The notes under the pieces were generated by a model. The model ran no database searches. It was not told the origin of the DNA and saw only the letters and a list, made by a program, of their open reading frames with translations. The position numbers and the translations under genes were made by a program. DNA of 64,000 bases. Origin: a virus. The stretch lies in IMG/VR virus record IMGVR_UViG_3300037518_000459. One strand, given 5' to 3'. This document shows positions 1-64,000 of this stretch, piece after piece. Within the stretch, counting starts at the first letter, position 1. The number at the start of each line of letters is the position of its first letter.

Positions 1-80
1 TCCATTCGACACAGGGGAAACCCTGTATCCATTCGACACAGGGGAAACCCTGTGTCCATTCGACACAGGGTTTCTACCTA
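1..80. repeat. Three tandem ~27-bp units (tccattcgacacaggggaaaccctgt), each holding a perfect hairpin ACAGGG-GAAA-CCCTGT; the third copy is degenerate.
   Basis: Direct reading of the sequence. The array may continue beyond the left window edge. Confidence 0.8.
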
Positions 81-99
81 GGAAGAAAGGTAACGATGG

Positions 100-190
100 C
101 CGGCCAGGGCGCCGCGGTCCAGGGCGCCACGGTTCAGGGCGCCGCGGTTCAGGGCGCCACGGTTCAGGGCCCGGCCGTCCAGGGCGCCGC
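100..190. repeat. Six tandem copies of a 15-bp unit, cagggcgccgcggtc / cagggcgccacggtt
   Basis: Direct reading. It translates as QGA(A/T)V repeats in the spurious-looking ORF 96..533. Confidence 0.8.
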
Positions 191-212
191 GGTCTGGGCC
201 TGCGCCCGCATG

Positions 213-256
213 GCCGAAACGGGCCGATCGATGGCCGAAACGGGCCGCATGCGGGG
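213..256. repeat. Two copies of atggccgaaacgggccg, and two nearby copies of catgattgacg at ~343 and ~528
   Basis: Direct reading; probably a non-coding repeat-rich region spanning 1-735. Confidence 0.6.
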
Positions 257-734
257 CCCGCCATGGGGCGATCGCCAGGGGGCGAGGGTCAAGGGGCCAG
301 GGCGCCAGGGCCGCGGCCGTCGGGCGCGGGCGCGCGCGCGTAGGGGCCGCATGATTGACGCGGCCCGCGCGCCCGTTGCGCAATCCGCCCGCCGCGTTGT
401 GCATTCTGCAGACAGAAAAGGGCCACGCGCCAAGCGGCGCGGGCCCGATTCCGCCCGGAGCCTATCCCGGAAAGCTAGGCGCGCCGCGCCAGGGCCGCGC
501 GGTAGGCCACGCGGCGCGCGGCGCGGCCCATGATTGACGGATCCGTCCGCCACGTCCACGGCATCGCGCCCCGGACCGCGCGGAGGACCGCGCGCGGCGC
601 CGCATCCGCCCGGAGCCCGTCCGCAACGCGTTCCCCGAAAGCGGCCGCGGCGCGCGCCCGGGCCCGCTCATAGGAACCAATTTCCCGGCGGGTTGGCGCC
701 CGATCGGCGACGATGCGCGCCCGCGCGGCCGCGT

Positions 735-1490
735 TCATCGGACCGCCGCTTGCGCGGCCGCGTCCAACGCATGCGCCCCGATCGCATCGGCGACGTCCGC
801 CAGGACATCCCGCAGGGAAGCGGCCCGGTCCGCCGGATCGTAGGCCAGGGCGAACAATGCGAGCCACGCGCGGCCGCGCGAATCCGAGCCTCCGCGTTCC
901 CATTCCGCCGGGGCTTCCACGTCTTTATCCCGTCGGATTGCTGCGAGGATCGGGGGCGCCGCGTCCGCATCGATCGAAAACCCGCTGTCAATGCGGACGC
1001 GCCCGTAGGCTTCCACGAAAGCGGAAGGGTACCCTAGGATCCGGGCCCGAGCCTCATCGACGATGAATCCCGCGGCGCGGATCCGCGCGCATGCGGCCCG
1101 TTGATCTTCCGCTTCCCGGTCCAGCTGGCTCCGGGCCGCGAGGACCGCGCGCCACGTTTCCAGGAATCCGGGAAGGAACCGCCGCGCGACGTCGCGCGCG
1201 ATCTTCTCGGCGCCGCGCGCGGGATCGCAGGAAATGCGCGGCGGTTCGGGCGCGTTCCAATCCCGCGCGGTTCCACCGATGCGCCCGCCGCGCCCGGGAA
1301 GGGCCGCGGAAACGTGGACGCGCGCGGGCCGCGTCCCGTATCCCTGCGCCAAGGTAACGTAGAAAGCGGCGCCATCGGCGCGCGCGACGCGCGCGTATCG
1401 GTGCGAATCCTCCGCATCCCGCGCGTCGACCGTCCAGGGACCATCCGGAAGGGCGGGCGCGATCGCGCCCGCCAATTCGTACGCGTTCAA
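735..1490 (-). CDS. Hypothetical protein, ~251 aa, TTG start
   Basis: Protein-like C-terminal 250 aa of ORF 735..1757. The TTG start sits immediately 3' of the GGAGCCTAGA start-associated motif, and the upstream gene's stop lies within that motif. Confidence 0.5.
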   Translation of the reverse strand: MNAYELAGAIAPALPDGPWTVDARDAEDSHRYARVARADGAAFYVTLAQGYGTRPARVHVSAALPGRGGRIGGTARDWNAPEPPRISCDPARGAEKIARDVARRFLPGFLETWRAVLAARSQLDREAEDQRAACARIRAAGFIVDEARARILGYPSAFVEAYGRVRIDSGFSIDADAAPPILAAIRRDKDVEAPAEWERGGSDSRGRAWLALFALAYDPADRAASLRDVLADVADAIGAHALDAAAQAAVR

Positions 1491-1491
1491 T

Positions 1492-1848
1492 CTAGGCTCC
1501 CCTCCGCCCGTATCGGGCCAGTTCCTGGGAAACGCGCGCCCGAGCCGCATCGCGGGCCGCGTTGATGGCTCCGGGGCGCCCCGCGTTGACCGCGGCGCAC
1601 AATCCCGCGTTGTCGGCATGTTCCCGCAGGGCCGCAAGGTACGCGGCGCGGCGGACGCGGCGCGCGGCGGGGTGGAATCGGTAGGGGGCGGACAGGGCGC
1701 GATTGACCGCGCGAACCACGGAACGGACGGACGCGCCGCAATGGACGCGGCCCGCAACGCGTTCCCCGAGCCATCCGGCCGCGTCTTCCGCCCCGGGCGC
1801 GTTGATGCTGTCCAGCTGGAACGCGCGCAACGCGCGGCGCGGCGCCAC
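1492..1848 (-). CDS. Hypothetical protein, ~118 aa, GTG start
   Basis: C-terminal part of ORF 1492..2046. Its GTG overlaps the TAG stop of the upstream small ORF (TAGTG). Confidence 0.4.
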   Translation of the reverse strand: MAPRRALRAFQLDSINAPGAEDAAGWLGERVAGRVHCGASVRSVVRAVNRALSAPYRFHPAARRVRRAAYLAALREHADNAGLCAAVNAGRPGAINAARDAARARVSQELARYGRRGA

Positions 1849-2003
1849 TATCGGGCCCGCCACGCGGCGCGGATGCGGTCCAGGATCGACGGACGGACGG
1901 GCTCCGGATTGGTCAGGATCGGGCGCGCGCACACTTCCGCGAGAATCGCGACGATGGCCAGGGCGAACCAGAAGAGGCAGAAAAGCGGGAGAATCGGAAA
2001 CAT
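1848..2003 (-). CDS. Small membrane peptide, 51 aa (MFPILPLFCLFWFALAIVAILAEV...)
   Basis: Not in the ORF track because it is under 60 aa. ATG follows GGAGCCTATACC (SAS plus SD), with one strongly hydrophobic TM segment. Confidence 0.45.
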   Translation of the reverse strand: MFPILPLFCLFWFALAIVAILAEVCARPILTNPEPVRPSILDRIRAAWRAR

Positions 2004-2046
2004 GGTATAGGCTCCAGTTCAGGGGCGGGCGGTTTGAACTCGGCAC

Positions 2047-2145
2047 CTAACGGGCGCGGTTCCGGATCCGATCGCAGTAGGTCAGGAACGGGATTCCGGC
2101 GGTCAGGGTGAGAAGGGCCGTTGCGGTCAGGATTGCGAGGATCAT
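2047..2145 (-). CDS. Small membrane peptide, 32 aa (MILAILTATALLTLTAGIPFLTYCDRIRNRAR)
   Basis: ATG is preceded by GGAGCCTAGAA (SAS), with a single TM helix; it is the C-terminal M of ORF 2047..2475. Confidence 0.45.
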   Translation of the reverse strand: MILAILTATALLTLTAGIPFLTYCDRIRNRAR

Positions 2146-2180
2146 TTCTAGGCTCCGGTCTGTCAGGGACGCAGGACCAT

Positions 2181-2200
2181 ATAGCAGGGCCCGTGCCAAT
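2181..2200 (-). promoter_or_regulatory. sigma54-type -24/-12 promoter-like element (rc GATTGGCACGGGCCCTGCTATATG), leftward
   Basis: Matches TGGCACG-N4-nTGC with GG-to-GC spacing of 12; it lies upstream of the gene at 2047..2145 and its operon. Confidence 0.5.
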
Positions 2201-2270
2201 CCACGAAACGACAACGGGCGCCAAACCGCGGGCCCGGTCCGCCAATTCTGGCGAATCCGGGCCCTTGCGG

Positions 2271-2310
2271 TTTGCAACGCCGTTGCAAAATGCGGACGCA
2301 TTCCGCAACG
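2271..2310. promoter_or_regulatory. Dyad-symmetric upstream elements: TTGCAACGCCGTTGCAA and TTGCAAAATGCGGACGCATTCCGCAA
   Basis: Inverted repeats ~90-120 bp upstream of the 2181-2200 promoter, in an enhancer or operator-like position. Confidence 0.5.
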
Positions 2311-2314
2311 TCGA

Positions 2315-2668
2315 CTAGACCGGGACAGACTCCCCGGTCTGGGAATCGTAGATTGCCAGCTGGCCCGCCCGTCGTCCCGCTTCCAGGGCCGCGGCGCGAT
2401 CCTCGAAACCGCGCGAAACGTCCAGGAAATAGCGCCCGGACGCGGGATCCTTCCATCCGCCGAAGTACGCGCCATCGCGCGAAAGGGCGGGCCAGCGGGT
2501 CCGGATGAACTCGGAGAGTTCCGCTTCCGTGGGCTCCCGGTCGAACTCGGCGCCGCCCGCGTCCGATGCCAGAAACCGCGCGGGCGGGGTTTGGTAGTTC
2601 AGGGCCAGGGTAAAACCGCCATCCGCCCAAAGATCGGACGATGCGGGAATAACAACGTGCGCGCGCAA
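2315..2668 (-). CDS. Hypothetical protein, 117 aa, TTG start
   Basis: Protein-like C-terminus of ORF 2315..2875. The TTG start sits after the CCCCTAGACTGGAGCCTACC SAS, and the upstream ATG-initiated stretch has low GC3. Confidence 0.5.
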   Translation of the reverse strand: MRAHVVIPASSDLWADGGFTLALNYQTPPARFLASDAGGAEFDREPTEAELSEFIRTRWPALSRDGAYFGGWKDPASGRYFLDVSRGFEDRAAALEAGRRAGQLAIYDSQTGESVPV

Positions 2669-2741
2669 GGTAGGCTCCAGTCTAGGGGCGAAGCAAGCAA
2701 GGGCGATTGTAGCACGTTCCGGGCCCGTCAGGGAAAGCAAA

Positions 2742-2903
2742 CTATAGCCTAATCTCCTTTCCATCCGTCGAATCGGTCGGGCCTTTTGCGCGCAACCTAG
2801 CGCGCAATTTGCGAAGATCCCGGGACCATCGGGCCGCAAGGGAAAGGAGCCCGACCAGGACAAGGGCCATTGCAAACGCTAGCAGGATCAAGAATCCTTT
2901 CAT
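2742..2903 (-). CDS. Small membrane protein, 53 aa (MKGFLILLAFAMALVLVGLL...)
   Basis: Internal M of ORF 2742..2996, with a TM helix followed by a basic tail; ATGA overlap with the upstream gene. Confidence 0.5.
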   Translation of the reverse strand: MKGFLILLAFAMALVLVGLLSLAARWSRDLRKLRARLRAKGPTDSTDGKEIRL

Positions 2904-3064
2904 TCCAGGGCCCCGCTTTCCAGCAACGCGGCCGCTTGCCGACCGTACCGCCCGGGAAGGGACCAAACGATCCCGGACCGTATGAGTTCGCGCCACGCGT
3001 CCAGGACGTCCGCCGCGTCCGCTTCCGGATCTTCCACCAATTCGAGCGCTTCGATTGGTCCCAT
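2900..3064 (-). CDS. Hypothetical acidic protein, 54 aa
   Basis: Internal M of ORF 2900..3121 (MGPIEALELVEDPEA...), coupled by ATGA to the downstream gene. Confidence 0.4.
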   Translation of the reverse strand: MGPIEALELVEDPEADAADVLDAWRELIRSGIVWSLPGRYGRQAAALLESGALE

Positions 3065-3081
3065 TGCCAACCTACCCTTTC

Positions 3082-3792
3082 CTAGAAACGGTCCGCCGCG
3101 TTGTCGCGCCACCAAACCCATGTAAGGGCTTGGACGCGCGCGGCGGTCAAGCTAGGGGCCAGTTCCGGGAACGCGGCGCGAAGGGCCGCGGCCGCGTCAA
3201 CGTACGCGCGGGCCGCTTCGCGGTATCGTTTGTCGGTCAGTTTCAGGGCGGGCCCGCCCCCTGCGATCGCCCACGCGTGGCGGTCAATGCAAACCGCATC
3301 CGTTGCGCCCGCGGAAACGATCGACCGATAGAACGCGCGGACTTTCGGGCCCCCTAGCACGTCCAGGGGCGGCGCCCCGTCCAGGATCCGGGCCGCTTTC
3401 GCGCGGTTCCGACCGTATCCCGGTCCGGGAAGGATCGGGGCGCCTTGCTTCCACGCGTCCAGGATCGCGGGCGCCCATGCGGTTTGAACGTCCCAGGATA
3501 CTTGAGGGGAAAGGGCCGCAAGCGCCCCGGCCGTCGATTCGACGGACAGCCCGTAAGGGCGCCCGATCCCTGCGCAGAATCGGCGCGCGTTTTCGTACCA
3601 ATCCAGCCCGTCCCGGGCGCGGGCCGCGTCGTCCAGGGCGCGGCGCGCTACCAGTTCCACGCGCGCCGCGGCGGTTCGCGGTTCCAGGAACGGCGGGCGC
3701 GCCCGCGCGGGCGGTTCCGGATCGGCGGGCGCCGCGGGCCCGTTCGCCCAATCGGCGAGCCACCACTCATCAAGCGGGCGGTCAGGATTCAA
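3082..3792 (-). CDS. Hypothetical protein, 236 aa, TTG start
   Basis: ORF-track protein with ordinary composition. Its start is immediately after the CCCCCTGACCGGAGCCTAGCG SAS. Confidence 0.6.
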   Translation of the reverse strand: MNPDRPLDEWWLADWANGPAAPADPEPPARARPPFLEPRTAAARVELVARRALDDAARARDGLDWYENARRFCAGIGRPYGLSVESTAGALAALSPQVSWDVQTAWAPAILDAWKQGAPILPGPGYGRNRAKAARILDGAPPLDVLGGPKVRAFYRSIVSAGATDAVCIDRHAWAIAGGGPALKLTDKRYREAARAYVDAAAALRAAFPELAPSLTAARVQALTWVWWRDNAADRF

Positions 3793-3833
3793 CGCTAGGC
3801 TCCGGTCAGGGGGCGGGTTTCCGCCCCGGAGCG

Positions 3834-3869
3834 TAGCACGGGCCGTGCCAATCCAATAAATGCCAATCC
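3834..3869 (-). promoter_or_regulatory. sigma54-type -24/-12 promoter-like element (rc GATTGGCATTTATTGGATTGGCACGGCCCGTGCTACGCT), leftward
   Basis: TGGCACG-N4-GTGC with correct spacing, a duplicated GATTGGCA, directly upstream of the SAS of gene 3082..3792. Confidence 0.5.
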
Positions 3870-3899
3870 TGCGGAATCCTGCGGGATTCCTACCAGTTC

Positions 3900-4050
3900 A
3901 AGCAAGCGGCGCGCGTTGCAATTGGCAAACTGCGAATCGCAGAATGCGACCCGTCATTCTGCACGTGTCGGCGCGACACGGTGACCAGTTCCTGGCCGGT
4001 CGTGCATTTTGCACGTTTTGCAGATTTTGACAATCCTGCAAGCCAGCTGC
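3900..4050. promoter_or_regulatory. Cluster of dyad elements: TGCGAATCGCA, CAGAATGCGACCCGTCATTCTG, GTGTCGGCGCGACAC, GTGCATTTTGCAC, TTGCAG-N12-CTGCAA
   Basis: Several perfect inverted repeats 50-200 bp upstream of the 3834 promoter; the GCATTTTGC core recurs at three other sites. Confidence 0.5.
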
Positions 4051-4060
4051 CCGCGAGCGC

Positions 4061-4146
4061 GCGAGCTGCGAAACGCGAGCTGCACTTTTGCGAGCTGCAC
4101 TTTCCGAGCTGCACTTTCCGAGCTGCACTTTAGCAGCTGCACTTTC
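4061..4146. repeat. Six tandem ~14-bp iteron-like repeats (C)GAGCTGCACTTTn(n)
   Basis: Direct reading of the non-coding 383-bp gap 3793-4175. Confidence 0.8.
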
Positions 4147-4149
4147 TGC

Positions 4150-4178
4150 GCACCCCCTCTTTAGGCACCCCCTCTTTA
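4150..4178. repeat. Two copies of GCACCCCCTCTTTA overlapping the stop of gene 4176..5531
   Basis: Direct reading. Confidence 0.7.
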
Positions 4179-5531
4179 CGGCGTCCCCTTGAGGCACAGA
4201 ACGTGGACCACGGCCTCGTTGCCGTACGCCTTGGTCTGCAGCACGAACAGGCGCTCGCCGGCCGCGTCCCACGTCATGCCATTGAAGTAGCGCCGGCGGC
4301 AGACCGGGTCGAAGCCGTCGAGCGGCGACTGCCACAGCCAGTCCGGCATGATGGCTTGGACGGGCTGCACCTCCCACGGCTGGCGGATCCCCATCGCGAC
4401 TTCGCCCAGCTGGTCCGGGTCGTAGAAGTAGAGCATCGGCGTGTACGGCTCCGAGTGCCAGCCGCGGAACGCGTCGCAGCCGATCCCGTCGTCGTAGTGG
4501 TTGGGCCCGAGCCCCTTGGTCCACCCGAAGATCAGCACGCTCAGACCGTTCCGGTCGTAGGGCCACGCCATATTCCACCACCAGTCGCCCTCGGCGTTCT
4601 TGTAGCCCTCGGACCAGCCGAGGGCCCCCGTGCCAGGATAGCCGAGGATCATGCGCGCGCCGAAGTCCGAGCCCGGCGCCGCACTCAGGTCAGGCTTGAA
4701 GACCTGGAGCGTGGGGCCGAAGAGCCCTTCGAACGCGCCGGCGATCCGCTGGCGCGCGCACCCGATGACCGCGTCGGGGTCGTACTTGCCGGCCCACGCC
4801 GGCGGCACGCGCAGCAAGCGCTGGTGCGTCTTGTTCGCGTGGTGCGCGTTCTTCGTGGGGACGTTCACGCCCGCGGGGCCCGCGCGCCACGGCCCGTCCT
4901 TCCGCTGCGTGTCGAGCGACGCGTCGGTCGCAGTGAGCCCCTCGTTATCCCGCGCGACCACGTTGTAGAACTCCCAGTACGCGATCAGGAGGTCCAACCC
5001 CAGGGTCGCCATGCCCCCGAACGTCTTCGCCGGATCGCACAGGGGCGCCGTCAGCTGCGACTCCTGGAACCGCGGGCCAACCGCCTGGGACACGAGGCAC
5101 TTGGTCGGTTGGTTCTTCACCGCACTAAGGGGCAGCCCGGGGTCCGCGGGCACGGTGATCTCGGTGATGCCGCCCAGGGAGCGGATCAGCAGGCGCCCGT
5201 TCGCCTCGTCGTAGTCGAGGTCGCTGTTGTCGAACTGGCGCTGCCCAGTGCCGAAGATCGCGAGCGACGGAAGGCGGAACGTGTGGCGCCACTGGAAGTC
5301 CGAGTACGACAGGCGCCCCGCGCCGGGCGCGTCGGGGATGTTGGCCCAGACGGGGTTCACCGAGAGCACCGCGACCCAATCGCTCCAGATGCCGGCGACG
5401 ACCCAGGCGACGGACCACCAGTGCTCGTCGTACAGGCCGGGGTTCGCGAAGACGTGCTCCAGGTCGCTCCACTTGCCGGCGCCACTCACGGCTTCGGCGA
5501 CCCGGGCTAGGGACAGGGTAGTATTGGACAA
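4176..5531 (-). CDS. Hypothetical protein, 451 aa, Trp/Tyr-rich, possibly an enzyme
   Basis: Long ORF with protein-like composition; no motif recognised. Confidence 0.6.
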   Translation of the reverse strand: MSNTTLSLARVAEAVSGAGKWSDLEHVFANPGLYDEHWWSVAWVVAGIWSDWVAVLSVNPVWANIPDAPGAGRLSYSDFQWRHTFRLPSLAIFGTGQRQFDNSDLDYDEANGRLLIRSLGGITEITVPADPGLPLSAVKNQPTKCLVSQAVGPRFQESQLTAPLCDPAKTFGGMATLGLDLLIAYWEFYNVVARDNEGLTATDASLDTQRKDGPWRAGPAGVNVPTKNAHHANKTHQRLLRVPPAWAGKYDPDAVIGCARQRIAGAFEGLFGPTLQVFKPDLSAAPGSDFGARMILGYPGTGALGWSEGYKNAEGDWWWNMAWPYDRNGLSVLIFGWTKGLGPNHYDDGIGCDAFRGWHSEPYTPMLYFYDPDQLGEVAMGIRQPWEVQPVQAIMPDWLWQSPLDGFDPVCRRRYFNGMTWDAAGERLFVLQTKAYGNEAVVHVLCLKGTP

Positions 5532-5798
5532 CGGGGGCCTCCTTGAGAAACGGGGCCCCCAGTATAGCAGAAGACCGGCCCCCTCGCGGGAGCCGGCCCG
5601 GTCATTCCGGCCGGTCGTCGAGTACCTCGAACTCCCGCCCGCGGAAGATCAGAACCTCCTCTCCCGCGTCACCCATGACCCAGCAACCAGCGTGTCGAGA
5701 GTTCGGGTTGCTCTCCCACCTCAAGGCTGGGAGCACGCGACCGGCCCGAAGCCCGTGCTCGGATCCAACAGGTACGTCTCTCGTCAGCTGGATGCGCA

Positions 5799-6443
5799 CT
5801 ACAGCACCGGCTTGAAGCCCTGGATCTTGCCGCGATTGAAGACGGGCTTCAACCAGGGCCAGACGGCGAGCCGGTCGCGACCGGTGACGGAGGCGCCGCG
5901 CTGGCACACCCGGAACATGCGAGTCGTTCCGCGGGTCAACCCGTACTCGGGCCGGGCCACCGGGTTGTGCACGAGCACATAGAACGCGGCCTTCTCATCG
6001 ACCCGCCGGCCGGCCTCCGGCTCCACCATGTCGCTGACCCAGACCTCGTCGCCGTCGTGGATGACACCGATCGCGGCCTTGAGGTGCTCGTCGCCCTCGC
6101 CCAGCTTGTCGAACTTGTACTCGAAGAACCCCTTGAACTTCGGTTCCTGCTCCACGTTGATCTCCTCCTTCTCCTGAAGTGGCTGGTCGTTGACGTACAC
6201 GATGCTCTTGCCGTCTTGACCGGTGATGGTGATGTTGAAGTAGTTCGGACCGTCCACCTGGGAGGCGGCCGCCTTGACCGCCTTCGTGAGGACGCGCTCC
6301 ACGTGGCCCTGGGACGTGAAGCCCAGCGCCCTCCTCATGTCCGGGGATTTCGCGATCTCCGCAGCGATGCGATTGATCTCGGCGGGGTTGGCGTCGTCGA
6401 AGAATGGCCCGCCCACCGAAACGGTAGTGTGGATGGACTTCAT
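5799..6443 (-). CDS. Hypothetical protein, 214 aa
   Basis: Internal ATG of ORF 5799..6500 preceded by GGGGAG; the upstream leader is AT-rich. Confidence 0.55.
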   Translation of the reverse strand: MKSIHTTVSVGGPFFDDANPAEINRIAAEIAKSPDMRRALGFTSQGHVERVLTKAVKAAASQVDGPNYFNITITGQDGKSIVYVNDQPLQEKEEINVEQEPKFKGFFEYKFDKLGEGDEHLKAAIGVIHDGDEVWVSDMVEPEAGRRVDEKAAFYVLVHNPVARPEYGLTRGTTRMFRVCQRGASVTGRDRLAVWPWLKPVFNRGKIQGFKPVL

Positions 6444-6501
6444 CTCCCCTCGGCCAAGAGGATAATAAGGCTCAGCGAGAAAATACCTGTCGCCGTCCAC
6501 G

Positions 6502-6939
6502 TCACTCCCCCGCTTTCACGCGAATGAACCGCCCCGCGGCCCACTCCATGATCTTCGCGGCGGCGCCCGTGTGGTCCTCGCCGTCGAACCAAGGGAGGTC
6601 CTGGATGGACGCGGTCCACCACTCGTCGTCGTCGTCCTTCTCGACAGTCAGGCCCGGTCCGGCGAGCCGGCCACCCCTGGACGGAGCCTCGGTCCAGGCT
6701 TCCACCCTGAACGGCCCGTTGCTGATCAGGGCGTCGATCACCGCGTCGGACCCGCTGCGACCCCGCTCCAGGGTCTCGCGCAGCGCCATGCGGATGGCCG
6801 GAAGCAGCTCAACCAGTTCCTTGTACTGCTGGTCCTGCTGCTGCTCGTACTGCTGCACGTACGACCGACACCAGTCACTCACGAGGTCGAGCGTCCCCAT
6901 CACCGGCGCCTGCTGAACCTTCTTCTTGAAGATGTTCAT
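6502..6939 (-). CDS. Hypothetical protein, 145 aa
   Basis: Internal ATG (MNIFKKK) of ORF 6502..7056 with SD GGGAGG; ATGA overlap with the upstream gene. Confidence 0.5.
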   Translation of the reverse strand: MNIFKKKVQQAPVMGTLDLVSDWCRSYVQQYEQQQDQQYKELVELLPAIRMALRETLERGRSGSDAVIDALISNGPFRVEAWTEAPSRGGRLAGPGLTVEKDDDDEWWTASIQDLPWFDGEDHTGAAAKIMEWAAGRFIRVKAGE

Positions 6940-7703
6940 GCGGAACCTCCCTTGTTGACTCGCGCCAGAATCTCGTCGAAGGAGGCTGGCGCGTAGTCCC
7001 ACCCCTCGACGCTCATGTCTACCGTCGGTATCGGGGAGTGCCGTCCCCACGTCCACGGGCCGCCGACCACCGCGCCGTTCTTACAATGCGAGTGGCCGTG
7101 CAGGAGCAGGCGGGCCGACCCGCTCTGATCTACGTCCAGGAGCCTGCTGGCGTGCTTCTTCGCCGCGGCCGATCCGCCCCACGACCGCGGCCCGTAGTGG
7201 TAGAGCAGGACCCATCGCTCGCCGATCCCGACGAGCCGCGCATGCGGCGCCTCCCCGAACACCTCGCGTACCGCCGCGGTCAGCGGCTTCTCGCCGCTCC
7301 CCCTCGCGGCCTTCTGCTCCTGGTCGTGGTTCCCGCGCACGAGCAGGATCTCGCCGTTGAGCCGCGCGCGGATCCGCGCGACCTCGTCGACGCCGAGGTG
7401 CCACCACGCGAAGTCGCCGAGGTGGTACACGGTATCGCCCGGCGCGACGCGCTCGTTCCACCGCGTGACTAGCTCATCTTCCATCACCGCGACGTCGGGG
7501 ACCTTGTAGTAGTGCGTCTCCTGAAGTCCGCCCAGCTCGCCGAGCTTCTTCTTCGGGCTGACGCGGCTGTGAACACGCGCCACTTTCGCGAGGTGGTGCC
7601 CCGGCTCCAGCTCCTCCGGTAGCGCCGGCCGCCACCACGGCCGCCCGCAGTAGCCGACGATCCGCCCGTGTCCGAAGTGGTGGTCCGACGTGAACCAAAT
7701 CAT
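6936..7703 (-). CDS. Calcineurin-like metallophosphoesterase, 255 aa
   Basis: Motifs SDHHFGH, YHLGDF, VRGNHD and HGHSH match the phosphoesterase/SbcD-like signature; SD GGGAGG. Confidence 0.8.
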   Translation of the reverse strand: MIWFTSDHHFGHGRIVGYCGRPWWRPALPEELEPGHHLAKVARVHSRVSPKKKLGELGGLQETHYYKVPDVAVMEDELVTRWNERVAPGDTVYHLGDFAWWHLGVDEVARIRARLNGEILLVRGNHDQEQKAARGSGEKPLTAAVREVFGEAPHARLVGIGERWVLLYHYGPRSWGGSAAAKKHASRLLDVDQSGSARLLLHGHSHCKNGAVVGGPWTWGRHSPIPTVDMSVEGWDYAPASFDEILARVNKGGSA

Positions 7704-8419
7704 CTCGGCCTCCCTAGATACTCAGGAGCGATCTTCCCTTGCTTCGCGGCGCGCGCCGCTTCGTCCTGCGTCGGCATCCAGGCGAGTTCAGCGAGGTGCT
7801 CGATCGTTCCGGGCAGGAGGTGCCCCGGGTGACAGAGTTCGCCGAACATCATCTTGGCGTACTGGAAGTGATCGACGATCCGGTGCTCGACGACCTTGTA
7901 CGTCCACCCTTCGTGGACGACGGTCGCGTTGAACAGGTTCTGCTCGCCGAGCGTGTCGATAACATCATGCCCTCGGCACGGACCGTTCAGGAACGTGGCG
8001 GTGACGATCACGGCGTCCCCTTCGTAGGAAGAGCGGCCTTGATGGCAGCGATCCAGCCGCAGGCGTCCGACATCCCGGCACAGATCGAGTCGGTCGTCCT
8101 CCAGCCTCCGCAGCGCCTCGTGCGCCGCTTCGATGGTGATGGTGGCCGCGTCGGGCGGCACTTTTCCCTCGACGCATCCACAGGGAACGTACAGGGGGTC
8201 GTATTCTCGACGAAACCCCGGTCTCCCTGAACCCTTACACTCCAGGCAATCCGGCCAGGAGGCGCGCGCCACCGCGTCAACCACGTCTCCGATGAACTCC
8301 TCTACATCGCTTTGCCGGAGAAGAAACTCCCCCTCGCCCTCCCACGCCTCCAGGTTTATGTCGCCGTGCCGCACACAGAAGCGCGCCCTCCAGTGCCGGA
8401 TCAGTTCCTCGCGCGTCAC
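7700..8419 (-). CDS. Cys-rich hypothetical protein, 239 aa, GTG start
   Basis: The protein-like part of ORF 7700..8629 begins VTREEL after GGAGGTGGA; it carries CLECKG and CGCVEG motifs. Confidence 0.55.
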   Translation of the reverse strand: MTREELIRHWRARFCVRHGDINLEAWEGEGEFLLRQSDVEEFIGDVVDAVARASWPDCLECKGSGRPGFRREYDPLYVPCGCVEGKVPPDAATITIEAAHEALRRLEDDRLDLCRDVGRLRLDRCHQGRSSYEGDAVIVTATFLNGPCRGHDVIDTLGEQNLFNATVVHEGWTYKVVEHRIVDHFQYAKMMFGELCHPGHLLPGTIEHLAELAWMPTQDEAARAAKQGKIAPEYLGRPR

Positions 8420-8487
8420 CACTCCACCTCCCCGAACAGCGCACGCATCATGCGCAGCAGCGCCCACGTTCCGTTGCTCCAGGTCAT
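8416..8487 (-). CDS. Micro-ORF, 23 aa (MTWSNGTWALLRMMRALFGEVEW), possible coupling element
   Basis: Strong AAGGAGG SD. Its ATG overlaps the TGA of the AAA+ gene and its TGA overlaps the GTG of the downstream gene. Confidence 0.25.
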   Translation of the reverse strand: MTWSNGTWALLRMMRALFGEVEW

Positions 8488-9695
8488 GCTTCCTCCTTTG
8501 CGGCGACCAGCCGCTCTTGCGCTTCGGCCATCGAGCATCCGAGCATCTCCAATGCGAAGGCCGCGGCAGCCAAGTCATTCGACACCTCGGGGTAGAACCT
8601 CGCGTAAAGCCGTCTGAGCTGATCGGCATCCGGCTTGGCGAGGTGGATCCGAACGTCCACGCGCCCCGGGCGCACGAGCGCCGGATCCAGCTTCTCGGGG
8701 TGATTCGTCGTCATCAGGACGATGTGTCCCTCGCTGGACGTCACGCCGTCGAGGGCGTTGAGGAGTCCGCTGAAGGTCACCTTGTCCTTGCTCTTCTTCT
8801 TGCGCCCCTCGAACAGCGCGTCGACGTCCTCCATGAGGATGATCTTGTGCCCCGCCCGGGACATCAGGCTCATCAAGCCAGCGTCGCCCAGCTGATCGCG
8901 GCCGAAGTTGATCACGGCGAGGTCCATCTCCAGCTCCGTGGCTAGGGCGATCGCGAGGCTCGTCTTCCCATTGCCCGGCGGGCCGTCGAGGAGGATCCCC
9001 AGGCGCCACGGGATGCCACGCTCCCGGTACCAGTTCCGCGAGTCGAGGAACTGGCGGCACCGCCCGAGCAGCTCTTCCTTGAGGCCAGCCTTGAGCACCA
9101 CGCTGCCGATGGGCCGCGGCTCCGCGCGCTGCAGGTGGCACCAGTTCCCGTAATCGTCGCCGGAGTAGATGTCGGGCCCCGAGCCGAACCGGGCAAGGGC
9201 CTTGTCCCGCGCCGTGTCCAGGAAGGAGCGCACCGCTTCCTTGCTCCACCGCGCCGCGTTGACGTAGTACGTTTCCCTCTGCAGGAGGGAATCGAACCCG
9301 TGTTCGCCGCCCTTGGCGTTGTCGTCCCGTTGGCGATGCACGAAGATCCAGTGTCCCTCGTACCGGAAGAGGTGGCGCCCGAGCCCCGGAACCAGCCGGA
9401 TGGGCATGCGGCGCTCCCCCTCGCGCAGGTGATCCAGCCGCGTGGTGGCACTGAGGCGCCGCGCTCGCCGCGCCGCCCCGCTGCCGGCGAGCCACCGGCT
9501 GATCCAGTCGTACAGGGGATCCGGCTGCCGCACCTCCACCTCCAACGCGATCAGGTTGAGGGTCCTGTCCCACAAGCGCTTCGGCAACTCGCGTGCTTGG
9601 TGCGCGAGGTACGACAACGTGACCACGAACAGACCGCCTGTGGCGAGCTGGTTGGTGGCGGCCTGCTCTTTGACCCACGCGATGAGGTGCTCCAT
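8484..9695 (-). CDS. AAA+ ATPase, BCS1-like family, 403 aa
   Basis: Walker A GPPGNGKT and Walker B ILMEDVD in an AAA+ core. The start is taken at the internal MEHLIAW, since the upstream 95 aa look like Arg-rich frame artefact. Confidence 0.75.
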   Translation of the reverse strand: MEHLIAWVKEQAATNQLATGGLFVVTLSYLAHQARELPKRLWDRTLNLIALEVEVRQPDPLYDWISRWLAGSGAARRARRLSATTRLDHLREGERRMPIRLVPGLGRHLFRYEGHWIFVHRQRDDNAKGGEHGFDSLLQRETYYVNAARWSKEAVRSFLDTARDKALARFGSGPDIYSGDDYGNWCHLQRAEPRPIGSVVLKAGLKEELLGRCRQFLDSRNWYRERGIPWRLGILLDGPPGNGKTSLAIALATELEMDLAVINFGRDQLGDAGLMSLMSRAGHKIILMEDVDALFEGRKKKSKDKVTFSGLLNALDGVTSSEGHIVLMTTNHPEKLDPALVRPGRVDVRIHLAKPDADQLRRLYARFYPEVSNDLAAAAFALEMLGCSMAEAQERLVAAKEEA

Positions 9696-9937
9696 CACCA
9701 CGCCGCCAGCGCGAAGATGTGGGCCGCGGCAACGCCGAGCAGAGTGACCACGCCAGCGAGAATGCCGAGCATCACCCAGTCGACGCGGTCCATGAACTTC
9801 GTCCGATGCTGCCACTCGGCGCGCACCGACCAGCGCCAGCTGGCGAACGGCCGGCACCGGCTGCACGGCGCGGTGCTCGTCATCAGGTAGTTGGCACCGG
9901 GCTCGTGCCGCGTTCCGCCGCACCACTTGCAGGACAT
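9695..9937 (-). CDS. Zinc-ribbon plus C-terminal TM protein, 80 aa
   Basis: MSCKWCGG...CSRC, followed by a hydrophobic C-terminus; SD AGGAGGAGG. Confidence 0.55.
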   Translation of the reverse strand: MSCKWCGGTRHEPGANYLMTSTAPCSRCRPFASWRWSVRAEWQHRTKFMDRVDWVMLGILAGVVTLLGVAAAHIFALAAW

Positions 9938-10431
9938 CACTGGACCTCCTCCTGGGGCATGAGCAGCGCCCGCTCCCCATTGGATCCCAGGATCACGACC
10001 GGCTGCCCGGGCTCCGATGGCAGGTACACCCGAACCGTGCTCCCGTTCTTCGGGAACGCGTCGAGCGCGTCGATCAACAGCTGCGGCTCCACGCGGAAGG
10101 GGATCCCTTGGGCCTCGGCCCGCGGACCAAAGTCGGGCCACGCCTTGAGCCGCTGGGCGCCGGCCACGCGCTCACCCTGTTGCACGACGTGCCCGTTGGT
10201 TCCGACCTCGGCCCCGTGCGTGGCCTTCAGCTTCGCGGGGTCGAAGCCCGCGACGACCTCCCCTTCATGCGCCGCCGGCACCGATACGACGACGAATCCA
10301 TCCGACGCCTCCGCGCGTCCGCGCCCGATCGCGATCACCGGTGGCAGGATCCCGTTCTTCTTGGCCCGCGCGGCGAGGCGCTTGGCCACCCGCACGAAGT
10401 CCTTGGAGAGTTGGACTACCATCTCACTCAT
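9937..10431 (-). CDS. Hypothetical protein, 164 aa
   Basis: ORF-track protein with ordinary composition. Confidence 0.55.
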   Translation of the reverse strand: MSEMVVQLSKDFVRVAKRLAARAKKNGILPPVIAIGRGRAEASDGFVVVSVPAAHEGEVVAGFDPAKLKATHGAEVGTNGHVVQQGERVAGAQRLKAWPDFGPRAEAQGIPFRVEPQLLIDALDAFPKNGSTVRVYLPSEPGQPVVILGSNGERALLMPQEEVQ

Positions 10432-10810
10432 CGCGCTTCCACTCCTCGATCTGGGACGGATTCACTTCGGCGATGCCCATGTGCCGGCGCAGCTGCTCCG
10501 CCTGGACCATCGCGTCCTTCAGGGCCCGGGCGAACGCGCGGGTCGCGACGAAGTCATCTGGCTCTTCTTCTGGCGAGCGACCCCCCGCGCGCCAGTTCAC
10601 CTCGACGCGGGGCGCTCGGCCCAGCCCGGCGTCGTGCGAGGCTCGAACCTCGACCATGTCCTGCCAGAACCCATGCGGGCGGTACGCGATCTCCACGCGG
10701 TCGAAGCGTTCCCCCAGCTCCGGGCGGAACGGGAACCGGAGGGTCGACCGCGTGAACCCGCGCGGGTCGCGGCGCAGCTTGCGAGTGGGCTTGCGAGGGA
10801 GGCCCGTCAT
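10424..10810 (-). CDS. Hypothetical protein, 128 aa
   Basis: ORF track; SD GGAGG. Confidence 0.55.
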   Translation of the reverse strand: MTGLPRKPTRKLRRDPRGFTRSTLRFPFRPELGERFDRVEIAYRPHGFWQDMVEVRASHDAGLGRAPRVEVNWRAGGRSPEEEPDDFVATRAFARALKDAMVQAEQLRRHMGIAEVNPSQIEEWKRDE

Positions 10811-11151
10811 CACTTCACCTCCAGCGCACGCTCGATGTCCTTGATCCAGCTGTCCACGATCGATCGCCCCTCGGGCCAGTTGCCCGCTGCCATCGCCCGA
10901 AGACTTGTCAGCGCGGTTCTGGCCCTCCGCTGAACGTCGGCGTTGACGCGGCGGGCGATCTCGGCGCGGTAGACGGACGCCTCGTCGCGGTAGTAGTTGG
11001 CGTTGAGGGTGCCCTTCTCCAGGTCCATCGCCTCCGCGGCGGGGAGCGTCTTCTCGATGTCCAGCAGGGCCCCGTGGAGTTCCGTGTTGGTCATCACGCG
11101 GGCGTGCTCCTCGGTGGCCTCCCAGACGATGTTGCCGTTCCGGTCGCGCAT
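10810..11151 (-). CDS. Hypothetical protein, 113 aa
   Basis: Internal ATG (MRDRNGN) after GGGAGG; the N-terminal part of the ORF is Gly/Arg junk. Confidence 0.55.
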   Translation of the reverse strand: MRDRNGNIVWEATEEHARVMTNTELHGALLDIEKTLPAAEAMDLEKGTLNANYYRDEASVYRAEIARRVNADVQRRARTALTSLRAMAAGNWPEGRSIVDSWIKDIERALEVK

Positions 11152-11153
11152 GA

Positions 11154-11645
11154 CTACTTGCCTCCCAGCGCCCGAAGGCGCGCTGCGTGGGTCTTCAACT
11201 TGTTGGCCTTCAACAGGCGCCACTGCAGGGACAGTTTCCGGTTGAAGGATTCCGGCGGGAGCCAGCCCCCGGCGTTCAGCCGCATCAGCTCCTCGACCAG
11301 CGGGGTCCTCGCCGCCTCCCACTCGTCCGCGATCCGACGCGCCTCGTCCGAGGCCGGCGTCGCCACGCGCGGGACCCCACCCTGGTCCAGAACCACCGTC
11401 ACGACGCGCCCGGTTCCGTGGTTCGCGCCGCCGCACTTGCAGCCGCACTTGGGACCCGTAGCGGAGGTGCACCGGTCGTCGCACGCGCAGCGCTCCTCCA
11501 CCTTCACGAGTCGATCCACGTGCACCTCACCCATGAACCACCAGCCGGCGCGACCGCACGCCGCGCATTCCGCCTTGGCCGGCATCCGTCCCTCGGTCGC
11601 GACTACGGTCAGGCACGCCTTGCATCGGTGGAAGAACCTGTTCAT
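11154..11645 (-). CDS. Cys-rich zinc-finger protein, 163 aa
   Basis: CKAC...CAAC...CACDDRC...CGCKC clusters. The start MNRFF follows AAGGGGGC; an alternative start lies at 11678. Confidence 0.55.
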   Translation of the reverse strand: MNRFFHRCKACLTVVATEGRMPAKAECAACGRAGWWFMGEVHVDRLVKVEERCACDDRCTSATGPKCGCKCGGANHGTGRVVTVVLDQGGVPRVATPASDEARRIADEWEAARTPLVEELMRLNAGGWLPPESFNRKLSLQWRLLKANKLKTHAARLRALGGK

Positions 11646-11699
11646 CTTGGCCCCCTTGATGGTACCAGTGTAAGTCATGCCCGGAGATAATGCAACCCT

Positions 11700-11792
11700 T
11701 GGGCCAAGCAAAAGGGTGGCCATCTCTGGCCACCCCTTGCCGATCCTGACACCCTGGAGTAGCAAACTGCACGGGGGTCGTGCAGAGTGCGA
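11700..11792 (-). terminator. Two GC-rich hairpins, GGGTGGCCA-N4-TGGCCACCC and CTGCACG-N5-CGTGCAG
   Basis: Inverted repeats directly downstream of gene 11793..12071; there is no T-tract. Confidence 0.35.
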
Positions 11793-12071
11793 TCAGTCCT
11801 GGGGCGCCAGCATCCGGGCCGCGAACGCCAGGGCGCCAGCGATCAGGCCCAGGAGGTGCATGTCGACGCTGTCCGCGTCCTCGACCACCATGACCCCCGC
11901 CTTCAGGGCCACGGAGTCGCGAGCGGCCGTCAGCGCCTCATCGTAGCCGGGCTGGCCGACCGCGACGGACAGGGACAGCGCCCGCTCGGACGCGTACTCG
12001 GCCAGCTCCGCGCGGTCCTCCTCCGCGCCGATCTTCAGGTCGTTCAGGATGTCCAGAAACTCCTGCTCCAT
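11793..12071 (-). CDS. Hypothetical acidic protein, 92 aa
   Basis: ORF track. Confidence 0.55.
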   Translation of the reverse strand: MEQEFLDILNDLKIGAEEDRAELAEYASERALSLSVAVGQPGYDEALTAARDSVALKAGVMVVEDADSVDMHLLGLIAGALAFAARMLAPQD

Positions 12072-12073
12072 GT

Positions 12074-12256
12074 TCAGCTCTCCTGCGCCACGAGGACGCG
12101 GTTGTCAGCCGGCTCCGGAGAACCGGCGTGCGTGATCAGCTGAATCGCGAGCGCCCGCGCGCAGGGGCGGCACAGCCCCCGGTTTCCGAGCTGCACTACT
12201 GCGCGCCTCCGGCACGCGCAGAGCCCGCGATCCTCCTGCTTCAGCGGCTCGACCAC
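12074..12256 (-). CDS. Small Cys-rich, zinc-ribbon-like protein, 60 aa, GTG start
   Basis: C-terminal part of ORF 12074..12415, with GGAG 6 nt upstream, a CAC...CRPC motif and high GC3. Confidence 0.4.
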   Translation of the reverse strand: MVEPLKQEDRGLCACRRRAVVQLGNRGLCRPCARALAIQLITHAGSPEPADNRVLVAQES

Positions 12257-12258
12257 GG

Positions 12259-12717
12259 TCACTCCGGGTCGGTGGGCTCGCCGGCGAGCGCGGTGAGCGC
12301 CTCGTCGAAGCGGTTGATCCTCTCCTGCAGCTCGACAGCGACGGCGGGGCCGATCTCCCCGGCCGACTCGCGAGCGGCGATGCCGCGCACGGCGTAGAAC
12401 ATGAACTCCGACCAATCGCGCGCGCGCAGGGCCACCATCTCACTGACGCGAGGGGACTCGGCGCTCAGTTCGACGCCCCAGTCGGCGGTGCGGTCGAACA
12501 GGTCGACGGCCGCGGTGGACGTGAGGTCCCCCTTGGCCTGTGCGTCATTGACGCCGGACGCGATGTCCATGCTGACGGCCGGCCACGCCTGCTCGATGGC
12601 CGGCAGCAGGACGTGCTCGCGACTCTCCACGCCGGCGCGGCCGAAGATCGAGGCACAGCCCTGGGCCACGATGAACGCGGCGAGCGCGATCGCCACGATC
12701 GCATTGCGGTTCCTCAT
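12259..12717 (-). CDS. Secreted or lipoprotein-like protein, 152 aa
   Basis: N-terminal signal-like MRNRNAIVAIALAAFIVAQGCAS. Confidence 0.55.
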   Translation of the reverse strand: MRNRNAIVAIALAAFIVAQGCASIFGRAGVESREHVLLPAIEQAWPAVSMDIASGVNDAQAKGDLTSTAAVDLFDRTADWGVELSAESPRVSEMVALRARDWSEFMFYAVRGIAARESAGEIGPAVAVELQERINRFDEALTALAGEPTDPE

Positions 12718-12750
12718 GTGGGTCTCCTTCTTTCAGGGTGATGGGGCGGA

Positions 12751-12966
12751 CTACGAACGGGGCGACGGGCTCCGCTTCGCCCAGGTACGGAGCACCATGT
12801 AGAGGGCTTCGAGGCCACCGATGATGGCCATCGCGACGGTGTCGTCGACTTCGGCGATCTGCTGCCCGGCGGGCAGCACGGCGTTGATGGCCATGACGGC
12901 CTGGACGAACAGCTTCGCCCAGAACTCGGAGGTCTTGTTTCCAGGCTTCACGGGCTGCATGCGCAC
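12751..12966 (-). CDS. Small membrane protein, 71 aa
   Basis: ORF track; two hydrophobic segments. Confidence 0.45.
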   Translation of the reverse strand: MRMQPVKPGNKTSEFWAKLFVQAVMAINAVLPAGQQIAEVDDTVAMAIIGGLEALYMVLRTWAKRSPSPRS

Positions 12967-13017
12967 CTCACGGTTAGAGTAGTACAGCGTGCGTGGAACA
13001 TCCTACCACGCCCGAAC

Positions 13018-13566
13018 CTAGTCCGACAAGGGCCTGTCGCCGGAGAACGCGTAGACCCGCGCCCGGGCGAAGTCCGAGATGAAGAACCGCTCGACGTTGA
13101 CCCCATAGGGACGCGACAGGTCCGCGTGGCACAGCTTAGTCAGGTGGGACGAGGCCCCATCCCCCGCTTGGGCTTCTAGCAGGTCCCGGAATCTGTGCTC
13201 CGCGATGTGGCGCGCGAGCGCCGCGAGCGAAATGTCCCCGATTGTGGCGTCGTGGTCCCAGTTCGCGGTCAGGGCCTGAACCACGTTGCGTATTGTGTAG
13301 ACGACCACCCCGGCGACCACCACTGACACGCCGTCCTTCGTGGTCAGCCGCTGCGCCGGCAGGTTCAGGGTCTGGCGCGCGGTCGCGATGACCTCCACCT
13401 CGGTGACCAGTGGCCACCACCAGAAGAGCCCGGGACGGATCTCACTGATGACGGAGCCGCGCCGGAACTTCACGCCACCGTGCGTGGTGCGGCAGATGCC
13501 GAGCCGTGGCACCAGCGACAGCAGCGCCTGGAAAATCTGACCGAGCCAACCGAAGACTTCCACCAT
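13018..13566 (-). CDS. SPFH/band-7 (stomatin/prohibitin-like) domain protein, 182 aa
   Basis: LPAQRLTTKDGVSVVVAGVVVYTI region is typical of SPFH, with an N-terminal hydrophobic anchor. Confidence 0.6.
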   Translation of the reverse strand: MVEVFGWLGQIFQALLSLVPRLGICRTTHGGVKFRRGSVISEIRPGLFWWWPLVTEVEVIATARQTLNLPAQRLTTKDGVSVVVAGVVVYTIRNVVQALTANWDHDATIGDISLAALARHIAEHRFRDLLEAQAGDGASSHLTKLCHADLSRPYGVNVERFFISDFARARVYAFSGDRPLSD

Positions 13567-13573
13567 GAGGGAC

Positions 13574-13756
13574 CTACCGCTTTCCTTGCGTGATGGAGGA
13601 CTCATGGCCCTTGAGGGCCATGAGTGAGACGAAGCCGACGACGAACACGAGAGACCGCGCCCACCACGACATGCCATCGGCGAACACGGAGCCGAACATC
13701 AGGCCCAGGGAGAGAATCAGTTCACCGACCGCGCTTGGGCGCCAGTAGGTCTTCAT
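13574..13756 (-). CDS. Small membrane protein, 60 aa
   Basis: Internal M of ORF 13574..14011, SD GGAAGG, two TM segments. Confidence 0.5.
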   Translation of the reverse strand: MKTYWRPSAVGELILSLGLMFGSVFADGMSWWARSLVFVVGFVSLMALKGHESSITQGKR

Positions 13757-13980
13757 GCGAACGCACTTCCTTCCTGCGCGATGCGACGCGCGTAGAGGTC
13801 GACCATGTCCAGGTCGTTGTTGACGTAGATGCCGTGGGGGTTGCCCGGGCACTTGAAGCACGCGTGCCGGATCTCGTACGTGGTGACCCCGCACGTGTGG
13901 ATCTTCGTGACCTCGACCGCGTCCTTGTCCCCGACCAGCGTCAGCACCAGCTCCCGTTCCAGCAGAAGCTCCTCCTTCAT
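13753..13980 (-). CDS. Hypothetical protein, 75 aa
   Basis: ORF track, SD GGAGGAG. Confidence 0.5.
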   Translation of the reverse strand: MKEELLLERELVLTLVGDKDAVEVTKIHTCGVTTYEIRHACFKCPGNPHGIYVNNDLDMVDLYARRIAQEGSAFA

Positions 13981-14174
13981 CGTTCTCCTCCAGGCTCAGG
14001 GACTTCACCACTCGGCCGCGGCCCTCGATTCAGCGTGGATACGAGGTTGCGCAGGGCCAGTTCGATCGTCTCCTTGTCCACCGTGTTCAGCTCGACCAGG
14101 AAGACGCGAAGGCTTCCTTCCCGAGCCGCGGGGTCCACTGGTTCCATCCACTCCGTGGACCGGATGCGGGGCAC
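13977..14174 (-). CDS. Hypothetical protein, 65 aa, GTG start
   Basis: ORF track; GGAG upstream. Confidence 0.45.
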   Translation of the reverse strand: MPRIRSTEWMEPVDPAAREGSLRVFLVELNTVDKETIELALRNLVSTLNRGPRPSGEVPEPGGER

Positions 14175-14175
14175 G

Positions 14176-14748
14176 TTAGCTCCACAGCGCGGTCAGCCCG
14201 TTCCGGTGCCACGCGCCGACGAACTCCTCGGGCGTGCCGGCGTTCGGGTTGCGGTTGTAGTGCGTGTCCCAGTAACGGGCCATCGCCTCGACGTCCCCCA
14301 CCTTCGGCAGCGGTTTCGGCACGCGCAGGTAGTGCACGCGAGCCATCAGCGCCGCGTAGCGCAGGTTCCACGCCATCTCGTCGGCGTCGGGCCACCACTC
14401 AGGACCATCAGCCTCGGCGATCTCATTGGGCTCGTAGCGGCAGGGAGTAGCTCCGGAAACCGCCTCCGCTGCGACGCTCTGCCACAGGAACCGCCGGAAC
14501 TTCAGGTAGTTCAACCAGATGTCGTCGTGCGTCGCGGGCTCCATCTGCCAGAGACCCAGCGCGGGCCCGCGCCGGCCGTCGGCGTGCGCGAGCTGCCGCA
14601 GGCACGTGAAGTTCGCGGACTCCTGCGCCGCGGTACCCATCAAGAGCTGTTCGGCTTCCACGCTGGCGGCCCAACGCGAGACGTGGGCGATCGTCGCGAG
14701 CGCCGGCCGGACGACCAGCTCCAGGAGATGATCCGGTCTGAGGGCCAT
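14176..14748 (-). CDS. Lytic transglycosylase (SLT-like) domain protein, 190 aa
   Basis: AAQESANF with catalytic Glu-Ser, plus a GLWQM motif; SD GAGGAG. Confidence 0.55.
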   Translation of the reverse strand: MALRPDHLLELVVRPALATIAHVSRWAASVEAEQLLMGTAAQESANFTCLRQLAHADGRRGPALGLWQMEPATHDDIWLNYLKFRRFLWQSVAAEAVSGATPCRYEPNEIAEADGPEWWPDADEMAWNLRYAALMARVHYLRVPKPLPKVGDVEAMARYWDTHYNRNPNAGTPEEFVGAWHRNGLTALWS

Positions 14749-15122
14749 CAGTCGATCTCCTCGACTTCGACGTTTTCGATGTTGTCGAAGTTCAGCTGTT
14801 TCAGCGCCATCTCTTCGGCCAGAACGGCCGCCTCTTCCGGATCCAGCTCGTCCTCTACGCGCACTTCGCGGGTGACCTCCACCGTGGCCGTCACGTGGAC
14901 GCGGTGGGTTGGGGCCGAGGTGCAGGTGGGGTCTGGAAGCGGAGCATCGCCGATGCCGCCGAACTCCTGGTTCCTGCGCAGGGTCTCCGCGGCCATCGCG
15001 CATTCGGCCGCGGCCTGGGCCAGCTGCACGCGAAGCTCCAGCCGCGAGTTCCGGGTTTGGGGGGTGCCTCCCTCGGCCAAGGCCAGGAACTCCTCGGCGA
15101 GGGCCTCGAAACGCTTGATCAT
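14748..15122 (-). CDS. Hypothetical acidic protein, 124 aa
   Basis: Internal M, SD GAGGAGG. Confidence 0.5.
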   Translation of the reverse strand: MIKRFEALAEEFLALAEGGTPQTRNSRLELRVQLAQAAAECAMAAETLRRNQEFGGIGDAPLPDPTCTSAPTHRVHVTATVEVTREVRVEDELDPEEAAVLAEEMALKQLNFDNIENVEVEEID

Positions 15123-15355
15123 ACCACGTCCTCCTCTTCTGGGTCCAGGGCCCCGCAAATGTGCCTCGTGATGGCCTTCCAGTAGCGGGCATGACTGTGC
15201 ACCAGCTGAACGGCGACCTCGCCCCCGCACTCGAAGCCCAACCTCACGCGAGGTTGCCCGCTCGGGGATGCCGCCAAGTCCTTCTCGGCGACGACCTCCG
15301 CGCCGCACTCGCACTTGCGGTTGAACGAGTCCAGGAGGCGAGGGTCCGTCGTCAT
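15119..15355 (-). CDS. Small Cys-containing protein, 78 aa
   Basis: Internal M (MTTDPRLL) of ORF 15119..15448. Confidence 0.45.
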   Translation of the reverse strand: MTTDPRLLDSFNRKCECGAEVVAEKDLAASPSGQPRVRLGFECGGEVAVQLVHSHARYWKAITRHICGALDPEEEDVV

Positions 15356-16623
15356 TTCAGCTTCCCGGCCTCGATGACGTACGCGCCCTCGTTCCCCTCG
15401 CCGCCCACCACCTCCATGAGGACCTGGACGCCTTCCTCCTGCGCCCACTCATTCAGGACCCGCAGCGCTTCCGCGTCCAGCGACTCGCCGCGGTGAATGA
15501 CGAAGACCGGGAGCCCCGGATGCTGCGCCGCGCCGAGCGCGAGCCCGATGCGCAGCTGCTCGGCGGTGCCGAGCGAGGCCCAGCGGACGCCGTTGAAGGT
15601 GGCGTCGGCGTCGTCGAAGCCGAGGCCCTCCAGCGGCAGCTCCGCCTTGTCGATCAGGACGTCGCGCGCGGCGCGGGCCGACTCGACCGTGCTCTCCGCG
15701 GCCGCGTGCTTCTGCTCGGTGACGCGCATGCGGTCCTTCGCGGCCGCCTTCTGCAGCTTCCGCTCGACGTTCGCGTTCACGTAGTCCGCGCCGTCGATCT
15801 GGACCTTCAGCGTCTCTCCGCGCTCCTCGGAGGGAACCGGCAGGGCCGCGCGCTGATCGACGGCCTTCTTGTAACCCGTTGCCGCTGCCTCTTCCTCGGC
15901 CTCCGCGAGCGCGAGGGCTTTGGCAGCGGCGAGCACCTTGGAGGAAGCGCGCTCCAGCGTGTCCTGTGTCTTTTCGACCAGGGTCTGAGCGGCCTTCAGC
16001 TCCTGATGCTGGCGTTGCAGCTCCTGCAGTTCCGCCAGGAGCGCCGACGCCGACACCTTCTCGTCGGGCGTCCCCTTGGGCGCGTCGGGCAGCTCCTTGA
16101 ACGCCGCCGCTGCGGACCGGGCCTCACGGCCGGCCGACAGGCGCGCGGCCTCGGCGGCCTCGATCATCTCCTCGGCCTTCGCCAGCTCCTCGCCGAGGCC
16201 CGCCACCCGGATCATCAGCGTGCGGCGCTCCGCCGGCGGCATGCCGCTGAACGCCAGGGGATCCAGCAGGTCCGGTGGACGGATCGTGTCGAGGAAGGAC
16301 TGCGGGGATCCGATGACCTCGTCGCCGCGCTTCACGGTCAGGGTCGTGCCCTTCTCCGTGAACGTGCGCCGCACCACGAGCCCGTCGCCCAGGTCCAGCT
16401 CCGTCCAGCCCTTGTCCTGCCCCTGGCGCAGCGGCTCCGCGACCTTCTGGGCCGCGGCGCGGTACTCCAGGAGCAGCTCGATCGCCCGCAGCAGGGACGA
16501 CTTGCCCTGCCCGTTGCGGCCGGCGATGATGGTCACGCCGGACGCCGCCGGCTCCAGCTCGACGTGCTCCACCGCGAGCACGTTCTGCACGCGGAGGCTG
16601 TGGATTCGATGCTGCTCACTCAT
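15352..16623 (-). CDS. SbcC/RecN-like SMC-family ATPase, 423 aa
   Basis: N-terminal Walker A GRNGQGKSS, a long coiled-coil middle, and C-terminal Walker B VFVIHRGESLD; SD AGGAGG. Confidence 0.75.
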   Translation of the reverse strand: MSEQHRIHSLRVQNVLAVEHVELEPAASGVTIIAGRNGQGKSSLLRAIELLLEYRAAAQKVAEPLRQGQDKGWTELDLGDGLVVRRTFTEKGTTLTVKRGDEVIGSPQSFLDTIRPPDLLDPLAFSGMPPAERRTLMIRVAGLGEELAKAEEMIEAAEAARLSAGREARSAAAAFKELPDAPKGTPDEKVSASALLAELQELQRQHQELKAAQTLVEKTQDTLERASSKVLAAAKALALAEAEEEAAATGYKKAVDQRAALPVPSEERGETLKVQIDGADYVNANVERKLQKAAAKDRMRVTEQKHAAAESTVESARAARDVLIDKAELPLEGLGFDDADATFNGVRWASLGTAEQLRIGLALGAAQHPGLPVFVIHRGESLDAEALRVLNEWAQEEGVQVLMEVVGGEGNEGAYVIEAGKLK

Positions 16624-16864
16624 GGTTCCGCTCCTCCTGAAGAAGTTCGATATTGACCCTCTCGCATTCCGCCAAGAACTGATCCCGAGCCGCGATGATG
16701 CGTTTGGCTTTGTCCCGCGGGATGCGCTCGATGATGTCGCCTCCGACATGGGCAATGTCCACACTCCCGTCCCCGTACTCGCCGAAGATGAACCAATCGG
16801 CAAATACTCCGGACTGGTGCTCTTGGATGTACTTCCAGCGGTAGGGCAAGCGTATAGCGTTCAA
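16616..16864 (-). CDS. Hypothetical protein, 82 aa, TTG start
   Basis: ORF track. Confidence 0.45.
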   Translation of the reverse strand: MNAIRLPYRWKYIQEHQSGVFADWFIFGEYGDGSVDIAHVGGDIIERIPRDKAKRIIAARDQFLAECERVNIELLQEERNHE

Positions 16865-16868
16865 TGCT

Positions 16869-18119
16869 TTACCCCTTCACGCACACGACTTGCTTGAGCA
16901 CCGTCGCCGGCTCGACAAGGTCCACCTGCGCGGCCATGACCGCGTCGATGTCCTTGTACGCGCGCGGGGACTCGTCGAGGACGGTTTCGTCCTTTCGGCA
17001 GTGCACGCCGTGCGTGTCGGCGGCGTGCTGCTCCTTGGTGATCGTGCGCCGCGCCGCCGTCCGGGACATGACCCGGCCGGCGCCGTGGGAGCACGAATGG
17101 AAGGACTCAGGATTCCCGAGCCCGCGAACGATGAAGGACTTCGCGCCCATCGAGCCGGGGATGATGCCCAGGTCGCCCTCGCGAGCGCGGACCGCGCCCT
17201 TGCGCGTGACGATCACGTTCTCCCCGAAGTGGTTCTCGATCGCGGCGTAGTTGTGGTGGCAGTGGATCAGGTCAGCCGCGCGCGGCGCCCGGTCCTCGCC
17301 CAGCGTCGCGTTGATCGCGCGCAGCGCCTGCCGCATCATCAGCAGGCGGTTCTCCCACGCGTAACGCTGGCACCAGTCGAGCGCGAACAGGTAGTCGTCG
17401 TACGCCTTCTCGCCGCGCGGGAAGAACGACAGGTCCTTGTTCGGGAGCTTCGAGTGCCACGCCGCGCACTTCTCCTGAGCGCGCGCGATGAAGTAGCGCG
17501 CGATCCGGTTCCCGATGCCGCGCGAGCCGGAGTGCAGCATCAGCCACACCGTATCGGTCCCGCGCTCCAGGCAGACTTCGATGAAGTGATTCCCGCCGCC
17601 CAGCGTGCCGAGCATGTTCCACGCGTGCGTGTGGGGCCTCGTGCGTCCTTGGGCGAATACGCCCCGATCGCGCTCCATCAGCTCATTGAGACCGGCGCGG
17701 AACTCGCGGTCGTAGACCTCCTTTACCTCTTCCAGCGGGCGCAGCTTCCATCCGCCTTCGTCCGTGTCGATGCGGCCGTGGTCCGAGCGCCCGTGCGGAA
17801 CGGCCACCTCGATCGCCGCGCGCAAGCGGTCTAGCCACCCGACGATCTCCGGCGCGCGCCAGCCCGTCGGGATCGCGAGCATGCCGCACCCGATGTCCAC
17901 CCCGACCGCTGCCGGGATGACGGCGTTCTTCGTCGCGATGACGGAGCCCACGGTGGCACCGAGCCCCCAGTGGGCGTCCGGCATCAGCGCGACGTGCTTG
18001 TGGATGAACGGGAGCCCCGCGATGTCGAGGGCCTGGGCCAGGGTCGCGTCGTCCATCGGAACCGCGCCGTTGCCGTCCCAGACCTTGACCGGCCGAGGGC
18101 TCGTGGAGAAAACCCTCAC
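16869..18119 (-). CDS. rtcB: RtcB RNA ligase (RNA-splicing ligase family), 416 aa, GTG start
   Basis: PVKVW...MPDAHWG...GGGNHFIE...HNYA...HSCSHGAGR motifs are diagnostic of RtcB; SD GGAGGTG. Confidence 0.9.
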   Translation of the reverse strand: MRVFSTSPRPVKVWDGNGAVPMDDATLAQALDIAGLPFIHKHVALMPDAHWGLGATVGSVIATKNAVIPAAVGVDIGCGMLAIPTGWRAPEIVGWLDRLRAAIEVAVPHGRSDHGRIDTDEGGWKLRPLEEVKEVYDREFRAGLNELMERDRGVFAQGRTRPHTHAWNMLGTLGGGNHFIEVCLERGTDTVWLMLHSGSRGIGNRIARYFIARAQEKCAAWHSKLPNKDLSFFPRGEKAYDDYLFALDWCQRYAWENRLLMMRQALRAINATLGEDRAPRAADLIHCHHNYAAIENHFGENVIVTRKGAVRAREGDLGIIPGSMGAKSFIVRGLGNPESFHSCSHGAGRVMSRTAARRTITKEQHAADTHGVHCRKDETVLDESPRAYKDIDAVMAAQVDLVEPATVLKQVVCVKG

Positions 18120-18463
18120 GACCGCACCTCCAGGTGCTTGGACAGCTCCACCATCTTGTCGAGGCTCAGGTGCGGGCCGAAGATCGCGTGCCCGTCGTAC
18201 GTGAACTGCTCCCGCGCCTCGTGCTCCTCGGCAGTGAGGACCGCCTTGAGTGCTGTCTGCACGATCTCGGCGTCCGTCATGTACCGGGACAAGCGCCACT
18301 TGCGGGACGTCCAGCTCCCATCGACGCCGTCTCTCGTGGGATCGATCGCGTTGAATCGGACCTGGAGCCACACGGACGAAGGGCCATCGGTACCGACGAC
18401 GAAGAGCCAGTTCTTGTACCGAACCCGGGTGAGAAGAGCGGCGGCCCGCTCGCGGAGGCTCAT
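18116..18463 (-). CDS. Hypothetical protein, 115 aa
   Basis: ORF track, SD GGGAGG; overlaps the RtcB start. Confidence 0.55.
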   Translation of the reverse strand: MSLRERAAALLTRVRYKNWLFVVGTDGPSSVWLQVRFNAIDPTRDGVDGSWTSRKWRLSRYMTDAEIVQTALKAVLTAEEHEAREQFTYDGHAIFGPHLSLDKMVELSKHLEVRS

Positions 18464-18771
18464 TTCTTCTGCCTCCCGCGTCCGAACAGCCCGCGGATCG
18501 CGCCGACCGCGCGCTGCAGGATCCCCTGCTGCTCCTGGCGCGGCGCGGCCTTCCCGCCCCGCAGCTCTTCCAGCTTGGCCTCGATGGCCTCGGCACGCTG
18601 CCGGGCCCGGAAGCCGCGCTTCGCGCCGCGCTCGTGCATACGCTCCAGGCGCTTCAGCACACGGCGCTGCTTCCGGTTGAACCCGGCGAAGGGGCCCTTC
18701 ACGTACCGGCCCCCCGTCTTCAGGTACTCCGTGACCAGCTTGTCGTTGGCCTTCGTCTCGTCCCAGCTCAT
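18460..18771 (-). CDS. Basic hypothetical protein, 103 aa
   Basis: Internal M (MSWDETK) with SD GAGGAGGGGG. Confidence 0.5.
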   Translation of the reverse strand: MSWDETKANDKLVTEYLKTGGRYVKGPFAGFNRKQRRVLKRLERMHERGAKRGFRARQRAEAIEAKLEELRGGKAAPRQEQQGILQRAVGAIRGLFGRGRQKK

Positions 18772-19034
18772 CGGGTCTCCCCCTCCTCTTCGCGCAGGAG
18801 CTTGCCGCCGCTTTCCAGCCAGTCTTCCCAATCCTGGTGCGGCGGCCCCAGGCGGTGCGTGTGACCGTAGCGCAGGGACTTCACAAGCAGGTCCCCTGCG
18901 TGATCCGGGAACGCGTAGGGATCGCGGGTCTTCCTGATGCTCAGGACCACGGCGATCGGTTCCCCCTTCTCGTTCAGCACCTTGTCGCCCGCCTTCGGGC
19001 GGTTGGCTGCGTAGTTGCTCGCGTCGATGATCAT
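18768..19034 (-). CDS. Hypothetical protein, 88 aa
   Basis: Internal M (MIIDASNY) with SD AAGGAG. Confidence 0.5.
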   Translation of the reverse strand: MIIDASNYAANRPKAGDKVLNEKGEPIAVVLSIRKTRDPYAFPDHAGDLLVKSLRYGHTHRLGPPHQDWEDWLESGGKLLREEEGETR

Positions 19035-19109
19035 CCTCGTGGCTCCTTCGAGGTGCGGAGGTGGAGGGAACCCAAGCCCCCGTGCTCGGGCCCCTCCATC
19101 CCGGGTGCC

Positions 19110-19175
19110 CCTGCTACCCGGCCTCCGACTTGACAATCCTACTGCCGAAGCAGGAGGGTTGTCAACTTGGTGCTT
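19110..19175 (-). promoter_or_regulatory. sigma70-like candidate promoter (TTGACA-N18-TAGGAT) inside the inverted repeat TTGACAA-N24-TTGTCAA
   Basis: Direct reading of the 326-bp intergenic region 19035-19361. Confidence 0.3.
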
Positions 19176-19265
19176 CGAGGTGCCTCGGCTCGAAGCTGCC
19201 CACCCCGATCGGGTATACGCTCTACGATGCAAGTAGCCGGTGGGCCCCGCCCCTTCAACCGGTAG

Positions 19266-19290
19266 CTGCACTTCCCGTGCCAATCTACTA
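19266..19290 (-). promoter_or_regulatory. sigma54-type -24/-12 promoter-like element (rc GATTGGCACGGGAAGTGCAGCT), leftward
   Basis: TGGCACG-N4-GTGC, the same architecture as at 2181, 3834 and 31655. Confidence 0.45.
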
Positions 19291-19325
19291 GCTTAGCCCT
19301 GATTAGTGGTTCCTTGACAACCAGT

Positions 19326-19372
19326 GGCAGCTCGCCGTTGCAAATTGCGAACGCTTCGGCATTATGCGAACG
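19326..19372. promoter_or_regulatory. Upstream repeat element CCGTTGCAAATTGCGAACGCTTCGGCATTATGCGAACGG
   Basis: Shares the GCCGTTGCAAAaTGCGgACGC core with the 2276-2300 element; overlaps the 3' end of the primase gene. Confidence 0.45.
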
Positions 19373-21797
19373 GCTTCTGCTCATCGTCGGGTGCGTCCAT
19401 CACAGTTTCCCACTCGTAGGGTCCGCCGTAATGCTCGTCCCAGTGCTCGCGGCACTTCTTCAGAGGCGGAATCACGTAGGCCCACGGGCGTGCGTAGGTC
19501 TGGTCCGTCCCGCCGATGGACAACGTCAGCGGCTCGGGCTGCTGCTTGCGAGTTGGTCCGCCGGGGATCGCTTTCTTCAGCAGCTGTCCGACCGCCGTGG
19601 AGTTGCCGCGCCGCGTGCTGGAGATGCCCCAGCCGCGGAGGTAATTAGCGTAGTCCAGCGCCAGTTCCTCGACGTGCACCAGGGGCCTCCAGCCTCCGTG
19701 CTTCGGCAGAACCGTGCCGTCCTGCAGTTTCGAGTACCACCAGCGTTCGACGGGCTTCATCGTATGGAGCTTCTGTTCCCGGAGGGCATCCGTCTTCGGC
19801 ACGTCGCGCACGTTGAACTTCGAGATGTCCAGGTTAAGCAGCAGGTACAGGAGCGCCTCCCGTCCGCCGTTGTCCATCTGCTTGCGGATCGCCTCGAAGT
19901 ATGTGGTGTCCTGCTTATGGTTGGAGGAGACGCGCAGTACGAAGAAGCGCCGCTCCTCCAGGGCCGCGGGGATCACGTGGTCGTCGTTGGACGCCATCAG
20001 GATGTGCAGGCAGTTGGGCGCCACCTCGGAGTCCACGCCCTTCGGCTCGACCATGATCGTGGGCTCCGTGACGTATGCCTTGAGCGTCGAGATGTGCCGC
20101 GGGTCCCCGGCGAAGAACGCCTCGTCAGGGAAGAGCACCGCGCAATCCCGCAGGTGCGCGTTGAACTGCCCGGTGAAGTGATGCGAGCTGGACACGTGCA
20201 CGAAGTGATGGCCCCACAGCGTGCCGAACTGGAGGATGGCCGTGCCCTTGCCGGTCCCCTGCTCGCCCTGCAGCACCACCGCGACGTGCCCGGGCTCGTA
20301 CGGAATCTGCACCGCGCGAGCCATCCACCCGAGCAGGTATTCGTAGTGCTCTTGGTTGCCACTGCAGATCGTGTTTCGTAGCAGATCGAGGTACAAGTCG
20401 CAGTCGCCCTGGACCGCGGAGCAGTTGAACCCGCGCCACAGGTTGTACGCGTTGCCCTTCACCTTGCGCCCAGGGGCGAAGACGATCGTGTCGTACTGCC
20501 GGCGAAGCGGGTGCTGCATCCACCACTTGCCGAGCGGCATCCGGATGGGCCTCCCCTTGTCGTCGGTGCCCAGGTCCACCATCTGGTTCATGTAGCGCGT
20601 CAGCACGTCTTCCTTGGTCTGCCGGCTGATGCGCCACCGTTCCAGCGACGGGTCCCAGACCTCACTGATGACCCGGCACTTGCCACCCATGTCCCCGATG
20701 ACCGCGTGCTTCTCGTTCATGTCAGCCAGCATCGGGTTCCCGTCCGGGCCCGCGGCCAGCTTGGCCTTGCCGATCTGGCGTCGCGCCTCTTCCTCCGGAC
20801 GGCGCCGCTCCAGTACGCACTCCGAGATGCCGAACCGCTCGTCCGTGATGATGGAGTACATGACGTCGTCCTCGACGCCCGCGCGCACGAGGGCAGTCAG
20901 CACCGCGAACAGGGCAGCGCTGCGATCCACCTCGTTGCTGTTCGGCTTCCGGTACTTCTGCGGCTCCTCCGGATCGTAGCCCCGGACGATGATAGCCTTG
21001 GTCCGGTTGCTGACCTCCGCCGGCAGCTCGTCGAGGGTCGAGGACACCGGCTGGATGTTGCCCGACAGCTTCACGAGGTCGTGGTAGGCCCCCGCGAGGT
21101 TCCCACCGCCGGTCGGACCGCTACCCGCCTGGACCGCGACCGCGGGGGTGAACCGGCTCAGGGGGTACACGCGGGACTCGTCCCACTCCACCACCTGCGC
21201 CAGCTGCTCGGTCCGTCCCTTCGCTCGCTTCTTCTCGTTGGGGATGTTCACGGTCCCGGGGAGGCGCATGAGGCGATCGACGTTGTGGCACTGGTCGGCA
21301 CCGAACACCAGCTCCAGCTGCTGGTTCCAGCGCTTCGCCTCCTCGGCCTTGTCCACGTCCCCGTCGATGGGGAAGGGCTCCGAGAGCCGCCAGAATCCCT
21401 GGTAGCCCCCGCCCGAGAACACGATCACCGTGGGCGCAGGGACGCCCGCCGGGAGCTTCTCGGTCAGGAGCTTGAGCGCACGCCGCTGCTCCAGCTCCAG
21501 GTCCTCGCCGGCACGCGGGTCGATGTCCACGTGCAGCCACGCGAGGGCCCGGATGTCCTGGCGCTCCGCCTTCTTCGTCAGGGGCCCGGTGACCGGGTTG
21601 ACGTGGAAGTACAGGTTGCGCGTCTCGTTCTGTTTGGCCACCCAGGCGAGCAGGTCCTTCGCGTCCGATTCCACGAACGTGCGCGTGGTGATCGCGCGCT
21701 GCTCGGCAGCGATCGCGGTCAGGACCCAGAGACCGTCCGGGTCCCATCGGCGCAGGAAGTCCAGCGCCGCCTGGGGATCAGTACGGGGGCAGGTCAT
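19362..21797 (-). CDS. Primase-helicase, 811 aa (prim-pol/primase-like N-terminal region plus D5-like SF3 helicase C-terminal region)
   Basis: Walker A GEQGTGKGT in the C-terminal NTPase and a P4/D5-like architecture. Confidence 0.8.
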   Translation of the reverse strand: MTCPRTDPQAALDFLRRWDPDGLWVLTAIAAEQRAITTRTFVESDAKDLLAWVAKQNETRNLYFHVNPVTGPLTKKAERQDIRALAWLHVDIDPRAGEDLELEQRRALKLLTEKLPAGVPAPTVIVFSGGGYQGFWRLSEPFPIDGDVDKAEEAKRWNQQLELVFGADQCHNVDRLMRLPGTVNIPNEKKRAKGRTEQLAQVVEWDESRVYPLSRFTPAVAVQAGSGPTGGGNLAGAYHDLVKLSGNIQPVSSTLDELPAEVSNRTKAIIVRGYDPEEPQKYRKPNSNEVDRSAALFAVLTALVRAGVEDDVMYSIITDERFGISECVLERRRPEEEARRQIGKAKLAAGPDGNPMLADMNEKHAVIGDMGGKCRVISEVWDPSLERWRISRQTKEDVLTRYMNQMVDLGTDDKGRPIRMPLGKWWMQHPLRRQYDTIVFAPGRKVKGNAYNLWRGFNCSAVQGDCDLYLDLLRNTICSGNQEHYEYLLGWMARAVQIPYEPGHVAVVLQGEQGTGKGTAILQFGTLWGHHFVHVSSSHHFTGQFNAHLRDCAVLFPDEAFFAGDPRHISTLKAYVTEPTIMVEPKGVDSEVAPNCLHILMASNDDHVIPAALEERRFFVLRVSSNHKQDTTYFEAIRKQMDNGGREALLYLLLNLDISKFNVRDVPKTDALREQKLHTMKPVERWWYSKLQDGTVLPKHGGWRPLVHVEELALDYANYLRGWGISSTRRGNSTAVGQLLKKAIPGGPTRKQQPEPLTLSIGGTDQTYARPWAYVIPPLKKCREHWDEHYGGPYEWETVMDAPDDEQKPFA

Positions 21798-21804
21798 GGG
21801 ATCC

Positions 21805-22134
21805 CTAGATCCCCCAGAAGGCGGTCAGCGTCTCCACGGGCGCGGTACCGCGCTCCATGCGCGAGAGCCAGTAGCGCGACACCCCGATCTTCTTGGCGAC
21901 TTCCCCGGCCGTCAGGCCCTTGCGCCGGCGCAGCATGAAGCACTCCTCGTGCGGTTCGAGGATGCCGATCGCCGGGCCGCCGCTCTTGATCTCGTCGGTC
22001 TCCAGCTGCAGCCACTCGTAGAGCGAGACACCAGCGGCGTCCGCGGCCTCACCCTGGGACAGGTTCTGACGACGGCGCTCGATCAGGCGTCGCTCGCCGG
22101 CGGTGAGGTCGGCGGTACGGATTCGGTCAGGCAT
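21805..22134 (-). CDS. Helix-turn-helix DNA-binding protein, 109 aa
   Basis: Two HTH-like segments (GEAADAAGVSLYEW; AGEVAKKIGVSRYWLSRMERG); SD GAGGAG. Confidence 0.65.
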   Translation of the reverse strand: MPDRIRTADLTAGERRLIERRRQNLSQGEAADAAGVSLYEWLQLETDEIKSGGPAIGILEPHEECFMLRRRKGLTAGEVAKKIGVSRYWLSRMERGTAPVETLTAFWGI

Positions 22135-22526
22135 CGGATGAACTCCTCTTCGATCAGGCCATCAGGCCAGTGACCCAGGGCGCGCTGCACGAGGAACTCC
22201 CGTGGCGTGTACCCCAGGTATTTCGCGGCGACGTCGCCGCGGAACAACATGTACTCCCGGGCGCCGACCCGGAGGAGCACGAAGGCGCGCCCCCCGTGGC
22301 GGCAGCGCCGGGACAACCACACGCGCTGCGCCGGCGTGAAGTGGTCCAGCGCGAGGCGCGTCCCCGGGCGCTTCGGCCACCCGGGAGAAACCTTCAACTC
22401 GATCCACCCGTCGCGGTAATTGACGTCCGGCACGCCGCACCGGATGGCGTCCTCGATGCGCTGGGGATCCAGCCCGTTGCGCTTCAGCTGCCCCACGACG
22501 TTGCGGCTAAGGATCTTCTCGCTCAC
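22083..22526 (-). CDS. VRR-NUC domain nuclease, 147 aa, GTG start
   Basis: GVPDVNYRDGWIELKVSPG...TPAQRVWL matches the VRR-NUC pattern. Confidence 0.65.
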   Translation of the reverse strand: MSEKILSRNVVGQLKRNGLDPQRIEDAIRCGVPDVNYRDGWIELKVSPGWPKRPGTRLALDHFTPAQRVWLSRRCRHGGRAFVLLRVGAREYMLFRGDVAAKYLGYTPREFLVQRALGHWPDGLIEEEFIRCLTESVPPTSPPASDA

Positions 22527-24484
22527 TCCACTTCTCCCCAGCTGGGGCCCACGGCGGGGTCGACGCGGGACACGCACTGCAGCTCCAGGCACGTCTCCAT
22601 GAGCCGCGCGCAGAACGAGGCAGCTTCCGGCGACTCAAAGTTGCCGTCCAGCTCGTCGTGCACCTGGAGCCGGATGTCGTAACCCGCGTCGACCGCCGCG
22701 ATCATCGCGAGCTTGGTCTGGTCAGCGGCCGTGCCCTGCACGTACTTGTTGAACGCCTTGTGCAGGAAGTCGTAGCCGTTGCCTGCGCCCTTGCTCGGGA
22801 AGTGCAGGCGCCGACCGCCGGCCGTGGTGATGTAGCCCTTGCGCGCGGCGACGGCCTTCGCGAGCCGCTGCAGCTCCGACAGGAACGGCACCGCGGCGTC
22901 GATGGCGTTGACGATGCCCTCCGTCGCAAGCCCCACCGGCACTAGGAACACGCGCCCGTCCGCCTGGGTCTCCTCCGCGTACGGGAGCCCGAGCTGCATC
23001 GCCAGCTTCCCGAGGCCCGCACCGTAGGCGCGCGCGAGGCCCGCGATCTTGCACTGATCCCGGGTGACGTCCGCCCCTCCGGCGCGCGCCAGGGCCGTGA
23101 CCATGTCGTGGAAGTCCGTCGTGTCCGGCTCCTCGCGGTAGCGGCGCGCGAACTCCGCGGCGCCCCTCAGCCCCTGGGCCACGCCCGCGTGCACCATGAT
23201 CCGGGGCTCCTGCGACGAGTAGTCGAGCTTCCCCCACAAGGCGCCGGGCTCCGGGACGTAGATGCGGCGCCACATGGCCCCGATCTCCCCACGGCGCGGC
23301 TGCTGGTGCAGGTTGGGGGCCTTCAAGGACAAGCGCCCCGTGATCGTGCCGTCCAGGTCGCTCCCGTCGTCCTGGCGCTTGAGCTGGTTGAACGTCGCGT
23401 GCACACGGCCGTCCGCGCCCAGGAAGCGGCGGATAGACGCGCAGAACGTGCGGCGCAGCTTGTCGGCCTTCTTGGCCGCGAGGATCGCGTCGGCCACCGG
23501 GTGGTCGATGAGCCGCAGCGCCTCGGCGGTGACCTCGTAGTCGACGGGCCGGAGTTCGAGCCCGGCCGCCAGCCGCTTCGCGCCGCCCGCGGTCAGGGAG
23601 AACCTGGAGCGGGAGAAGCCGGCCTCCTCCAGCGCGGGCAGGAGGGCCCCCTTGTCTCCCAGCTCGTCGGGGTCGATCCGCCGCCCCGTGTGGTAGCGGA
23701 CGACCTCCAGCTCCTTGCGCGCCTCGGCCAGGGACCACGCCTCCACGTGGGCCAACTGGTCCTGGTCGATCAGGACGCCCTTCTGCCGCATCCCGAGGAG
23801 GATCGGGAGGACCCTGCACTCCATCTCCCACACGCTCCACAGTTCCTTCTCCTCGATCTCCCGCTCCTGTCGGCGGAGCGCGAGGAGGGGGCCCACGGCG
23901 TCCTGCTCCGCGTAGGCCCCGACGTGGGAAGCAGGTAGCCGCCAGAGGTTCCCCTTCACGGACGCGGAGAAGCCCCAGGCCCTGGCCGCTTCGCGCAGGT
24001 GGGACTCGTCCTTGCCGGGTACCCCCCAGCGGCCCAAGACGGCCTCCAAGGTGTAGGAGTGGTGCAGCTCGTAGATCACGGGGTCCGCCACCTGCACGTC
24101 CTTGAACCACTTCGCCGCGGCGAACACGACGTCGTTCGCCGCGAGCCAGTCGAGGTCGTACTGCAGGTTGGCCCCGACGATCGTACCCTGGAACCGATCC
24201 GCTTGATCTTGCAGGTAGCGCCACACGTGCTTCGGGTCCAGGTTCCCGCCGCCCTCGTGGGCGATCGGTAGGTAGTAGGCTCCCCCGTCCTCGATGGCGA
24301 ACGACACGCCGACCACGTACGCGTCGTCCGTGCGGCGCAGTCCGGTGCCGTTCTTCCCGAAGTCCGACGGCTCTCGGGTCTCGACGTCCACGGACACGCG
24401 TCCGTGCACAGGCCACGCCGGCAGCTCCGACACCGGCGTGGGCGTCCACGTGGACGACGGCTCGACGAGGGGGCGCTTGATCAC
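22523..24484 (-). CDS. Family A DNA polymerase (PolA-like) with 3'-5' exonuclease domain, 653 aa
   Basis: Exo motifs VDVETRE and YDLDWL, a polymerase motif resembling DYSQIELR (DYSSQEPRIMVH), and motif C QVHDELD. Confidence 0.9.
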   Translation of the reverse strand: MIKRPLVEPSSTWTPTPVSELPAWPVHGRVSVDVETREPSDFGKNGTGLRRTDDAYVVGVSFAIEDGGAYYLPIAHEGGGNLDPKHVWRYLQDQADRFQGTIVGANLQYDLDWLAANDVVFAAAKWFKDVQVADPVIYELHHSYTLEAVLGRWGVPGKDESHLREAARAWGFSASVKGNLWRLPASHVGAYAEQDAVGPLLALRRQEREIEEKELWSVWEMECRVLPILLGMRQKGVLIDQDQLAHVEAWSLAEARKELEVVRYHTGRRIDPDELGDKGALLPALEEAGFSRSRFSLTAGGAKRLAAGLELRPVDYEVTAEALRLIDHPVADAILAAKKADKLRRTFCASIRRFLGADGRVHATFNQLKRQDDGSDLDGTITGRLSLKAPNLHQQPRRGEIGAMWRRIYVPEPGALWGKLDYSSQEPRIMVHAGVAQGLRGAAEFARRYREEPDTTDFHDMVTALARAGGADVTRDQCKIAGLARAYGAGLGKLAMQLGLPYAEETQADGRVFLVPVGLATEGIVNAIDAAVPFLSELQRLAKAVAARKGYITTAGGRRLHFPSKGAGNGYDFLHKAFNKYVQGTAADQTKLAMIAAVDAGYDIRLQVHDELDGNFESPEAASFCARLMETCLELQCVSRVDPAVGPSWGEVE

Positions 24485-24963
24485 GGTTCCACGTCCTCGA
24501 AGGTGATCAGCCCCGCGTCGCGCAGCTGCGTGAGTGCCTGCATGACGTGGCGCGTGACGTTGAACACCGTGGTAGGTGAGAATGAGCCCGTGGGGTTCTT
24601 ACGCACACTCAACGTGCGCAGCGGCTCGGACGGCTCCTCGCGCTCGCGCAGGACCTGCCGCACGTACTGCACCGCGTCCAACAGCTCCTGGTACAAGTCG
24701 ACCAGCCCGTCGCGGCCGTTGCGCGCGCGCAGGGGCACGCCGTACTTGGCGATGCCCATGCGCTTCTTCTCCGCGATGTCCGCGATCACGAGGTCCGCGA
24801 CGTCTGGCTCGTCGTCGCGGTTCACGGGCGGCGGCTCCGGGGCAACAGGATTGCTGTCACGAGGTACGAAGTCCAGGCAAGAGCACCCCAGTACGAGGCA
24901 CTGACTGAGGCGCTCCCAGGTTGCGTGCGTAGTTCCGTCGTGGCCGCAACGGCAGATAGACAT
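24481..24963 (-). CDS. Hypothetical Cys/His-containing protein, 160 aa
   Basis: Internal M (MSICRCGHDG) with SD GGAGG. Confidence 0.55.
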   Translation of the reverse strand: MSICRCGHDGTTHATWERLSQCLVLGCSCLDFVPRDSNPVAPEPPPVNRDDEPDVADLVIADIAEKKRMGIAKYGVPLRARNGRDGLVDLYQELLDAVQYVRQVLREREEPSEPLRTLSVRKNPTGSFSPTTVFNVTRHVMQALTQLRDAGLITFEDVEP

Positions 24964-25625
24964 CACTTGTCCTCCAGGTGCTCGTCCGTGCGCACCCAGG
25001 ACAGCGCGTCCAGGAAGTCCGCCGCGCGCGGGGGCAGGGCCATGCGACCCAGCTCCTCGGCACCGCGGCGCTCGATCGCGGAAGCGTGCTGGTTGCCCCC
25101 GGCGAGCTGGTCCAGGGCCCACTGCCGCAGCTCGATCCGGTCCACCGCCTTGACCCAGGCCGTGGACTCTGCGTCCAGGTCGTTCAGGAAGTCAAGCCCC
25201 AGCTTCCGGTTCACGTCCTCCGCGGCGCGTTCGTGGGCCTCCCCCAGCTCGGGGTACTTCCACTTCGCGGGCCCGTACAGGTCCCCAAGCCACCGCTCGT
25301 GCGTGTCGTGGAAGAGCACCGCGAGCAGCAGCTTCCCGGCCGGCGACTGCTCCAGCTCGTGCTGGAGGGTCGGATGCAGGATCAGAAGCAGGAGCGCCGC
25401 GTTGTAGCTGTGCCACCCCACGGAGTAGCTGCCGTGGTGCGGGGTACCGTGGCAACGCTCGACCGAACTGGCCTCCCGCAGGCGCGTGGCCTTGAGCACC
25501 GCGGCCGCCGCGTCGAAGCTCTCGGGGCACGGCTTACGGTCCGCGGTCTCCACGCCCGGGAAGAGGCCGTTGCACCGCGTGCAGCGCACGCCGCCCAGGG
25601 TACGCACCAGCTCATGGCTTTCCAT
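24963..25625 (-). CDS. HD-domain phosphohydrolase, YfbR-like 5'-deoxynucleotidase family, 220 aa
   Basis: HSYNAALLLLILHP...LFHDTHERWLGD matches the HD motif arrangement of YfbR-type dNMP phosphatases. Confidence 0.7.
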   Translation of the reverse strand: MESHELVRTLGGVRCTRCNGLFPGVETADRKPCPESFDAAAAVLKATRLREASSVERCHGTPHHGSYSVGWHSYNAALLLLILHPTLQHELEQSPAGKLLLAVLFHDTHERWLGDLYGPAKWKYPELGEAHERAAEDVNRKLGLDFLNDLDAESTAWVKAVDRIELRQWALDQLAGGNQHASAIERRGAEELGRMALPPRAADFLDALSWVRTDEHLEDK

Positions 25626-26049
25626 TCGGCTTCTCCTCCGGGATCAGGTACTCGGCGTCCGTGTGCACCCCGACCAGCTCCGAGCGCACCCGGGTGAGGA
25701 GGATGCGCTGCTGCTTCGAGAGCCGCTGACGACTCCAGCCGCGCGGAGCCTCGCGGTCGCCCAGGAGGAAGTCCAGGACCTCCCCCGCGGAGCGAACGCG
25801 ACTGAAGATGCTGCCGGCGATCTGGAAGCTGGTCGGGCGCCCGGGACGCAGGCGCTCCCACCGGCCGAACGACTTCAGGTAGGGGCGACCCAGGAGCACC
25901 AGCCGGTTCACGGTCCTGTCCTTCCCCTCGAAGGGGCGGCCCCAACCGGTGGCCCACCGCCCCATCCACAGCATCCACACCTCGCTGTTCGTCTTCTCGT
26001 CGTACAGGCGCCGCGGCCAGCCGACGCGGTTCCAGAGCTTCTTGATCAA
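25612..26049 (-). CDS. Hypothetical Trp-rich protein, 145 aa, TTG start
   Basis: Protein-like C-terminus of ORF 25612..26505, with the TTG inside the TTGA overlap with the helicase stop. Confidence 0.45.
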   Translation of the reverse strand: MIKKLWNRVGWPRRLYDEKTNSEVWMLWMGRWATGWGRPFEGKDRTVNRLVLLGRPYLKSFGRWERLRPGRPTSFQIAGSIFSRVRSAGEVLDFLLGDREAPRGWSRQRLSKQQRILLTRVRSELVGVHTDAEYLIPEEKPNGKP

Positions 26050-27236
26050 AGCACCACCGTCACCTTCTCCGCGGCGCGGGTGATTGCGGTGTACGTCCAG
26101 CGCCGCGGGTCGCCGGACCGGAACCGTCTGGATTCGTCGTACACGAACACGTTGGGCCACTGCGAGCCCTGCGCCTTGTGGCACGTCAGGGCGTAACCGT
26201 AGTCGAACTCCTGGGCGTTGCACCGCTCCCAGTAGCTGTCGGGGATGGGGCTCTTCTCGTCGAAGGTGCCGGCCCACGCCTCGACCGTCATCTCCACGCC
26301 CGCGTCGTCGGTGATGGAGAGGCCGACCGTCTCCCCGTCGGCGGCCGACGCCAGCACCCGCCACAGGCTCCCGTTGAGGAGTCCCGTGTCCCGGTCGTTG
26401 CGGAGGCACACGAGCTTGTCGCCCTCCTCGGGATACGGCGACCTGCACCCGGCACCCTCCCGCACCCAGTTGTTGATCGCGCGGCGCGTCTTGTTCAGGC
26501 CGCACAGCATCTGGTCCGCGCCCGCGGCCTGCGCCAGCGTCTCGCCCTCGTCCGCCTTCGTGATGACGCGGCTCTCGCCGTACGCTCCCGGGTGCAGGCC
26601 GCGCCCCTGGCGCACGTCAGTCGCGAGGCGGATGATGGGGTTGTCGGCGGCCTGCCGGTGGATCTCGGTCAACATGACGTCCGGCTTCCGTTCGGTGAAG
26701 TAGCCGCCGCCGGCCACGGGCGGCAGCTGGGCCGGGTCCCCCAGGACGAGGATCGGCGTTCCGAAGCTCTCCAGGTCTGCGCCGATGCGCGCGTCCAGCA
26801 TGGACACCTCGTCGATCACGACAAGGTCCGCGTCGCGGACGGGGCTCTCCTCCCGCAGAGCGAACGACGGCCGCTGCAGGTTGGCACGCTCCCACTCGAT
26901 CGCGTGGAGGAGCTTCGCCCGGGTGTTGGGATCGCGCTCGGTCTTCACCGCCTGCTCCAGCTGCTCCAGCCGCGCGCGGCTCTTGCCCTTGGGCAGGTAG
27001 ATCAGGGAGTGAATCGTGCTGGCGCCCGGGCACCCCTTCTGCGCGAGCACCAGGGCCGCCTTGCCGGTGAACGCCGCGAAGAGGGCGTTGGGCGTGCAGA
27101 GGTTCAAGACCTCCTTCGCCAGCGTCGTCTTCCCGGTGCCCGCGTAGCCGGCGAGGTAGAACGGCTGCTGCCCGCCGCCGTCGAACCACGCCTTGATCGC
27201 CGCGAGCGCCGCGTCCTGCTGCGGGGACCAGTTCAC
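26046..27236 (-). CDS. SF1 helicase, Dda/RecD-like, 396 aa, GTG start
   Basis: Walker A GYAGTGKTT and Walker B VVIDEVSM, plus a RecD/Dda-type C-terminal region; SD GGGAGGAG. Confidence 0.8.
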   Translation of the reverse strand: MNWSPQQDAALAAIKAWFDGGGQQPFYLAGYAGTGKTTLAKEVLNLCTPNALFAAFTGKAALVLAQKGCPGASTIHSLIYLPKGKSRARLEQLEQAVKTERDPNTRAKLLHAIEWERANLQRPSFALREESPVRDADLVVIDEVSMLDARIGADLESFGTPILVLGDPAQLPPVAGGGYFTERKPDVMLTEIHRQAADNPIIRLATDVRQGRGLHPGAYGESRVITKADEGETLAQAAGADQMLCGLNKTRRAINNWVREGAGCRSPYPEEGDKLVCLRNDRDTGLLNGSLWRVLASAADGETVGLSITDDAGVEMTVEAWAGTFDEKSPIPDSYWERCNAQEFDYGYALTCHKAQGSQWPNVFVYDESRRFRSGDPRRWTYTAITRAAEKVTVVL

Positions 27237-27703
27237 GTGGATCTCCTCCCGTCGATTGCCTCGATCCACGCGACGGCCACGGCCGCCACCTGCACCAGCT
27301 CCGCGCGCAGATCCCGATCGTCCTTGGCCTCGAATGCCTCGGCGACTTCCTCCAGCAGGACCGCGGCCCACGTGAGGTCGCCGGCCTCCGCGCAGAGCGC
27401 GACCAAGTTCTTGATCCACGTCGCGCCCGGTACGACCGTGCGCGCGTCGAACTGCCGGCTGGAGAAGTCTTCGTAGTTCTGGGGTCCCCACTTCTTGTCC
27501 TGCCGATTGCGCTCACGACGGACATCCATGAGCACGTAGCCCGGTCCGTCGACGGCCTCTCCGTTGAGGATGGCGTTGACCATGCTCCACAGCTTGTTGT
27601 ACACCTGTCCCGGTCGTTTGCCGGTGCGAGCCTCGACTGAGTCGAGCACGTCCTGCACAATGGTGTTCGTCTCGGCAGACATGGGAATCTTGCTCGTGTC
27701 CAA
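27233..27703 (-). CDS. Hypothetical protein, 156 aa, TTG start
   Basis: ORF track, SD AAGGAG. Confidence 0.5.
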   Translation of the reverse strand: MDTSKIPMSAETNTIVQDVLDSVEARTGKRPGQVYNKLWSMVNAILNGEAVDGPGYVLMDVRRERNRQDKKWGPQNYEDFSSRQFDARTVVPGATWIKNLVALCAEAGDLTWAAVLLEEVAEAFEAKDDRDLRAELVQVAAVAVAWIEAIDGRRST

Positions 27704-27839
27704 CGTCGTTCTCCTTAGGGGGCTGGTGGACCGGGGGCCATCGAAGATGAACCCCCGGCCCTTTGGAAGGTAGGTGCTGGCGTCCAGGATCTAGTCTCCG
27801 TCGGGCCGCTGCAGCACCCCCTTGCCCTTCCCGCTGCGA

Positions 27840-28709
27840 CTACTTCTCGAAGACGGACTTTCCGGTGGGAGCCTCGTCGTCGTCGTTCTCGTGCTCGCCG
27901 ATCTCGCGCTCGCCGGCACTGAACTCGGCCAGGATCTTGCGGCCCATCTTGTAGGCCGGGTGCTCCTGGTCGGTGATCAGGGAGGCGACCACGTTGGGGT
28001 TCCCGTCCTCGTCGGTCACGGCCGGCGTCAGGACGTAGTTCCAGAAGTCGCCCTTGGCGCTCGACTCGAAGCGCGACGTCAGGCGGATCTGGTGCGCGAA
28101 CAGCGGCGCCGCCTCGGACAGCGGCATCTCGGCCCCGGCCACCGACACCAGCGTCGACTCGACCAGGGTCGCCCACTCGGACCACGGCCCGAGCTGCTTG
28201 CTCTTGAACGGGAACACGACGACGTCGATCACGCTGCCGCCCGGCTTGTCCAGCACGAGCGCCGGCACGTAGTTCGTCTCGATGATCTCGTTCTCGGGTT
28301 CCGACGGGTCGAGGATCTTGCCGAAGACCTTCTTGCCGCCCGTGAGCTTCAGGATCGTCGGATCCGTCGGGGCGAAGCGCCCGCGGAAGCCGCCGCCGTT
28401 GTCCCGGTTGCGGTACTTCACGAACCACTTCTGCCGCTCGATCGGCACGATGGTGATCCCGTCTCCCTCGCGCAGCTCGTACACGCGCCGCGTGCCCTTG
28501 TTCAGGGCCATGCCGGGCTCGGCGCCGGCGATGTACTTCTGGTGACCCTTCTGGACCTGCGGGCTGTTCGTCGCGAGGAGCCCCATGATCGGGATGACGC
28601 GGTCCTCGCCGAGGCCCTTGGTCCCGGCGCCGGCGTCCGTTCCGAAATTGACACCGAGCGCGACGGCGGTGGTCCCCTTCGTCGCGACGGCCTTTCCGTT
28701 CTTCGCCAT
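27840..28709 (-). CDS. Hypothetical protein, 289 aa
   Basis: ORF track; possibly a recombination or annealing partner of the adjacent coiled-coil protein, but this is speculative. Confidence 0.55.
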   Translation of the reverse strand: MAKNGKAVATKGTTAVALGVNFGTDAGAGTKGLGEDRVIPIMGLLATNSPQVQKGHQKYIAGAEPGMALNKGTRRVYELREGDGITIVPIERQKWFVKYRNRDNGGGFRGRFAPTDPTILKLTGGKKVFGKILDPSEPENEIIETNYVPALVLDKPGGSVIDVVVFPFKSKQLGPWSEWATLVESTLVSVAGAEMPLSEAAPLFAHQIRLTSRFESSAKGDFWNYVLTPAVTDEDGNPNVVASLITDQEHPAYKMGRKILAEFSAGEREIGEHENDDDEAPTGKSVFEK

Positions 28710-28762
28710 TCGATTCTTCCTTCTCCAGCGGGATGGTTGATGTAGCCCCGCGCGGGGTCCCG

Positions 28763-29323
28763 CTAACCCTTGCGCGTGACCTTCAATTGCCGGCGCCAGT
28801 AGGCCCCGAACGTTTCCTTCAGCTCCGGGATCTGGACTCCCCGCTTGAGCAGCTGCTTCAGGATCGACTTGAGGGTGGAAGAGTGGATCATCTCGTCGCG
28901 AGAGACCAGGAGTCCCCGTGCGCGCAGCTCCGTCACCAGCTCGTCGGCCTTGGCGTCCTCCTGCAGGGAAAACTCGACCATCACGACGTTCCGGATGGAG
29001 CCGCCCTGCTTCAACTGCCGCATGATCTGGAGGGCGCGCGCCTTGTTGGCGGGATCGTTCCCCAGGCTGTGCTTCAGCTCTTCCTTGACCTGGACCCGAA
29101 GACCGCCGGCCGTCGTGAAGTCCTTGGTCCGCAGCTCGTCCATCAGCTCCGGACCGCGCTGCTCCTGGACCTCCGCCAGCTCCGCCTTGGCTGTCTTCAG
29201 CTCCTCCTCGATCTGCAGCACACGCTCCTCGCGGGCCTGCATCTCGGTGATCAGCTCGGACAGCTCCCCGAGGCGGGACGTGTCGACGCGGGGGGCGTCG
29301 GCACCGAAGTCGAACTCCTTCAC
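28763..29323 (-). CDS. Coiled-coil hypothetical protein, 186 aa, GTG start
   Basis: SD AGGAGG; the upstream ATG-initiated stretch has low GC3. Confidence 0.5.
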   Translation of the reverse strand: MKEFDFGADAPRVDTSRLGELSELITEMQAREERVLQIEEELKTAKAELAEVQEQRGPELMDELRTKDFTTAGGLRVQVKEELKHSLGNDPANKARALQIMRQLKQGGSIRNVVMVEFSLQEDAKADELVTELRARGLLVSRDEMIHSSTLKSILKQLLKRGVQIPELKETFGAYWRRQLKVTRKG

Positions 29324-29513
29324 GTGGACCTCCTGGTTCGCGTGTGAATACAACCCTATCACGGTCGCGAGGGGGTTGTCAACTCCACCACCGGTTGCCC
29401 TCTGTACCTACCTACCTCCCCGGGCATCGGCTGAGGGAGCCCGCACGGGATCCCCACCAGCTCGGGCGGGAAGTAATTGCGCAGGGGCAGAAAGTCGATC
29501 TGCTCTTCAACGT

Positions 29514-31010
29514 TCATCGGAGCCACTCCCGGAGCTGGTCCCCGGTGATCTGGGAAGCGACGTTCATCTTGGTCCGCAGGGCTCGGACGATGTGCCGGTC
29601 CACGGTCCCGGGGGCGACGATGTCGATGTACTGGACGGGGTGCTCCTGCCCGATTCGGTGAGCCCGGTCCTCGGACTGCAGGCGATTCTCCAGGTTGAAG
29701 TCGTTGGAGTAGTAGATCACCGTGGTGGCCGCGGTCAGGGTCAGCCCCGTTCCGCCTGCCGCGGGGTTCGCCACGAAGAACCGCGCGTCGCCCTCCTGGA
29801 AATGCCGGATCGCCTCGGCCCGGGCATCGGATTCCACCTTGCCGTCGTACCGCACGGCCCGCTCCCCGGACTGCGTCAGGGCGTCCATGATGATGTCGAT
29901 GTCCCGCCGGAACCGGGCCCAGATGATACCCTTGCGCTGCGCCGGCATCTCCTCGATGACCTCCATCAGAGCCCCGAGCCGCGGGTTCCCCTCCTTCAGG
30001 TCGCACGGTGACGTGCCCCACGGCCCGCGGCCGGCGGGCTCCGGATCCTGGAAGTCGTCCGAGGGCAGGTACCCGCACAGGATCTGCTGAAGCCGCAGGA
30101 GGCGCGTGATCGCCATGTCCGCGGTGACCGGCTCCCCGGAGTCGAGCCACACGATGTACTCATCGCGCAGCTGCTCGTAGATCCGGGCCTGCTCGGGGGT
30201 GGGCTCGAAGAGCCGCTCGCCGTAGAGCTTCGGCGGCAGGTTCAGCACGTCGTCCTTCGTCACGCGGGTACTGATCCCCTTCAGCATCTCCTGCAGCTGG
30301 TCCAGGCGCCGGTACGCCACCACGTGGTCGTACATGCGCCGCTGCTGGTGGTTCTCGCGGCTCTCGATGACGGCGAAGTACGACTTGAACGTCGCGAACG
30401 TGTCCAGGTGCCGCTCCCGCCAGAAGCTAGGCTCCAGGAAGCGAATCTGCGAGTAGACATCGAAGGGCCCGTTGGTCACGGGCGTCCCGGTCAGGATCCG
30501 GCGGAACGGGGCGTACTTCCCGAGCGTCAGGATGCGCTTCGTGCGCGCGGCGCCCGGGGTCTTGATGCGAGTCGACTCGTCGAGCACCAGGAGCCCCGTG
30601 CGCTTGATCAGGAAGTCCATCGCCGCCTTGTTGCCCCGCGGCGTGATCACCGCATCGTAGGACATCGTCAGGACGGCCAAGCCTTCGTGCAGCACCAGCT
30701 CCCGGAACGCTTCGGCGTGCCGCTTCGTACCAGCGCGCTTCGACTCCCAGAAGAGAGCGCGCACCGGGATCCTGTCCGGGAGGTGCGCGGGCAGCTCGTT
30801 GTCGATCCAGTTGCGGTGGACGCCGTTGGGCGCAACCACGAGCAGCGCGTCGACCTTGTCCTCGGCGTGGAGCATGGCCGCCGTGTCGATCACGAGCTTC
30901 GACTTCCCGGTGCCCATCTCCCAGAAGAGCGCGCGGACATCGTCCCCCCAATGTGCCTCCAGCTCCTCGCGCTGGTGGTCGAAGGGCCGCGTCTTGGGAA
31001 CGTAGTTCAA
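29514..31010 (-). CDS. SNF2-family helicase/ATPase, 498 aa, TTG start
   Basis: Motif I GTGKS and motif II LVLDESTRIK in the SNF2_N part, plus a helicase-C region; TTGA coupling. Confidence 0.85.
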   Translation of the reverse strand: MNYVPKTRPFDHQREELEAHWGDDVRALFWEMGTGKSKLVIDTAAMLHAEDKVDALLVVAPNGVHRNWIDNELPAHLPDRIPVRALFWESKRAGTKRHAEAFRELVLHEGLAVLTMSYDAVITPRGNKAAMDFLIKRTGLLVLDESTRIKTPGAARTKRILTLGKYAPFRRILTGTPVTNGPFDVYSQIRFLEPSFWRERHLDTFATFKSYFAVIESRENHQQRRMYDHVVAYRRLDQLQEMLKGISTRVTKDDVLNLPPKLYGERLFEPTPEQARIYEQLRDEYIVWLDSGEPVTADMAITRLLRLQQILCGYLPSDDFQDPEPAGRGPWGTSPCDLKEGNPRLGALMEVIEEMPAQRKGIIWARFRRDIDIIMDALTQSGERAVRYDGKVESDARAEAIRHFQEGDARFFVANPAAGGTGLTLTAATTVIYYSNDFNLENRLQSEDRAHRIGQEHPVQYIDIVAPGTVDRHIVRALRTKMNVASQITGDQLREWLR

Positions 31011-31474
31011 CTCCGGACCCCCATGCGGTTCTTCTTCGTCTCGGTGGCGCGGCGCAGCGCGACGAGTGCCTCGGAAATCTGGTCAATCGGTTGCTCCACG
31101 CACACGCTGTGCACGGTTCCGTCACCCTCGATGTCGCTCCTACTGCGGTCCGTCCACTCGGCGAAGACGACGTGCAGCAACTCGTGCACCAAGGTCGTCT
31201 CCATGTCGTACCACAACCGAGGTTCCTCGGTTCGATGGTCCCGGGGATCCAAGAGGTGAACGGTAGCAGCGCGCCGAGAAGCCAGCCACGTAGCGGCGCC
31301 CTGGATGTGGTCCTGCGGAAGATCGGGGGCCCTGGTGATCTTCAGGTTGATCTTCCATGCCTGGAGCCCAAGGCGCGGGACCCAGTAGTCCAGGAGCTGC
31401 TCCAGCTCCTCACCGGTGAGGTAGACGTTGATCGGATCGTGCTCGGGCGGGTCGAAGTGCTGGATCAGAGCCAA
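31007..31474 (-). CDS. HExxH motif (putative zinc metallopeptidase-like) protein, 155 aa, TTG start
   Basis: LVHELLHVVF; SD AGGAGG. Confidence 0.5.
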   Translation of the reverse strand: MALIQHFDPPEHDPINVYLTGEELEQLLDYWVPRLGLQAWKINLKITRAPDLPQDHIQGAATWLASRRAATVHLLDPRDHRTEEPRLWYDMETTLVHELLHVVFAEWTDRSRSDIEGDGTVHSVCVEQPIDQISEALVALRRATETKKNRMGVRS

Positions 31475-31566
31475 CCGGGTCCTCCTGGACTAGGGTTGCC
31501 TGCGCCGGGCGGGGGCGGGGCGGATGCCCCCGAACCCGGCTGGAGAGCCGAGTCTAGCACCGCCCC

Positions 31567-31607
31567 TGCGCGGAATGCAACCCCCTAGTTCGCATTTTGC
31601 GCGCGTC
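31567..31607. promoter_or_regulatory. Dyad upstream element GCGCGGAATGC-N11-GCATTTTGCGCGC
   Basis: Lies 50-90 bp upstream of the 31655 promoter and shares CGCATTTTGCG (reverse complement of CGCAAAATGCG at 2283) and GGAATGC cores. Confidence 0.45.
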
Positions 31608-31654
31608 GGTGTTCCGGAGCCCAGGTAGATGCCAAGATTGGCAATGGTTCTCGT

Positions 31655-31676
31655 TGGCACGGGTCGTGCTATACTC
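31655..31676 (+). promoter_or_regulatory. sigma54-type -24/-12 promoter-like element TTGGCACGGGTCGTGCTATACT, rightward, preceded by GATTGGCA
   Basis: TGGCACG-N4-GTGC with GG/GC spacing of 12; it lies ~27 nt upstream of the GAAGGAGG-GTG start of the plus-strand cassette. Confidence 0.5.
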
Positions 31677-31702
31677 CTGGCCAGCCCCGAAGGAGGTTCA
31701 CC

Positions 31703-31972
31703 GTGAACAGATTCTGGAAGGTGTACCAGACCAAGCTGACCCAGGCCGTGCGGCGCGACCCGGAGTCCTACGCGCTGACGCGTGACGAGACCCCGGAAGC
31801 GTACGCGGAGAAGGTGGCCCTGTCCTTCTCGGACAGGACGTCGATCGGGAGCCCGCGAGCCGTGCGGGCCATCAACATCCACGGGAGCGCGGCGTTCCGG
31901 GCCACGGCGCGGCACTTCGGGGTTCCGTGCTCCTACGACTCGCTGGGCCCCCTGGCCGCGGAAGGGAGCTGA
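31703..31972 (+). CDS. Hypothetical protein, 89 aa, GTG start; first gene of the plus-strand cassette
   Basis: Strong SD GAAGGAGG 6 nt upstream. Confidence 0.6.
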   Translation: MNRFWKVYQTKLTQAVRRDPESYALTRDETPEAYAEKVALSFSDRTSIGSPRAVRAINIHGSAAFRATARHFGVPCSYDSLGPLAAEGS

Positions 31973-31975
31973 AAC

Positions 31976-32137
31976 ATGGACAAGGAGTGCATTGCCTGCG
32001 CGGATCCCTCGAACCAACTGAAGCACGGGCTGTGCCCCCGATGCCGAGCCATCCAGCGTACCGCCGCGGACCGCCGCCGGCGCCGTGACAGTCGCCGTAC
32101 CGGACACCGGTTCAAGCGCCGGGAGGGGATCCGATGA
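31976..32137 (+). CDS. Small zinc-ribbon basic protein, 53 aa (CIAC...CPRC)
   Basis: Not in the track because it is under 60 aa; SD GGGAG, tightly packed between the flanking genes. Confidence 0.45.
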   Translation: MDKECIACADPSNQLKHGLCPRCRAIQRTAADRRRRRDSRRTGHRFKRREGIR

Positions 32138-32730
32138 CACGGGGGCGAATGGATTCGACGGACCCGCAGCGGGTGGTGCCGCGTAGGGATCCCGGACGCC
32201 GGTTCGATTCCGGCCGCCTCCACCAGCCTTCGCACGACCCCGGCGCCGGCTTCCGGCAAACCTTCTGCGGTCCCGCGGCGTTGTCCGCTCTGACCGGCAT
32301 ACCCGCGGAGACCGTGGCGCGACGCATCGAGCACCTCACCGGCCCGGCTGAACACTTGGCCGGCATGCACCACTGGGAGATGACCGCGGCCCTCAAGCAC
32401 TTTGGATTGTCGCACAAGAGCATCGCCTACGGTCGCTTGGAGGATCGCCCAAAGCGGCGGCGCGGCTGGTGGGCCCAGCTAGTCACGCGGGATTGCCTGA
32501 AGGGACAGTCCGAGGTGGCTTGGGTCGGGCGTCCGACGTTGGCTCGCTGGGCCCTTGAACGCGACGCCGAGACCTACAACAGCCCCTGCGTCCTGGTCAT
32601 CAGCAATCACTTCGTGGTCGTCCAGGGTGGCGACATCGCGGACAGCGTCCACGGGCTGATGCCCTTGGACGAAAGTCCCTACCGCCGTCGGCGCGTCCAT
32701 CGCGCCACCGTCATCGGGCGCTCGGATTGA
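32134..32730 (+). CDS. Peptidase C39-like (papain-fold) domain protein, 198 aa
   Basis: The QTFCGPAALSAL and SNHFVVV (Cys...His) arrangement is typical of C39-like domains; ATGA overlap; SD GGGAGGGG. Confidence 0.5.
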   Translation: MTRGRMDSTDPQRVVPRRDPGRRFDSGRLHQPSHDPGAGFRQTFCGPAALSALTGIPAETVARRIEHLTGPAEHLAGMHHWEMTAALKHFGLSHKSIAYGRLEDRPKRRRGWWAQLVTRDCLKGQSEVAWVGRPTLARWALERDAETYNSPCVLVISNHFVVVQGGDIADSVHGLMPLDESPYRRRRVHRATVIGRSD

Positions 32731-32862
32731 CGTGGATAGGCCCAGGGGGCAAGCCGAGCGCCAGGTCGCCCTGGAACCACGCCGGGGCGATGCCCTTCGT
32801 GTCGTCCACGAACTTGCCGGCCTGGACGCCGTGCGCGAACAGCTCGGGCGTGACGAGGTAGA

Positions 32863-33348
32863 TCACGCTTGCCATTTCCCACCAGCTGGGTCAATGCCAT
32901 CAAGGCTCGTAACGTAATCTGCGATACGGCGCAGCTCTTCCGGAGTCGCATCGCATTTGATACGGTTCGCACGCCACGAGATGACGGCAACATTTCCAGG
33001 GACGTAGCCGCACGAGTTGTTAATGCGATCGAGCGTCGGAGCGTTGTCGTTCATTCGATGACGTGATGCTTGCAGCTCCAGACCGAGAACTGGACAATGC
33101 GTCGGGATGACAATGTCAGACTCAGTGATTGTGCAGGGGATACCACTCTTCCGAGCCCGTGAGAGGGCGCTCAAAAGAAGCCGCTTCTCGGGCTTTGCTT
33201 TTCGGTAGCGCGCCATATATTCTCGCGCCCGTTTGCGTTCGGGATCTGCACGTTCGCGCGACTCCCGATTAACCGCGATCTTGCATGATCTGCAGACAGC
33301 ATCCCGACCATAACCACTACGATCCTCGCCGCATCGCGTGCAGATCAT
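32863..33348 (-). CDS. HNH homing-type endonuclease, 161 aa
   Basis: An N-terminal zinc-ribbon-like Cys pair (MICTRCGE...CRSC), a second Cys pair (CPVLG, CGYVPGN) and a DRINNSCGY...N HNH-like core. Local GC is about 55%, against about 68% for the window. Confidence 0.65.
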   Translation of the reverse strand: MICTRCGEDRSGYGRDAVCRSCKIAVNRESRERADPERKRAREYMARYRKAKPEKRLLLSALSRARKSGIPCTITESDIVIPTHCPVLGLELQASRHRMNDNAPTLDRINNSCGYVPGNVAVISWRANRIKCDATPEELRRIADYVTSLDGIDPAGGKWQA

Positions 33349-35009
33349 GCGCGCCACTTCCCAGAATACATTGTGACGATCGCCCGCTTTCCGTTCGGGT
33401 ACGTGATCACGTGTGAATGGGACCAGCTGCCCGGCCCGGCGGTGTAGCCCAAGCGCAGCTTGGAGCTGGTGCCGGCGACGTACAGGCCCTCGAAGATCGC
33501 GGCACTGTGCGTGTGCCCCGTGTTGGCGCGACGCCCCATGCGCGCGAGGGCCTGCGGGGAACCCTTCCCGCCGTTCGGGCCCAGGTGCCCGTGCATCCCA
33601 CACTCGATGTCCCCACAGATGACGTGGGACTCGTCCTCTCGCAGGAACCGAACGCGCTCCGGCGCACCATAGCGGCGCAGCGCCCACTCCAGGAGATGGA
33701 ACCGATCGTCGCGGGCGGCCAGCGCCTCGTACTGCGCGAGCTGGGCCCGCAGGAAGAACACCGCGTTCAACGGGTCCTCGCGGTAATCGCTTTCGCGCAG
33801 CCAGCGGCTCATCGCTTGGTCGTGGTTCGAGTCGACGACCACGGTACGACACCACGGACGGTCGATCTCCATCAGGACGCGGGCCGCCTCCTCCACCTCG
33901 TCCTCAACGCGGTCCTTGCCCTCGACGTGCCGGCGGAACATCCGGTGCGGGTCCTTCCGGTCGTGGTGGTTCCGCGCGTAGAAGTCGAGCAGGTCGTGGA
34001 CGTGCTGCTCCTTGGGTCGGAGCACGTCGAGCATGTTGCCTTCTTCAGGTGGACGAGATACCTCGACCAAAAATCCCGGAGGTGTATTCGGACCCGCCCT
34101 ATGCTCGCAGTAGTTGCCCCAGCCGAGCCGTCGCACTCCGGGGTCAAGGTGCGCCGTGTGGAAGTCGCCCCAGGTAATCGCCTCCACTCGGCACCCGGTC
34201 CTGAGCTTGTCGCCGGCGACCCTCACGTCGAGGTCCTGGATGCAGCCCTCCCGATCCGCGATCAGCTGACGGCACCACCAGCGCCCCTCGTCGTCGATCT
34301 CAACGAGCAGCGCCCCGTACACGTGGTGAAACTCGGCCTTCTGCCCGGCCTTCTTCTGAATGTAGTTGCGCAGCGTCACGGTGCCCGTCGTGTAGTTCAT
34401 CTTCGCCGACTCGTTCGCCAACGACGGCACGGACTGCAGCGCGACCTTCACGTGCGGGAAGATCCCGCTCTTCCTCCTCGTGTAGTTGTCGAGGCTGGAC
34501 AGGGGATTGGCCGCGGTCGGCTGGATGTTCATCTCGCCGCACCAGACGAGGCCGGGCGCCAGCTGAACACGCTCGTCCACCACATAGGGCAGGATCTCGG
34601 GGGCGTACCACAACTCGTCCTGGTGACCGGCCGTTCCCCTCTTCACCGCGAGTTGCCCGTACGCGTTCTTGTTGTAGGCGAAGGTCGAGACCCAGATGTC
34701 GGCCCGATAGTGCCGGGCCAGGGTCTTCAGGCTTCGCCAGACCCCTTCGTGGATGAGCGTGTTGTTCTGGGCGCAGGTGAGAATGAGGCGGCGCACCGCG
34801 CCCTTGAGCGGCAGCGGCTCTTTGCGGGCCGCAGTGTCCTCGACCCGTCCGCCGGCGAGGGGCTTGATGTTCAGCTCCCCGTCCGCTTGGAGGCGGTCGC
34901 GATGGTAGCGTACCGCCTTGGGAGTGATCTCCAATTCACGGGCAGTCTTGCGCACGTTCCCGCCGTACTCGACGAGAAGCTGCGCGACCCGGTCGCGCAT
35001 GGACTGCAT
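33345..35009 (-). CDS. N-terminal HTH fused to a calcineurin-like metallophosphoesterase (SbcD/Mre11-like?) domain, 554 aa
   Basis: N-terminus VRKTARELEITPKAVRYHR is HTH-like; phosphoesterase motifs GDFHTAH, DSNHD, MHGH and GHTH; SD GGAGG. Confidence 0.55.
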   Translation of the reverse strand: MQSMRDRVAQLLVEYGGNVRKTARELEITPKAVRYHRDRLQADGELNIKPLAGGRVEDTAARKEPLPLKGAVRRLILTCAQNNTLIHEGVWRSLKTLARHYRADIWVSTFAYNKNAYGQLAVKRGTAGHQDELWYAPEILPYVVDERVQLAPGLVWCGEMNIQPTAANPLSSLDNYTRRKSGIFPHVKVALQSVPSLANESAKMNYTTGTVTLRNYIQKKAGQKAEFHHVYGALLVEIDDEGRWWCRQLIADREGCIQDLDVRVAGDKLRTGCRVEAITWGDFHTAHLDPGVRRLGWGNYCEHRAGPNTPPGFLVEVSRPPEEGNMLDVLRPKEQHVHDLLDFYARNHHDRKDPHRMFRRHVEGKDRVEDEVEEAARVLMEIDRPWCRTVVVDSNHDQAMSRWLRESDYREDPLNAVFFLRAQLAQYEALAARDDRFHLLEWALRRYGAPERVRFLREDESHVICGDIECGMHGHLGPNGGKGSPQALARMGRRANTGHTHSAAIFEGLYVAGTSSKLRLGYTAGPGSWSHSHVITYPNGKRAIVTMYSGKWRA

Positions 35010-35270
35010 TTAGCCTCCGATGGGAAGTTTGCCTGCTCCGATTGCCCAGGCCGCGGCGACGGAGACCAGAGCGATGACGAGCACCGAAAGGACCTTGGTG
35101 GCGATGCTCCCGAAGAAGCGCCGGGAGGCTCTGGTGAACTGCAGGTCCCGCTGCACCTCGGTCGGATTGTGCACGTCGAATCCGTAGTGCTCCAGGGTGT
35201 ACCTGACGCACTCCGGTACCGTGGCCTTCACGGCCAGCTTCACGATGTCCTCGATCTCGCTCCGATCCAT
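35010..35270 (-). CDS. Small membrane protein with a C-terminal TM, 86 aa; holin-like candidate
   Basis: Internal M (MDRSEIED) with SD AAGGAGG and a hydrophobic C-terminus. Confidence 0.45.
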   Translation of the reverse strand: MDRSEIEDIVKLAVKATVPECVRYTLEHYGFDVHNPTEVQRDLQFTRASRRFFGSIATKVLSVLVIALVSVAAAWAIGAGKLPIGG

Positions 35271-35317
35271 CGACACGGGGGACCTCCTTTGCGTTCCCCA
35301 TCCTAGCACGGCCCCGG

Positions 35318-38188
35318 CTAGACGATCAAGACCCCGTACGCCTCATTCGTGCCTCCGTGGTGGATCCGGAGGTGCGTGTAGCTGGTGCCGCTCCCGGCCT
35401 GCGTGTGGCGCCACTCGACCTTGTCCCCAGCCGTGATGGAGATGGTCCCGGAGGTGCCTCCCCCGGAGCTGATGACCGTCACGAAACCCCCGTCGTTCAG
35501 CTCCACCTCCAGGGCCCCGGACGTCAGGAGGTCCGTCCCGATCTCGAAGGTGTACGTGGCCGTCACGTCCGCGGTGAATGAGGCGCTGACCACGTTCTGC
35601 GCCCGGGCCCCGGTGTTGTCCAGCCCGGACAGGGCCGCCGAGGTGACCGGGAACTCCCACTGCTCGTCTTGGAGGGCGTCCACGTCGGTGATCGTGGCGT
35701 CGTAGTCGTGGCGGGTGTTGACCAGCACCTGCAGGTCGGTCGGCACGACCCCATCCGTATGGGCCAGGATCTCGGTGCGCGTCACCACGTCCGAGGCTTT
35801 CTGCGCGAACGGCGTGGAGAAAAGCGCCGCGGGAGCCCCGGACACGTCGACCACGCTCACCCGGTGGCGCGTGTTGTTGCCGCCCGGGAACCCGGATCCC
35901 ACGATCCCGTTGACGTTGTCGACCTCGTCGTACGTCTCGAAGTCGCGCCGAGTCCAGCTGACGTCGAACCCAACCTGATCGAGCCCCGAGCCCGAGGCCG
36001 TCGTGTTGTCCAAACTGATGGGCCCCGCCGGGTAGCGCGCGGCCTCGATGTTAAGGTCCTGCGGCGGGTACGGGGCGCGCCCCCGGTCGGCGAGCGTGAT
36101 CTGGATGGTGTTCGCGCCCCCCTCAGACAGCTCGTCCAGGGTGGAGCGCGTGCGCAGCTTGACGTCGACGTTGTTCCCCCGAGGGTAGATGAGGCGCCCG
36201 ATGTTCCCGATGACCAGGAACACGTTCGCGCCGGACGCGTGCTCCCTGGCCACAGAGTCGAGGGCTCCACGATACGCGACCTGCAGGTCGATGTACGTGG
36301 TCTGATCGACGACGTTGGTCACCAGCAGGAACTCGTCCTCGATGAGGAACAGGTTCGCGAGGTCCTGACCCAGGTCCCCGACCGAGGCAGAGGCCAGGAC
36401 CTCGGCCAGGATCTCGTCGATGTTCGTGACCGGGTCCACGCGAATGTCCTCCGTGGCCAGCGTCGTCGGGTTCGCCGTGTTCTGCGGGAGCGTGACGTTC
36501 AGCGTTCCCAGCTTGATGAAGTCGAACACCTCCACGTCTTCCGTGTAGGCCCCCGAAGGCGTGCCCGCAGCGTGACGCGTCCACGCCCTGAAGGACGTGG
36601 CCCCGTCGCCCTGGTGCACCGCGCCCACGTAGATCCGGTCGAACACCCCGGGGTTGCTTGGGTCCCGCAGAGCGATGGCCCTCGGGGCCTCCATGACGAT
36701 GTCCTCGTCCGTGGGAATCGCCACCAGGGTATCGGCCGGCGGCACCCACCCAGAGTTGCCCGGGTTGCCGTAGGACCCCGCCTCGAAGCTGAACGCGTCC
36801 TCGCTGACCTGCAGCGTGATCTTGCCCGAGACCAGTTCGCCGAGGTCCACCTTGTTGACCCGGATGGGCAAGTCCGTGTAGTTCAGGTCGTCGCCGTACG
36901 TCAGGCGCAGCACGTCTCCCGGGTTCACGTCGTAGAAGTCCCTGTTCACGACCAGGGTCCCGTGAGCCAAGGGCCTGCTGCGCCCGCGCAGCTCGCGCCA
37001 CGCGATCTGGTTCGCGAGCGCCGCCGTCTTCACACCGGGGAAGTTCTCGTCGGCCGGCGTGTAGAGGCCCCCCTGGATCCCGAAGTTGGCGATGTCCTGG
37101 GCGCGAGCGCTCGTCGTCTTCCAGTCCGACAGGGACGCGTCGAAGTAGCTGAACTCGATGTTGACCTGATTGATGGTGTCGTCCCAGGACCCGCGCGACC
37201 AGTCCCGGATTTCCAGCACGTTCGAGTTGTCCGCCAGGGGCAAGGACCCGATCGTGTAGCCCCCACGCGCGAGGTTGATCTGCCACAGGGCCGTCGACCG
37301 GTTGAAGAAGAGGAACCCGTCGATCTGCCTCTCGACCTCGCGGATGATGTCGACGATGTCGCGCTGGGAGTCCAGCACGAAGCTGAAGCCGTTGCCCTCC
37401 GTCGCCAACGTGTCGGCGATAGAGACGAAGTTGGCCGTGTCGATGTCCGTGCCGGGAAGGTTCAGGCCCCACTCGTCGTTGGTCAGAATCTCGTAGAGCA
37501 CGTTCGCCGGGTTCATGCCCCCCGCGATGTTCTCGTCTCCCCCGGTCAGCCCAAGGGGGTTGGCGATGCGTTCCACCTCGAACTTCCACGGCTTGATGGA
37601 AGTGGAGTTGCCGATGGTTCCCTTCTCGTAGACGACGTACGCCGTGCCGCGGTAGGCCGGCTGCGGCGACTGGAACGCGGACAGATAGGAGTTGGCGGCC
37701 TGCGTTTCGGTGCCCAGGTAGGCGCGCACGGTGCCGACGATCCCGCCGTTGCCCCCAACGTCGTCGCCGCCGAAGAAGTCCGGGAAGTCCAGGGCCAGCG
37801 CTTCTCCCTCCGCGTCGAATCGGTTCGCGGTCAGGAGCTTGTCCCCGATCCAGATGCGAGTGATGGCGTCGACGGGACCCCGGCACAGGGCCATCTGCAT
37901 GCCCACGAGGTAGTTGTACCCCTTGATGATGGTCTCGCTGGAGAAGATCCCGGTCTTGATCTTCTCCTTGATCGCCCGCGCCTCCAGGTCGCCGTACCAG
38001 ATGACGTTGGGACCCTTCAGCTGCACGGTCCCCCAGACCAGGGGGATCTTGCGTCCCTCGGTCGCGGTGGGAAAGTCGAACTCGCCCAGGTCCTTCGGGC
38101 GCGCGTTCTCGATCTGCGGCTTAGGACGCAGCAGCTCCGAAGCGATGAAGGATCCGACAAAGATGAGCGCGGTAAACCACCAGGGCAT
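35318..38188 (-). CDS. Tail host-specificity protein (lambda J / GTA gp15-like), 956 aa
   Basis: Large protein at the distal end of the tail module, after the BR0599-like gene. Confidence 0.7.
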   Translation of the reverse strand: MPWWFTALIFVGSFIASELLRPKPQIENARPKDLGEFDFPTATEGRKIPLVWGTVQLKGPNVIWYGDLEARAIKEKIKTGIFSSETIIKGYNYLVGMQMALCRGPVDAITRIWIGDKLLTANRFDAEGEALALDFPDFFGGDDVGGNGGIVGTVRAYLGTETQAANSYLSAFQSPQPAYRGTAYVVYEKGTIGNSTSIKPWKFEVERIANPLGLTGGDENIAGGMNPANVLYEILTNDEWGLNLPGTDIDTANFVSIADTLATEGNGFSFVLDSQRDIVDIIREVERQIDGFLFFNRSTALWQINLARGGYTIGSLPLADNSNVLEIRDWSRGSWDDTINQVNIEFSYFDASLSDWKTTSARAQDIANFGIQGGLYTPADENFPGVKTAALANQIAWRELRGRSRPLAHGTLVVNRDFYDVNPGDVLRLTYGDDLNYTDLPIRVNKVDLGELVSGKITLQVSEDAFSFEAGSYGNPGNSGWVPPADTLVAIPTDEDIVMEAPRAIALRDPSNPGVFDRIYVGAVHQGDGATSFRAWTRHAAGTPSGAYTEDVEVFDFIKLGTLNVTLPQNTANPTTLATEDIRVDPVTNIDEILAEVLASASVGDLGQDLANLFLIEDEFLLVTNVVDQTTYIDLQVAYRGALDSVAREHASGANVFLVIGNIGRLIYPRGNNVDVKLRTRSTLDELSEGGANTIQITLADRGRAPYPPQDLNIEAARYPAGPISLDNTTASGSGLDQVGFDVSWTRRDFETYDEVDNVNGIVGSGFPGGNNTRHRVSVVDVSGAPAALFSTPFAQKASDVVTRTEILAHTDGVVPTDLQVLVNTRHDYDATITDVDALQDEQWEFPVTSAALSGLDNTGARAQNVVSASFTADVTATYTFEIGTDLLTSGALEVELNDGGFVTVISSGGGTSGTISITAGDKVEWRHTQAGSGTSYTHLRIHHGGTNEAYGVLIV

Positions 38189-38197
38189 GTCGGGCTC

Positions 38198-39010
38198 CTA
38201 GTCCAGACCCGTGATGAACGGGTTCTTGTTGGGCACGAAGGGGGTCCCGCCGAAGTTCAACTCGTTGGCGAACTTCGACTGGCACGTCGCGAGGCTGTGG
38301 TCGCAGCCGGCAAAGACGTCGACCGTTTCCCCCAGAGGGGTGTCCTCGAACGGAAACAGGAGTTGGAGGGTGTCCGTGGCGGTGTGGCGGATGATCAGGC
38401 GCCGATCGCCGTTGGCCCGAACCACCTCACCGGCTGTGGCCCAGCCGACGCCCTTCGAGCCGTCGAGGCCCGTCACGGTGATCGTGCTGCCGGACACGGT
38501 GGCCACCGTTCCCTGGTATCGAAACGCCCCGGGAGCCACCTTGCAGCGCGCGTCGTAGAGCATGTGGCTGCACTGGGCCCCGAAGTCGATCCGGGGCATC
38601 GCCTTGGCCAGGGCCCCTTCCACGGGCACCACGAGGAGGGTGGCCTGCTGACCAGAGTCCTCGAACTTCACGGTCTTCACCACGCCCTTGAATAGGAGCA
38701 CCGTGTCGGTCAGGTCCCCGCGGTGCACGCGGAAAATCTGGAGGGTAGCCTGACTGACCGGGATGCTCGCCACGTACTTCTGCGCGAACGTGTTGCTGGC
38801 CGGCATCGTCACTTCGATCGGCTGGGTGCGCGCCTCGGGGCTGATCGGGATCGAGGACCGCTTCAGAGGAATCGCCGTCCAAGTGTTGGCGGACACGACG
38901 ATGTCGTCCTCCCCGCTGGCGTACCTGAACACGTCCACCCCAAGGCGGATCTCGTACAGCTCAACGGGCTGCCCCGATTCTACGCTGGTCTCTTCCGCGT
39001 CGTAACTCAT
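38198..39010 (-). CDS. Tail tip protein, phage BR0599/DUF2163-like, 270 aa
   Basis: C-terminal GCDHSLATCQSKF...NFGG motif and position between the Dit-like and J-like genes. Confidence 0.6.
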   Translation of the reverse strand: MSYDAEETSVESGQPVELYEIRLGVDVFRYASGEDDIVVSANTWTAIPLKRSSIPISPEARTQPIEVTMPASNTFAQKYVASIPVSQATLQIFRVHRGDLTDTVLLFKGVVKTVKFEDSGQQATLLVVPVEGALAKAMPRIDFGAQCSHMLYDARCKVAPGAFRYQGTVATVSGSTITVTGLDGSKGVGWATAGEVVRANGDRRLIIRHTATDTLQLLFPFEDTPLGETVDVFAGCDHSLATCQSKFANELNFGGTPFVPNKNPFITGLD

Positions 39011-40734
39011 TCGAGCACCGCCTTCACTGGAAACGTGAGCGTACCGCGTCCGGCGAAATCATCGTGGATGATGACCACCGTGTCCGTGTCCAACCGCACC
39101 TTCTCGATCAGGTCGATGAAGTCGACATCCGCCACGGCGATGTTGGCCGGCCAGCCCGAGTCCACCGTTAGGTGCTCGATGGTGTCCGACAGCTCGGCCG
39201 ACGACAGAATGGTCCTGATGGTCTTGGTGCCGTCCTTCTCCACCACGCGCAAGATGTTCCTGGGCTGCCGAGACTGCGAGAAGTCACTGTACCCCGCATT
39301 CTGAACGTCCGCCGTCGTCCCCGCCACTACGAGGGCCGAGTCCAGGGTAAACTCCTCCGCGAAGGTAGGCAGGTAGAACGACACCTGTCGCCCCCGAAGC
39401 GCGTGCAGCAATTGCCGGATCTGCCACATGGCCTGCCGACTCTGGGGTCGGAACCTCTTGGCGGAGCCCCGGCGAGAGACGTCCCATTGGCTGATCTGGG
39501 AAAGGATGCCGGTCTCTCCATCGAACACGTGCACCTGCCGGTCGAAGAATTCGGGTACCGTCTCGCGGACGAAGTTGGGGTCGTCCAGCAGCACCTTGCC
39601 GTTGAAGGCGTTGAAGGCCGAGACGTCCGCGAGGTTCGCGTCGTTGTCCGTCACGATGAACCGAATGCGGTAGTTGGTCGCCCCGACGGGGTAACGCCGG
39701 ATCCGCGGCTGGGACTCCACGAAGGCCACCCGCATCGGGAACACGAGGGTGCCCACCGGGAACGCCTTGGTCGCGGTCGAGGTGAGCGTGAAGCTGCTGG
39801 CGCCGACCACGTCCACGTTCAGGATCTCGTAGTCCGTCTCGTCCGTCCAGATGATGGCCAATCCCGAGTCCCTGAGATCCGAGTAGCTTGTGTCGTCCAC
39901 GTTGATCGTTGAGTCCCCGATGCCGACGGCCGCAGACAGGTACATGGCGTCCGTCCAGACCGGAAGGCCGAACAGCCGCGCCTGCCAGTCGAACAGGAGG
40001 TTCTCCAGGCGTTGGCGCTCGACGTTGTTCTCCCGCAGGAACCCCAGGTCGTAGAGCTGCCGGGGGTTCTTGCGCAGCGCCACCCGCTTCTCCGTCCCAT
40101 CCACGGCGCGCTGGACGTCGGTCAGCCACGCCAGCTCCTCTCGGATCTTGCGCTCCGGGGCGAACACGATGGGCACCAGACGGGTGAGGCTGATCGGCTG
40201 GACCACGATGATGGTGGACGCATCGAAGTCGTAGACCAGCGTCGAGTCCACGGACGGTGGCCCGTCGGGGGTCACCGTCAGCGTGAGCACGAGCCCGTTC
40301 ATGGACGGAATCGTGGTGGGAAGAGCCGGATTGTTCAGGCTGATCCCCGCGCCGGCATTGTTAGTCCACGCCCCATAGTCGTGCGACGAGAAGTCCGCGT
40401 TGAAGATGTCGATGGTCACCTGAACGGTGCCCAGGATGTTGCCCAAGGCGATCTCCCTGGGTGTCACGTGGATCAGCCCGAACCACAGCCCCCCGATGCC
40501 CTCGCCCTCGCAGCTCGGGTGATTCACGCTGGAGATGGACGGAATCACTGGGGTGCTCGGGCCAGCCAGCGCCTCGGCCGCGAGGAAGTCGCCCAGAAGG
40601 TAGTCCATGCGCGGAGACACGGGTGCCCCGGTGCCCCCCAAGGCGCCAGCCGTGTAGCCCGGCTCGAACTGGTCGTCCGACATCTGGTCGGTCAGCTCGT
40701 ACGCCGTGTTGTTCCAGCTCGGGTGCGCAACCAT
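39007..40734 (-). CDS. Distal tail (Dit-like) protein, 575 aa
   Basis: Position downstream of the tape measure and paralogous tail proteins. Confidence 0.5.
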   Translation of the reverse strand: MVAHPSWNNTAYELTDQMSDDQFEPGYTAGALGGTGAPVSPRMDYLLGDFLAAEALAGPSTPVIPSISSVNHPSCEGEGIGGLWFGLIHVTPREIALGNILGTVQVTIDIFNADFSSHDYGAWTNNAGAGISLNNPALPTTIPSMNGLVLTLTVTPDGPPSVDSTLVYDFDASTIIVVQPISLTRLVPIVFAPERKIREELAWLTDVQRAVDGTEKRVALRKNPRQLYDLGFLRENNVERQRLENLLFDWQARLFGLPVWTDAMYLSAAVGIGDSTINVDDTSYSDLRDSGLAIIWTDETDYEILNVDVVGASSFTLTSTATKAFPVGTLVFPMRVAFVESQPRIRRYPVGATNYRIRFIVTDNDANLADVSAFNAFNGKVLLDDPNFVRETVPEFFDRQVHVFDGETGILSQISQWDVSRRGSAKRFRPQSRQAMWQIRQLLHALRGRQVSFYLPTFAEEFTLDSALVVAGTTADVQNAGYSDFSQSRQPRNILRVVEKDGTKTIRTILSSAELSDTIEHLTVDSGWPANIAVADVDFIDLIEKVRLDTDTVVIIHDDFAGRGTLTFPVKAVLE

Positions 40735-40735
40735 G

Positions 40736-41722
40736 CTAGGTCGTGTTCTTCTTGTAGAAGATGCCGCCGTTGCCCGACTGCTCGATGTCCGGATTCGACG
40801 CCCACGCCTTGCGGACGATCGGGAACGGGATCCACGTCTCGCTGCCGAACGCGTACTCCTGCTTGGGCTCGAACGCCCGGATGTTCGCGACGCGGACGTC
40901 GGGCTGGTAGCCCATGAAGAACCAGCGATCGGGAGCCGGCGCGAGGTTCTGGTAGATCACCGAAACCGGGCACCCAGGAACCGCCCCGGTCAGCGCCGAA
41001 GCCACGAACCCGCCGAAGGAGCGTACGTACGGACCCCCACGGCTGCCCCCGAAGCACGGGGTTCGGCCCACGCCGTCCGAATCGTTTCCGGCGGAAGTGA
41101 TTCCTCCGATCACGCCCCACTTGGAGGAGGCGGACGGCTCCCCCTGGAAACCCTCCATGCGGATCGTGGCACACTCGGCTGTAACGTTGGGCAACGAATC
41201 GAGAAGTACCGAGTGACCGGAGTCATTCGGAGTATCGATAGCCCCCGCAGCTTGATCCCATGTGTGGCCGTACGCGTATGCTCCTCCGGCCCAATCTCCG
41301 ACCTTCACGAGGTCCCCGAAGCCGAAGTGCCGGAAGAAGCCGGGAGTGTACTCGATCACCACGTGAATGTAGCTCTCCCCAGCGCCAGTGGCGTTGGAGA
41401 AGAACCAGTAGGTCCCCCCACCGTTCCCAATCAGCTCCACCCGACGAGTGTTCGTGTTGCCGTCGGCCCCGTTGCCAGAGTCCCCGGGATTGGATCCAGG
41501 AGCACTGCCGTCGTACCCCGTGGACTGGAAGACCCAGATGTGGTTCGTGTTGTCCCACGTGAACTGCACGAAGACGGTGCCCTTCGAGATGGCCATCTCG
41601 TCGTTCACCGTGTCCAGCTCGCCGTTCGTCCAGGTCCCGTCCGTGCCCCCGGCCACGGCGAACGTGTGGAGCTTGGTCATCAGGTCTTCCTGGTTGGTAT
41701 AGGTGCTGCTCTCGAAAGCCAT
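40736..41722 (-). CDS. Tail protein, 328 aa (paralog of 41725..42795)
   Basis: N-terminus MAFESSTYTNQEDLMTKLHTF against MAWQTGTSTDHQDLLADLRTF of the neighbouring gene. Confidence 0.55.
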   Translation of the reverse strand: MAFESSTYTNQEDLMTKLHTFAVAGGTDGTWTNGELDTVNDEMAISKGTVFVQFTWDNTNHIWVFQSTGYDGSAPGSNPGDSGNGADGNTNTRRVELIGNGGGTYWFFSNATGAGESYIHVVIEYTPGFFRHFGFGDLVKVGDWAGGAYAYGHTWDQAAGAIDTPNDSGHSVLLDSLPNVTAECATIRMEGFQGEPSASSKWGVIGGITSAGNDSDGVGRTPCFGGSRGGPYVRSFGGFVASALTGAVPGCPVSVIYQNLAPAPDRWFFMGYQPDVRVANIRAFEPKQEYAFGSETWIPFPIVRKAWASNPDIEQSGNGGIFYKKNTT

Positions 41723-41724
41723 TT

Positions 41725-42795
41725 CTATACCTCCTCGATGGCCTGCAGGTTGAAGTCCGACGACCGATTGCCCTGCGCGAACACGTGGAACGTCGAAGCC
41801 CCGTCGGTCAACGTGTCCTCCGACGTGACCGCCCCGTCCACCTGCCCGGGCGCCGCGGAAACCCAGAAGACGCCGTCTAGCTCACCGTAGATTTGACTCT
41901 CCGGGTTGGCGTTGAACCCCCAAATCGTCAGGGGGAACCTCTTGACCAGATCCCCGCCGCTGTCATCACTCTTGTACAGCTTGGCCACTTCGGTTCCCGG
42001 GTTCCCGCTGTTGGGAATGACCTGGGTCCAGTCGCGCGTGGCCACCGACTCGATCCACAGTCGGTCCGCGTCATCCGGGACGGTGGTAGTGTTGATGATG
42101 GGACTGTTGCAGGGCCAGACTCCCCGGCCGCTGATGAGCGTGCGCCCGTTGACGGTGGTCTCGAACGAGTTTCGCACCGGCAACCACAGCCCAGCGGGGC
42201 TACGAACGAACGCCGGCCCGTTGTTGCTGTTGGACAGCATCGTGATCGGATCGGCCAGACCGGACAGGCCAATGTTCCCCGAGTTCGGAAGCCGATCGAA
42301 CTGGGCCGTGCAGCCGGCGATGTACAGTGGGTACGGGTACTCGCTGGCCGCCGCGAAGGGATTCAGGAAGCCGAGGTAGAAGCTGAGGTACGACGTTCCG
42401 ATCTTCAGCACCCCGTAGACCCGGCGGCCGGTCGCGCTGAACCAATAGGTGATCGTTCCACTGGACGCAGGGACGTAAGCCCCGTACTTGAGCGCGGTGG
42501 TCAGGCCATCGTATCGCCCCGGGCTGATGCCCGGCTGGTTCTCCCAGGTGTTGCCCGCCGCATAGCCAGTGAAGCCCGCCAGCTCCCAGTTGTAGGCGTT
42601 GGCCGACGAGTTGAAGAACGTGCGGATCCCGATGTAGAAGTCCTCCGACGTGGAGTGCACGATCATCTCGTCATTTTCCGCGTCGTTCACCGCGAGATCG
42701 TACCGGTCACTCGTGTAGCCGTTGGCCAGCAGGAACGTTCGCAGGTCCGCGAGCAGATCCTGATGGTCGGTGGAAGTGCCAGTCTGCCAAGCCAT
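41725..42795 (-). CDS. Tail protein, 356 aa (paralog of 40736..41722)
   Basis: Internal M with SD AAGGAGAAAG directly after the tape measure gene. Confidence 0.55.
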   Translation of the reverse strand: MAWQTGTSTDHQDLLADLRTFLLANGYTSDRYDLAVNDAENDEMIVHSTSEDFYIGIRTFFNSSANAYNWELAGFTGYAAGNTWENQPGISPGRYDGLTTALKYGAYVPASSGTITYWFSATGRRVYGVLKIGTSYLSFYLGFLNPFAAASEYPYPLYIAGCTAQFDRLPNSGNIGLSGLADPITMLSNSNNGPAFVRSPAGLWLPVRNSFETTVNGRTLISGRGVWPCNSPIINTTTVPDDADRLWIESVATRDWTQVIPNSGNPGTEVAKLYKSDDSGGDLVKRFPLTIWGFNANPESQIYGELDGVFWVSAAPGQVDGAVTSEDTLTDGASTFHVFAQGNRSSDFNLQAIEEV

Positions 42796-42808
42796 TGCTT
42801 CTTTCTCC

Positions 42809-45250
42809 TTAGACGCCGAGCGCGGCCCGGATCTGGCTGCGGTTGCGCGAGACGAGCTGCACGATCGTGTGCCCACCCTCGACAGAGTTCAGGAACGCGG
42901 GAACGTCGTTGGGGTCCGCCACCGCGATCACGTTGACCTGCTGCGGGGCCTGTTGCTGCACGGGCTGCACGTTGGCCTGCTGGCCGGGACCCACGAACAC
43001 GTTCTCCGGCCCGCGCTCTCCAACCCGCATGACGCGTCCCTCGCGCCCGCCCTGCACGGTGCCCCCGAAAGCCTTACCGACAGGAGACACTCCGATGCTG
43101 GCCAGGAACCCGCCGCCACCCAGGGCGGTGATCGACTGGATGAGCAAGAGGCGGAACGTCAGCTGCGCGAGCTGCCCGAGCACATCCGACAGCCCGGCCT
43201 TGAAGCTCTCGAAGAAGTCCCCGATGTTGCCCCCGCGACGGAACGTCTCAGACAGGGCATCCCCGAAGGACTGAAGGGTGCCGATGCCCGTCTGCTCCAG
43301 GGACTGGAACAAGGACTGCGCCGGCTGGATGAACCCAGCGAGGAGCCCCTTGCCCGCGCCGCTGATCGAGTTGTCCGTCTCCAGGATCTTGCGGTTCAGC
43401 TCCGCCAGCTTGTTGTTGAACTCGTCCAGGTTGATGCGGCCCGAGTCATACAGGATATTCAGCGCTTCGACCTGAACCATGTGCTGCTGCAGGGGGCCCT
43501 TGATCTCCTCGTAGAGGCTCGCCTGATCCGCCAGGAGCTGGTTCCGCGTGATCAGCTTATCGATCGCCGCCACGTCCGCGAGGTCGAACTGCGCACCGGC
43601 CTTCCGCAGCGCCACAACGATGCGAAGGAGCTGCTCCTCCCGCTCCCGCTCGCGGTTGTTCAGCTGCAGCAGGCGCCCCTCTTGCTCCAGCTGCGCGAGC
43701 ACCTGCGCCACCGTCAGCTTCGGCGCCTTGCCTCCGGTGACCGTTGCGGTCTTCACCCCAGGGTCTTCTAGATTAACCTTGCTCGCCTCGAATGCCCGCC
43801 GGTTGGCGTCGATCTGGCGCTTCGTGGCCCGCTGGTTGGCGCGGTCGAATACCCCGTCCACCGCGTCTTCCACCCTGGTCCCCTCCAGTATGCCGGCCAG
43901 CCGATCCCCAAAGTCCAGGAATCCGGCGCCAAACTGATCTCGGAAACCCAGGTCGAGAGCCTCCGCGATGGACGCGCCTCCCTTACGCGCAGCACCGACC
44001 GTGGCGCTGAAGCCGGCCAACTTGTCCAGATCCAGCAGGAGGGTAAGCACCGCAACCGTAGTGCGAAACGAACTGGCGACTGTCTCAGCAAGCACCTTGA
44101 ACGAGTTGATGATCACATCGATGATCCTGGCAATACCAAAAGCAAGGGAGCGAAAGTCAAGCAGCTCAAAGTTGTCGTTGACGTCCTGGACGGCTAGGAC
44201 GACCCCCTTCACGAAGAACCCAAGCTCGAAGACGATAGTCTTGAGTGCCTCGACACCAACATCCTGAAACGTAGTGAAGCTACCTTCGGCCACCATGAGC
44301 TGACTGCTAAAGGCGATCAGCGCCGAAGTTGCCAGAGTAAGCCCTGTCACGATCAGACCGATGGGGTTCGCCAGAATAGCCGCCGTGATCCCGACGATAC
44401 CATTCCTGATGGCATTCAGCGCCAGAGCGATTCCGCCAGCGGCGATGATCCGAACAAAAATGTCGATGTTCTTGGCCAGGGCCAGAACGATTTCACTAAA
44501 CGTCTGAGCCGCACCAGTGCCAGCATTCAACCGCCCGATGAAAATAACCACTTCGTTACGCAGCACCGCGAACGACTGCTGGATGGTGGGAACAGTCGTC
44601 TTGAACAGGAACTCCAGCTCATCTCGGGAGTTCTTGAATGCCTCCAGGATCACTTCGGCCGTGATCGCACCGGTAGCCCCCAGCTTGCGCAGCGCCCCGC
44701 GCGTCACGCCGAGCTGCTTCGCGATCACGTCCGCCACGAGCGGCAGCTGCTCCAGCACCGATCGAAGCTCGTCCCCGCGAAGGGAGCCGGACGCGATGCC
44801 CTGGGAGAACTGGATCAGTCCCTTCTCGGCTTCCACTGCCGTGGCGCCGGAAAGGATGATGGCTTGGTTGACCGAGCGCGTCAGATCCAACAGCTGCCGC
44901 TGGGACACACCCAATTCCCGCGAGGCCAGAGCCGCGCGCGCGTAGAACTCGCCCGTGTTGCTGAACGCCGTGCGCGTTTCGTTCGCAGTCTTCCGAAGCT
45001 CCTCGGTCACCACGCCCAGCTCGGCCGAACTCTTCGTGACGAGCTTGAGCCGGTTCTGGAGGCTGGTGTAGGCGTCCGAATACTGGATGACGGAACGGAT
45101 CGCCAGCACGCCACCAAGGAGGCCGAGGGCGCGCTGAAGGATCCCTACTCCGTTGGCTGCCTGCCGACCGGAGTCCCCGATGTTCTTGAAGTTGCGGACA
45201 ACCTTGAGGGCGCCGTCTGCCCGGAGCCGGATGATTAGATTCTCGGCCAT
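42809..45250 (-). CDS. Tape measure protein, 813 aa
   Basis: Long Ala/Gly/Leu-rich protein between the chaperone genes and the tail tip genes. Confidence 0.8.
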   Translation of the reverse strand: MAENLIIRLRADGALKVVRNFKNIGDSGRQAANGVGILQRALGLLGGVLAIRSVIQYSDAYTSLQNRLKLVTKSSAELGVVTEELRKTANETRTAFSNTGEFYARAALASRELGVSQRQLLDLTRSVNQAIILSGATAVEAEKGLIQFSQGIASGSLRGDELRSVLEQLPLVADVIAKQLGVTRGALRKLGATGAITAEVILEAFKNSRDELEFLFKTTVPTIQQSFAVLRNEVVIFIGRLNAGTGAAQTFSEIVLALAKNIDIFVRIIAAGGIALALNAIRNGIVGITAAILANPIGLIVTGLTLATSALIAFSSQLMVAEGSFTTFQDVGVEALKTIVFELGFFVKGVVLAVQDVNDNFELLDFRSLAFGIARIIDVIINSFKVLAETVASSFRTTVAVLTLLLDLDKLAGFSATVGAARKGGASIAEALDLGFRDQFGAGFLDFGDRLAGILEGTRVEDAVDGVFDRANQRATKRQIDANRRAFEASKVNLEDPGVKTATVTGGKAPKLTVAQVLAQLEQEGRLLQLNNREREREEQLLRIVVALRKAGAQFDLADVAAIDKLITRNQLLADQASLYEEIKGPLQQHMVQVEALNILYDSGRINLDEFNNKLAELNRKILETDNSISGAGKGLLAGFIQPAQSLFQSLEQTGIGTLQSFGDALSETFRRGGNIGDFFESFKAGLSDVLGQLAQLTFRLLLIQSITALGGGGFLASIGVSPVGKAFGGTVQGGREGRVMRVGERGPENVFVGPGQQANVQPVQQQAPQQVNVIAVADPNDVPAFLNSVEGGHTIVQLVSRNRSQIRAALGV

Positions 45251-45253
45251 TTC

Positions 45254-45709
45254 CTACCCGGTCCCCGGCGGCAGCAGCTTTGTCTCTTTCAGCACGCGGC
45301 GACCTGCCAGAATCGCTTGCCTGCTCATTCCCTTGGGGGCCTGACGACTACTTCCGCGGTCCAGCTCCCCGATGTACGGCACCCCGTTCGAGACGTAGAT
45401 GTCGCCCGATCCGAGCCGCCACGACGCGATCACCGGCCGCCCCTGGGAGAAAGCCTGATCCGCGGCCTGCCTCCCTCGCGCGCTGACGCTGTCCCCACCC
45501 GGTGGCTCGTTGTCCGTGAGCACGGGGGACCCGAAGCTCACGAACCAGTTGCTCCGAGCCCGCCCGGTATCCACGGGGGTCGTGACGACCACCGTCTGGT
45601 GGACCGCCAGCGCCACCGATCGCATGAGTTGAGTCGCCCGCGTAATGAACTCCGCGGAGATGAAGTTCATCCGATTAGCGAGTTCCCCGAACGATCGGTG
45701 CGTCGGCAC
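45254..45709 (-). CDS. HK97 gp10-like protein, ~151 aa; start uncertain, GTG at 45709 or ATG at 45670
   Basis: TPVDTGRARSNW matches the HK97 gp10 family signature. Confidence 0.5.
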   Translation of the reverse strand: MPTHRSFGELANRMNFISAEFITRATQLMRSVALAVHQTVVVTTPVDTGRARSNWFVSFGSPVLTDNEPPGGDSVSARGRQAADQAFSQGRPVIASWRLGSGDIYVSNGVPYIGELDRGSSRQAPKGMSRQAILAGRRVLKETKLLPPGTG

Positions 45710-45710
45710 G

Positions 45711-46052
45711 TCACTTCTTCTTGCTGTTCTGCTCGGCCACGTAGTCGATGAACTCGCTGTCCATCTCCCTGACGTAGAAGAGCAGGTCATCCATCTCTTC
45801 GTAGTCCAGCTCGTGCATCTGACCCCACTCGATGATCGCGGACCAAGGAATGGGTTGAACCGACCACCCCGACGGCCGGCACGTCGTCAGGTCCCAGAAG
45901 GCGCTGAAGAACAGCTCCAGCCCCAGCTCCAGCTCAGGCGCGTTGGCGATCGACTCCGGGAGCGGCACATTGTGCGCGTAGCAGTTCCGGATGATCGTCC
46001 GCTCTTTGGGGCCCTTCGTCAGCTGGTAACGAAGGACCGCCCTCAGTTTCCC
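45711..46052 (-). CDS. Tail assembly chaperone T extension, expressed as a G-T fusion by -1 frameshift
   Basis: -1 frame ORF 45711..46154 overlaps the 3' end of G. The slippery heptamer G GGA AAC (complement 46046..46052) sits immediately before the G stop. Confidence 0.6.
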   Translation of the reverse strand, partial: GKLRAVLRYQLTKGPKERTIIRNCYAHNVPLPESIANAPELELGLELFFSAFWDLTTCRPSGWSVQPIPWSAIIEWGQMHELDYEEMDDLLFYVREMDSEFIDYVAEQNSKKK

Positions 46053-46450
46053 GCGGCCTCCTCCCGCAGCGAGGCCCGGTAGAGCGTCGCTTTGTGTGCG
46101 TCCTCCCGGATCGCCTGGAACAGGTCGTCCAGCTCCCGGAAGAGCCACAGGCACTTCTCTTTGCTGTACGGGACCTCGTTGCCCTCAGCGTCGGTGATAC
46201 CCTTCCAGTCGAGCACGATGGTCTCGGCGAACGCCTGCTTCATCAGGTCAAACGCCTTGTCCGAATCGATCGCCTCGGCCTCCAGGGCCCGACGGTGCGG
46301 CTTGGTGATACGGGCCAGGGCCTTCTCGTACGCCTTGTTGGCCCCACCCGCGCGGGCCACCAGGAACTCCCCGGCGTCGCCGTAGTCGAGCCACAGGCCG
46401 TTTCGCTCGCGATCCACGTCGCTCTTGAAGGCTGCGAACGTTCCGCTCAT
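46043..46450 (-). CDS. Tail assembly chaperone G, 135 aa
   Basis: Position between the major tail protein and tape measure; SD GGTAGGAGAAG. Confidence 0.65.
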   Translation of the reverse strand: MSGTFAAFKSDVDRERNGLWLDYGDAGEFLVARAGGANKAYEKALARITKPHRRALEAEAIDSDKAFDLMKQAFAETIVLDWKGITDAEGNEVPYSKEKCLWLFRELDDLFQAIREDAHKATLYRASLREEAAGN

Positions 46451-46499
46451 TCTTCTCCTACCTCAGCGGGGGCTGGGTAACAGGGGCACGAATTGTCCC

Positions 46500-48104
46500 T
46501 TACGCGTCCGCCGCGTTCGGGAGGTAGTCCCAGAAGACCCAGAGGAGCGTGTGGTCGAGCGTCGGATGCACCTTGGCGCCCGTTGCCGCCTGGATCTCCA
46601 GCGGGATCTTGATGGACTGGTCCTTCTCGACGTTCAGCTTGCCGTCCCCCAGGGACAAGAGCGGAATGTCGAAGCTGATGCCGGAATTGGCCTTCACGAA
46701 GTGCGCTTCGACCGTGATGTCCGCATTGTCGATCACGGACTGCATGGCCGCCGTCTCGACGAAGTACGCCTCGATGCTCCCACCCACCGTGAAGTTGCCC
46801 ACGGCGATGTCGAGGGCCCCGAGAACGCCCAGGGCGGGCTCCGCCGAGGCGTTGTTGGAGATGGTCAGCGTCAGATCCGTAGCGAACGCGAAGAGCGCAG
46901 CCGGGTTCGACACTCCGCCAGCCGTCGACAGCTTGATGCGGCTGATGTCCGACGACGTGTTGAACGCATCCGCTTCGGCGAGCGTGGGCGCCCCGCCCGA
47001 GGACACGGCCGACTTGATGTTGGGGGCCGCCGCGGCCGCCAGAGTCTCGTAGCCGGCGGCCAGGAATCCCAGGTCCACGGTGACCTTGTCGGCGCTGGCC
47101 ACGTTCAGCGTGAACTCGTTGCCCACCGCACCCGTCAGGTACTCGGCCTGCAGCTCGGTGGTCGCCGCGTCGTCCGGGTAGCTCAGGCTGCGCTCCAGCT
47201 GGTAGGTCCGCCGGATCTGGTTGGCCGGAATCGCCTCGTTCTTCAGGACGCGCCCGAAAAAGATGCGGATGGTCTCGCTGCCGCCGCCCGCCTCATCCAC
47301 CATCGTGAGGGACGTCTTGTCCAGCTCGATGGAGTCGTTGGAGAGCGTGGTCGTCACGATACCACGCACGCGAACAAACTGAGCCGTGTTGCCAACAGAG
47401 TCGAACGCCTCGTCCGCAGCATCACCGCCGAGGAACGCCAGCTCACCGGGCACGAGGCCGAGCGTGGTCATGTCGAATCCCGCGGTCGAGACGAGGCGCG
47501 GGAGCGAGCCCGTCGATACGTCGACCGAGAGGTCATCCGTCGCGAACTGGTGCCCGACCTTGTAGAGCTTCGCACCTTCGACGCCCAAGGCGTACGCGGC
47601 CGGCGAGGCATCATCGACCAGCGTCGGGCCCACGACCGTGATCGTGGTCGCCGTCTGCGCGGAGACCTCCATCAGGACGTTGTTGGCCGAGTCGTCGAAG
47701 CCGGAACCCTTCAGCAGGTCGCCGACCACGAACGTGTGCGCCGTGACGGTGAAGACGTTGCTGGTCAGGTCCGTAATCGGGGTGCCCGCCGCGTTGTTCG
47801 CGACGTTGTCCTTCTCGCGGAAGCTCGCGAACATGAAGCCCTGCAGCAGCCGCTGGAGATTGACCTGGGTCAGGTCGTTGTTCCAGCCGCCGGCCGCCTC
47901 CAGGTTCGTCACCACGCCCTTGCGGTTCTGGCGGTCGGCGTTGATGGGATTCCGAGCGACGAGCTGCACTTCGCCCCCGAAATCGTTGTACGTGTTCGGA
48001 TCGAGGCCGTACCAGACCTCGTCCCCGGACACGGTCTTCAGGGTGTCCTCCTCGGCGAACCGGAGGCCCGTCGAGTTGGAGCTGATCTTGTTCAGGAGCG
48101 CCAT
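46500..48104 (-). CDS. Major tail protein, 534 aa, probably with a C-terminal Ig-like extension
   Basis: Ser/Thr/Ala-rich; position between the tail terminator and the chaperones. Confidence 0.6.
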   Translation of the reverse strand: MALLNKISSNSTGLRFAEEDTLKTVSGDEVWYGLDPNTYNDFGGEVQLVARNPINADRQNRKGVVTNLEAAGGWNNDLTQVNLQRLLQGFMFASFREKDNVANNAAGTPITDLTSNVFTVTAHTFVVGDLLKGSGFDDSANNVLMEVSAQTATTITVVGPTLVDDASPAAYALGVEGAKLYKVGHQFATDDLSVDVSTGSLPRLVSTAGFDMTTLGLVPGELAFLGGDAADEAFDSVGNTAQFVRVRGIVTTTLSNDSIELDKTSLTMVDEAGGGSETIRIFFGRVLKNEAIPANQIRRTYQLERSLSYPDDAATTELQAEYLTGAVGNEFTLNVASADKVTVDLGFLAAGYETLAAAAAPNIKSAVSSGGAPTLAEADAFNTSSDISRIKLSTAGGVSNPAALFAFATDLTLTISNNASAEPALGVLGALDIAVGNFTVGGSIEAYFVETAAMQSVIDNADITVEAHFVKANSGISFDIPLLSLGDGKLNVEKDQSIKIPLEIQAATGAKVHPTLDHTLLWVFWDYLPNAADA

Positions 48105-48128
48105 GACGTTTTCCTTCTCCTCGCGTGG

Positions 48129-48587
48129 CTAGACGATCTCGTCGTACTCGAAGTCCACCAGGACATCCATTCGGAACCAGACGCCGTCGCGCCCGATCTC
48201 CTGGTGCCGCACGTTCCGGAACGTGGCCCCTCCGGCCGTCCTCTGGCCGCGAAAGGCGTTCTTGACGATCTTAGCAAGTCTGTCGGCTTGTCGCAAGCCT
48301 TGAGCAGGGGCCACGTAGATTTCGCACTGGAGGAACCCCTCAGAGGTCTCCTTGTGGGCCCCTAGGCCCCCGGCGAGGGTCGTCGCCCCTCCGGTGGCGT
48401 GGAACAGCGATACCCGGGCCCAGGGGGTGGGGGACCCCGCCTCGCCGGTCTCCTGGGCGTCTGGGGGTTGCTGCCCGTCGTTCAGATAGACCACGGCGAT
48501 CCCGGCCGATTCCAGGCCGGCATCCCACGCGGTCTTGAAGAGGTCCAGGATTTCGTCCCGGGCCTGCTCCTGGTCGGCCATCGCCAT
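48129..48587 (-). CDS. Tail terminator (tail completion) protein, 152 aa
   Basis: Size and position; the C-terminal FRNVRHQEIGRDGVWFRMDVLVDFEYDE is typical of this family. Confidence 0.5.
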   Translation of the reverse strand: MAMADQEQARDEILDLFKTAWDAGLESAGIAVVYLNDGQQPPDAQETGEAGSPTPWARVSLFHATGGATTLAGGLGAHKETSEGFLQCEIYVAPAQGLRQADRLAKIVKNAFRGQRTAGGATFRNVRHQEIGRDGVWFRMDVLVDFEYDEIV

Positions 48588-48970
48588 TACAGCTCCACCT
48601 CCAGCATCCAGGCGATCACCACGTCCCCCGGCGCGATCTTCAGGCGCCGGATGATCTTCCGGGGCTTGCTCCCGTCGTTGACGACGTCGTAGGTCGACAG
48701 ATCCACGCCGGAACCCAGGGAATCCTGGGCGATCATCACCGTGCCCACGTTCTTCCGGTGCACCATCGTGCCCGCGGAATCGAAGGTCGTGTCATCGAAG
48801 AACGCCGCGATGACCGTCGTCTCGGTAGGGCTCGTGGCCACCACCCCATCCCAGGGCTTGGTCGCGTCCGCCAACGTGGCCGAGACCTTCACCAGCGTCA
48901 CGGATCGCCCGTTCTTCTCGATGAGCCGCTTGGCCGTCGCCGCCAGCCGAATGTGGGTCGCGTTCGCCAT
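48587..48970 (-). CDS. Head-tail joining protein (head closure/neck candidate), 127 aa
   Basis: Position. Confidence 0.4.
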   Translation of the reverse strand: MANATHIRLAATAKRLIEKNGRSVTLVKVSATLADATKPWDGVVATSPTETTVIAAFFDDTTFDSAGTMVHRKNVGTVMIAQDSLGSGVDLSTYDVVNDGSKPRKIIRRLKIAPGDVVIAWMLEVEL

Positions 48971-48973
48971 GCG

Positions 48974-49513
48974 CTAGGCCCTCAGTAGCTCGCGCCCGCC
49001 GATCACCAGGAAGCGCAGGATCTTGTCGACCCGCGGATACTTCCTGAAGTTCGTGGGGGCCCCGGCCTGTGAGTACCGGGTGCTCGTTTCGATCGGACCC
49101 ACTCGCTCGGCCAGGGCCTCCACGAAGCGACCGGAGTCGTCGTACTCCGGGTTCGGCGCCAGGGCCGAGCCGTCCGCGGCCTGCAACGCAAGCTCGGCGC
49201 ACGCCTTCTGGACCTCGATCGGTACCTCCAGGGCGGAGCGATCGTCGTCGGTGTAGCGCGCGTCCACCCGAGGCCACTCCAGGGCCTGCGATGTCAGCTT
49301 GCGGATCCCAACGAACCGATACCGGCCCCCGTCGATGTAGTCCGTGGCCCGGATGATGGCCGCTTCCTTTTCGGACGTGCCAAGATCGAACCACGCCGCA
49401 TGCGTAGCGATCGCATCGCCGCCACGATCGTTGGCGTAGTCGTCGACGAAGTCGGCATCGACGTAGGCGTTCGAGTTCGCGAGCCCAGTTCCATCTTCTT
49501 TCACGAACGCCAT
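48974..49513 (-). CDS. Head-tail connector (adaptor) protein, 179 aa
   Basis: Internal M (MAFVKEDG) with SD AAGGGGGC; position. Confidence 0.45.
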   Translation of the reverse strand: MAFVKEDGTGLANSNAYVDADFVDDYANDRGGDAIATHAAWFDLGTSEKEAAIIRATDYIDGGRYRFVGIRKLTSQALEWPRVDARYTDDDRSALEVPIEVQKACAELALQAADGSALAPNPEYDDSGRFVEALAERVGPIETSTRYSQAGAPTNFRKYPRVDKILRFLVIGGRELLRA

Positions 49514-49515
49514 TG

Positions 49516-49905
49516 CTATGCCCCCTTCGCGATGTCTTGCTTCACGATCCACTTGCCGTACATGAGGGTTCGGCGATCCGAACTGGTGTCCGTCATCTCG
49601 ATCTCGTAGTAGTATTGGCCAGGAATCAAGTTCGCCTCCGAGTCCGACAGGGCGAACTCGACCTTGTTCAAGGGCGCGTCCGTGATCGTCCCGGCTCGCT
49701 CGAACACGTTCGTGACGCTGGACACGGAGCCCCCCGGCTCCTTCTCAGTGTCCACGGCCAACTTGAACGTGTACCCAGCGATTCCGGCAGGGATCAAGGG
49801 ATCCGTGGTTCCCGCCTGCAGGAGCTGAATTGCCAGGGGCCACGTGTCCCCGCGGCGCCGCTGCAGATCGCAGTTGACGGGAATCCCGGGATCATTCGTT
49901 GCCAT
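49516..49905 (-). CDS. Hypothetical structural protein, 129 aa
   Basis: ORF track, SD AGGGGAG. Confidence 0.5.
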   Translation of the reverse strand: MATNDPGIPVNCDLQRRRGDTWPLAIQLLQAGTTDPLIPAGIAGYTFKLAVDTEKEPGGSVSSVTNVFERAGTITDAPLNKVEFALSDSEANLIPGQYYYEIEMTDTSSDRRTLMYGKWIVKQDIAKGA

Positions 49906-49911
49906 TTCCTT

Positions 49912-50091
49912 TTACTCCCCTTCCAGAATGAACTGCGTGGTGAGGATCGACACGTCCACCTCGGGCGTCAACAGGGACACCTCGACAGGTTCGTTGTCCA
50001 CCTCAACCGTGATCTCCGTCACCACCCGGTTGATCGTGACCCCGCCACCGCCACCAGGACCCTGGCCGAAGCCTTGAATCACTACGCTCAC
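49912..50091 (-). CDS. Small Gly-rich protein, 59 aa, GTG start
   Basis: Fills the gap 49906-50087, with SD AAGGGA and a GTGA overlap with the upstream stop; not in the track because it is under 60 aa. Confidence 0.35.
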   Translation of the reverse strand: MSVVIQGFGQGPGGGGGVTINRVVTEITVEVDNEPVEVSLLTPEVDVSILTTQFILEGE

Positions 50092-51464
50092 GAGAGTGCG
50101 TCCCTTCGGTGGATGGCCGCCGTCCCATCGTAGTCAGTAGCCCCGGACGCATCCAGGTACAACTGCGCCGTCAGCAGCGGGGTCGTACCATCGTCATCGT
50201 ACAGGGTCGCGACTCCGGTCACGGTGCTAATCTCGAAGCGGTTCTTCAGCAGCTTCTGGATCAGGACCACGCGCGGCTGCGCGTCCGCGGTATCCGCCAG
50301 GATGTCCGACACCGCCTGCCCAAGGGAACCGGGTGTAGTGTGCCCGGACAGCAGTTCGTCCAGAACCGCGTCCACCACCGCAGCACGTTCGGTTCCGGTG
50401 AGCGCCATCGCGTCCCCAGCGACGGCCCTGGAGGACACCGCCACATCCAGGTTCGACGCGACCACTGCGTCGATGTCGTCGATCAGGTTCTGGTTCTCCC
50501 CGGTAGAGCCGCCAGCCACGTGACCCACGAGCGGCTCGTCCCAGACACCATCTGCGATCTCACCGACCGCGTCCGCCGCCAGGGCAGCCGCATCCACGGC
50601 TCCAGCAACCAAGTCCATCGCGTCCCCTGGCGCAGAACGCGTGCTCGTCGCGACGTCGACGCGCCCCTCGATCGTGTCCAGATGCTCGTCGACCGACCCC
50701 GCGGCAGGGGTGCCGGCGGTCGGCGCGAGCTTCATGGCATCCCGCACCTCCTGCGCCGTCAGATCGTTGATCACCGCCGTGATCGCGTCCCGGATCTCCG
50801 TCACTGCGTCGGCGGCCAACTCGGCTGCTCCGATCGCGTCGGTGGCCAGCACGGCGCTCGTGATGGCGTCGGCGGCGAACTTCGCCGCGGTGATCGCTCC
50901 GTCTACCAGATTCATCTGGTCACCCGGAACCGCAAAACCGGTAGCCGTGTCCCACGCAGCATCGCCGCGATCCCTGATCGCCTCCAGGGAGTCGTCCGCT
51001 TGGTTGAAGGTCTGACTCCCGTTCTTGTTCAGGATTCGATCCAGAAACGAGCTGATGACGGGATTGGACCCCGCGGCTACAGCCACCAGCTCGTCCAGGC
51101 GGTACGTCTCCAGGGCCTGCTCTGCTTCGGTCTGAATGCTGGCGAGGCTGAGGGTGTCCGGCAGGCGGTCCCCGATGACAGCCGCAGCCACCTCGTAGAC
51201 CCGAATCTCCTCCGCCGGGACCGACGACTCAACGATGGTGACGGTCCACGTTCCAGCTGCGTCCGGAGTGAACGACGCCTGATAGACGCCCGTGATGGGC
51301 TCCGTGACGGAGGGTGTGGTGAATGAGACGTCCGCCTCGTCGTAGACGGTCACCGTGGTGGTTCCGGCGAGTCCAGTCTGCAGCTCGCCCGCCACGCGCA
51401 CTCGCCACCGGACGACGATCGCCTCGCCGGTCTTGTAGACGATACGGTCTCCGAGCTTGGCCAC
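50088..51464 (-). CDS. Ala-rich repeat protein with an N-terminal Ig-like domain (head fibre or decoration candidate), 458 aa
   Basis: Internal repeats of the (D)AITxAxLAADAV type. Confidence 0.5.
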   Translation of the reverse strand: MAKLGDRIVYKTGEAIVVRWRVRVAGELQTGLAGTTTVTVYDEADVSFTTPSVTEPITGVYQASFTPDAAGTWTVTIVESSVPAEEIRVYEVAAAVIGDRLPDTLSLASIQTEAEQALETYRLDELVAVAAGSNPVISSFLDRILNKNGSQTFNQADDSLEAIRDRGDAAWDTATGFAVPGDQMNLVDGAITAAKFAADAITSAVLATDAIGAAELAADAVTEIRDAITAVINDLTAQEVRDAMKLAPTAGTPAAGSVDEHLDTIEGRVDVATSTRSAPGDAMDLVAGAVDAAALAADAVGEIADGVWDEPLVGHVAGGSTGENQNLIDDIDAVVASNLDVAVSSRAVAGDAMALTGTERAAVVDAVLDELLSGHTTPGSLGQAVSDILADTADAQPRVVLIQKLLKNRFEISTVTGVATLYDDDGTTPLLTAQLYLDASGATDYDGTAAIHRRDALS

Positions 51465-51465
51465 G

Positions 51466-53415
51466 CTACACCGCCTCCATTAGAACGCCGTCGGTCTGGT
51501 CCGACTCGGCGTCTCCGAAACCAATGGTCACCGCCGGCTCGTACTGTACATCAATCTGCCGCAGGGCACCACTGCTCATCTGATCCATTCCCGCGGTGAA
51601 GCTGGCCGTGATCTCCAGGACGTCCTGGCCGTTGCCAGCGCACGCCAGCGCTCGCAGGTTCGCAGTGTTGAGGGTAGCTGGGGACGACCACGTCGAACCG
51701 CCATCGGTAGAATGGCGGAACGTGTACGAGATGGCGCCCACCTCCTGCGAGGAGGCGCCGGCCTGCTCGTCGTCGATCGTCACGCCGCGGAAGAAGGCCA
51801 CGCCCTCCGCGGGCTGGAGGAGCGGCAGGACGATCGACCCCGACGCGGGCACGAGCCCCTGGAAGTCCGCGGGGGTGTTCCCGTACCGGATGTTGCACGC
51901 CATCCAGTCCCAGAAGCCCTCCTCCGCGGCGGAGTCCGCGCGGTGGCGGATCCCGAACCCGTTCACGTCGCCCGGGGTCGTGCCGACCTCCTCGTGGACC
52001 ATGTCGCCGTCGATGTAGAAGCGCACGGTGCAGGTGGTGAGACCGACGTCGCGCGTCACGCTGATCGCCAGCTCGTGGAGCCCCTGCGAGCGGGCGACCC
52101 CGGTGTCCACCGTCCCGGAGTCAGTCCGCACCACGTAGTTGCCGGACGAGTCCGAGACGTTCACGCCGAGGGCGAACTCCAGGGTGGCGCCGTTGAAGAA
52201 CGTGAGCCGCTGCTGCATCGTCGAGGTGGTGTCCCCGGAGTCGTAGAAGTCCGCGCGCCCCCACCGCATCTGGCCGGCGGCGCTAACGCCGCCGTGGTTC
52301 ACGACGTCCGCGCGCGAGGACGTCACGCCGCCGGAGTTCGACGTCTTGACGTTCTCCACGCCGATCGTGACGTGCGCGGTATCATCCCCCACAAGGTTCC
52401 CTACTACGAGGTAGTCCCGAGCGCGCCCGTCCCCGTGCTCCTTCCAGATGCAGGGGTGCAGGCGCAGACGAAGCTCGCCCGCCGTCGGGTTCGGCCGCGA
52501 GCCGACGGGCGAGAAGATAGGCTGCGGCGAGACGTCGGGGGCGTCGCTCTCTCGCAGCGCGTAGCCCGCAACGTTCTCAAAGGCCCAGCGAGCCTCCCCG
52601 GGCGCAGGGAACTGGGGATCCGCCTCGGCGGCGTCGGCCCAGACGAGGCCGGACGACGTCCCGGTGTTAGAGGCGCCCTCGTCGGCGACGACGTTGCCCG
52701 AGCCGGCGCCGAGGAAGTAGGCCGAGGACTTGGCAGTGTCCACGCCTGAGTTCAGCGACAGCTCCTCGAACGAGTCCAGCATCCCGTCCGGGGCGTCGAT
52801 CTCCCCACCCGTGATCGTGAGGCCGCGGTCCACCTCCCACCGCCACTGGATGATGTCCATGATGGCGCGCTCGTGGTCGACGAGCCCCAGGAAGTTGTCG
52901 ATCGGGGAACCCCCCCACCGCATGATCGGGTCGCCAGAGGCGTTGATGTCGTGGATCTGCCCCGTCTGACTGGCCTGATAAACGCTCGCACCGTCGATGA
53001 ACACGGCGAAGTAGGTCTTCGCGTCCCCGCTGTTGTACTTCATCGCCATCTGGATCTGGTAGACCGCCCCGAGCCGGAGGGGCACCCCCGTCGCCGGACC
53101 CGCGAACGACTCGATCGTCGGCCCCGAGCTGACAGGCCACTGGAACCCCAGGCAGTACTCGTCGCCGGTGACCTGCCGCCCGCCGCCTACGGTGTCTGCG
53201 AACTGGTCCGCGTACAGGAACGCCCCGATGGCTTGGTCGGTGGAGTTGTCGCGGGCCTGCCAAATGAGGGCGTTGGAGACGGGCCACTCCAGGACGCGCA
53301 TGAACCACGTGACGAGGAGGTCCCCCGTCGCGTTCACGGCGTTGGGTGCCTGGAAGTTCGCGAAGCTGTTCGCGGCGCCGTCGAACTGGAGGTAGCTGGG
53401 GGTCTTGGCGGCCAC
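51466..53415 (-). CDS. LamG/concanavalin-like domain protein, 649 aa
   Basis: N-terminal YLQFDG...W motif typical of LamG_3 folds. Confidence 0.5.
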   Translation of the reverse strand: MAAKTPSYLQFDGAANSFANFQAPNAVNATGDLLVTWFMRVLEWPVSNALIWQARDNSTDQAIGAFLYADQFADTVGGGRQVTGDEYCLGFQWPVSSGPTIESFAGPATGVPLRLGAVYQIQMAMKYNSGDAKTYFAVFIDGASVYQASQTGQIHDINASGDPIMRWGGSPIDNFLGLVDHERAIMDIIQWRWEVDRGLTITGGEIDAPDGMLDSFEELSLNSGVDTAKSSAYFLGAGSGNVVADEGASNTGTSSGLVWADAAEADPQFPAPGEARWAFENVAGYALRESDAPDVSPQPIFSPVGSRPNPTAGELRLRLHPCIWKEHGDGRARDYLVVGNLVGDDTAHVTIGVENVKTSNSGGVTSSRADVVNHGGVSAAGQMRWGRADFYDSGDTTSTMQQRLTFFNGATLEFALGVNVSDSSGNYVVRTDSGTVDTGVARSQGLHELAISVTRDVGLTTCTVRFYIDGDMVHEEVGTTPGDVNGFGIRHRADSAAEEGFWDWMACNIRYGNTPADFQGLVPASGSIVLPLLQPAEGVAFFRGVTIDDEQAGASSQEVGAISYTFRHSTDGGSTWSSPATLNTANLRALACAGNGQDVLEITASFTAGMDQMSSGALRQIDVQYEPAVTIGFGDAESDQTDGVLMEAV

Positions 53416-53480
53416 GAAACGTCTCCCCGATCAGAAGAGGGGCCCCGCGGGGCCCCCCTCAGATCAGCAGTGTAGGAACC

Positions 53481-54308
53481 CTACTTGCTGGGACGCGGCT
53501 CGGGATCCGACTGGGGCGCGACGGCCTTGGGACGAATCTCCACCGCGTTGCTCGTCACCACCGGCGGACCCGACAGGATCTGGTCGGCCCACACGCCGAC
53601 CCGCATCCAGCAGTGCGCGCGCGCGACGATGACCGGGTAGTCCCAGCTCGGATTCTGCGCCGAGAACTGTACAGGAGCCGCCTCGATGGCGCCGCCGCTG
53701 CCAGGACCTCCGGCCGTAACCCAGGGGGCGCCCTCAGCCTCGCTGGAGAACTGCACTCCAGCGACCTCCTCGGTCACGCCCTGCAGCTGTTGCTCGACGT
53801 GCGCGCTGAACGGCTGCAGCTTGACGATCATCGGCGGCACGCTCATCTGCATCTCACCGCCGACCACCGCTGCCGCCGAAGCCGCAGGCTTGCTGGGATC
53901 CACCCAACCGGCCGCCTCCATCGCGCTCACCTGCTTGTCGTCCGCGAAGCACTCGGCCCCACTCGCGGCGTGCACCATCCGGATGCGACCCATGACCGGG
54001 TCACGGCCCTTGATCGCTCGGTACACCGGCACCTCGCCCTTGGGAACCGGCTGCTTCTTGGAGACCTTCCATCCAGCCTTCGTCATGGCCTCGATCTGCC
54101 TCGGATCCGCGAAGCACGACTGGCCTTCGCGCTCCATCCGCACCACCGAGCCCATGTTCATCTGCCTACCGGCCTGCCGAGCTACGCGCGGCTCCTCCAC
54201 CGGCTTCTCGAAGAGCGAGTACCCGCGCTTCTTGAACGCCGCGACCTGCGCGTCGTTCACCCGGATCTCCTCGCCCTTGCCGTTCTTCATCCAGCGACAG
54301 TTCTGCAT
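53481..54308 (-). CDS. Protein with three tandem ~30-aa repeats (xRMxxxGxxxFADxxQVxAMxxAGW), 275 aa
   Basis: Repeats read directly from the ORF-track translation; it lies just downstream of the capsid gene. Confidence 0.5.
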   Translation of the reverse strand: MQNCRWMKNGKGEEIRVNDAQVAAFKKRGYSLFEKPVEEPRVARQAGRQMNMGSVVRMEREGQSCFADPRQIEAMTKAGWKVSKKQPVPKGEVPVYRAIKGRDPVMGRIRMVHAASGAECFADDKQVSAMEAAGWVDPSKPAASAAAVVGGEMQMSVPPMIVKLQPFSAHVEQQLQGVTEEVAGVQFSSEAEGAPWVTAGGPGSGGAIEAAPVQFSAQNPSWDYPVIVARAHCWMRVGVWADQILSGPPVVTSNAVEIRPKAVAPQSDPEPRPSK

Positions 54309-54359
54309 GTTCGCCTCCCCGCTGTGCCCGCCCCCGGCGAACCGGGGGCGGGACAGGGA

Positions 54360-55520
54360 CTACGGGATGTCCTTGACGATCTGGGCGCCGAGGCGACCAT
54401 CGACCATCTTCGCACCGACCAGGATGTCGAGCGACAGGACGTCAGACTTCAGGTCGCGATCGTAGTCGAACGTCGCGCGGATGGAGAGACCGGTCACCGG
54501 GTCCTGGATGTAGGACGACGGAGCCGCCTCGGGGGTATCCAGCGGCACCGCCACGAACGCAAACGCGTTCGGGTGGAACGCCGCGCCGTGGTTCTGCCGC
54601 GTGTTGCTACCACCGTCGTACACGGTGATCGCCACGCCGTCACCCACCGCCTCACGGAGAGGCTCACGGATGACGAGCGTACCCGCGTTGGCCACGGAGG
54701 TGACGTTCGCGTCGACCACGGCGTTGCCGTAGCCGGCGATCGTGATGATGTCCCCGGCCAGGAACGTTCCCGCCGCCAGCGACGCGCCGTCGTAGGCGAT
54801 GCTGGTCGCACCGGCCGCCAGGGCACCGTTGGTGACCGCGGACACTTCGGTGCCCGAGGTGTGGGTGGTCGAATCGACGTTCTGCGCCATGAAGGACATG
54901 AGGCCCATCAGGGAACCCAGCTCGGCCTCGCGCAGGGCGGAGGTCGCACCGGACTCGTTGACCTTCACGAACTCGCCGACGCCGAGCAGGGTCTGCTCGT
55001 ACTCGGTCGAGACGATCTGGAACCGGGGGCTCATCGGGACCTTCAGGTCGTTCAGGGTCTTGCGGACCTGGGCCAGGGTCGTCAGGGAGTTCGGCAGAGC
55101 CGCCGGAGCCGCCTCGGACGGACCGGCAACCGCCGGCAGGTCCTTCAGCTTCTCCAGGGCGTACGCGTCGATGCGTTCGCCCATCTCGACCATGCGCGGA
55201 GCCAGCACCTGCTGCGAGAAGGAGACGAGATCCAGCGTCCGCTCCCGGTCGGTGATCTTCACCGTCGCGTCGAAGTGCTTCTCCAGGGTGAGCGGAATGC
55301 TCGACTCGACGATGTCGCGGATGGTCACGGTGGAACCGTTGTACTCGTCCACGACGCCCGCACCGCGCCGACGGATGCGAATGGTGTCGCCGACCTTTGC
55401 GCCGGCGTTCAGATCGGTCTCGTAGTCACGGCTGAACAGCCGAGCGGCCACCAGCTGGGACTGCAGGAGCATCAGCGCCTCGCGGGCGACGATGTCCGGG
55501 TTCAGAAAGGCGTTCGCCAT
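54360..55520 (-). CDS. Major capsid protein, 386 aa
   Basis: Canonical order portal, MuF, scaffold, capsid; N-terminus MANAFLNPDIVAREALMLL. Confidence 0.7.
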   Translation of the reverse strand: MANAFLNPDIVAREALMLLQSQLVAARLFSRDYETDLNAGAKVGDTIRIRRRGAGVVDEYNGSTVTIRDIVESSIPLTLEKHFDATVKITDRERTLDLVSFSQQVLAPRMVEMGERIDAYALEKLKDLPAVAGPSEAAPAALPNSLTTLAQVRKTLNDLKVPMSPRFQIVSTEYEQTLLGVGEFVKVNESGATSALREAELGSLMGLMSFMAQNVDSTTHTSGTEVSAVTNGALAAGATSIAYDGASLAAGTFLAGDIITIAGYGNAVVDANVTSVANAGTLVIREPLREAVGDGVAITVYDGGSNTRQNHGAAFHPNAFAFVAVPLDTPEAAPSSYIQDPVTGLSIRATFDYDRDLKSDVLSLDILVGAKMVDGRLGAQIVKDIP

Positions 55521-55572
55521 TTGGATCGTTCTCCTGCCCCGATGTCAGGGGCAACGTTGCGAGGAGGAGTCT

Positions 55573-56382
55573 CTAGCCCGGGATTCCCTTGGGCCGGCTC
55601 ATCCCCTTCTCTTCGCGCCACTTCGCGTAATCTGCCCAGCTCATCTTGGACGGGTCAGGCTCGCCGGCGCCATTGCCATGCGCGCCCTGGGCGCCGGAAC
55701 CCTTCGAGGGCGGGAACCAGTGCCGCGCCGACTCCTTCTGGCTCTCCAGCCATTCGTCGACGGACATCGGATTCTTACCGTCCTTCCCGAGGACCGCGCC
55801 ATCCTTCTCGTCCCTGATGACCAGGGCGTCACGCTCCTGATCGAAGCTGAACACGCCACGCGCGCGGAGAATCACGTCGGACACCGCGGAGTCGATCACG
55901 CCCATCTTGCCGGAAGCCGCACGAACCGCGGTCTCCAGCATCAGGTCGGTGCGAGCCTTCTCGGCAGCTCCTCGGCCCTTCTTCTCGGCCTCCAGCTGCT
56001 CCATGAGACTCTCCACCTGCTGCTGGTGCTCGGAGCGCATCCGGCCGGTCCGCTTCTCGAACCACTCCTCGTGCTTCCCCTCGGTCAGCAGCTTGCCGAT
56101 CTCGTCCTTCTCCAGCCGGGTCTTCAGCTCCTGCAGAGCCTTGATCCCGTCCGAACCTCCCGCCGCCTCGATGACCGCCTCGATCGCCACCAGCTTCTCC
56201 TTCAGCTGGCGCTTCTCGGCGAGCACCTCGTCACGGTTGGTCCGGAGTCCCGCGTACTCCTGCTCCAGCTCCTTGCGGATCTGGGCGCGCTCCTCTTCCA
56301 CGCTCTTCCTGCCACCGCCACCGCCACCCCCCTGGGGGTCATCCTCGAAGAACGGGGCATTCTCGTTCAGCTTGCGCAACAT
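55573..56382 (-). CDS. Scaffolding protein, 269 aa
   Basis: Highly charged, coiled-coil, with a Gly7 run; SD AAGGAG. Confidence 0.6.
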   Translation of the reverse strand: MLRKLNENAPFFEDDPQGGGGGGGRKSVEEERAQIRKELEQEYAGLRTNRDEVLAEKRQLKEKLVAIEAVIEAAGGSDGIKALQELKTRLEKDEIGKLLTEGKHEEWFEKRTGRMRSEHQQQVESLMEQLEAEKKGRGAAEKARTDLMLETAVRAASGKMGVIDSAVSDVILRARGVFSFDQERDALVIRDEKDGAVLGKDGKNPMSVDEWLESQKESARHWFPPSKGSGAQGAHGNGAGEPDPSKMSWADYAKWREEKGMSRPKGIPG

Positions 56383-56443
56383 CGTCCGTGCTCCTTGCAT
56401 CTGGGCGAAGCGATCCGCTCGGCGGATCTACGTTAACCTTGCC

Positions 56444-57649
56444 TCACAAACCAGCGGCGCGAAACGCTTCTGCGTCGCGAACGCGAAGTTCGGCAAGAGT
56501 GTACCGACGTCCAGTATGATCGACGAATCTATCCAATGTCAAGCCCCCCGTTCGGAAAAGTTTCCCACGGGTTGGGCCGAGGAGGTCGTCCTGGAACACG
56601 GCCGACTTCGTCCGCAGCCAGTCCTCGAAGCGCACCTCCGCCGAGACCTGCCCGATGTTGGCGTCCGCCCAGGCGCGGCGAGCTTGGGCCACGCTGATCC
56701 CGTCCTCGCGGGCCTGACGCCGGAAGTCGATCTCACGCCGGCGCCGGTTGCGGGTGTCCGTCACGAAGGGCCGCTCTCCGACGATCTCCTGGCCCCCGAG
56801 AACGGCGATCGTGACGGATCGGCAGTTGACGTGCGCCGGGGGCCGCGCGCCAGGGGGGTCGAGTCGCAGGGCCCCCTCCGGCAGCTCGTGCCCAGGGAGG
56901 GGGTCGATCCGGCCGTCCCGGTCCTGACAAATCGGCGTAGTCCGCCCGTCCAGCACCGAGACCCACTTCACCCCGGTCACGATGTCCACGTTGGCCTGCC
57001 ACACCTCCTCATGCGTGGCCGCCGCGAAGTGCGTAACTGCCGTCCGCACAACGCTTTCCGCCTGCCGGCGGGTCAAGCCAAGGGCCCCGTCGGAGAACCG
57101 GGCCGCTCGGGTACCCCGCACGCGGGCCACGATGTCGTCGACGGTCTCCCCGTTGACCCAGCCTTGGCGCAGGCTCCGCAGGAGGCGATCCTGATCCGCG
57201 GCCTCCAGGTCAGCGAACCAGTCCCCCATCAGGCGCCCCTGGAAGGGCATCCCCTCGGTGGCCGTCCGGAGGCGCCGGACGGTCGGGGCCACGACCTCGA
57301 TCTCCGCGAGCGCGATGGACCGCTTCAGGGCCGACGCGCTGAAGGCCGCCTCGTCCTCGGCGAACTCCCGCAGCTCCCGCCGCACCTGCTCGCGGTACGC
57401 GGCCCAGGTCTCGGCGCGCTGGTCCCGGATCGTCTTGAGCGCCGCGTCCAGTTGTCGCAGCTGGGCTCGCGTGGCGGTGCGCCCCCCAGGGGGCGCGTCC
57501 TCCATCACCTCCCGGATAAGCGCGAGCAGGTTCCTCTCAGCCTCGTCGAGCACCTGCTGCGCCCGCGAGACCATGCCGGCCTTCAGACGCTCGATGCCCA
57601 CCGCGTGGGTGACGAGGATGTCCTGCAACCGGTCATTCGCCGTCGCCAT
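56444..57649 (-). CDS. MuF-like minor head (head morphogenesis, SPP1 gp7 family) protein, 401 aa
   Basis: VSVLDGRTTPICQ...PAHVNCRSV matches the family signature. Confidence 0.75.
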   Translation of the reverse strand: MATANDRLQDILVTHAVGIERLKAGMVSRAQQVLDEAERNLLALIREVMEDAPPGGRTATRAQLRQLDAALKTIRDQRAETWAAYREQVRRELREFAEDEAAFSASALKRSIALAEIEVVAPTVRRLRTATEGMPFQGRLMGDWFADLEAADQDRLLRSLRQGWVNGETVDDIVARVRGTRAARFSDGALGLTRRQAESVVRTAVTHFAAATHEEVWQANVDIVTGVKWVSVLDGRTTPICQDRDGRIDPLPGHELPEGALRLDPPGARPPAHVNCRSVTIAVLGGQEIVGERPFVTDTRNRRRREIDFRRQAREDGISVAQARRAWADANIGQVSAEVRFEDWLRTKSAVFQDDLLGPTRGKLFRTGGLTLDRFVDHTGRRYTLAELRVRDAEAFRAAGL

Positions 57650-59102
57650 CGTCTTCGTCTTCGTCCGGCGGGACCGCGTCGCGGTTGTCCAGGTTCGGGA
57701 CGCGCGGCGGCGGGAGTTCAGTCGGAATGTCCTCGGACATCAATTCCTTCGTCTTCTCGAACGTGAACTCGGTCGCACCGCCGCGCACCGCGAGCGCGTG
57801 CAGCTCCGCATCGCTGATGGGGAAGCCCGCGTTCTGCGCCTGCGCCCACTCGAACGCTTCCTGCCCGGTCATCGTCGGGGTCGCGAAGTCCAGATCCGGA
57901 CGGAACACGACCAGCTCCGGGTTCTCGCCGAGGGTGACCGCGATCTTGCGTAGAGCCATCTGCAGGGCGTCGCCAGCGTTGATCACCACGTTCTTCAGGG
58001 TGACCTGCTTCGCGTGCTCCCGCTTCGCCAGCGCGCGCCCGGATTCGGGGGCCGCGTCGCCCGGCGACAAGAGTCTCGCGCCCTCCTCCCAGAAGCGAAC
58101 GTATTGGTCGTTGATTGCATCCCGCTGCAGGGGGATCCCCTTGCCGTCGATGTCCAGGTACGCGGCCTTGGCGTCGGTGTTGGGGAAGTTCCAGATGCTC
58201 TGGCCCCCGATCGCCGTGGGGACATCCTCGTCCATCACCCCAGACAGCACGACCTGGGGGTCACTCTTGTTGTACAGCGACCGGTAGTAGTCCGCGGTGA
58301 GCCGGTAGATGCGCAGGGCCCGCTTGGTGAGCGGGGACAGGGGCACCGCCCCGTACTGGAACCCGATGTCCAGCGTGTTCACCGACAGGAAGGGAATCTC
58401 GTCGAAGGTCTTCCCGAAGTAGGTCACCGGCTCCCAGGGCTCCACCTCGACGTATCGCCCATCCCGGTTCTCGACGACACGCGACTGGTACACGCCCTCG
58501 CGCATGCGCAGCTCGCGCCAGAACGTCACTTCCTTCGCCCGGAAGGAATCGTCCTGGGCATCGATCTCGCGGATCTCGCGTAGCACCACGAACTGGATCT
58601 TCTCACCGGTACGCTTCGAGCCCAGGCGCCAGTTCGTGATGTTCTCGACGCTGTACGTGGCGAACCGCAGCAGGTCGTCCTCGCTTCCTACGTCGCACAG
58701 CAACCCGATGCGTCCCCCGCTGAGGATCTCGCGCGTCATCGTGCGCCACAGCACCTGCAGCGACTCGCCATCCACGGTCGAGTCGTCCATCAGGTACTTC
58801 ATCTTCGGCGGCAGCTCCACGCGCGCAGGCTTCGAGTGGATGATACCCTGGAATCCATTGAGCGCCGGCTCCACGATCTCCGGGAACTCGGCGAAGGTCT
58901 GATAGTGCGCGTAGCGCGACGTCCCGACGCGCTTTCCACCCTCCAGGAACTCGCTAACGGAGCCCGCCGGCATCCCGGGGGGTGCCGGGAGGTAGTCGAT
59001 TCCGCGGGACTTCACCGCGCGCTCGCCCGCCAGGGCGTCGCGGTTCATCCGCCAGTCGTCTTCGCGGGCCTTGTATTCGGGGTGCGTGGTGTCGATCGGC
59101 AT
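57633..59102 (-). CDS. Portal protein, 489 aa
   Basis: Size, acidic C-terminus, position directly after the large terminase. Confidence 0.7.
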   Translation of the reverse strand: MPIDTTHPEYKAREDDWRMNRDALAGERAVKSRGIDYLPAPPGMPAGSVSEFLEGGKRVGTSRYAHYQTFAEFPEIVEPALNGFQGIIHSKPARVELPPKMKYLMDDSTVDGESLQVLWRTMTREILSGGRIGLLCDVGSEDDLLRFATYSVENITNWRLGSKRTGEKIQFVVLREIREIDAQDDSFRAKEVTFWRELRMREGVYQSRVVENRDGRYVEVEPWEPVTYFGKTFDEIPFLSVNTLDIGFQYGAVPLSPLTKRALRIYRLTADYYRSLYNKSDPQVVLSGVMDEDVPTAIGGQSIWNFPNTDAKAAYLDIDGKGIPLQRDAINDQYVRFWEEGARLLSPGDAAPESGRALAKREHAKQVTLKNVVINAGDALQMALRKIAVTLGENPELVVFRPDLDFATPTMTGQEAFEWAQAQNAGFPISDAELHALAVRGGATEFTFEKTKELMSEDIPTELPPPRVPNLDNRDAVPPDEDEDDGDGE

Positions 59103-59105
59103 GGC

Positions 59106-60596
59106 CTATCTTCCTTGGAAGGGCTTCACGCCCATGCGTGACGGGCGCGTGAAAAGCCGGTAACGGACCTCGTCCCCGACGTGGTCCTCGCTCTCTGTGT
59201 CAACGTCGTCGATCTTGCGACTGTCCCGAGACAGGCTGGGCACCGTCCGGAAGAACTGCTCGCAACAGTCGAACACGAAGAAGCCCGGCTCCTCGCGTGA
59301 GCCCTGCTTGGCCACCCGTAGCATATCACGGATCCGCTGCCAACCCAACTCCCGGGTGCCGGGGCCCTTGCTGGCCCTGACCCAGTAGACCCCGAACTTC
59401 GCCATGATCTGCGCCACGGACTCGTCCTGGTCCGTCGCCCAAATCTGGGAATCAGCGGGTCCCGGGCGGATCTTGCGCTCCCCGAAGATGCGCTTCTCAC
59501 GCTCCCGGATCCCCTCGGCCACCTGGGACGCCGTCATGCGGCAGCCCTCGTCCACGTTCCCGGTCCACCCGTACCACTCCGCGATGCGGAAGACGTCCCC
59601 CCGCCGCGTCGGCCCGAAGCCCGGAACGTCGCACCCATCGGACTGCGCGTACCAGCCGACGGAGAAGGGCCGCGACGACCCCCAGTCGAACGCGCGGTCG
59701 ATGATCCACGTGTCCGGGATCGGGAAGGGCGTGATGAAGTGCACGCCCTTGTCCCAGATGTCGTCGAACATCCCGCCGGCGATGATGTCCCAGTCGCCGT
59801 GCAGCCACGCGCGCTCCATGCTCTCGCTGGTCGCGGACTGCCGCAGGCGGGACTTGTACCCGGGGTCAGCGTGCAGGAGGACCCTGTTCTCCTCCAGGTA
59901 GCCGTGGATGGCGACCCGCTCGTTGGTGCCCCCATCTTCGTCCGTCTCGCGGATGACGCGCCCGACGACCTTGCCCCGTTCGATCGGGAGGTGGAACCGC
60001 GAGCGCACCCAGTTGTGTCCGCGGCCGAACGGGTTCGTCGTCGATCGATACTTGCGTGGCATGCCGGGCGTGGTAGACCGGCACACGGACATCATCATCA
60101 GGTAGCACTTGTCGTCGGGCCACGTCGTCAGCTCTTCCCACGCGATCCACGGATAGGCATGGCCGTGGTAGTCCCAGTAGCCGTCGACGTTCTTGATGTT
60201 CCGGAAGTAGAGCTTCTCGCCGTCCGGGAACGTCCACTCGGGGTTCGGGGAGCTGGTGAAGCGCGCCTTCGGGAAGAGGAGCGGGAACCACTTCAACGAC
60301 TTCTGGATGACGTCTTCCAGCTCGGGGTACGTCCGCCGGAAGAGGATGCCCTTCCACTCCGCGCCCCAGCCCTGCCCCACGTGCTGCGCGAAGTCCATCA
60401 GCAGCGCGTCGGTTTTGCCGGGCCCGCGCGTACCCTCGTACAGCACCTCGAAAACCGGGCACTCCAGGAATGCTTCCTGGCTGCCCGGCTGAGGCGCCCA
60501 CGTCACGCGGCGGCGGTCCTCGTTCGCTTCGATCAGGAACGGGGAGAGCTGGTTTTCCTCGTCGACTTCCCAGACGAGGGTGGGGGCGAGGCTCAC
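59106..60596 (-). CDS. Terminase large subunit, 496 aa
   Basis: N-terminal ATPase (GTRGPGKT) and C-terminal nuclease-like region; upstream of the portal. Confidence 0.8.
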   Translation of the reverse strand: MSLAPTLVWEVDEENQLSPFLIEANEDRRRVTWAPQPGSQEAFLECPVFEVLYEGTRGPGKTDALLMDFAQHVGQGWGAEWKGILFRRTYPELEDVIQKSLKWFPLLFPKARFTSSPNPEWTFPDGEKLYFRNIKNVDGYWDYHGHAYPWIAWEELTTWPDDKCYLMMMSVCRSTTPGMPRKYRSTTNPFGRGHNWVRSRFHLPIERGKVVGRVIRETDEDGGTNERVAIHGYLEENRVLLHADPGYKSRLRQSATSESMERAWLHGDWDIIAGGMFDDIWDKGVHFITPFPIPDTWIIDRAFDWGSSRPFSVGWYAQSDGCDVPGFGPTRRGDVFRIAEWYGWTGNVDEGCRMTASQVAEGIREREKRIFGERKIRPGPADSQIWATDQDESVAQIMAKFGVYWVRASKGPGTRELGWQRIRDMLRVAKQGSREEPGFFVFDCCEQFFRTVPSLSRDSRKIDDVDTESEDHVGDEVRYRLFTRPSRMGVKPFQGR

Positions 60597-60632
60597 TTGA
60601 TCGCTTCTGGCGCGGCCCCTGGCCGGCGCCGG

Positions 60633-61361
60633 CTAGAATACCTTGGGGTCCGGGCTCAGGTCTACACCGTGGGGTTTCGTCCACCAGTAGAACCACTTCC
60701 GCTGCGGAGGGTTGTCCATCCAGGTCGTGTCGGGCTCCGGGAGCCGCAGCGCCGCGACGACGTCGCGCGGCTCGCCGAGCACCACGCTACTGAGCGTGCC
60801 CTTCTTCGTCACCCACCACATGCGGCCGGCCTTGGCGACTTCCTCCGTCAGCAGCCGCTGGATGCGCGCGTCCTGCGCGACGTACTCCAGGACCTTTTCG
60901 CGCTCGCCCGAGGCCCACAGCTCAGGTGCGCCGGCACCAGTAACGCCCTCGGTCTTGCCCTCGATGTCCATCCCCTCGCACGCCTTCGCGAGGCTGCAGC
61001 GGAAACCCTTCGCGCACACGAAATGGAACATCAGGTCCACGTGGTGCTCGCTCGCGGCGATCACCGCGATGCGCTTCGCGACGTCGACCTCCGCCTCCTC
61101 GGCCAGGATGTCGAAGTCGAACGCGAGCCCGTTCCACGTGGCGATCGTGTAACCCTTCCCGATCAGCTCCTCCAGCTGATCGACCACCGCGCGCACCTCC
61201 GCCGGCGTCATCTGGCCGGAGGCCGCCGCGATGGTGCGCTTGAAGTCCTCGGCGTCGAACGCGACGCACGTCACGCCCAAGGGGCGCTCGTCCCGTAGGT
61301 TCGCCCCCTCCGGGATCACCTTCGCCGTCTCGATGTCGAATCCGACGTACTTGCGGCTCAT
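60633..61361 (-). CDS. DEDD (DnaQ-like) 3'-5' exonuclease, 242 aa
   Basis: Exo I VGFDIETA, Exo II WNGLAFDFD and Exo III HHVDLM. Confidence 0.65.
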   Translation of the reverse strand: MSRKYVGFDIETAKVIPEGANLRDERPLGVTCVAFDAEDFKRTIAAASGQMTPAEVRAVVDQLEELIGKGYTIATWNGLAFDFDILAEEAEVDVAKRIAVIAASEHHVDLMFHFVCAKGFRCSLAKACEGMDIEGKTEGVTGAGAPELWASGEREKVLEYVAQDARIQRLLTEEVAKAGRMWWVTKKGTLSSVVLGEPRDVVAALRLPEPDTTWMDNPPQRKWFYWWTKPHGVDLSPDPKVF

Positions 61362-61867
61362 CTCTCGCGACCCTCCATGAACTCCTCGATGGTCGGGAGC
61401 GTGATGAACTCGCCGATGTAGTCGATCTCGTCGAAGCCGAAGACGCCCACCACGACGCCGACGAGGTTCCCGTCCTTGTCCAGCACCGCGCCGCCGGACA
61501 TGCCGGCCAGGATCATGGCATCCGTCCAGCCCATCTTGGCGTTGGACGCGATGCCCCTCGTCACAACCGGCTCCTCCTCGAAGTACGCGTGCACCTGCAC
61601 CGCGTCGCCCGACACGAGGGTGCGCACGCTCCACGGAGTGGGCTCCCCGGTCAGCTCGTCCACGCGGATCAGGGCGAGATCCAGGTCCTCGTCGTAGGCG
61701 AGCACCTCGCACTCGACCCCTTCGTCCAGGACATGGGCGCAGGTCAGGATGTCGCCGCCGTCGACGACCACGCCGGAGCCGACGAACTCACCATCGGCGT
61801 GCAACGGGACGACGCCCGCGGCGGCCGGCGCGGCGAGCACCAGCAGGGACAGCAGGATGCGCCTCAT
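61358..61867 (-). CDS. Secreted trypsin-like (S1) serine protease, 169 aa
   Basis: Signal peptide MRRILLSLLVLAAPAAAG; catalytic triad TCAHV, DLALIRV and GMSGGAV; SD AGGAGG. Confidence 0.65.
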   Translation of the reverse strand: MRRILLSLLVLAAPAAAGVVPLHADGEFVGSGVVVDGGDILTCAHVLDEGVECEVLAYDEDLDLALIRVDELTGEPTPWSVRTLVSGDAVQVHAYFEEEPVVTRGIASNAKMGWTDAMILAGMSGGAVLDKDGNLVGVVVGVFGFDEIDYIGEFITLPTIEEFMEGRER

Positions 61868-62265
61868 GCCCGAGCCTCCTGGTTCTTGATCTCGCACTTC
61901 GCGCAGCGGAGCACGGCCCCCACGGGCACCGCGTCCGCCGGAATCGCGCGGGACATGAACTCGTGGCAGTCCATGCACTGCAGCCGAGCGTAGGTGATCG
62001 CCGCCGGCCGCATCCAGAAGCCGGCGCCCTCGTGCGCCCGGATGCTCATGCCGAGGATCTGGCGCTTCGGGTCGTCGGCCTCCAGGTTGTCCGGGTTCGG
62101 CCACACGATACCGGCCTGATGCAGGAACAGGTCGTTGGACAGGTCCATCGACGTCGGCTTCCCAAGCTCGACCCACGCCGCGACAATCTCCTCTGCGGTC
62201 GGCGCGTTCTCGAACCGGTGGAACTTCTCGATGGGCCCCTGGCAGATCGGGCAGTGGAGGCTCAT
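61864..62265 (-). CDS. Zinc-binding (CxxC...CxxC) hypothetical protein, 133 aa
   Basis: ORF track. Confidence 0.5.
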   Translation of the reverse strand: MSLHCPICQGPIEKFHRFENAPTAEEIVAAWVELGKPTSMDLSNDLFLHQAGIVWPNPDNLEADDPKRQILGMSIRAHEGAGFWMRPAAITYARLQCMDCHEFMSRAIPADAVPVGAVLRCAKCEIKNQEARA

Positions 62266-62861
62266 ACCCGGAACTCCCCTTCCAGGGGCAACGTGTAGGT
62301 CTGCCCGAGGATACCGAAGCCGTCGTCGCCGTCGGCCTGCGGAAGGGCAACGGGCACGTAGCCGGCCGGCGCGGCGCCGCTCAGGCGACCCCCGCCCGGC
62401 ATGTCGAGGGCGTTCTGCGCGTAGCCCTGGATGTCAAGCCAGTTGTCCGCCTTGAGCGCGTTGGCCGCACGCGACAGCTTCTGGCAGATGTTGAACGCGA
62501 CGACGTCCTCGGCGTCGAACAGCTGCAGCGGCGTTCCCGAGCCGTACTTGCGCGCGACCCAGGTTGCGAAGAAGTCCGCGGTCGCGCCGTGATTGTCCTC
62601 CGGCGCGCCGTACACGGATCCGCGCTCGGCGACGAGGGCCTGGGGGCTAGCGGGAACGAGCGGCTGGGGCCACAACCACTGCTCCACGAGATTGGCGTCG
62701 AGGGAAGCGAAGAGCAGCTCCTTGCCCTTGTACACGTGGTACTCCTCCGGAGAAGCGAACATGCGCCCATCCGGGGCGATGTGGGCTGCCTCACGGCGCA
62801 CTTCCAGAGCAAGGCCCCGCTCCGCGGCCAGCTTGCTCAGCATTTCGAGGGTCTCTTCCAT
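62262..62861 (-). CDS. Hypothetical protein, 199 aa
   Basis: ORF track. Confidence 0.55.
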   Translation of the reverse strand: MEETLEMLSKLAAERGLALEVRREAAHIAPDGRMFASPEEYHVYKGKELLFASLDANLVEQWLWPQPLVPASPQALVAERGSVYGAPEDNHGATADFFATWVARKYGSGTPLQLFDAEDVVAFNICQKLSRAANALKADNWLDIQGYAQNALDMPGGGRLSGAAPAGYVPVALPQADGDDGFGILGQTYTLPLEGEFRV

Positions 62862-62926
62862 TCCGCGTCCTCCTGGACGTAGGTGTGAGTTGCTCGCCTC
62901 AGTCTATCCGGGGCGCGCACATTTTG

Positions 62927-63172
62927 TCAACTGGCCAGCTGCAGGTACTCCACGCGCGGCCAGTAGAGCTTGCGCCGCTTGCCGATCTGGATCAGGTACG
63001 ACTCGTGGGGCCGCGGGCGCCCGTCGTTGCCGAAGTTGAATCCCTCCGGGATGAAATCCTGCGGCTTCTGGGCCGCGGGAACCACGGCTACCACCTTGCC
63101 GAGCTTCTCCTTCCGGAAGCCACCCGACTGGCTCGTCCACTTGACCTCGTCACCCACCTTGAACGCCAGCAT
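62927..63172 (-). CDS. Hypothetical protein, 81 aa
   Basis: Internal M with SD GAGGAGAAGGG. Confidence 0.5.
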   Translation of the reverse strand: MLAFKVGDEVKWTSQSGGFRKEKLGKVVAVVPAAQKPQDFIPEGFNFGNDGRPRPHESYLIQIGKRRKLYWPRVEYLQLAS

Positions 63173-63225
63173 TCCCTTCTCCTCTCTGGTTGTTCGCCAA
63201 GGACTGCGCGTACTGCCGCAACGCC

Positions 63226-63921
63226 TCAAGCGTCAGGGGCTTGCTCACCGGCATCCTCGCCGGCCACTGCGCCATCGTCTCCTTGATCAGCTGCTCCACT
63301 GCTCTCATCGATCACCTCGTGCTCTGCGTCGACCGGGGCCCCGAACTTCTCTTCCCAGCTCTCGGAGCTAGAGCCCGGCGCGTTCACCACCAGCACCCCG
63401 CCAGACGCGTTGTTCGCGATGATGTCGCCCTTCTCGCGGAACTCCGGCATGCGGGACTTCGCGTAGGCGAGGAGCATCGCGTCGGACATCTTGCGCACGC
63501 GCTTCGTCAGGACCATCTCCTTCGAGAGTCCGCCGCCGGACTTGAGCGTCTTGGCCTGATGGACCATCATGGCCTCCCACGTCTCCTCAACCTGCCCGTT
63601 CTCCGCGCGGTCCAGGATCAGCGCGCGGACCATGTCGTTGTGCAGCTCCAGCGCCGCCTCCTCGGCCCGCGCGAACTGCTTGTCGACCGACCGCAAGCGG
63701 CGCATCGTCTCGTACGAGACCCCCGCCACCAGCGCCGCCTCCCCGCGGCGTCCACACCGAATCAGGTACCGCAGGTACAGGACCTGCCGTTCCGGCGTGA
63801 ACCGCACGTACGGCTTGCGCTCCGAGTCGACGCCCAGGAAGTCGACCAGGGCCTCCTCGCCCAGGGACTCGACCAGGGCGCGCGGGTTCGGTTGCTGCGG
63901 GGCGGGGAGGTTGTCACTCAT
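63226..63921 (-). CDS. HTH-containing terminase small subunit-like protein, 231 aa
   Basis: N-terminal HTH (GEAALVAGVSYETMRRLR), acidic C-terminus, upstream of the packaging genes but separated from TerL by 5 genes. Confidence 0.45.
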   Translation of the reverse strand: MSDNLPAPQQPNPRALVESLGEEALVDFLGVDSERKPYVRFTPERQVLYLRYLIRCGRRGEAALVAGVSYETMRRLRSVDKQFARAEEAALELHNDMVRALILDRAENGQVEETWEAMMVHQAKTLKSGGGLSKEMVLTKRVRKMSDAMLLAYAKSRMPEFREKGDIIANNASGGVLVVNAPGSSSESWEEKFGAPVDAEHEVIDESSGAADQGDDGAVAGEDAGEQAPDA

Positions 63922-64000
63922 ACGCCCCACCCGATGTGCACGAGGAGCCACGCGAGGAAGCCGGTGATTGCCACGCGGCGCAGGCGCCACGCTTTGTTCT

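Follow-up and report, generated by a model that had tools for sequence, protein, structure and literature searches.

Positions 32141-32225 of the window, by which we mean the whole 64,000-nt stretch analysed from IMG/VR virus record IMGVR_UViG_3300037518_000459, are, as judged from a covariance model and comparison with relatives, a tmRNA stripped to its tRNA-like domain (TLD). As read from the sequence, the surrounding plus-strand cassette forms an operon behind a promoter of sigma54 type with a putative activator site, and it is made up of two small lineage-specific protein genes, the RNA gene and a peptidase-like gene. On balance we lean towards the view that this sigma54-driven accessory operon delivers an alanine-accepting tmRNA mimic which would compete with host trans-translation. 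A first-pass annotation had described the locus as three protein genes; with the RNA gene in it, the cassette more likely has to do with translation and the rescue of ribosomes.

tmRNAs that lack a tag-coding region are still puzzling. The locus provides a second, better-preserved phage TLD-only tmRNA in a lineage unrelated to phage DS6A, and if the wider class of such viral elements described below holds up, interference with trans-translation, or tag-free use of it, would be a common phage strategy. The window also gives a candidate protein partner (in four lineages a C39-like enzyme is kept beside the RNA), a naturally occurring fusion allele of the "either RNA or protein" kind, and a possible regulatory tie, itself unusual for a phage, to RtcB RNA repair via sigma54 promoters.

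The operon and its TLD-only tmRNA

The features of the locus are as follows.

31570-31603, plus strand: putative activator-type element, ATGCAAC and palindrome CGCATTTTGCG (31591-31601), 54-85 nt upstream of the -24 element
31655-31670, plus strand: sigma54-type promoter TGGCACgggtcgTGCT / TGGCACgggtcGTGCT, -24 TGGCAC / -12 TGC (pattern TGGCAC-N5-TTGCW)
31690-31696, plus strand: SD AAGGAGG, 6 nt before GTG 31703, by sequence inspection
31703-31972, plus strand: 89-aa protein gene, GTG start, ORFan, GC3 0.92
31976-32137, plus strand: 53-aa gene, GC3 0.78
32121-32128, plus strand: SD-like site GGGAGGGG, 7 nt before ATG 32134, within the end of the 53-aa gene
32134-32730, plus strand: 198-aa peptidase-like ORF, GC3 0.82
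32141-32225, plus strand: TLD-only (CDS-less) tmRNA, 85 nt, from Rfam RF00023, ARAGORN and comparative data
32141-32147 / 32215-32221, plus strand: acceptor stem of the tmRNA element, with G3·U70 (32143·32219)
Within the tmRNA element, plus strand: D-analog GGAUUCGAC and tandem G·A at the base of P2
32159-32165 / 32186-32194, plus strand: P2 stem of the tmRNA element, with capping hairpin 32169-32182
32198-32214, plus strand: T-arm of the tmRNA element, followed by discriminator A 32222 and encoded CCA 32223-32225
32225-32226, plus strand: fusion junction, from alignment to the related locus L002 (43-nt deletion)
32711-32875, minus strand: 54-aa gene, GC3 0.89, converging on the cassette with a 20-nt 3' overlap with the peptidase ORF
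32863-33348, minus strand: HNH/EndoVII-type endonuclease gene, phrog_3322 E 1e-34

The three ORFs, joined by a 3-nt gap and an ATGA overlap, stand at the coordinates first assigned to them and are, as had been claimed, the sole credible plus-strand genes in 64 kb. Neighbouring genes have GC3 values of 0.83-0.96. The strong SD and the cassette's own sigma54-type promoter were likewise borne out. The promoter motif occurs four times in the window against 0.17 expected, a count reached in 0 of 100 shuffles, and each of the four sites is co-oriented with the local genes; a search of 31300-33500 gave no sigma70-type site. The promoter is kept upstream of the cassette in the related locus L003 (TGGCACgaagccTGCA), and L318 keeps GG-N10-GC. 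By alignment, CGCA-N3-TGCR motifs were located upstream of all four window promoters and in L003, and they are also present in L318. The pattern YGCANNNTGCR was counted 11 times in the window (5.9 expected), with 5 of the 11 sitting 50-165 nt upstream of sigma54-type sites. One further sigma54-type site with the same upstream palindromes precedes a gene for the RNA ligase RtcB (PF01139, E 2e-121). Scanning of the phage ORFs detected no sigma54-activator domain; the AAA+ protein at 8484-9980, being BCS1-like, was rejected as a candidate activator.

The two upstream proteins are nearly solitary. The 89-aa protein matched only itself among 5.8 billion proteins and had no PHROG match, and the 53-aa protein was also its own sole match in the database search. 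The latter had been called a Zn-ribbon; a CxxC-N11-CxxC zinc-ribbon-like N-terminus and an Arg-rich basic tail (pI 11.5) are indeed present, but the only family match is a weak one to DZR_2 (E 0.029). A homologue of its C-terminus is seen at the start of L002. Apart from DZR_2, searches of Pfam, NCBIfam and PADLOC with the 89-aa, 53-aa and 198-aa proteins returned nothing, so that the suggested defence, anti-defence or toxin system found no matching family there. The cassette had no match, as DNA or as protein, in a set of 50,697 annotated phage genomes, and protein-pattern scans of metagenome and viral contigs revealed no further cassette relatives.

The RF00023 covariance model scored 69.9 bits on 32141-32225 (gathering score 47, E 3.7e-25), and the tmRNA assignment was retained over tRNA in Rfam clan competition. 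Only the two ends of the model were matched, with 27 nt replacing the ~314-nt coding and pseudoknot region. ARAGORN also placed the 3' end of a tmRNA at 32225. The TLD hallmarks are all directly legible in the window. The acceptor strands GGGGGCG and CGCCUCC are paired at 7/7 positions including G3·U and are followed by ACCA, leaving the alanine identity set intact. In the Rfam alignment the D-arm is replaced by a GGAUUCGAC-type loop, a tandem G·A/A·G stands at the base of helix P2, a 5-bp T-stem carries a UUCGAnU loop, and there is no anticodon arm. The number of chance matches expected for the TLD pattern is 0. Single-sequence MFE folding of the element was not better than that of shuffles (z -1.2); the structural support comes from the covariance model and the comparative data. 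ARAGORN's call of a 343-nt tmRNA carrying a 30-aa tag was set aside as an artefact: its 5' end falls within the well-supported 89-aa gene, and the "tag" extends over the last part of the 53-aa gene into the 5' strand of the TLD itself.

The ends of the element are near-identical to those of canonical bacterial tmRNAs (RF00023) of many phyla. Its 21-nt 5' end occurs exactly in full-length tmRNAs of Eisenbacteria, Krumholzibacteriota, Poribacteria, Acidobacteria, Nitrospirae and others; the 3' half has no exact match there, and the sole difference is a compensated T-stem pair. Unlike the canonical one-piece tmRNA, the element has no PK1-PK4, no resume codon and no tag ORF with degron, and only 27 nt separate its P2 strands. 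A short frame, AAGGAA*, does lie in the loop, which we infer to be too small for threading the mRNA channel.

Comparison with relatives indicates selection on the RNA. Between the window and L002 the RNA gene is 93% identical, versus 67% and 64% for the flanking genes. Four of the six differences form two compensatory pairs (for example, the acceptor C6-G pair of the window is U6-A in L002), and the other two fall at variable loop positions. Diverged copies were recognised in L318/L320 (51 bits) and L317. The TLD is missing from L315 and from the fairly close relative L003, and it is therefore dispensable. A scan of metagenome contigs with the lineage-specific TLD pattern gave no match.

The peptidase-like gene and its fusion with the RNA gene

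The first ~90 nt of what had been annotated as the third protein gene are the RNA gene; the three ORFs of the earlier description stand, while the ATGA-overlap start of the third is, from alignment with relatives, a derived fusion. The codon-position GC signal is absent across 32141-32225, and the GC3 of the 198-aa ORF becomes high only at ~32215 and beyond. Relatives have the TLD as a gene of its own, and their peptidase-like protein begins MLLIQPPTHD, 3' of the RNA gene. The 43 nt deleted relative to L002 held the spacer and the SD (GAAGGAG) as well as the ATG and first ~5 codons of the peptidase-like gene. The same junction was found in five independent assemblies with 0 mismatches. Because the SD and start codon are deleted, the peptidase ORF now opens at the ATGA-overlap ATG and runs across the RNA gene, which encodes residues 1-30 of the 198-aa ORF, whose N-terminus is MTRGRMDSTDPQR... 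There is no in-frame ATG, GTG or TTG from the CCA end to the catalytic Cys in the window, and in L002 the homologue of the GGGAGGGG site precedes the GTG of a 42-aa ORF.

The window peptidase would hence be made only by translating across the RNA gene from ATG 32134, and each transcript would yield either the RNA or the protein, never both. RNA processing and translation across the RNA gene should interfere with each other, so that either the RNA or the protein may be produced inefficiently, a point against the reading favoured below. In Carsonella smpB-ssrA a protein frame likewise overlaps a tmRNA-type gene, so that RNA maturation must cut the mRNA; there it is smpB whose 3' end runs into ssrA, which makes the message a non-stop one (PMC4131195). 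Here, in contrast, the 5' end of the peptidase ORF overlaps the whole RNA gene, and processing removes the start codon. L002 has the Carsonella-like arrangement, with the stop codon of the 42-aa ORF inside the TLD.

The core of the 198-aa ORF is, on structure prediction, a C39-like cysteine-peptidase fold. The AF2 model has a pLDDT of 87.7, with the core above 90 and residues 1-30 at 50-65, the latter being of low confidence and apparently disordered. Residues ~31-198 form a stand-alone C39/papain-like Cys-His domain (C45, H159, D170). The top 10 PDB matches in Foldseek were all C39 double-glycine peptidase domains (6mpz, 5xe8, 3k8u, PCAT1), with a probability of ~1.0 for the best. The family of this protein, an uncurated phage family that includes PhiJL001 Gp45, counts 815 proteins, and Cys45 and His159 are the sole invariant columns among 60 members. 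The window protein is basic (pI 9.5) and has clusters of conserved Arg.

The annotated C39-like peptidase is thus upheld at the level of fold and invariant residues but not by sequence profile: no Pfam family, C39 families (PF03412, PF13529) included, matched the window protein or any of the 60 family members, and a profile-versus-PDB search found no C39 chain. It has the papain-like fold and invariant Cys/His in common with Peptidase C39 (the bacteriocin-processing double-glycine peptidase domains of ComA, PCAT1, LahT); it differs in being stand-alone, with no transporter or GG-leader substrate nearby, and in placing Gln at Cys-3 where Peptidase C39 has it at Cys-6. Around the gene lie small ORFans, an A1-like gene and a helicase, with no ABC transporter among them, and no double-glycine leader motif was seen in the 89-aa and 53-aa proteins.

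The peptidase-like gene is kept and syntenic in every relative found (the window, L001/2, L003, L317 and L318), and only the small upstream genes (89-aa, 53-aa) vary between lineages. The idea of a moron is not supported by this, as conservation and synteny in relatives were what the first-pass annotation had itself named as refuting it. In four lineages the TLD directly precedes the peptidase-like gene, both lying on one strand and the peptidases being only 33-60% identical, an adjacency which suggests co-regulation and possibly a shared pathway. In three lineages an upstream ORF ends at the 5' edge of the TLD: by a TGA plus 3 nt in the window, by a TGA in TLD nt 6-8 in L002, and by a TAG abutting the TLD in L318. 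L003 and L315 carry the peptidase without the TLD, as do 60 of 61 more distant peptidase loci, and none of the 118 mini-tmRNA loci listed from the first scan has this peptidase nearby at a convincing score. The peptidase family was hence rejected as a general mini-tmRNA neighbour.

Homologues of the convergent 54-aa gene come after the peptidase gene in L001/L002 and L003. Beyond it, the low-GC gene of the first-pass annotation was borne out as HNH-type by matches to PHROG endonuclease families (phrog_3322, and phrog_1035 at E 2.5e-21) and to an HNH PHROG at 1e-8, with no match in Pfam or NCBIfam. Its GC3 is 0.556 versus ~0.87 in its neighbours, and it is missing at the junction of the A1-like gene and the small gene in L001 and L003. 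Its 3' end duplicates the A1 C-terminus GGKW(R/Q)A* and the overlapping start of the 54-aa gene. From these sequence comparisons, the HNH gene is a free-standing low-GC mobile insertion between the A1-like and 54-aa genes, unrelated to the cassette.

Mini-tmRNAs in other phages and known relatives

Compact TLD-only elements were found in at least 118 and at least 82 viral contigs in two scans. All six sampled elements passed the Rfam gathering score, and none was called as a tRNA by ARAGORN, which made 0 calls at the 60 mini-tmRNA loci checked; Rfam detects the sampled elements and labels them simply "tmRNA". At several loci the element sits within a tRNA array. Pairs were counted by anchored coordinates because MAFFT misaligned the 5' strands. 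On this basis all free T-stem pairs (100%) are canonical, each with 4-5 pair types; pairing in P2 reaches 94% in register and 29-52% when shifted; and 82-90 of 91 elements have the G·A tandem, with the T-stem 100% paired. When a scan imposed nothing on the acceptor, a 7/7 acceptor was seen in 55 of the 60 valid elements, and all 55 carry G1-C72, G2-C71, G3·U70 and A73, none of which was imposed, while pair 4 covaries.

CDS-less tmRNAs have been recorded in jakobid mitochondria, two plastids and a single phage, DS6A (PMC11915505). The DS6A element, a mycobacteriophage TLD-only tmRNA, is listed at the tmRNA Website as tmID 11587 and attributed to Mao et al. 2009 as cited in PMC4131195; it is said to inhibit host tmRNA in E. 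coli. We located it at 28478-28560, aligning to the same Rfam positions as the window element. Both are RNAs of ~83-85 nt consisting of acceptor stem, D-analog, T-arm and a short capped P2 stem; they share G3·U70, neither has a tag reading frame, and both phages encode an RtcB-type ligase. The window element scores higher as a tmRNA (69.9 versus 43.2 bits) and, unlike that of DS6A, encodes CCA. The DS6A element is intergenic (gp33/gp34), whereas that of the window belongs to an opposite-strand operon, where it has become joined in frame to a protein gene. The window genome is high-GC and siphophage-like, is unrelated to DS6A and has sigma54-type promoters. Such promoters would not be expected in a mycobacteriophage.

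The CDS-less tmRNAs of jakobid mitochondria and plastids (Rfam mt-tmRNA) likewise consist of the tRNA-like domain alone and are thought to work with SmpB without tagging (PMC11915505). The organellar form is, however, the organelle's sole tmRNA and presumed ribosome rescuer, while the window element coexists, and probably competes, with a full-length host tmRNA.

Proposed function and alternative readings

In the favoured reading, that of an alanine-accepting competitor of trans-translation, host tRNA-processing enzymes would cut the transcript (RNase P at G32141, with 3' trimming to the encoded CCA) and free the mini-tmRNA from it. Since the G3·U70/A73 identity set is intact, alanyl-tRNA synthetase would be expected to charge the RNA. 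The charged form would bind host SmpB and EF-Tu and enter ribosomes stalled on broken mRNAs, rivalling the full-length host tmRNA. As it offers no resume codon and no tag frame, trans-translation would then be blocked or short-circuited; stalled chains would be left without a degradation tag and host tmRNA-SmpB would be out-competed. The phage might thereby protect its own proteins and keep its ribosome supply while mRNAs are being cut.

Charging and ribosome entry would be irrelevant if the RNA were a pure decoy that only sequesters SmpB (or AlaRS/EF-Tu) off the ribosome, which we regard as unlikely. The features that contact SmpB (GGAUUCGAC, the tandem G·A and the T-loop) are retained, and Hudson et al. 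are reported to have found that a TLD-like RNA inhibits whether or not it can be charged, so that the mode of action may not be ribosome entry. However, retention of the alanine identity set in 55 of 55 elements, where it was not imposed and where neighbouring pairs covary, is unexpected if charging is irrelevant.

A still less probable reading of the sequence couples the RNA to its neighbour: the alanyl-TLD would take the nascent chain and the adjacent C39-like Cys-His enzyme would finish the job, either by hydrolysing the peptidyl-Ala-TLD ester or by cleaving SmpB or another host rescue factor. The pair might then be a private, tag-free ribosome-rescue or rescue-hijacking system for the phage, switched on together with RtcB by a sigma54 activator sensing RNA damage. 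The TLD immediately upstream of the peptidase gene in four lineages with peptidases 33-60% identical, the invariant catalytic Cys/His, and the basic protein with its conserved Arg clusters are consistent with such a pairing. So are RtcB behind another sigma54-type site with the same upstream palindromes and the RtcB-like ligase of DS6A. In E. coli, rtcBA is sigma54/RtcR-dependent and the commonest ligation target of RtcB is tmRNA (PMC9650030); the window resembles that regulon in having a -24/-12 promoter and a putative upstream activator-type site before its RtcB gene, and a tmRNA link, and differs in being a phage system in which promoters of this type would also serve the TLD cassette and two further loci. 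Against the pairing, TLD and peptidase occur apart at the listed first-scan loci (0 of 118 with a convincing peptidase), at 60 of 61 distant peptidase loci and in L003 and L315, and their adjacency may be inherited synteny within one phage group. A local linkage of RtcB and mini-tmRNAs was also rejected, RtcB being found in 0 of 200 listed flanking regions, and the RtcB connection hence rests only on the window, DS6A and the literature. If the pairing were nevertheless true, it would be an unrecognised two-component phage system for stalled ribosomes and one example of a large, essentially undescribed class of alanine-accepting TLD-only RNAs across phages.

We consider it improbable to a further degree that the tRNA-like fold merely punctuates the operon transcript and sets the peptidase level, mainly as an RNase P cleavage or structural element, with the freed RNA having no role. 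Upstream ORFs do stop at the TLD 5' edge in three lineages, and processing in the window must destroy the sole translatable peptidase message. A processing or regulatory signal, however, would not need the tmRNA-specific D-analog, the G·A tandem or the alanine identity set, and most members of the class lie away from the peptidase gene, many of them in tRNA arrays.

Least probable by our estimate, and very much so, is a functionless relic among three protein genes, whether a decayed captured host ssrA or an att fragment from integration into a tmRNA gene: tmRNA genes are frequent integration sites, pieces of which phages may also carry (PMC9004378, PMC4131195), but an att fragment would be the 3' part alone while here the two halves together make a complete folded TLD, the scanned ORFs included no recognisable integrase, the TLD is the most conserved sequence of the locus with compensatory changes, and the same compact architecture recurs across the viral loci of both scans.

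The plus-strand cassette and its RNA gene

The window is a tailed-phage genome of about 67% GC, in which all credible genes lie on the minus strand, those of the cassette excepted. They include terminase small and large subunits, portal, tape-measure and tail proteins, a T5 A1-like 'DNA transfer' protein, a DNA polymerase, a primase, and helicases of the SNF2 and Dda-like types; neither an integrase nor SmpB was found among the window ORFs scanned. Other unusual cargo lies at 8484-9980, 13018-13677 and 27840-29362 (all minus strand): a BCS1-like AAA+ ATPase (BCS1_N + AAA), an SPFH/Band 7 protein and Pam3 gp33/gp34-like proteins.

Features of the cassette and of the putative sigma54-controlled units in the window
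31655-31670, plus, sigma54-type site of the cassette
31703-31972, plus, 89-aa gene, GC3 0.92
31976-32137, plus, 53-aa gene, GC3 0.78
32134-32730, plus, 198-aa peptidase-like ORF, GC3 0.82
32141-32225, plus, TLD-only tmRNA
32863-33348, minus, HNH gene
2183-2198, minus, sigma54-type site
3835-3850, minus, sigma54-type site
19267-19282, minus, sigma54-type site upstream of the RtcB block
16869-18596, minus, RtcB RNA ligase (PF01139, E 2e-121)

The first-pass annotation had described three plus-strand protein genes behind a strong Shine-Dalgarno sequence. ORF coordinates and GC3 confirmed the three ORFs, and AAGGAGG was indeed read 6 nt ahead of the first GTG. That description was largely right, but it overlooked the key feature, an RNA gene at 32141-32225. 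This stretch shows no codon-position signal and matches Rfam RF00023 with 69.9 bits (E 3.7e-25; gathering score 47), the match being limited to model positions 1 to ~24 and ~338-374, with 27 nt replacing about 314 nt. It has a 7-bp acceptor stem with G3·U70, a D-analog (GGAUUCGAC), a tandem G·A at the base of P2, a hairpin capping the P2 stem, a 5-bp T-stem with loop UUCGAUU, and a discriminator A followed by an encoded CCA; no resume codon, tag frame or pseudoknots are present in it. Of a tmRNA, the element thus retains only the tRNA-like domain (TLD). An ARAGORN tmRNA call likewise ends at 32225; its 5' end and 30-aa 'tag' are not credible, as both run through protein genes. The loop also holds a short frame (32166-32186, plus strand; GCA GCG GGU GGU GCC GCG UAG, or AAGGAA and stop), which opens with the resume codon most often seen in tmRNAs, has Ala-Ala at its end and occurs unchanged in the related contig L002. 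It is probably fortuitous: threading a closed loop of 27 nt into the mRNA channel seems unlikely given its small size, and the relative L318 lacks the frame.

The HNH gene, regarded earlier as a GC-poor insertion, is a mobile insertion with no link to the cassette. Its GC3 is 0.556, it matches phage endonuclease PHROGs (1e-34), and in the related contig L001 the A1-like gene directly adjoins the small gene with no HNH gene. The insertion carries a copy of the A1-like C-terminus (GGKWQA vs GGKWRA before the stop) and of the overlapping 54-aa gene start (32863-32880 and 33345-33365, minus strand), so that translational coupling is kept on both sides.

Fusion of the RNA gene with a peptidase-like protein

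Relatives were taken as the contigs bearing homologs of the 198-aa protein, of which only three were found in a collection of 5.8 billion proteins. The 85-nt element also occurs in L001/L002 (peptidase 60% identical), at 52 Rfam bits; identity to the window is 93% over the RNA element, 67% over the peptidase CDS and 64% over the next gene. Four of the six RNA differences between window and L002 form two compensatory pairs (C6-G76 to U-A; A22-U50 to G-C), and the remaining two fall at class-variable positions. L318/L320 (37%) have a 74-nt element (51 bits) flanked by the stop codon of the upstream ORF and the peptidase SD, and the contig L317 (33%) begins within the element's 3' end, 65 nt before the peptidase gene. 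The element is absent in L003 (47%) and in L315/L316. In L003, the five small upstream cassette ORFs (2866-4180, plus strand) differ from those of the window, and several have many CxxC pairs; the stretch preceding the peptidase gene is thus a slot whose content of small zinc-ribbon-like proteins varies.

Downstream of the L002 element come 26 nt that include GAAGGAG and then the ATG of MLLIQPPTHDEG..., and the peptidases of L003 and L318 start at the same place. In the window, a 43-nt deletion has joined ...CUCCACCA directly to the codons of ...QPSHDPG; five independent assemblies agree on this junction without a single mismatch. No in-frame start codon is present between the CCA end and the catalytic Cys, so active peptidase can only start at ATG 32134 or at ATG 32149. 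The first of these lies 7 nt downstream of GGGAGGGG and shares an ATGA with the stop codon of the 53-aa gene. From both, translation passes through the RNA gene. What keeps the frame open is a CGA in the window at the site of the compensated acceptor pair 6; L002 has TGA there, which ends a 42-aa ORF (GC3 0.91). Since translation must traverse the RNA gene, RNA processing and peptidase translation should exclude each other on any one transcript. Such an in-frame fusion of a TLD-only tmRNA with a protein gene is new.

In three lineages, an upstream ORF runs up to the 5' edge of the TLD.

Upstream ORF ends and TLDs
L002: ORF 87-215, TLD 208-292, ORF end inside TLD
L318: ORF 4553-4906, TLD 4907-4980, abutting
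Window: stop 32135-32137, TLD from 32141, 3-nt gap

RNase P cleavage would hence leave messages ending at or before the stop codon, which are potentially non-stop substrates.

The AF2 model of the 198-aa protein (pLDDT 87.7; N-terminal 30 residues of low confidence) best matched C39 double-glycine peptidase domains (6mpz_B, E 1.6e-4, then ComA and PCAT1), followed by staphopains and deubiquitinase-type folds; its viral-model matches were uncharacterised phage proteins including PhiJL001 Gp45. An exhaustive profile search gave a family of 815 proteins (93 at E<=1e-10), in which only Cys45 and His159 are invariant across a 60-member alignment. Members had no Pfam match, and a profile search against the PDB found no C39 chain. 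Thus the earlier C39-like assignment holds for the predicted fold but not for the sequence profile, and the protein lies outside the curated C39 families. It comes with neither a transporter nor a double-glycine substrate. The proposed moron or toxin-processing role is not supported.

An apparent viral class of mini-tmRNAs and its possible action

DS6A, listed as 'TLD only', is the sole phage named with such a tmRNA in the literature searched; the listing is accompanied by the remark that tmRNA is inhibited by an RNA of this kind, perhaps through titration of SmpB (PMC4131195). We placed the DS6A element at 28478-28560 (43.2 bits), with the same architecture as the window RNA, which is a better-preserved addition to this rare kind.

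A gapped pattern satisfiable by short forms only matched at least 118 viral contigs, with 91 distinct sequences of 63-92 nt among the matches listed. All six sampled elements exceeded the Rfam gathering score, and ARAGORN called none among 60 loci checked. In this set, the free T-stem pairs were 100% canonical with 4-5 pair types each, and P2 was 94% paired in register vs 29-52% when shifted. A second scan, with the acceptor stem unconstrained, gave at least 82 further loci; among the matches listed, 60 had a valid T-stem and P2, and 55 of these a 7/7 acceptor. All 55 carried G1-C72, G2-C71, G3·U70 and A73, and pair 4 covaried. Altogether at least about 200 IMG/VR contigs hold TLD-only mini-tmRNAs of 63-95 nt, with strong covariation and the alanine identity set conserved throughout (e.g., L011:3031-3110, L014:7631-7712, L025:4080-4146 and L049:5218-5298). 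Hence the window element appears to belong to a large undescribed viral class. Many listed members share the P2 stem, a UAAAR internal loop and a CCGCAUGCGG-type hairpin. tRNA genes lie near about one quarter of the first 60 first-scan loci checked, several elements being inside a tRNA array. The peptidase family was not found near the generic first-scan elements and distant peptidase relatives lack the TLD, so the pairing is confined to the window's phage group. A recurrent C39-like neighbour of a TLD-only tmRNA is new.

The mini-tmRNA would be released by tRNA-processing enzymes, alanylated and bound by SmpB and EF-Tu, and might then compete with host tmRNA on stalled ribosomes, leaving nascent chains untagged. 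A pure SmpB sponge would agree with published inhibition data, in which charging is not required. It is less favoured: conservation of the alanine identity set suggests that charging is important, and this speaks for ribosome entry.

Sigma54-type promoters and RtcB

The cassette promoter had been called sigma54-type, and this call is well supported. TGGCAC-N6-TGCW occurs four times in the window vs 0.17 expected, every copy co-oriented with local genes. CGCA-N3-TGCR palindromes lie upstream of all four sites and of the L003 cassette promoter; five of the 11 in the window are 50-165 nt upstream of the four sites. L318 has the same promoter design in a divergent intergenic region (4258-4273, minus; 4499-4514, plus). 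No sigma70-type promoter was found near the cassette. Sigma54-type promoters are thus well supported as a genome-wide feature of this phage group, which appears to run several transcription units from them with shared palindromes. The activator would have to come from the host, since none of the window's genes was recognised as a sigma54 activator. Such putative sigma54 control of a TLD-only tmRNA is new.

The RtcB ligase, which has a ~180-aa N-terminal extension without family match, lies downstream of the site at 19282. DS6A, the other TLD-only phage, has an RtcB-like ligase too (gp76). E. coli rtcBA is sigma54/RtcR-dependent, and the top target of RtcB is tmRNA (PMC9650030). Taken together, the window, DS6A and published work hint at a phage regulon that responds to RNA damage.

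The ~2-kb lower-GC stretch at 2001-4176 (0.636 at 2001-3000), with no ORF passing the GC3 filter, holds two of the sigma54-type sites and several palindromes, and may be a regulatory or early region.
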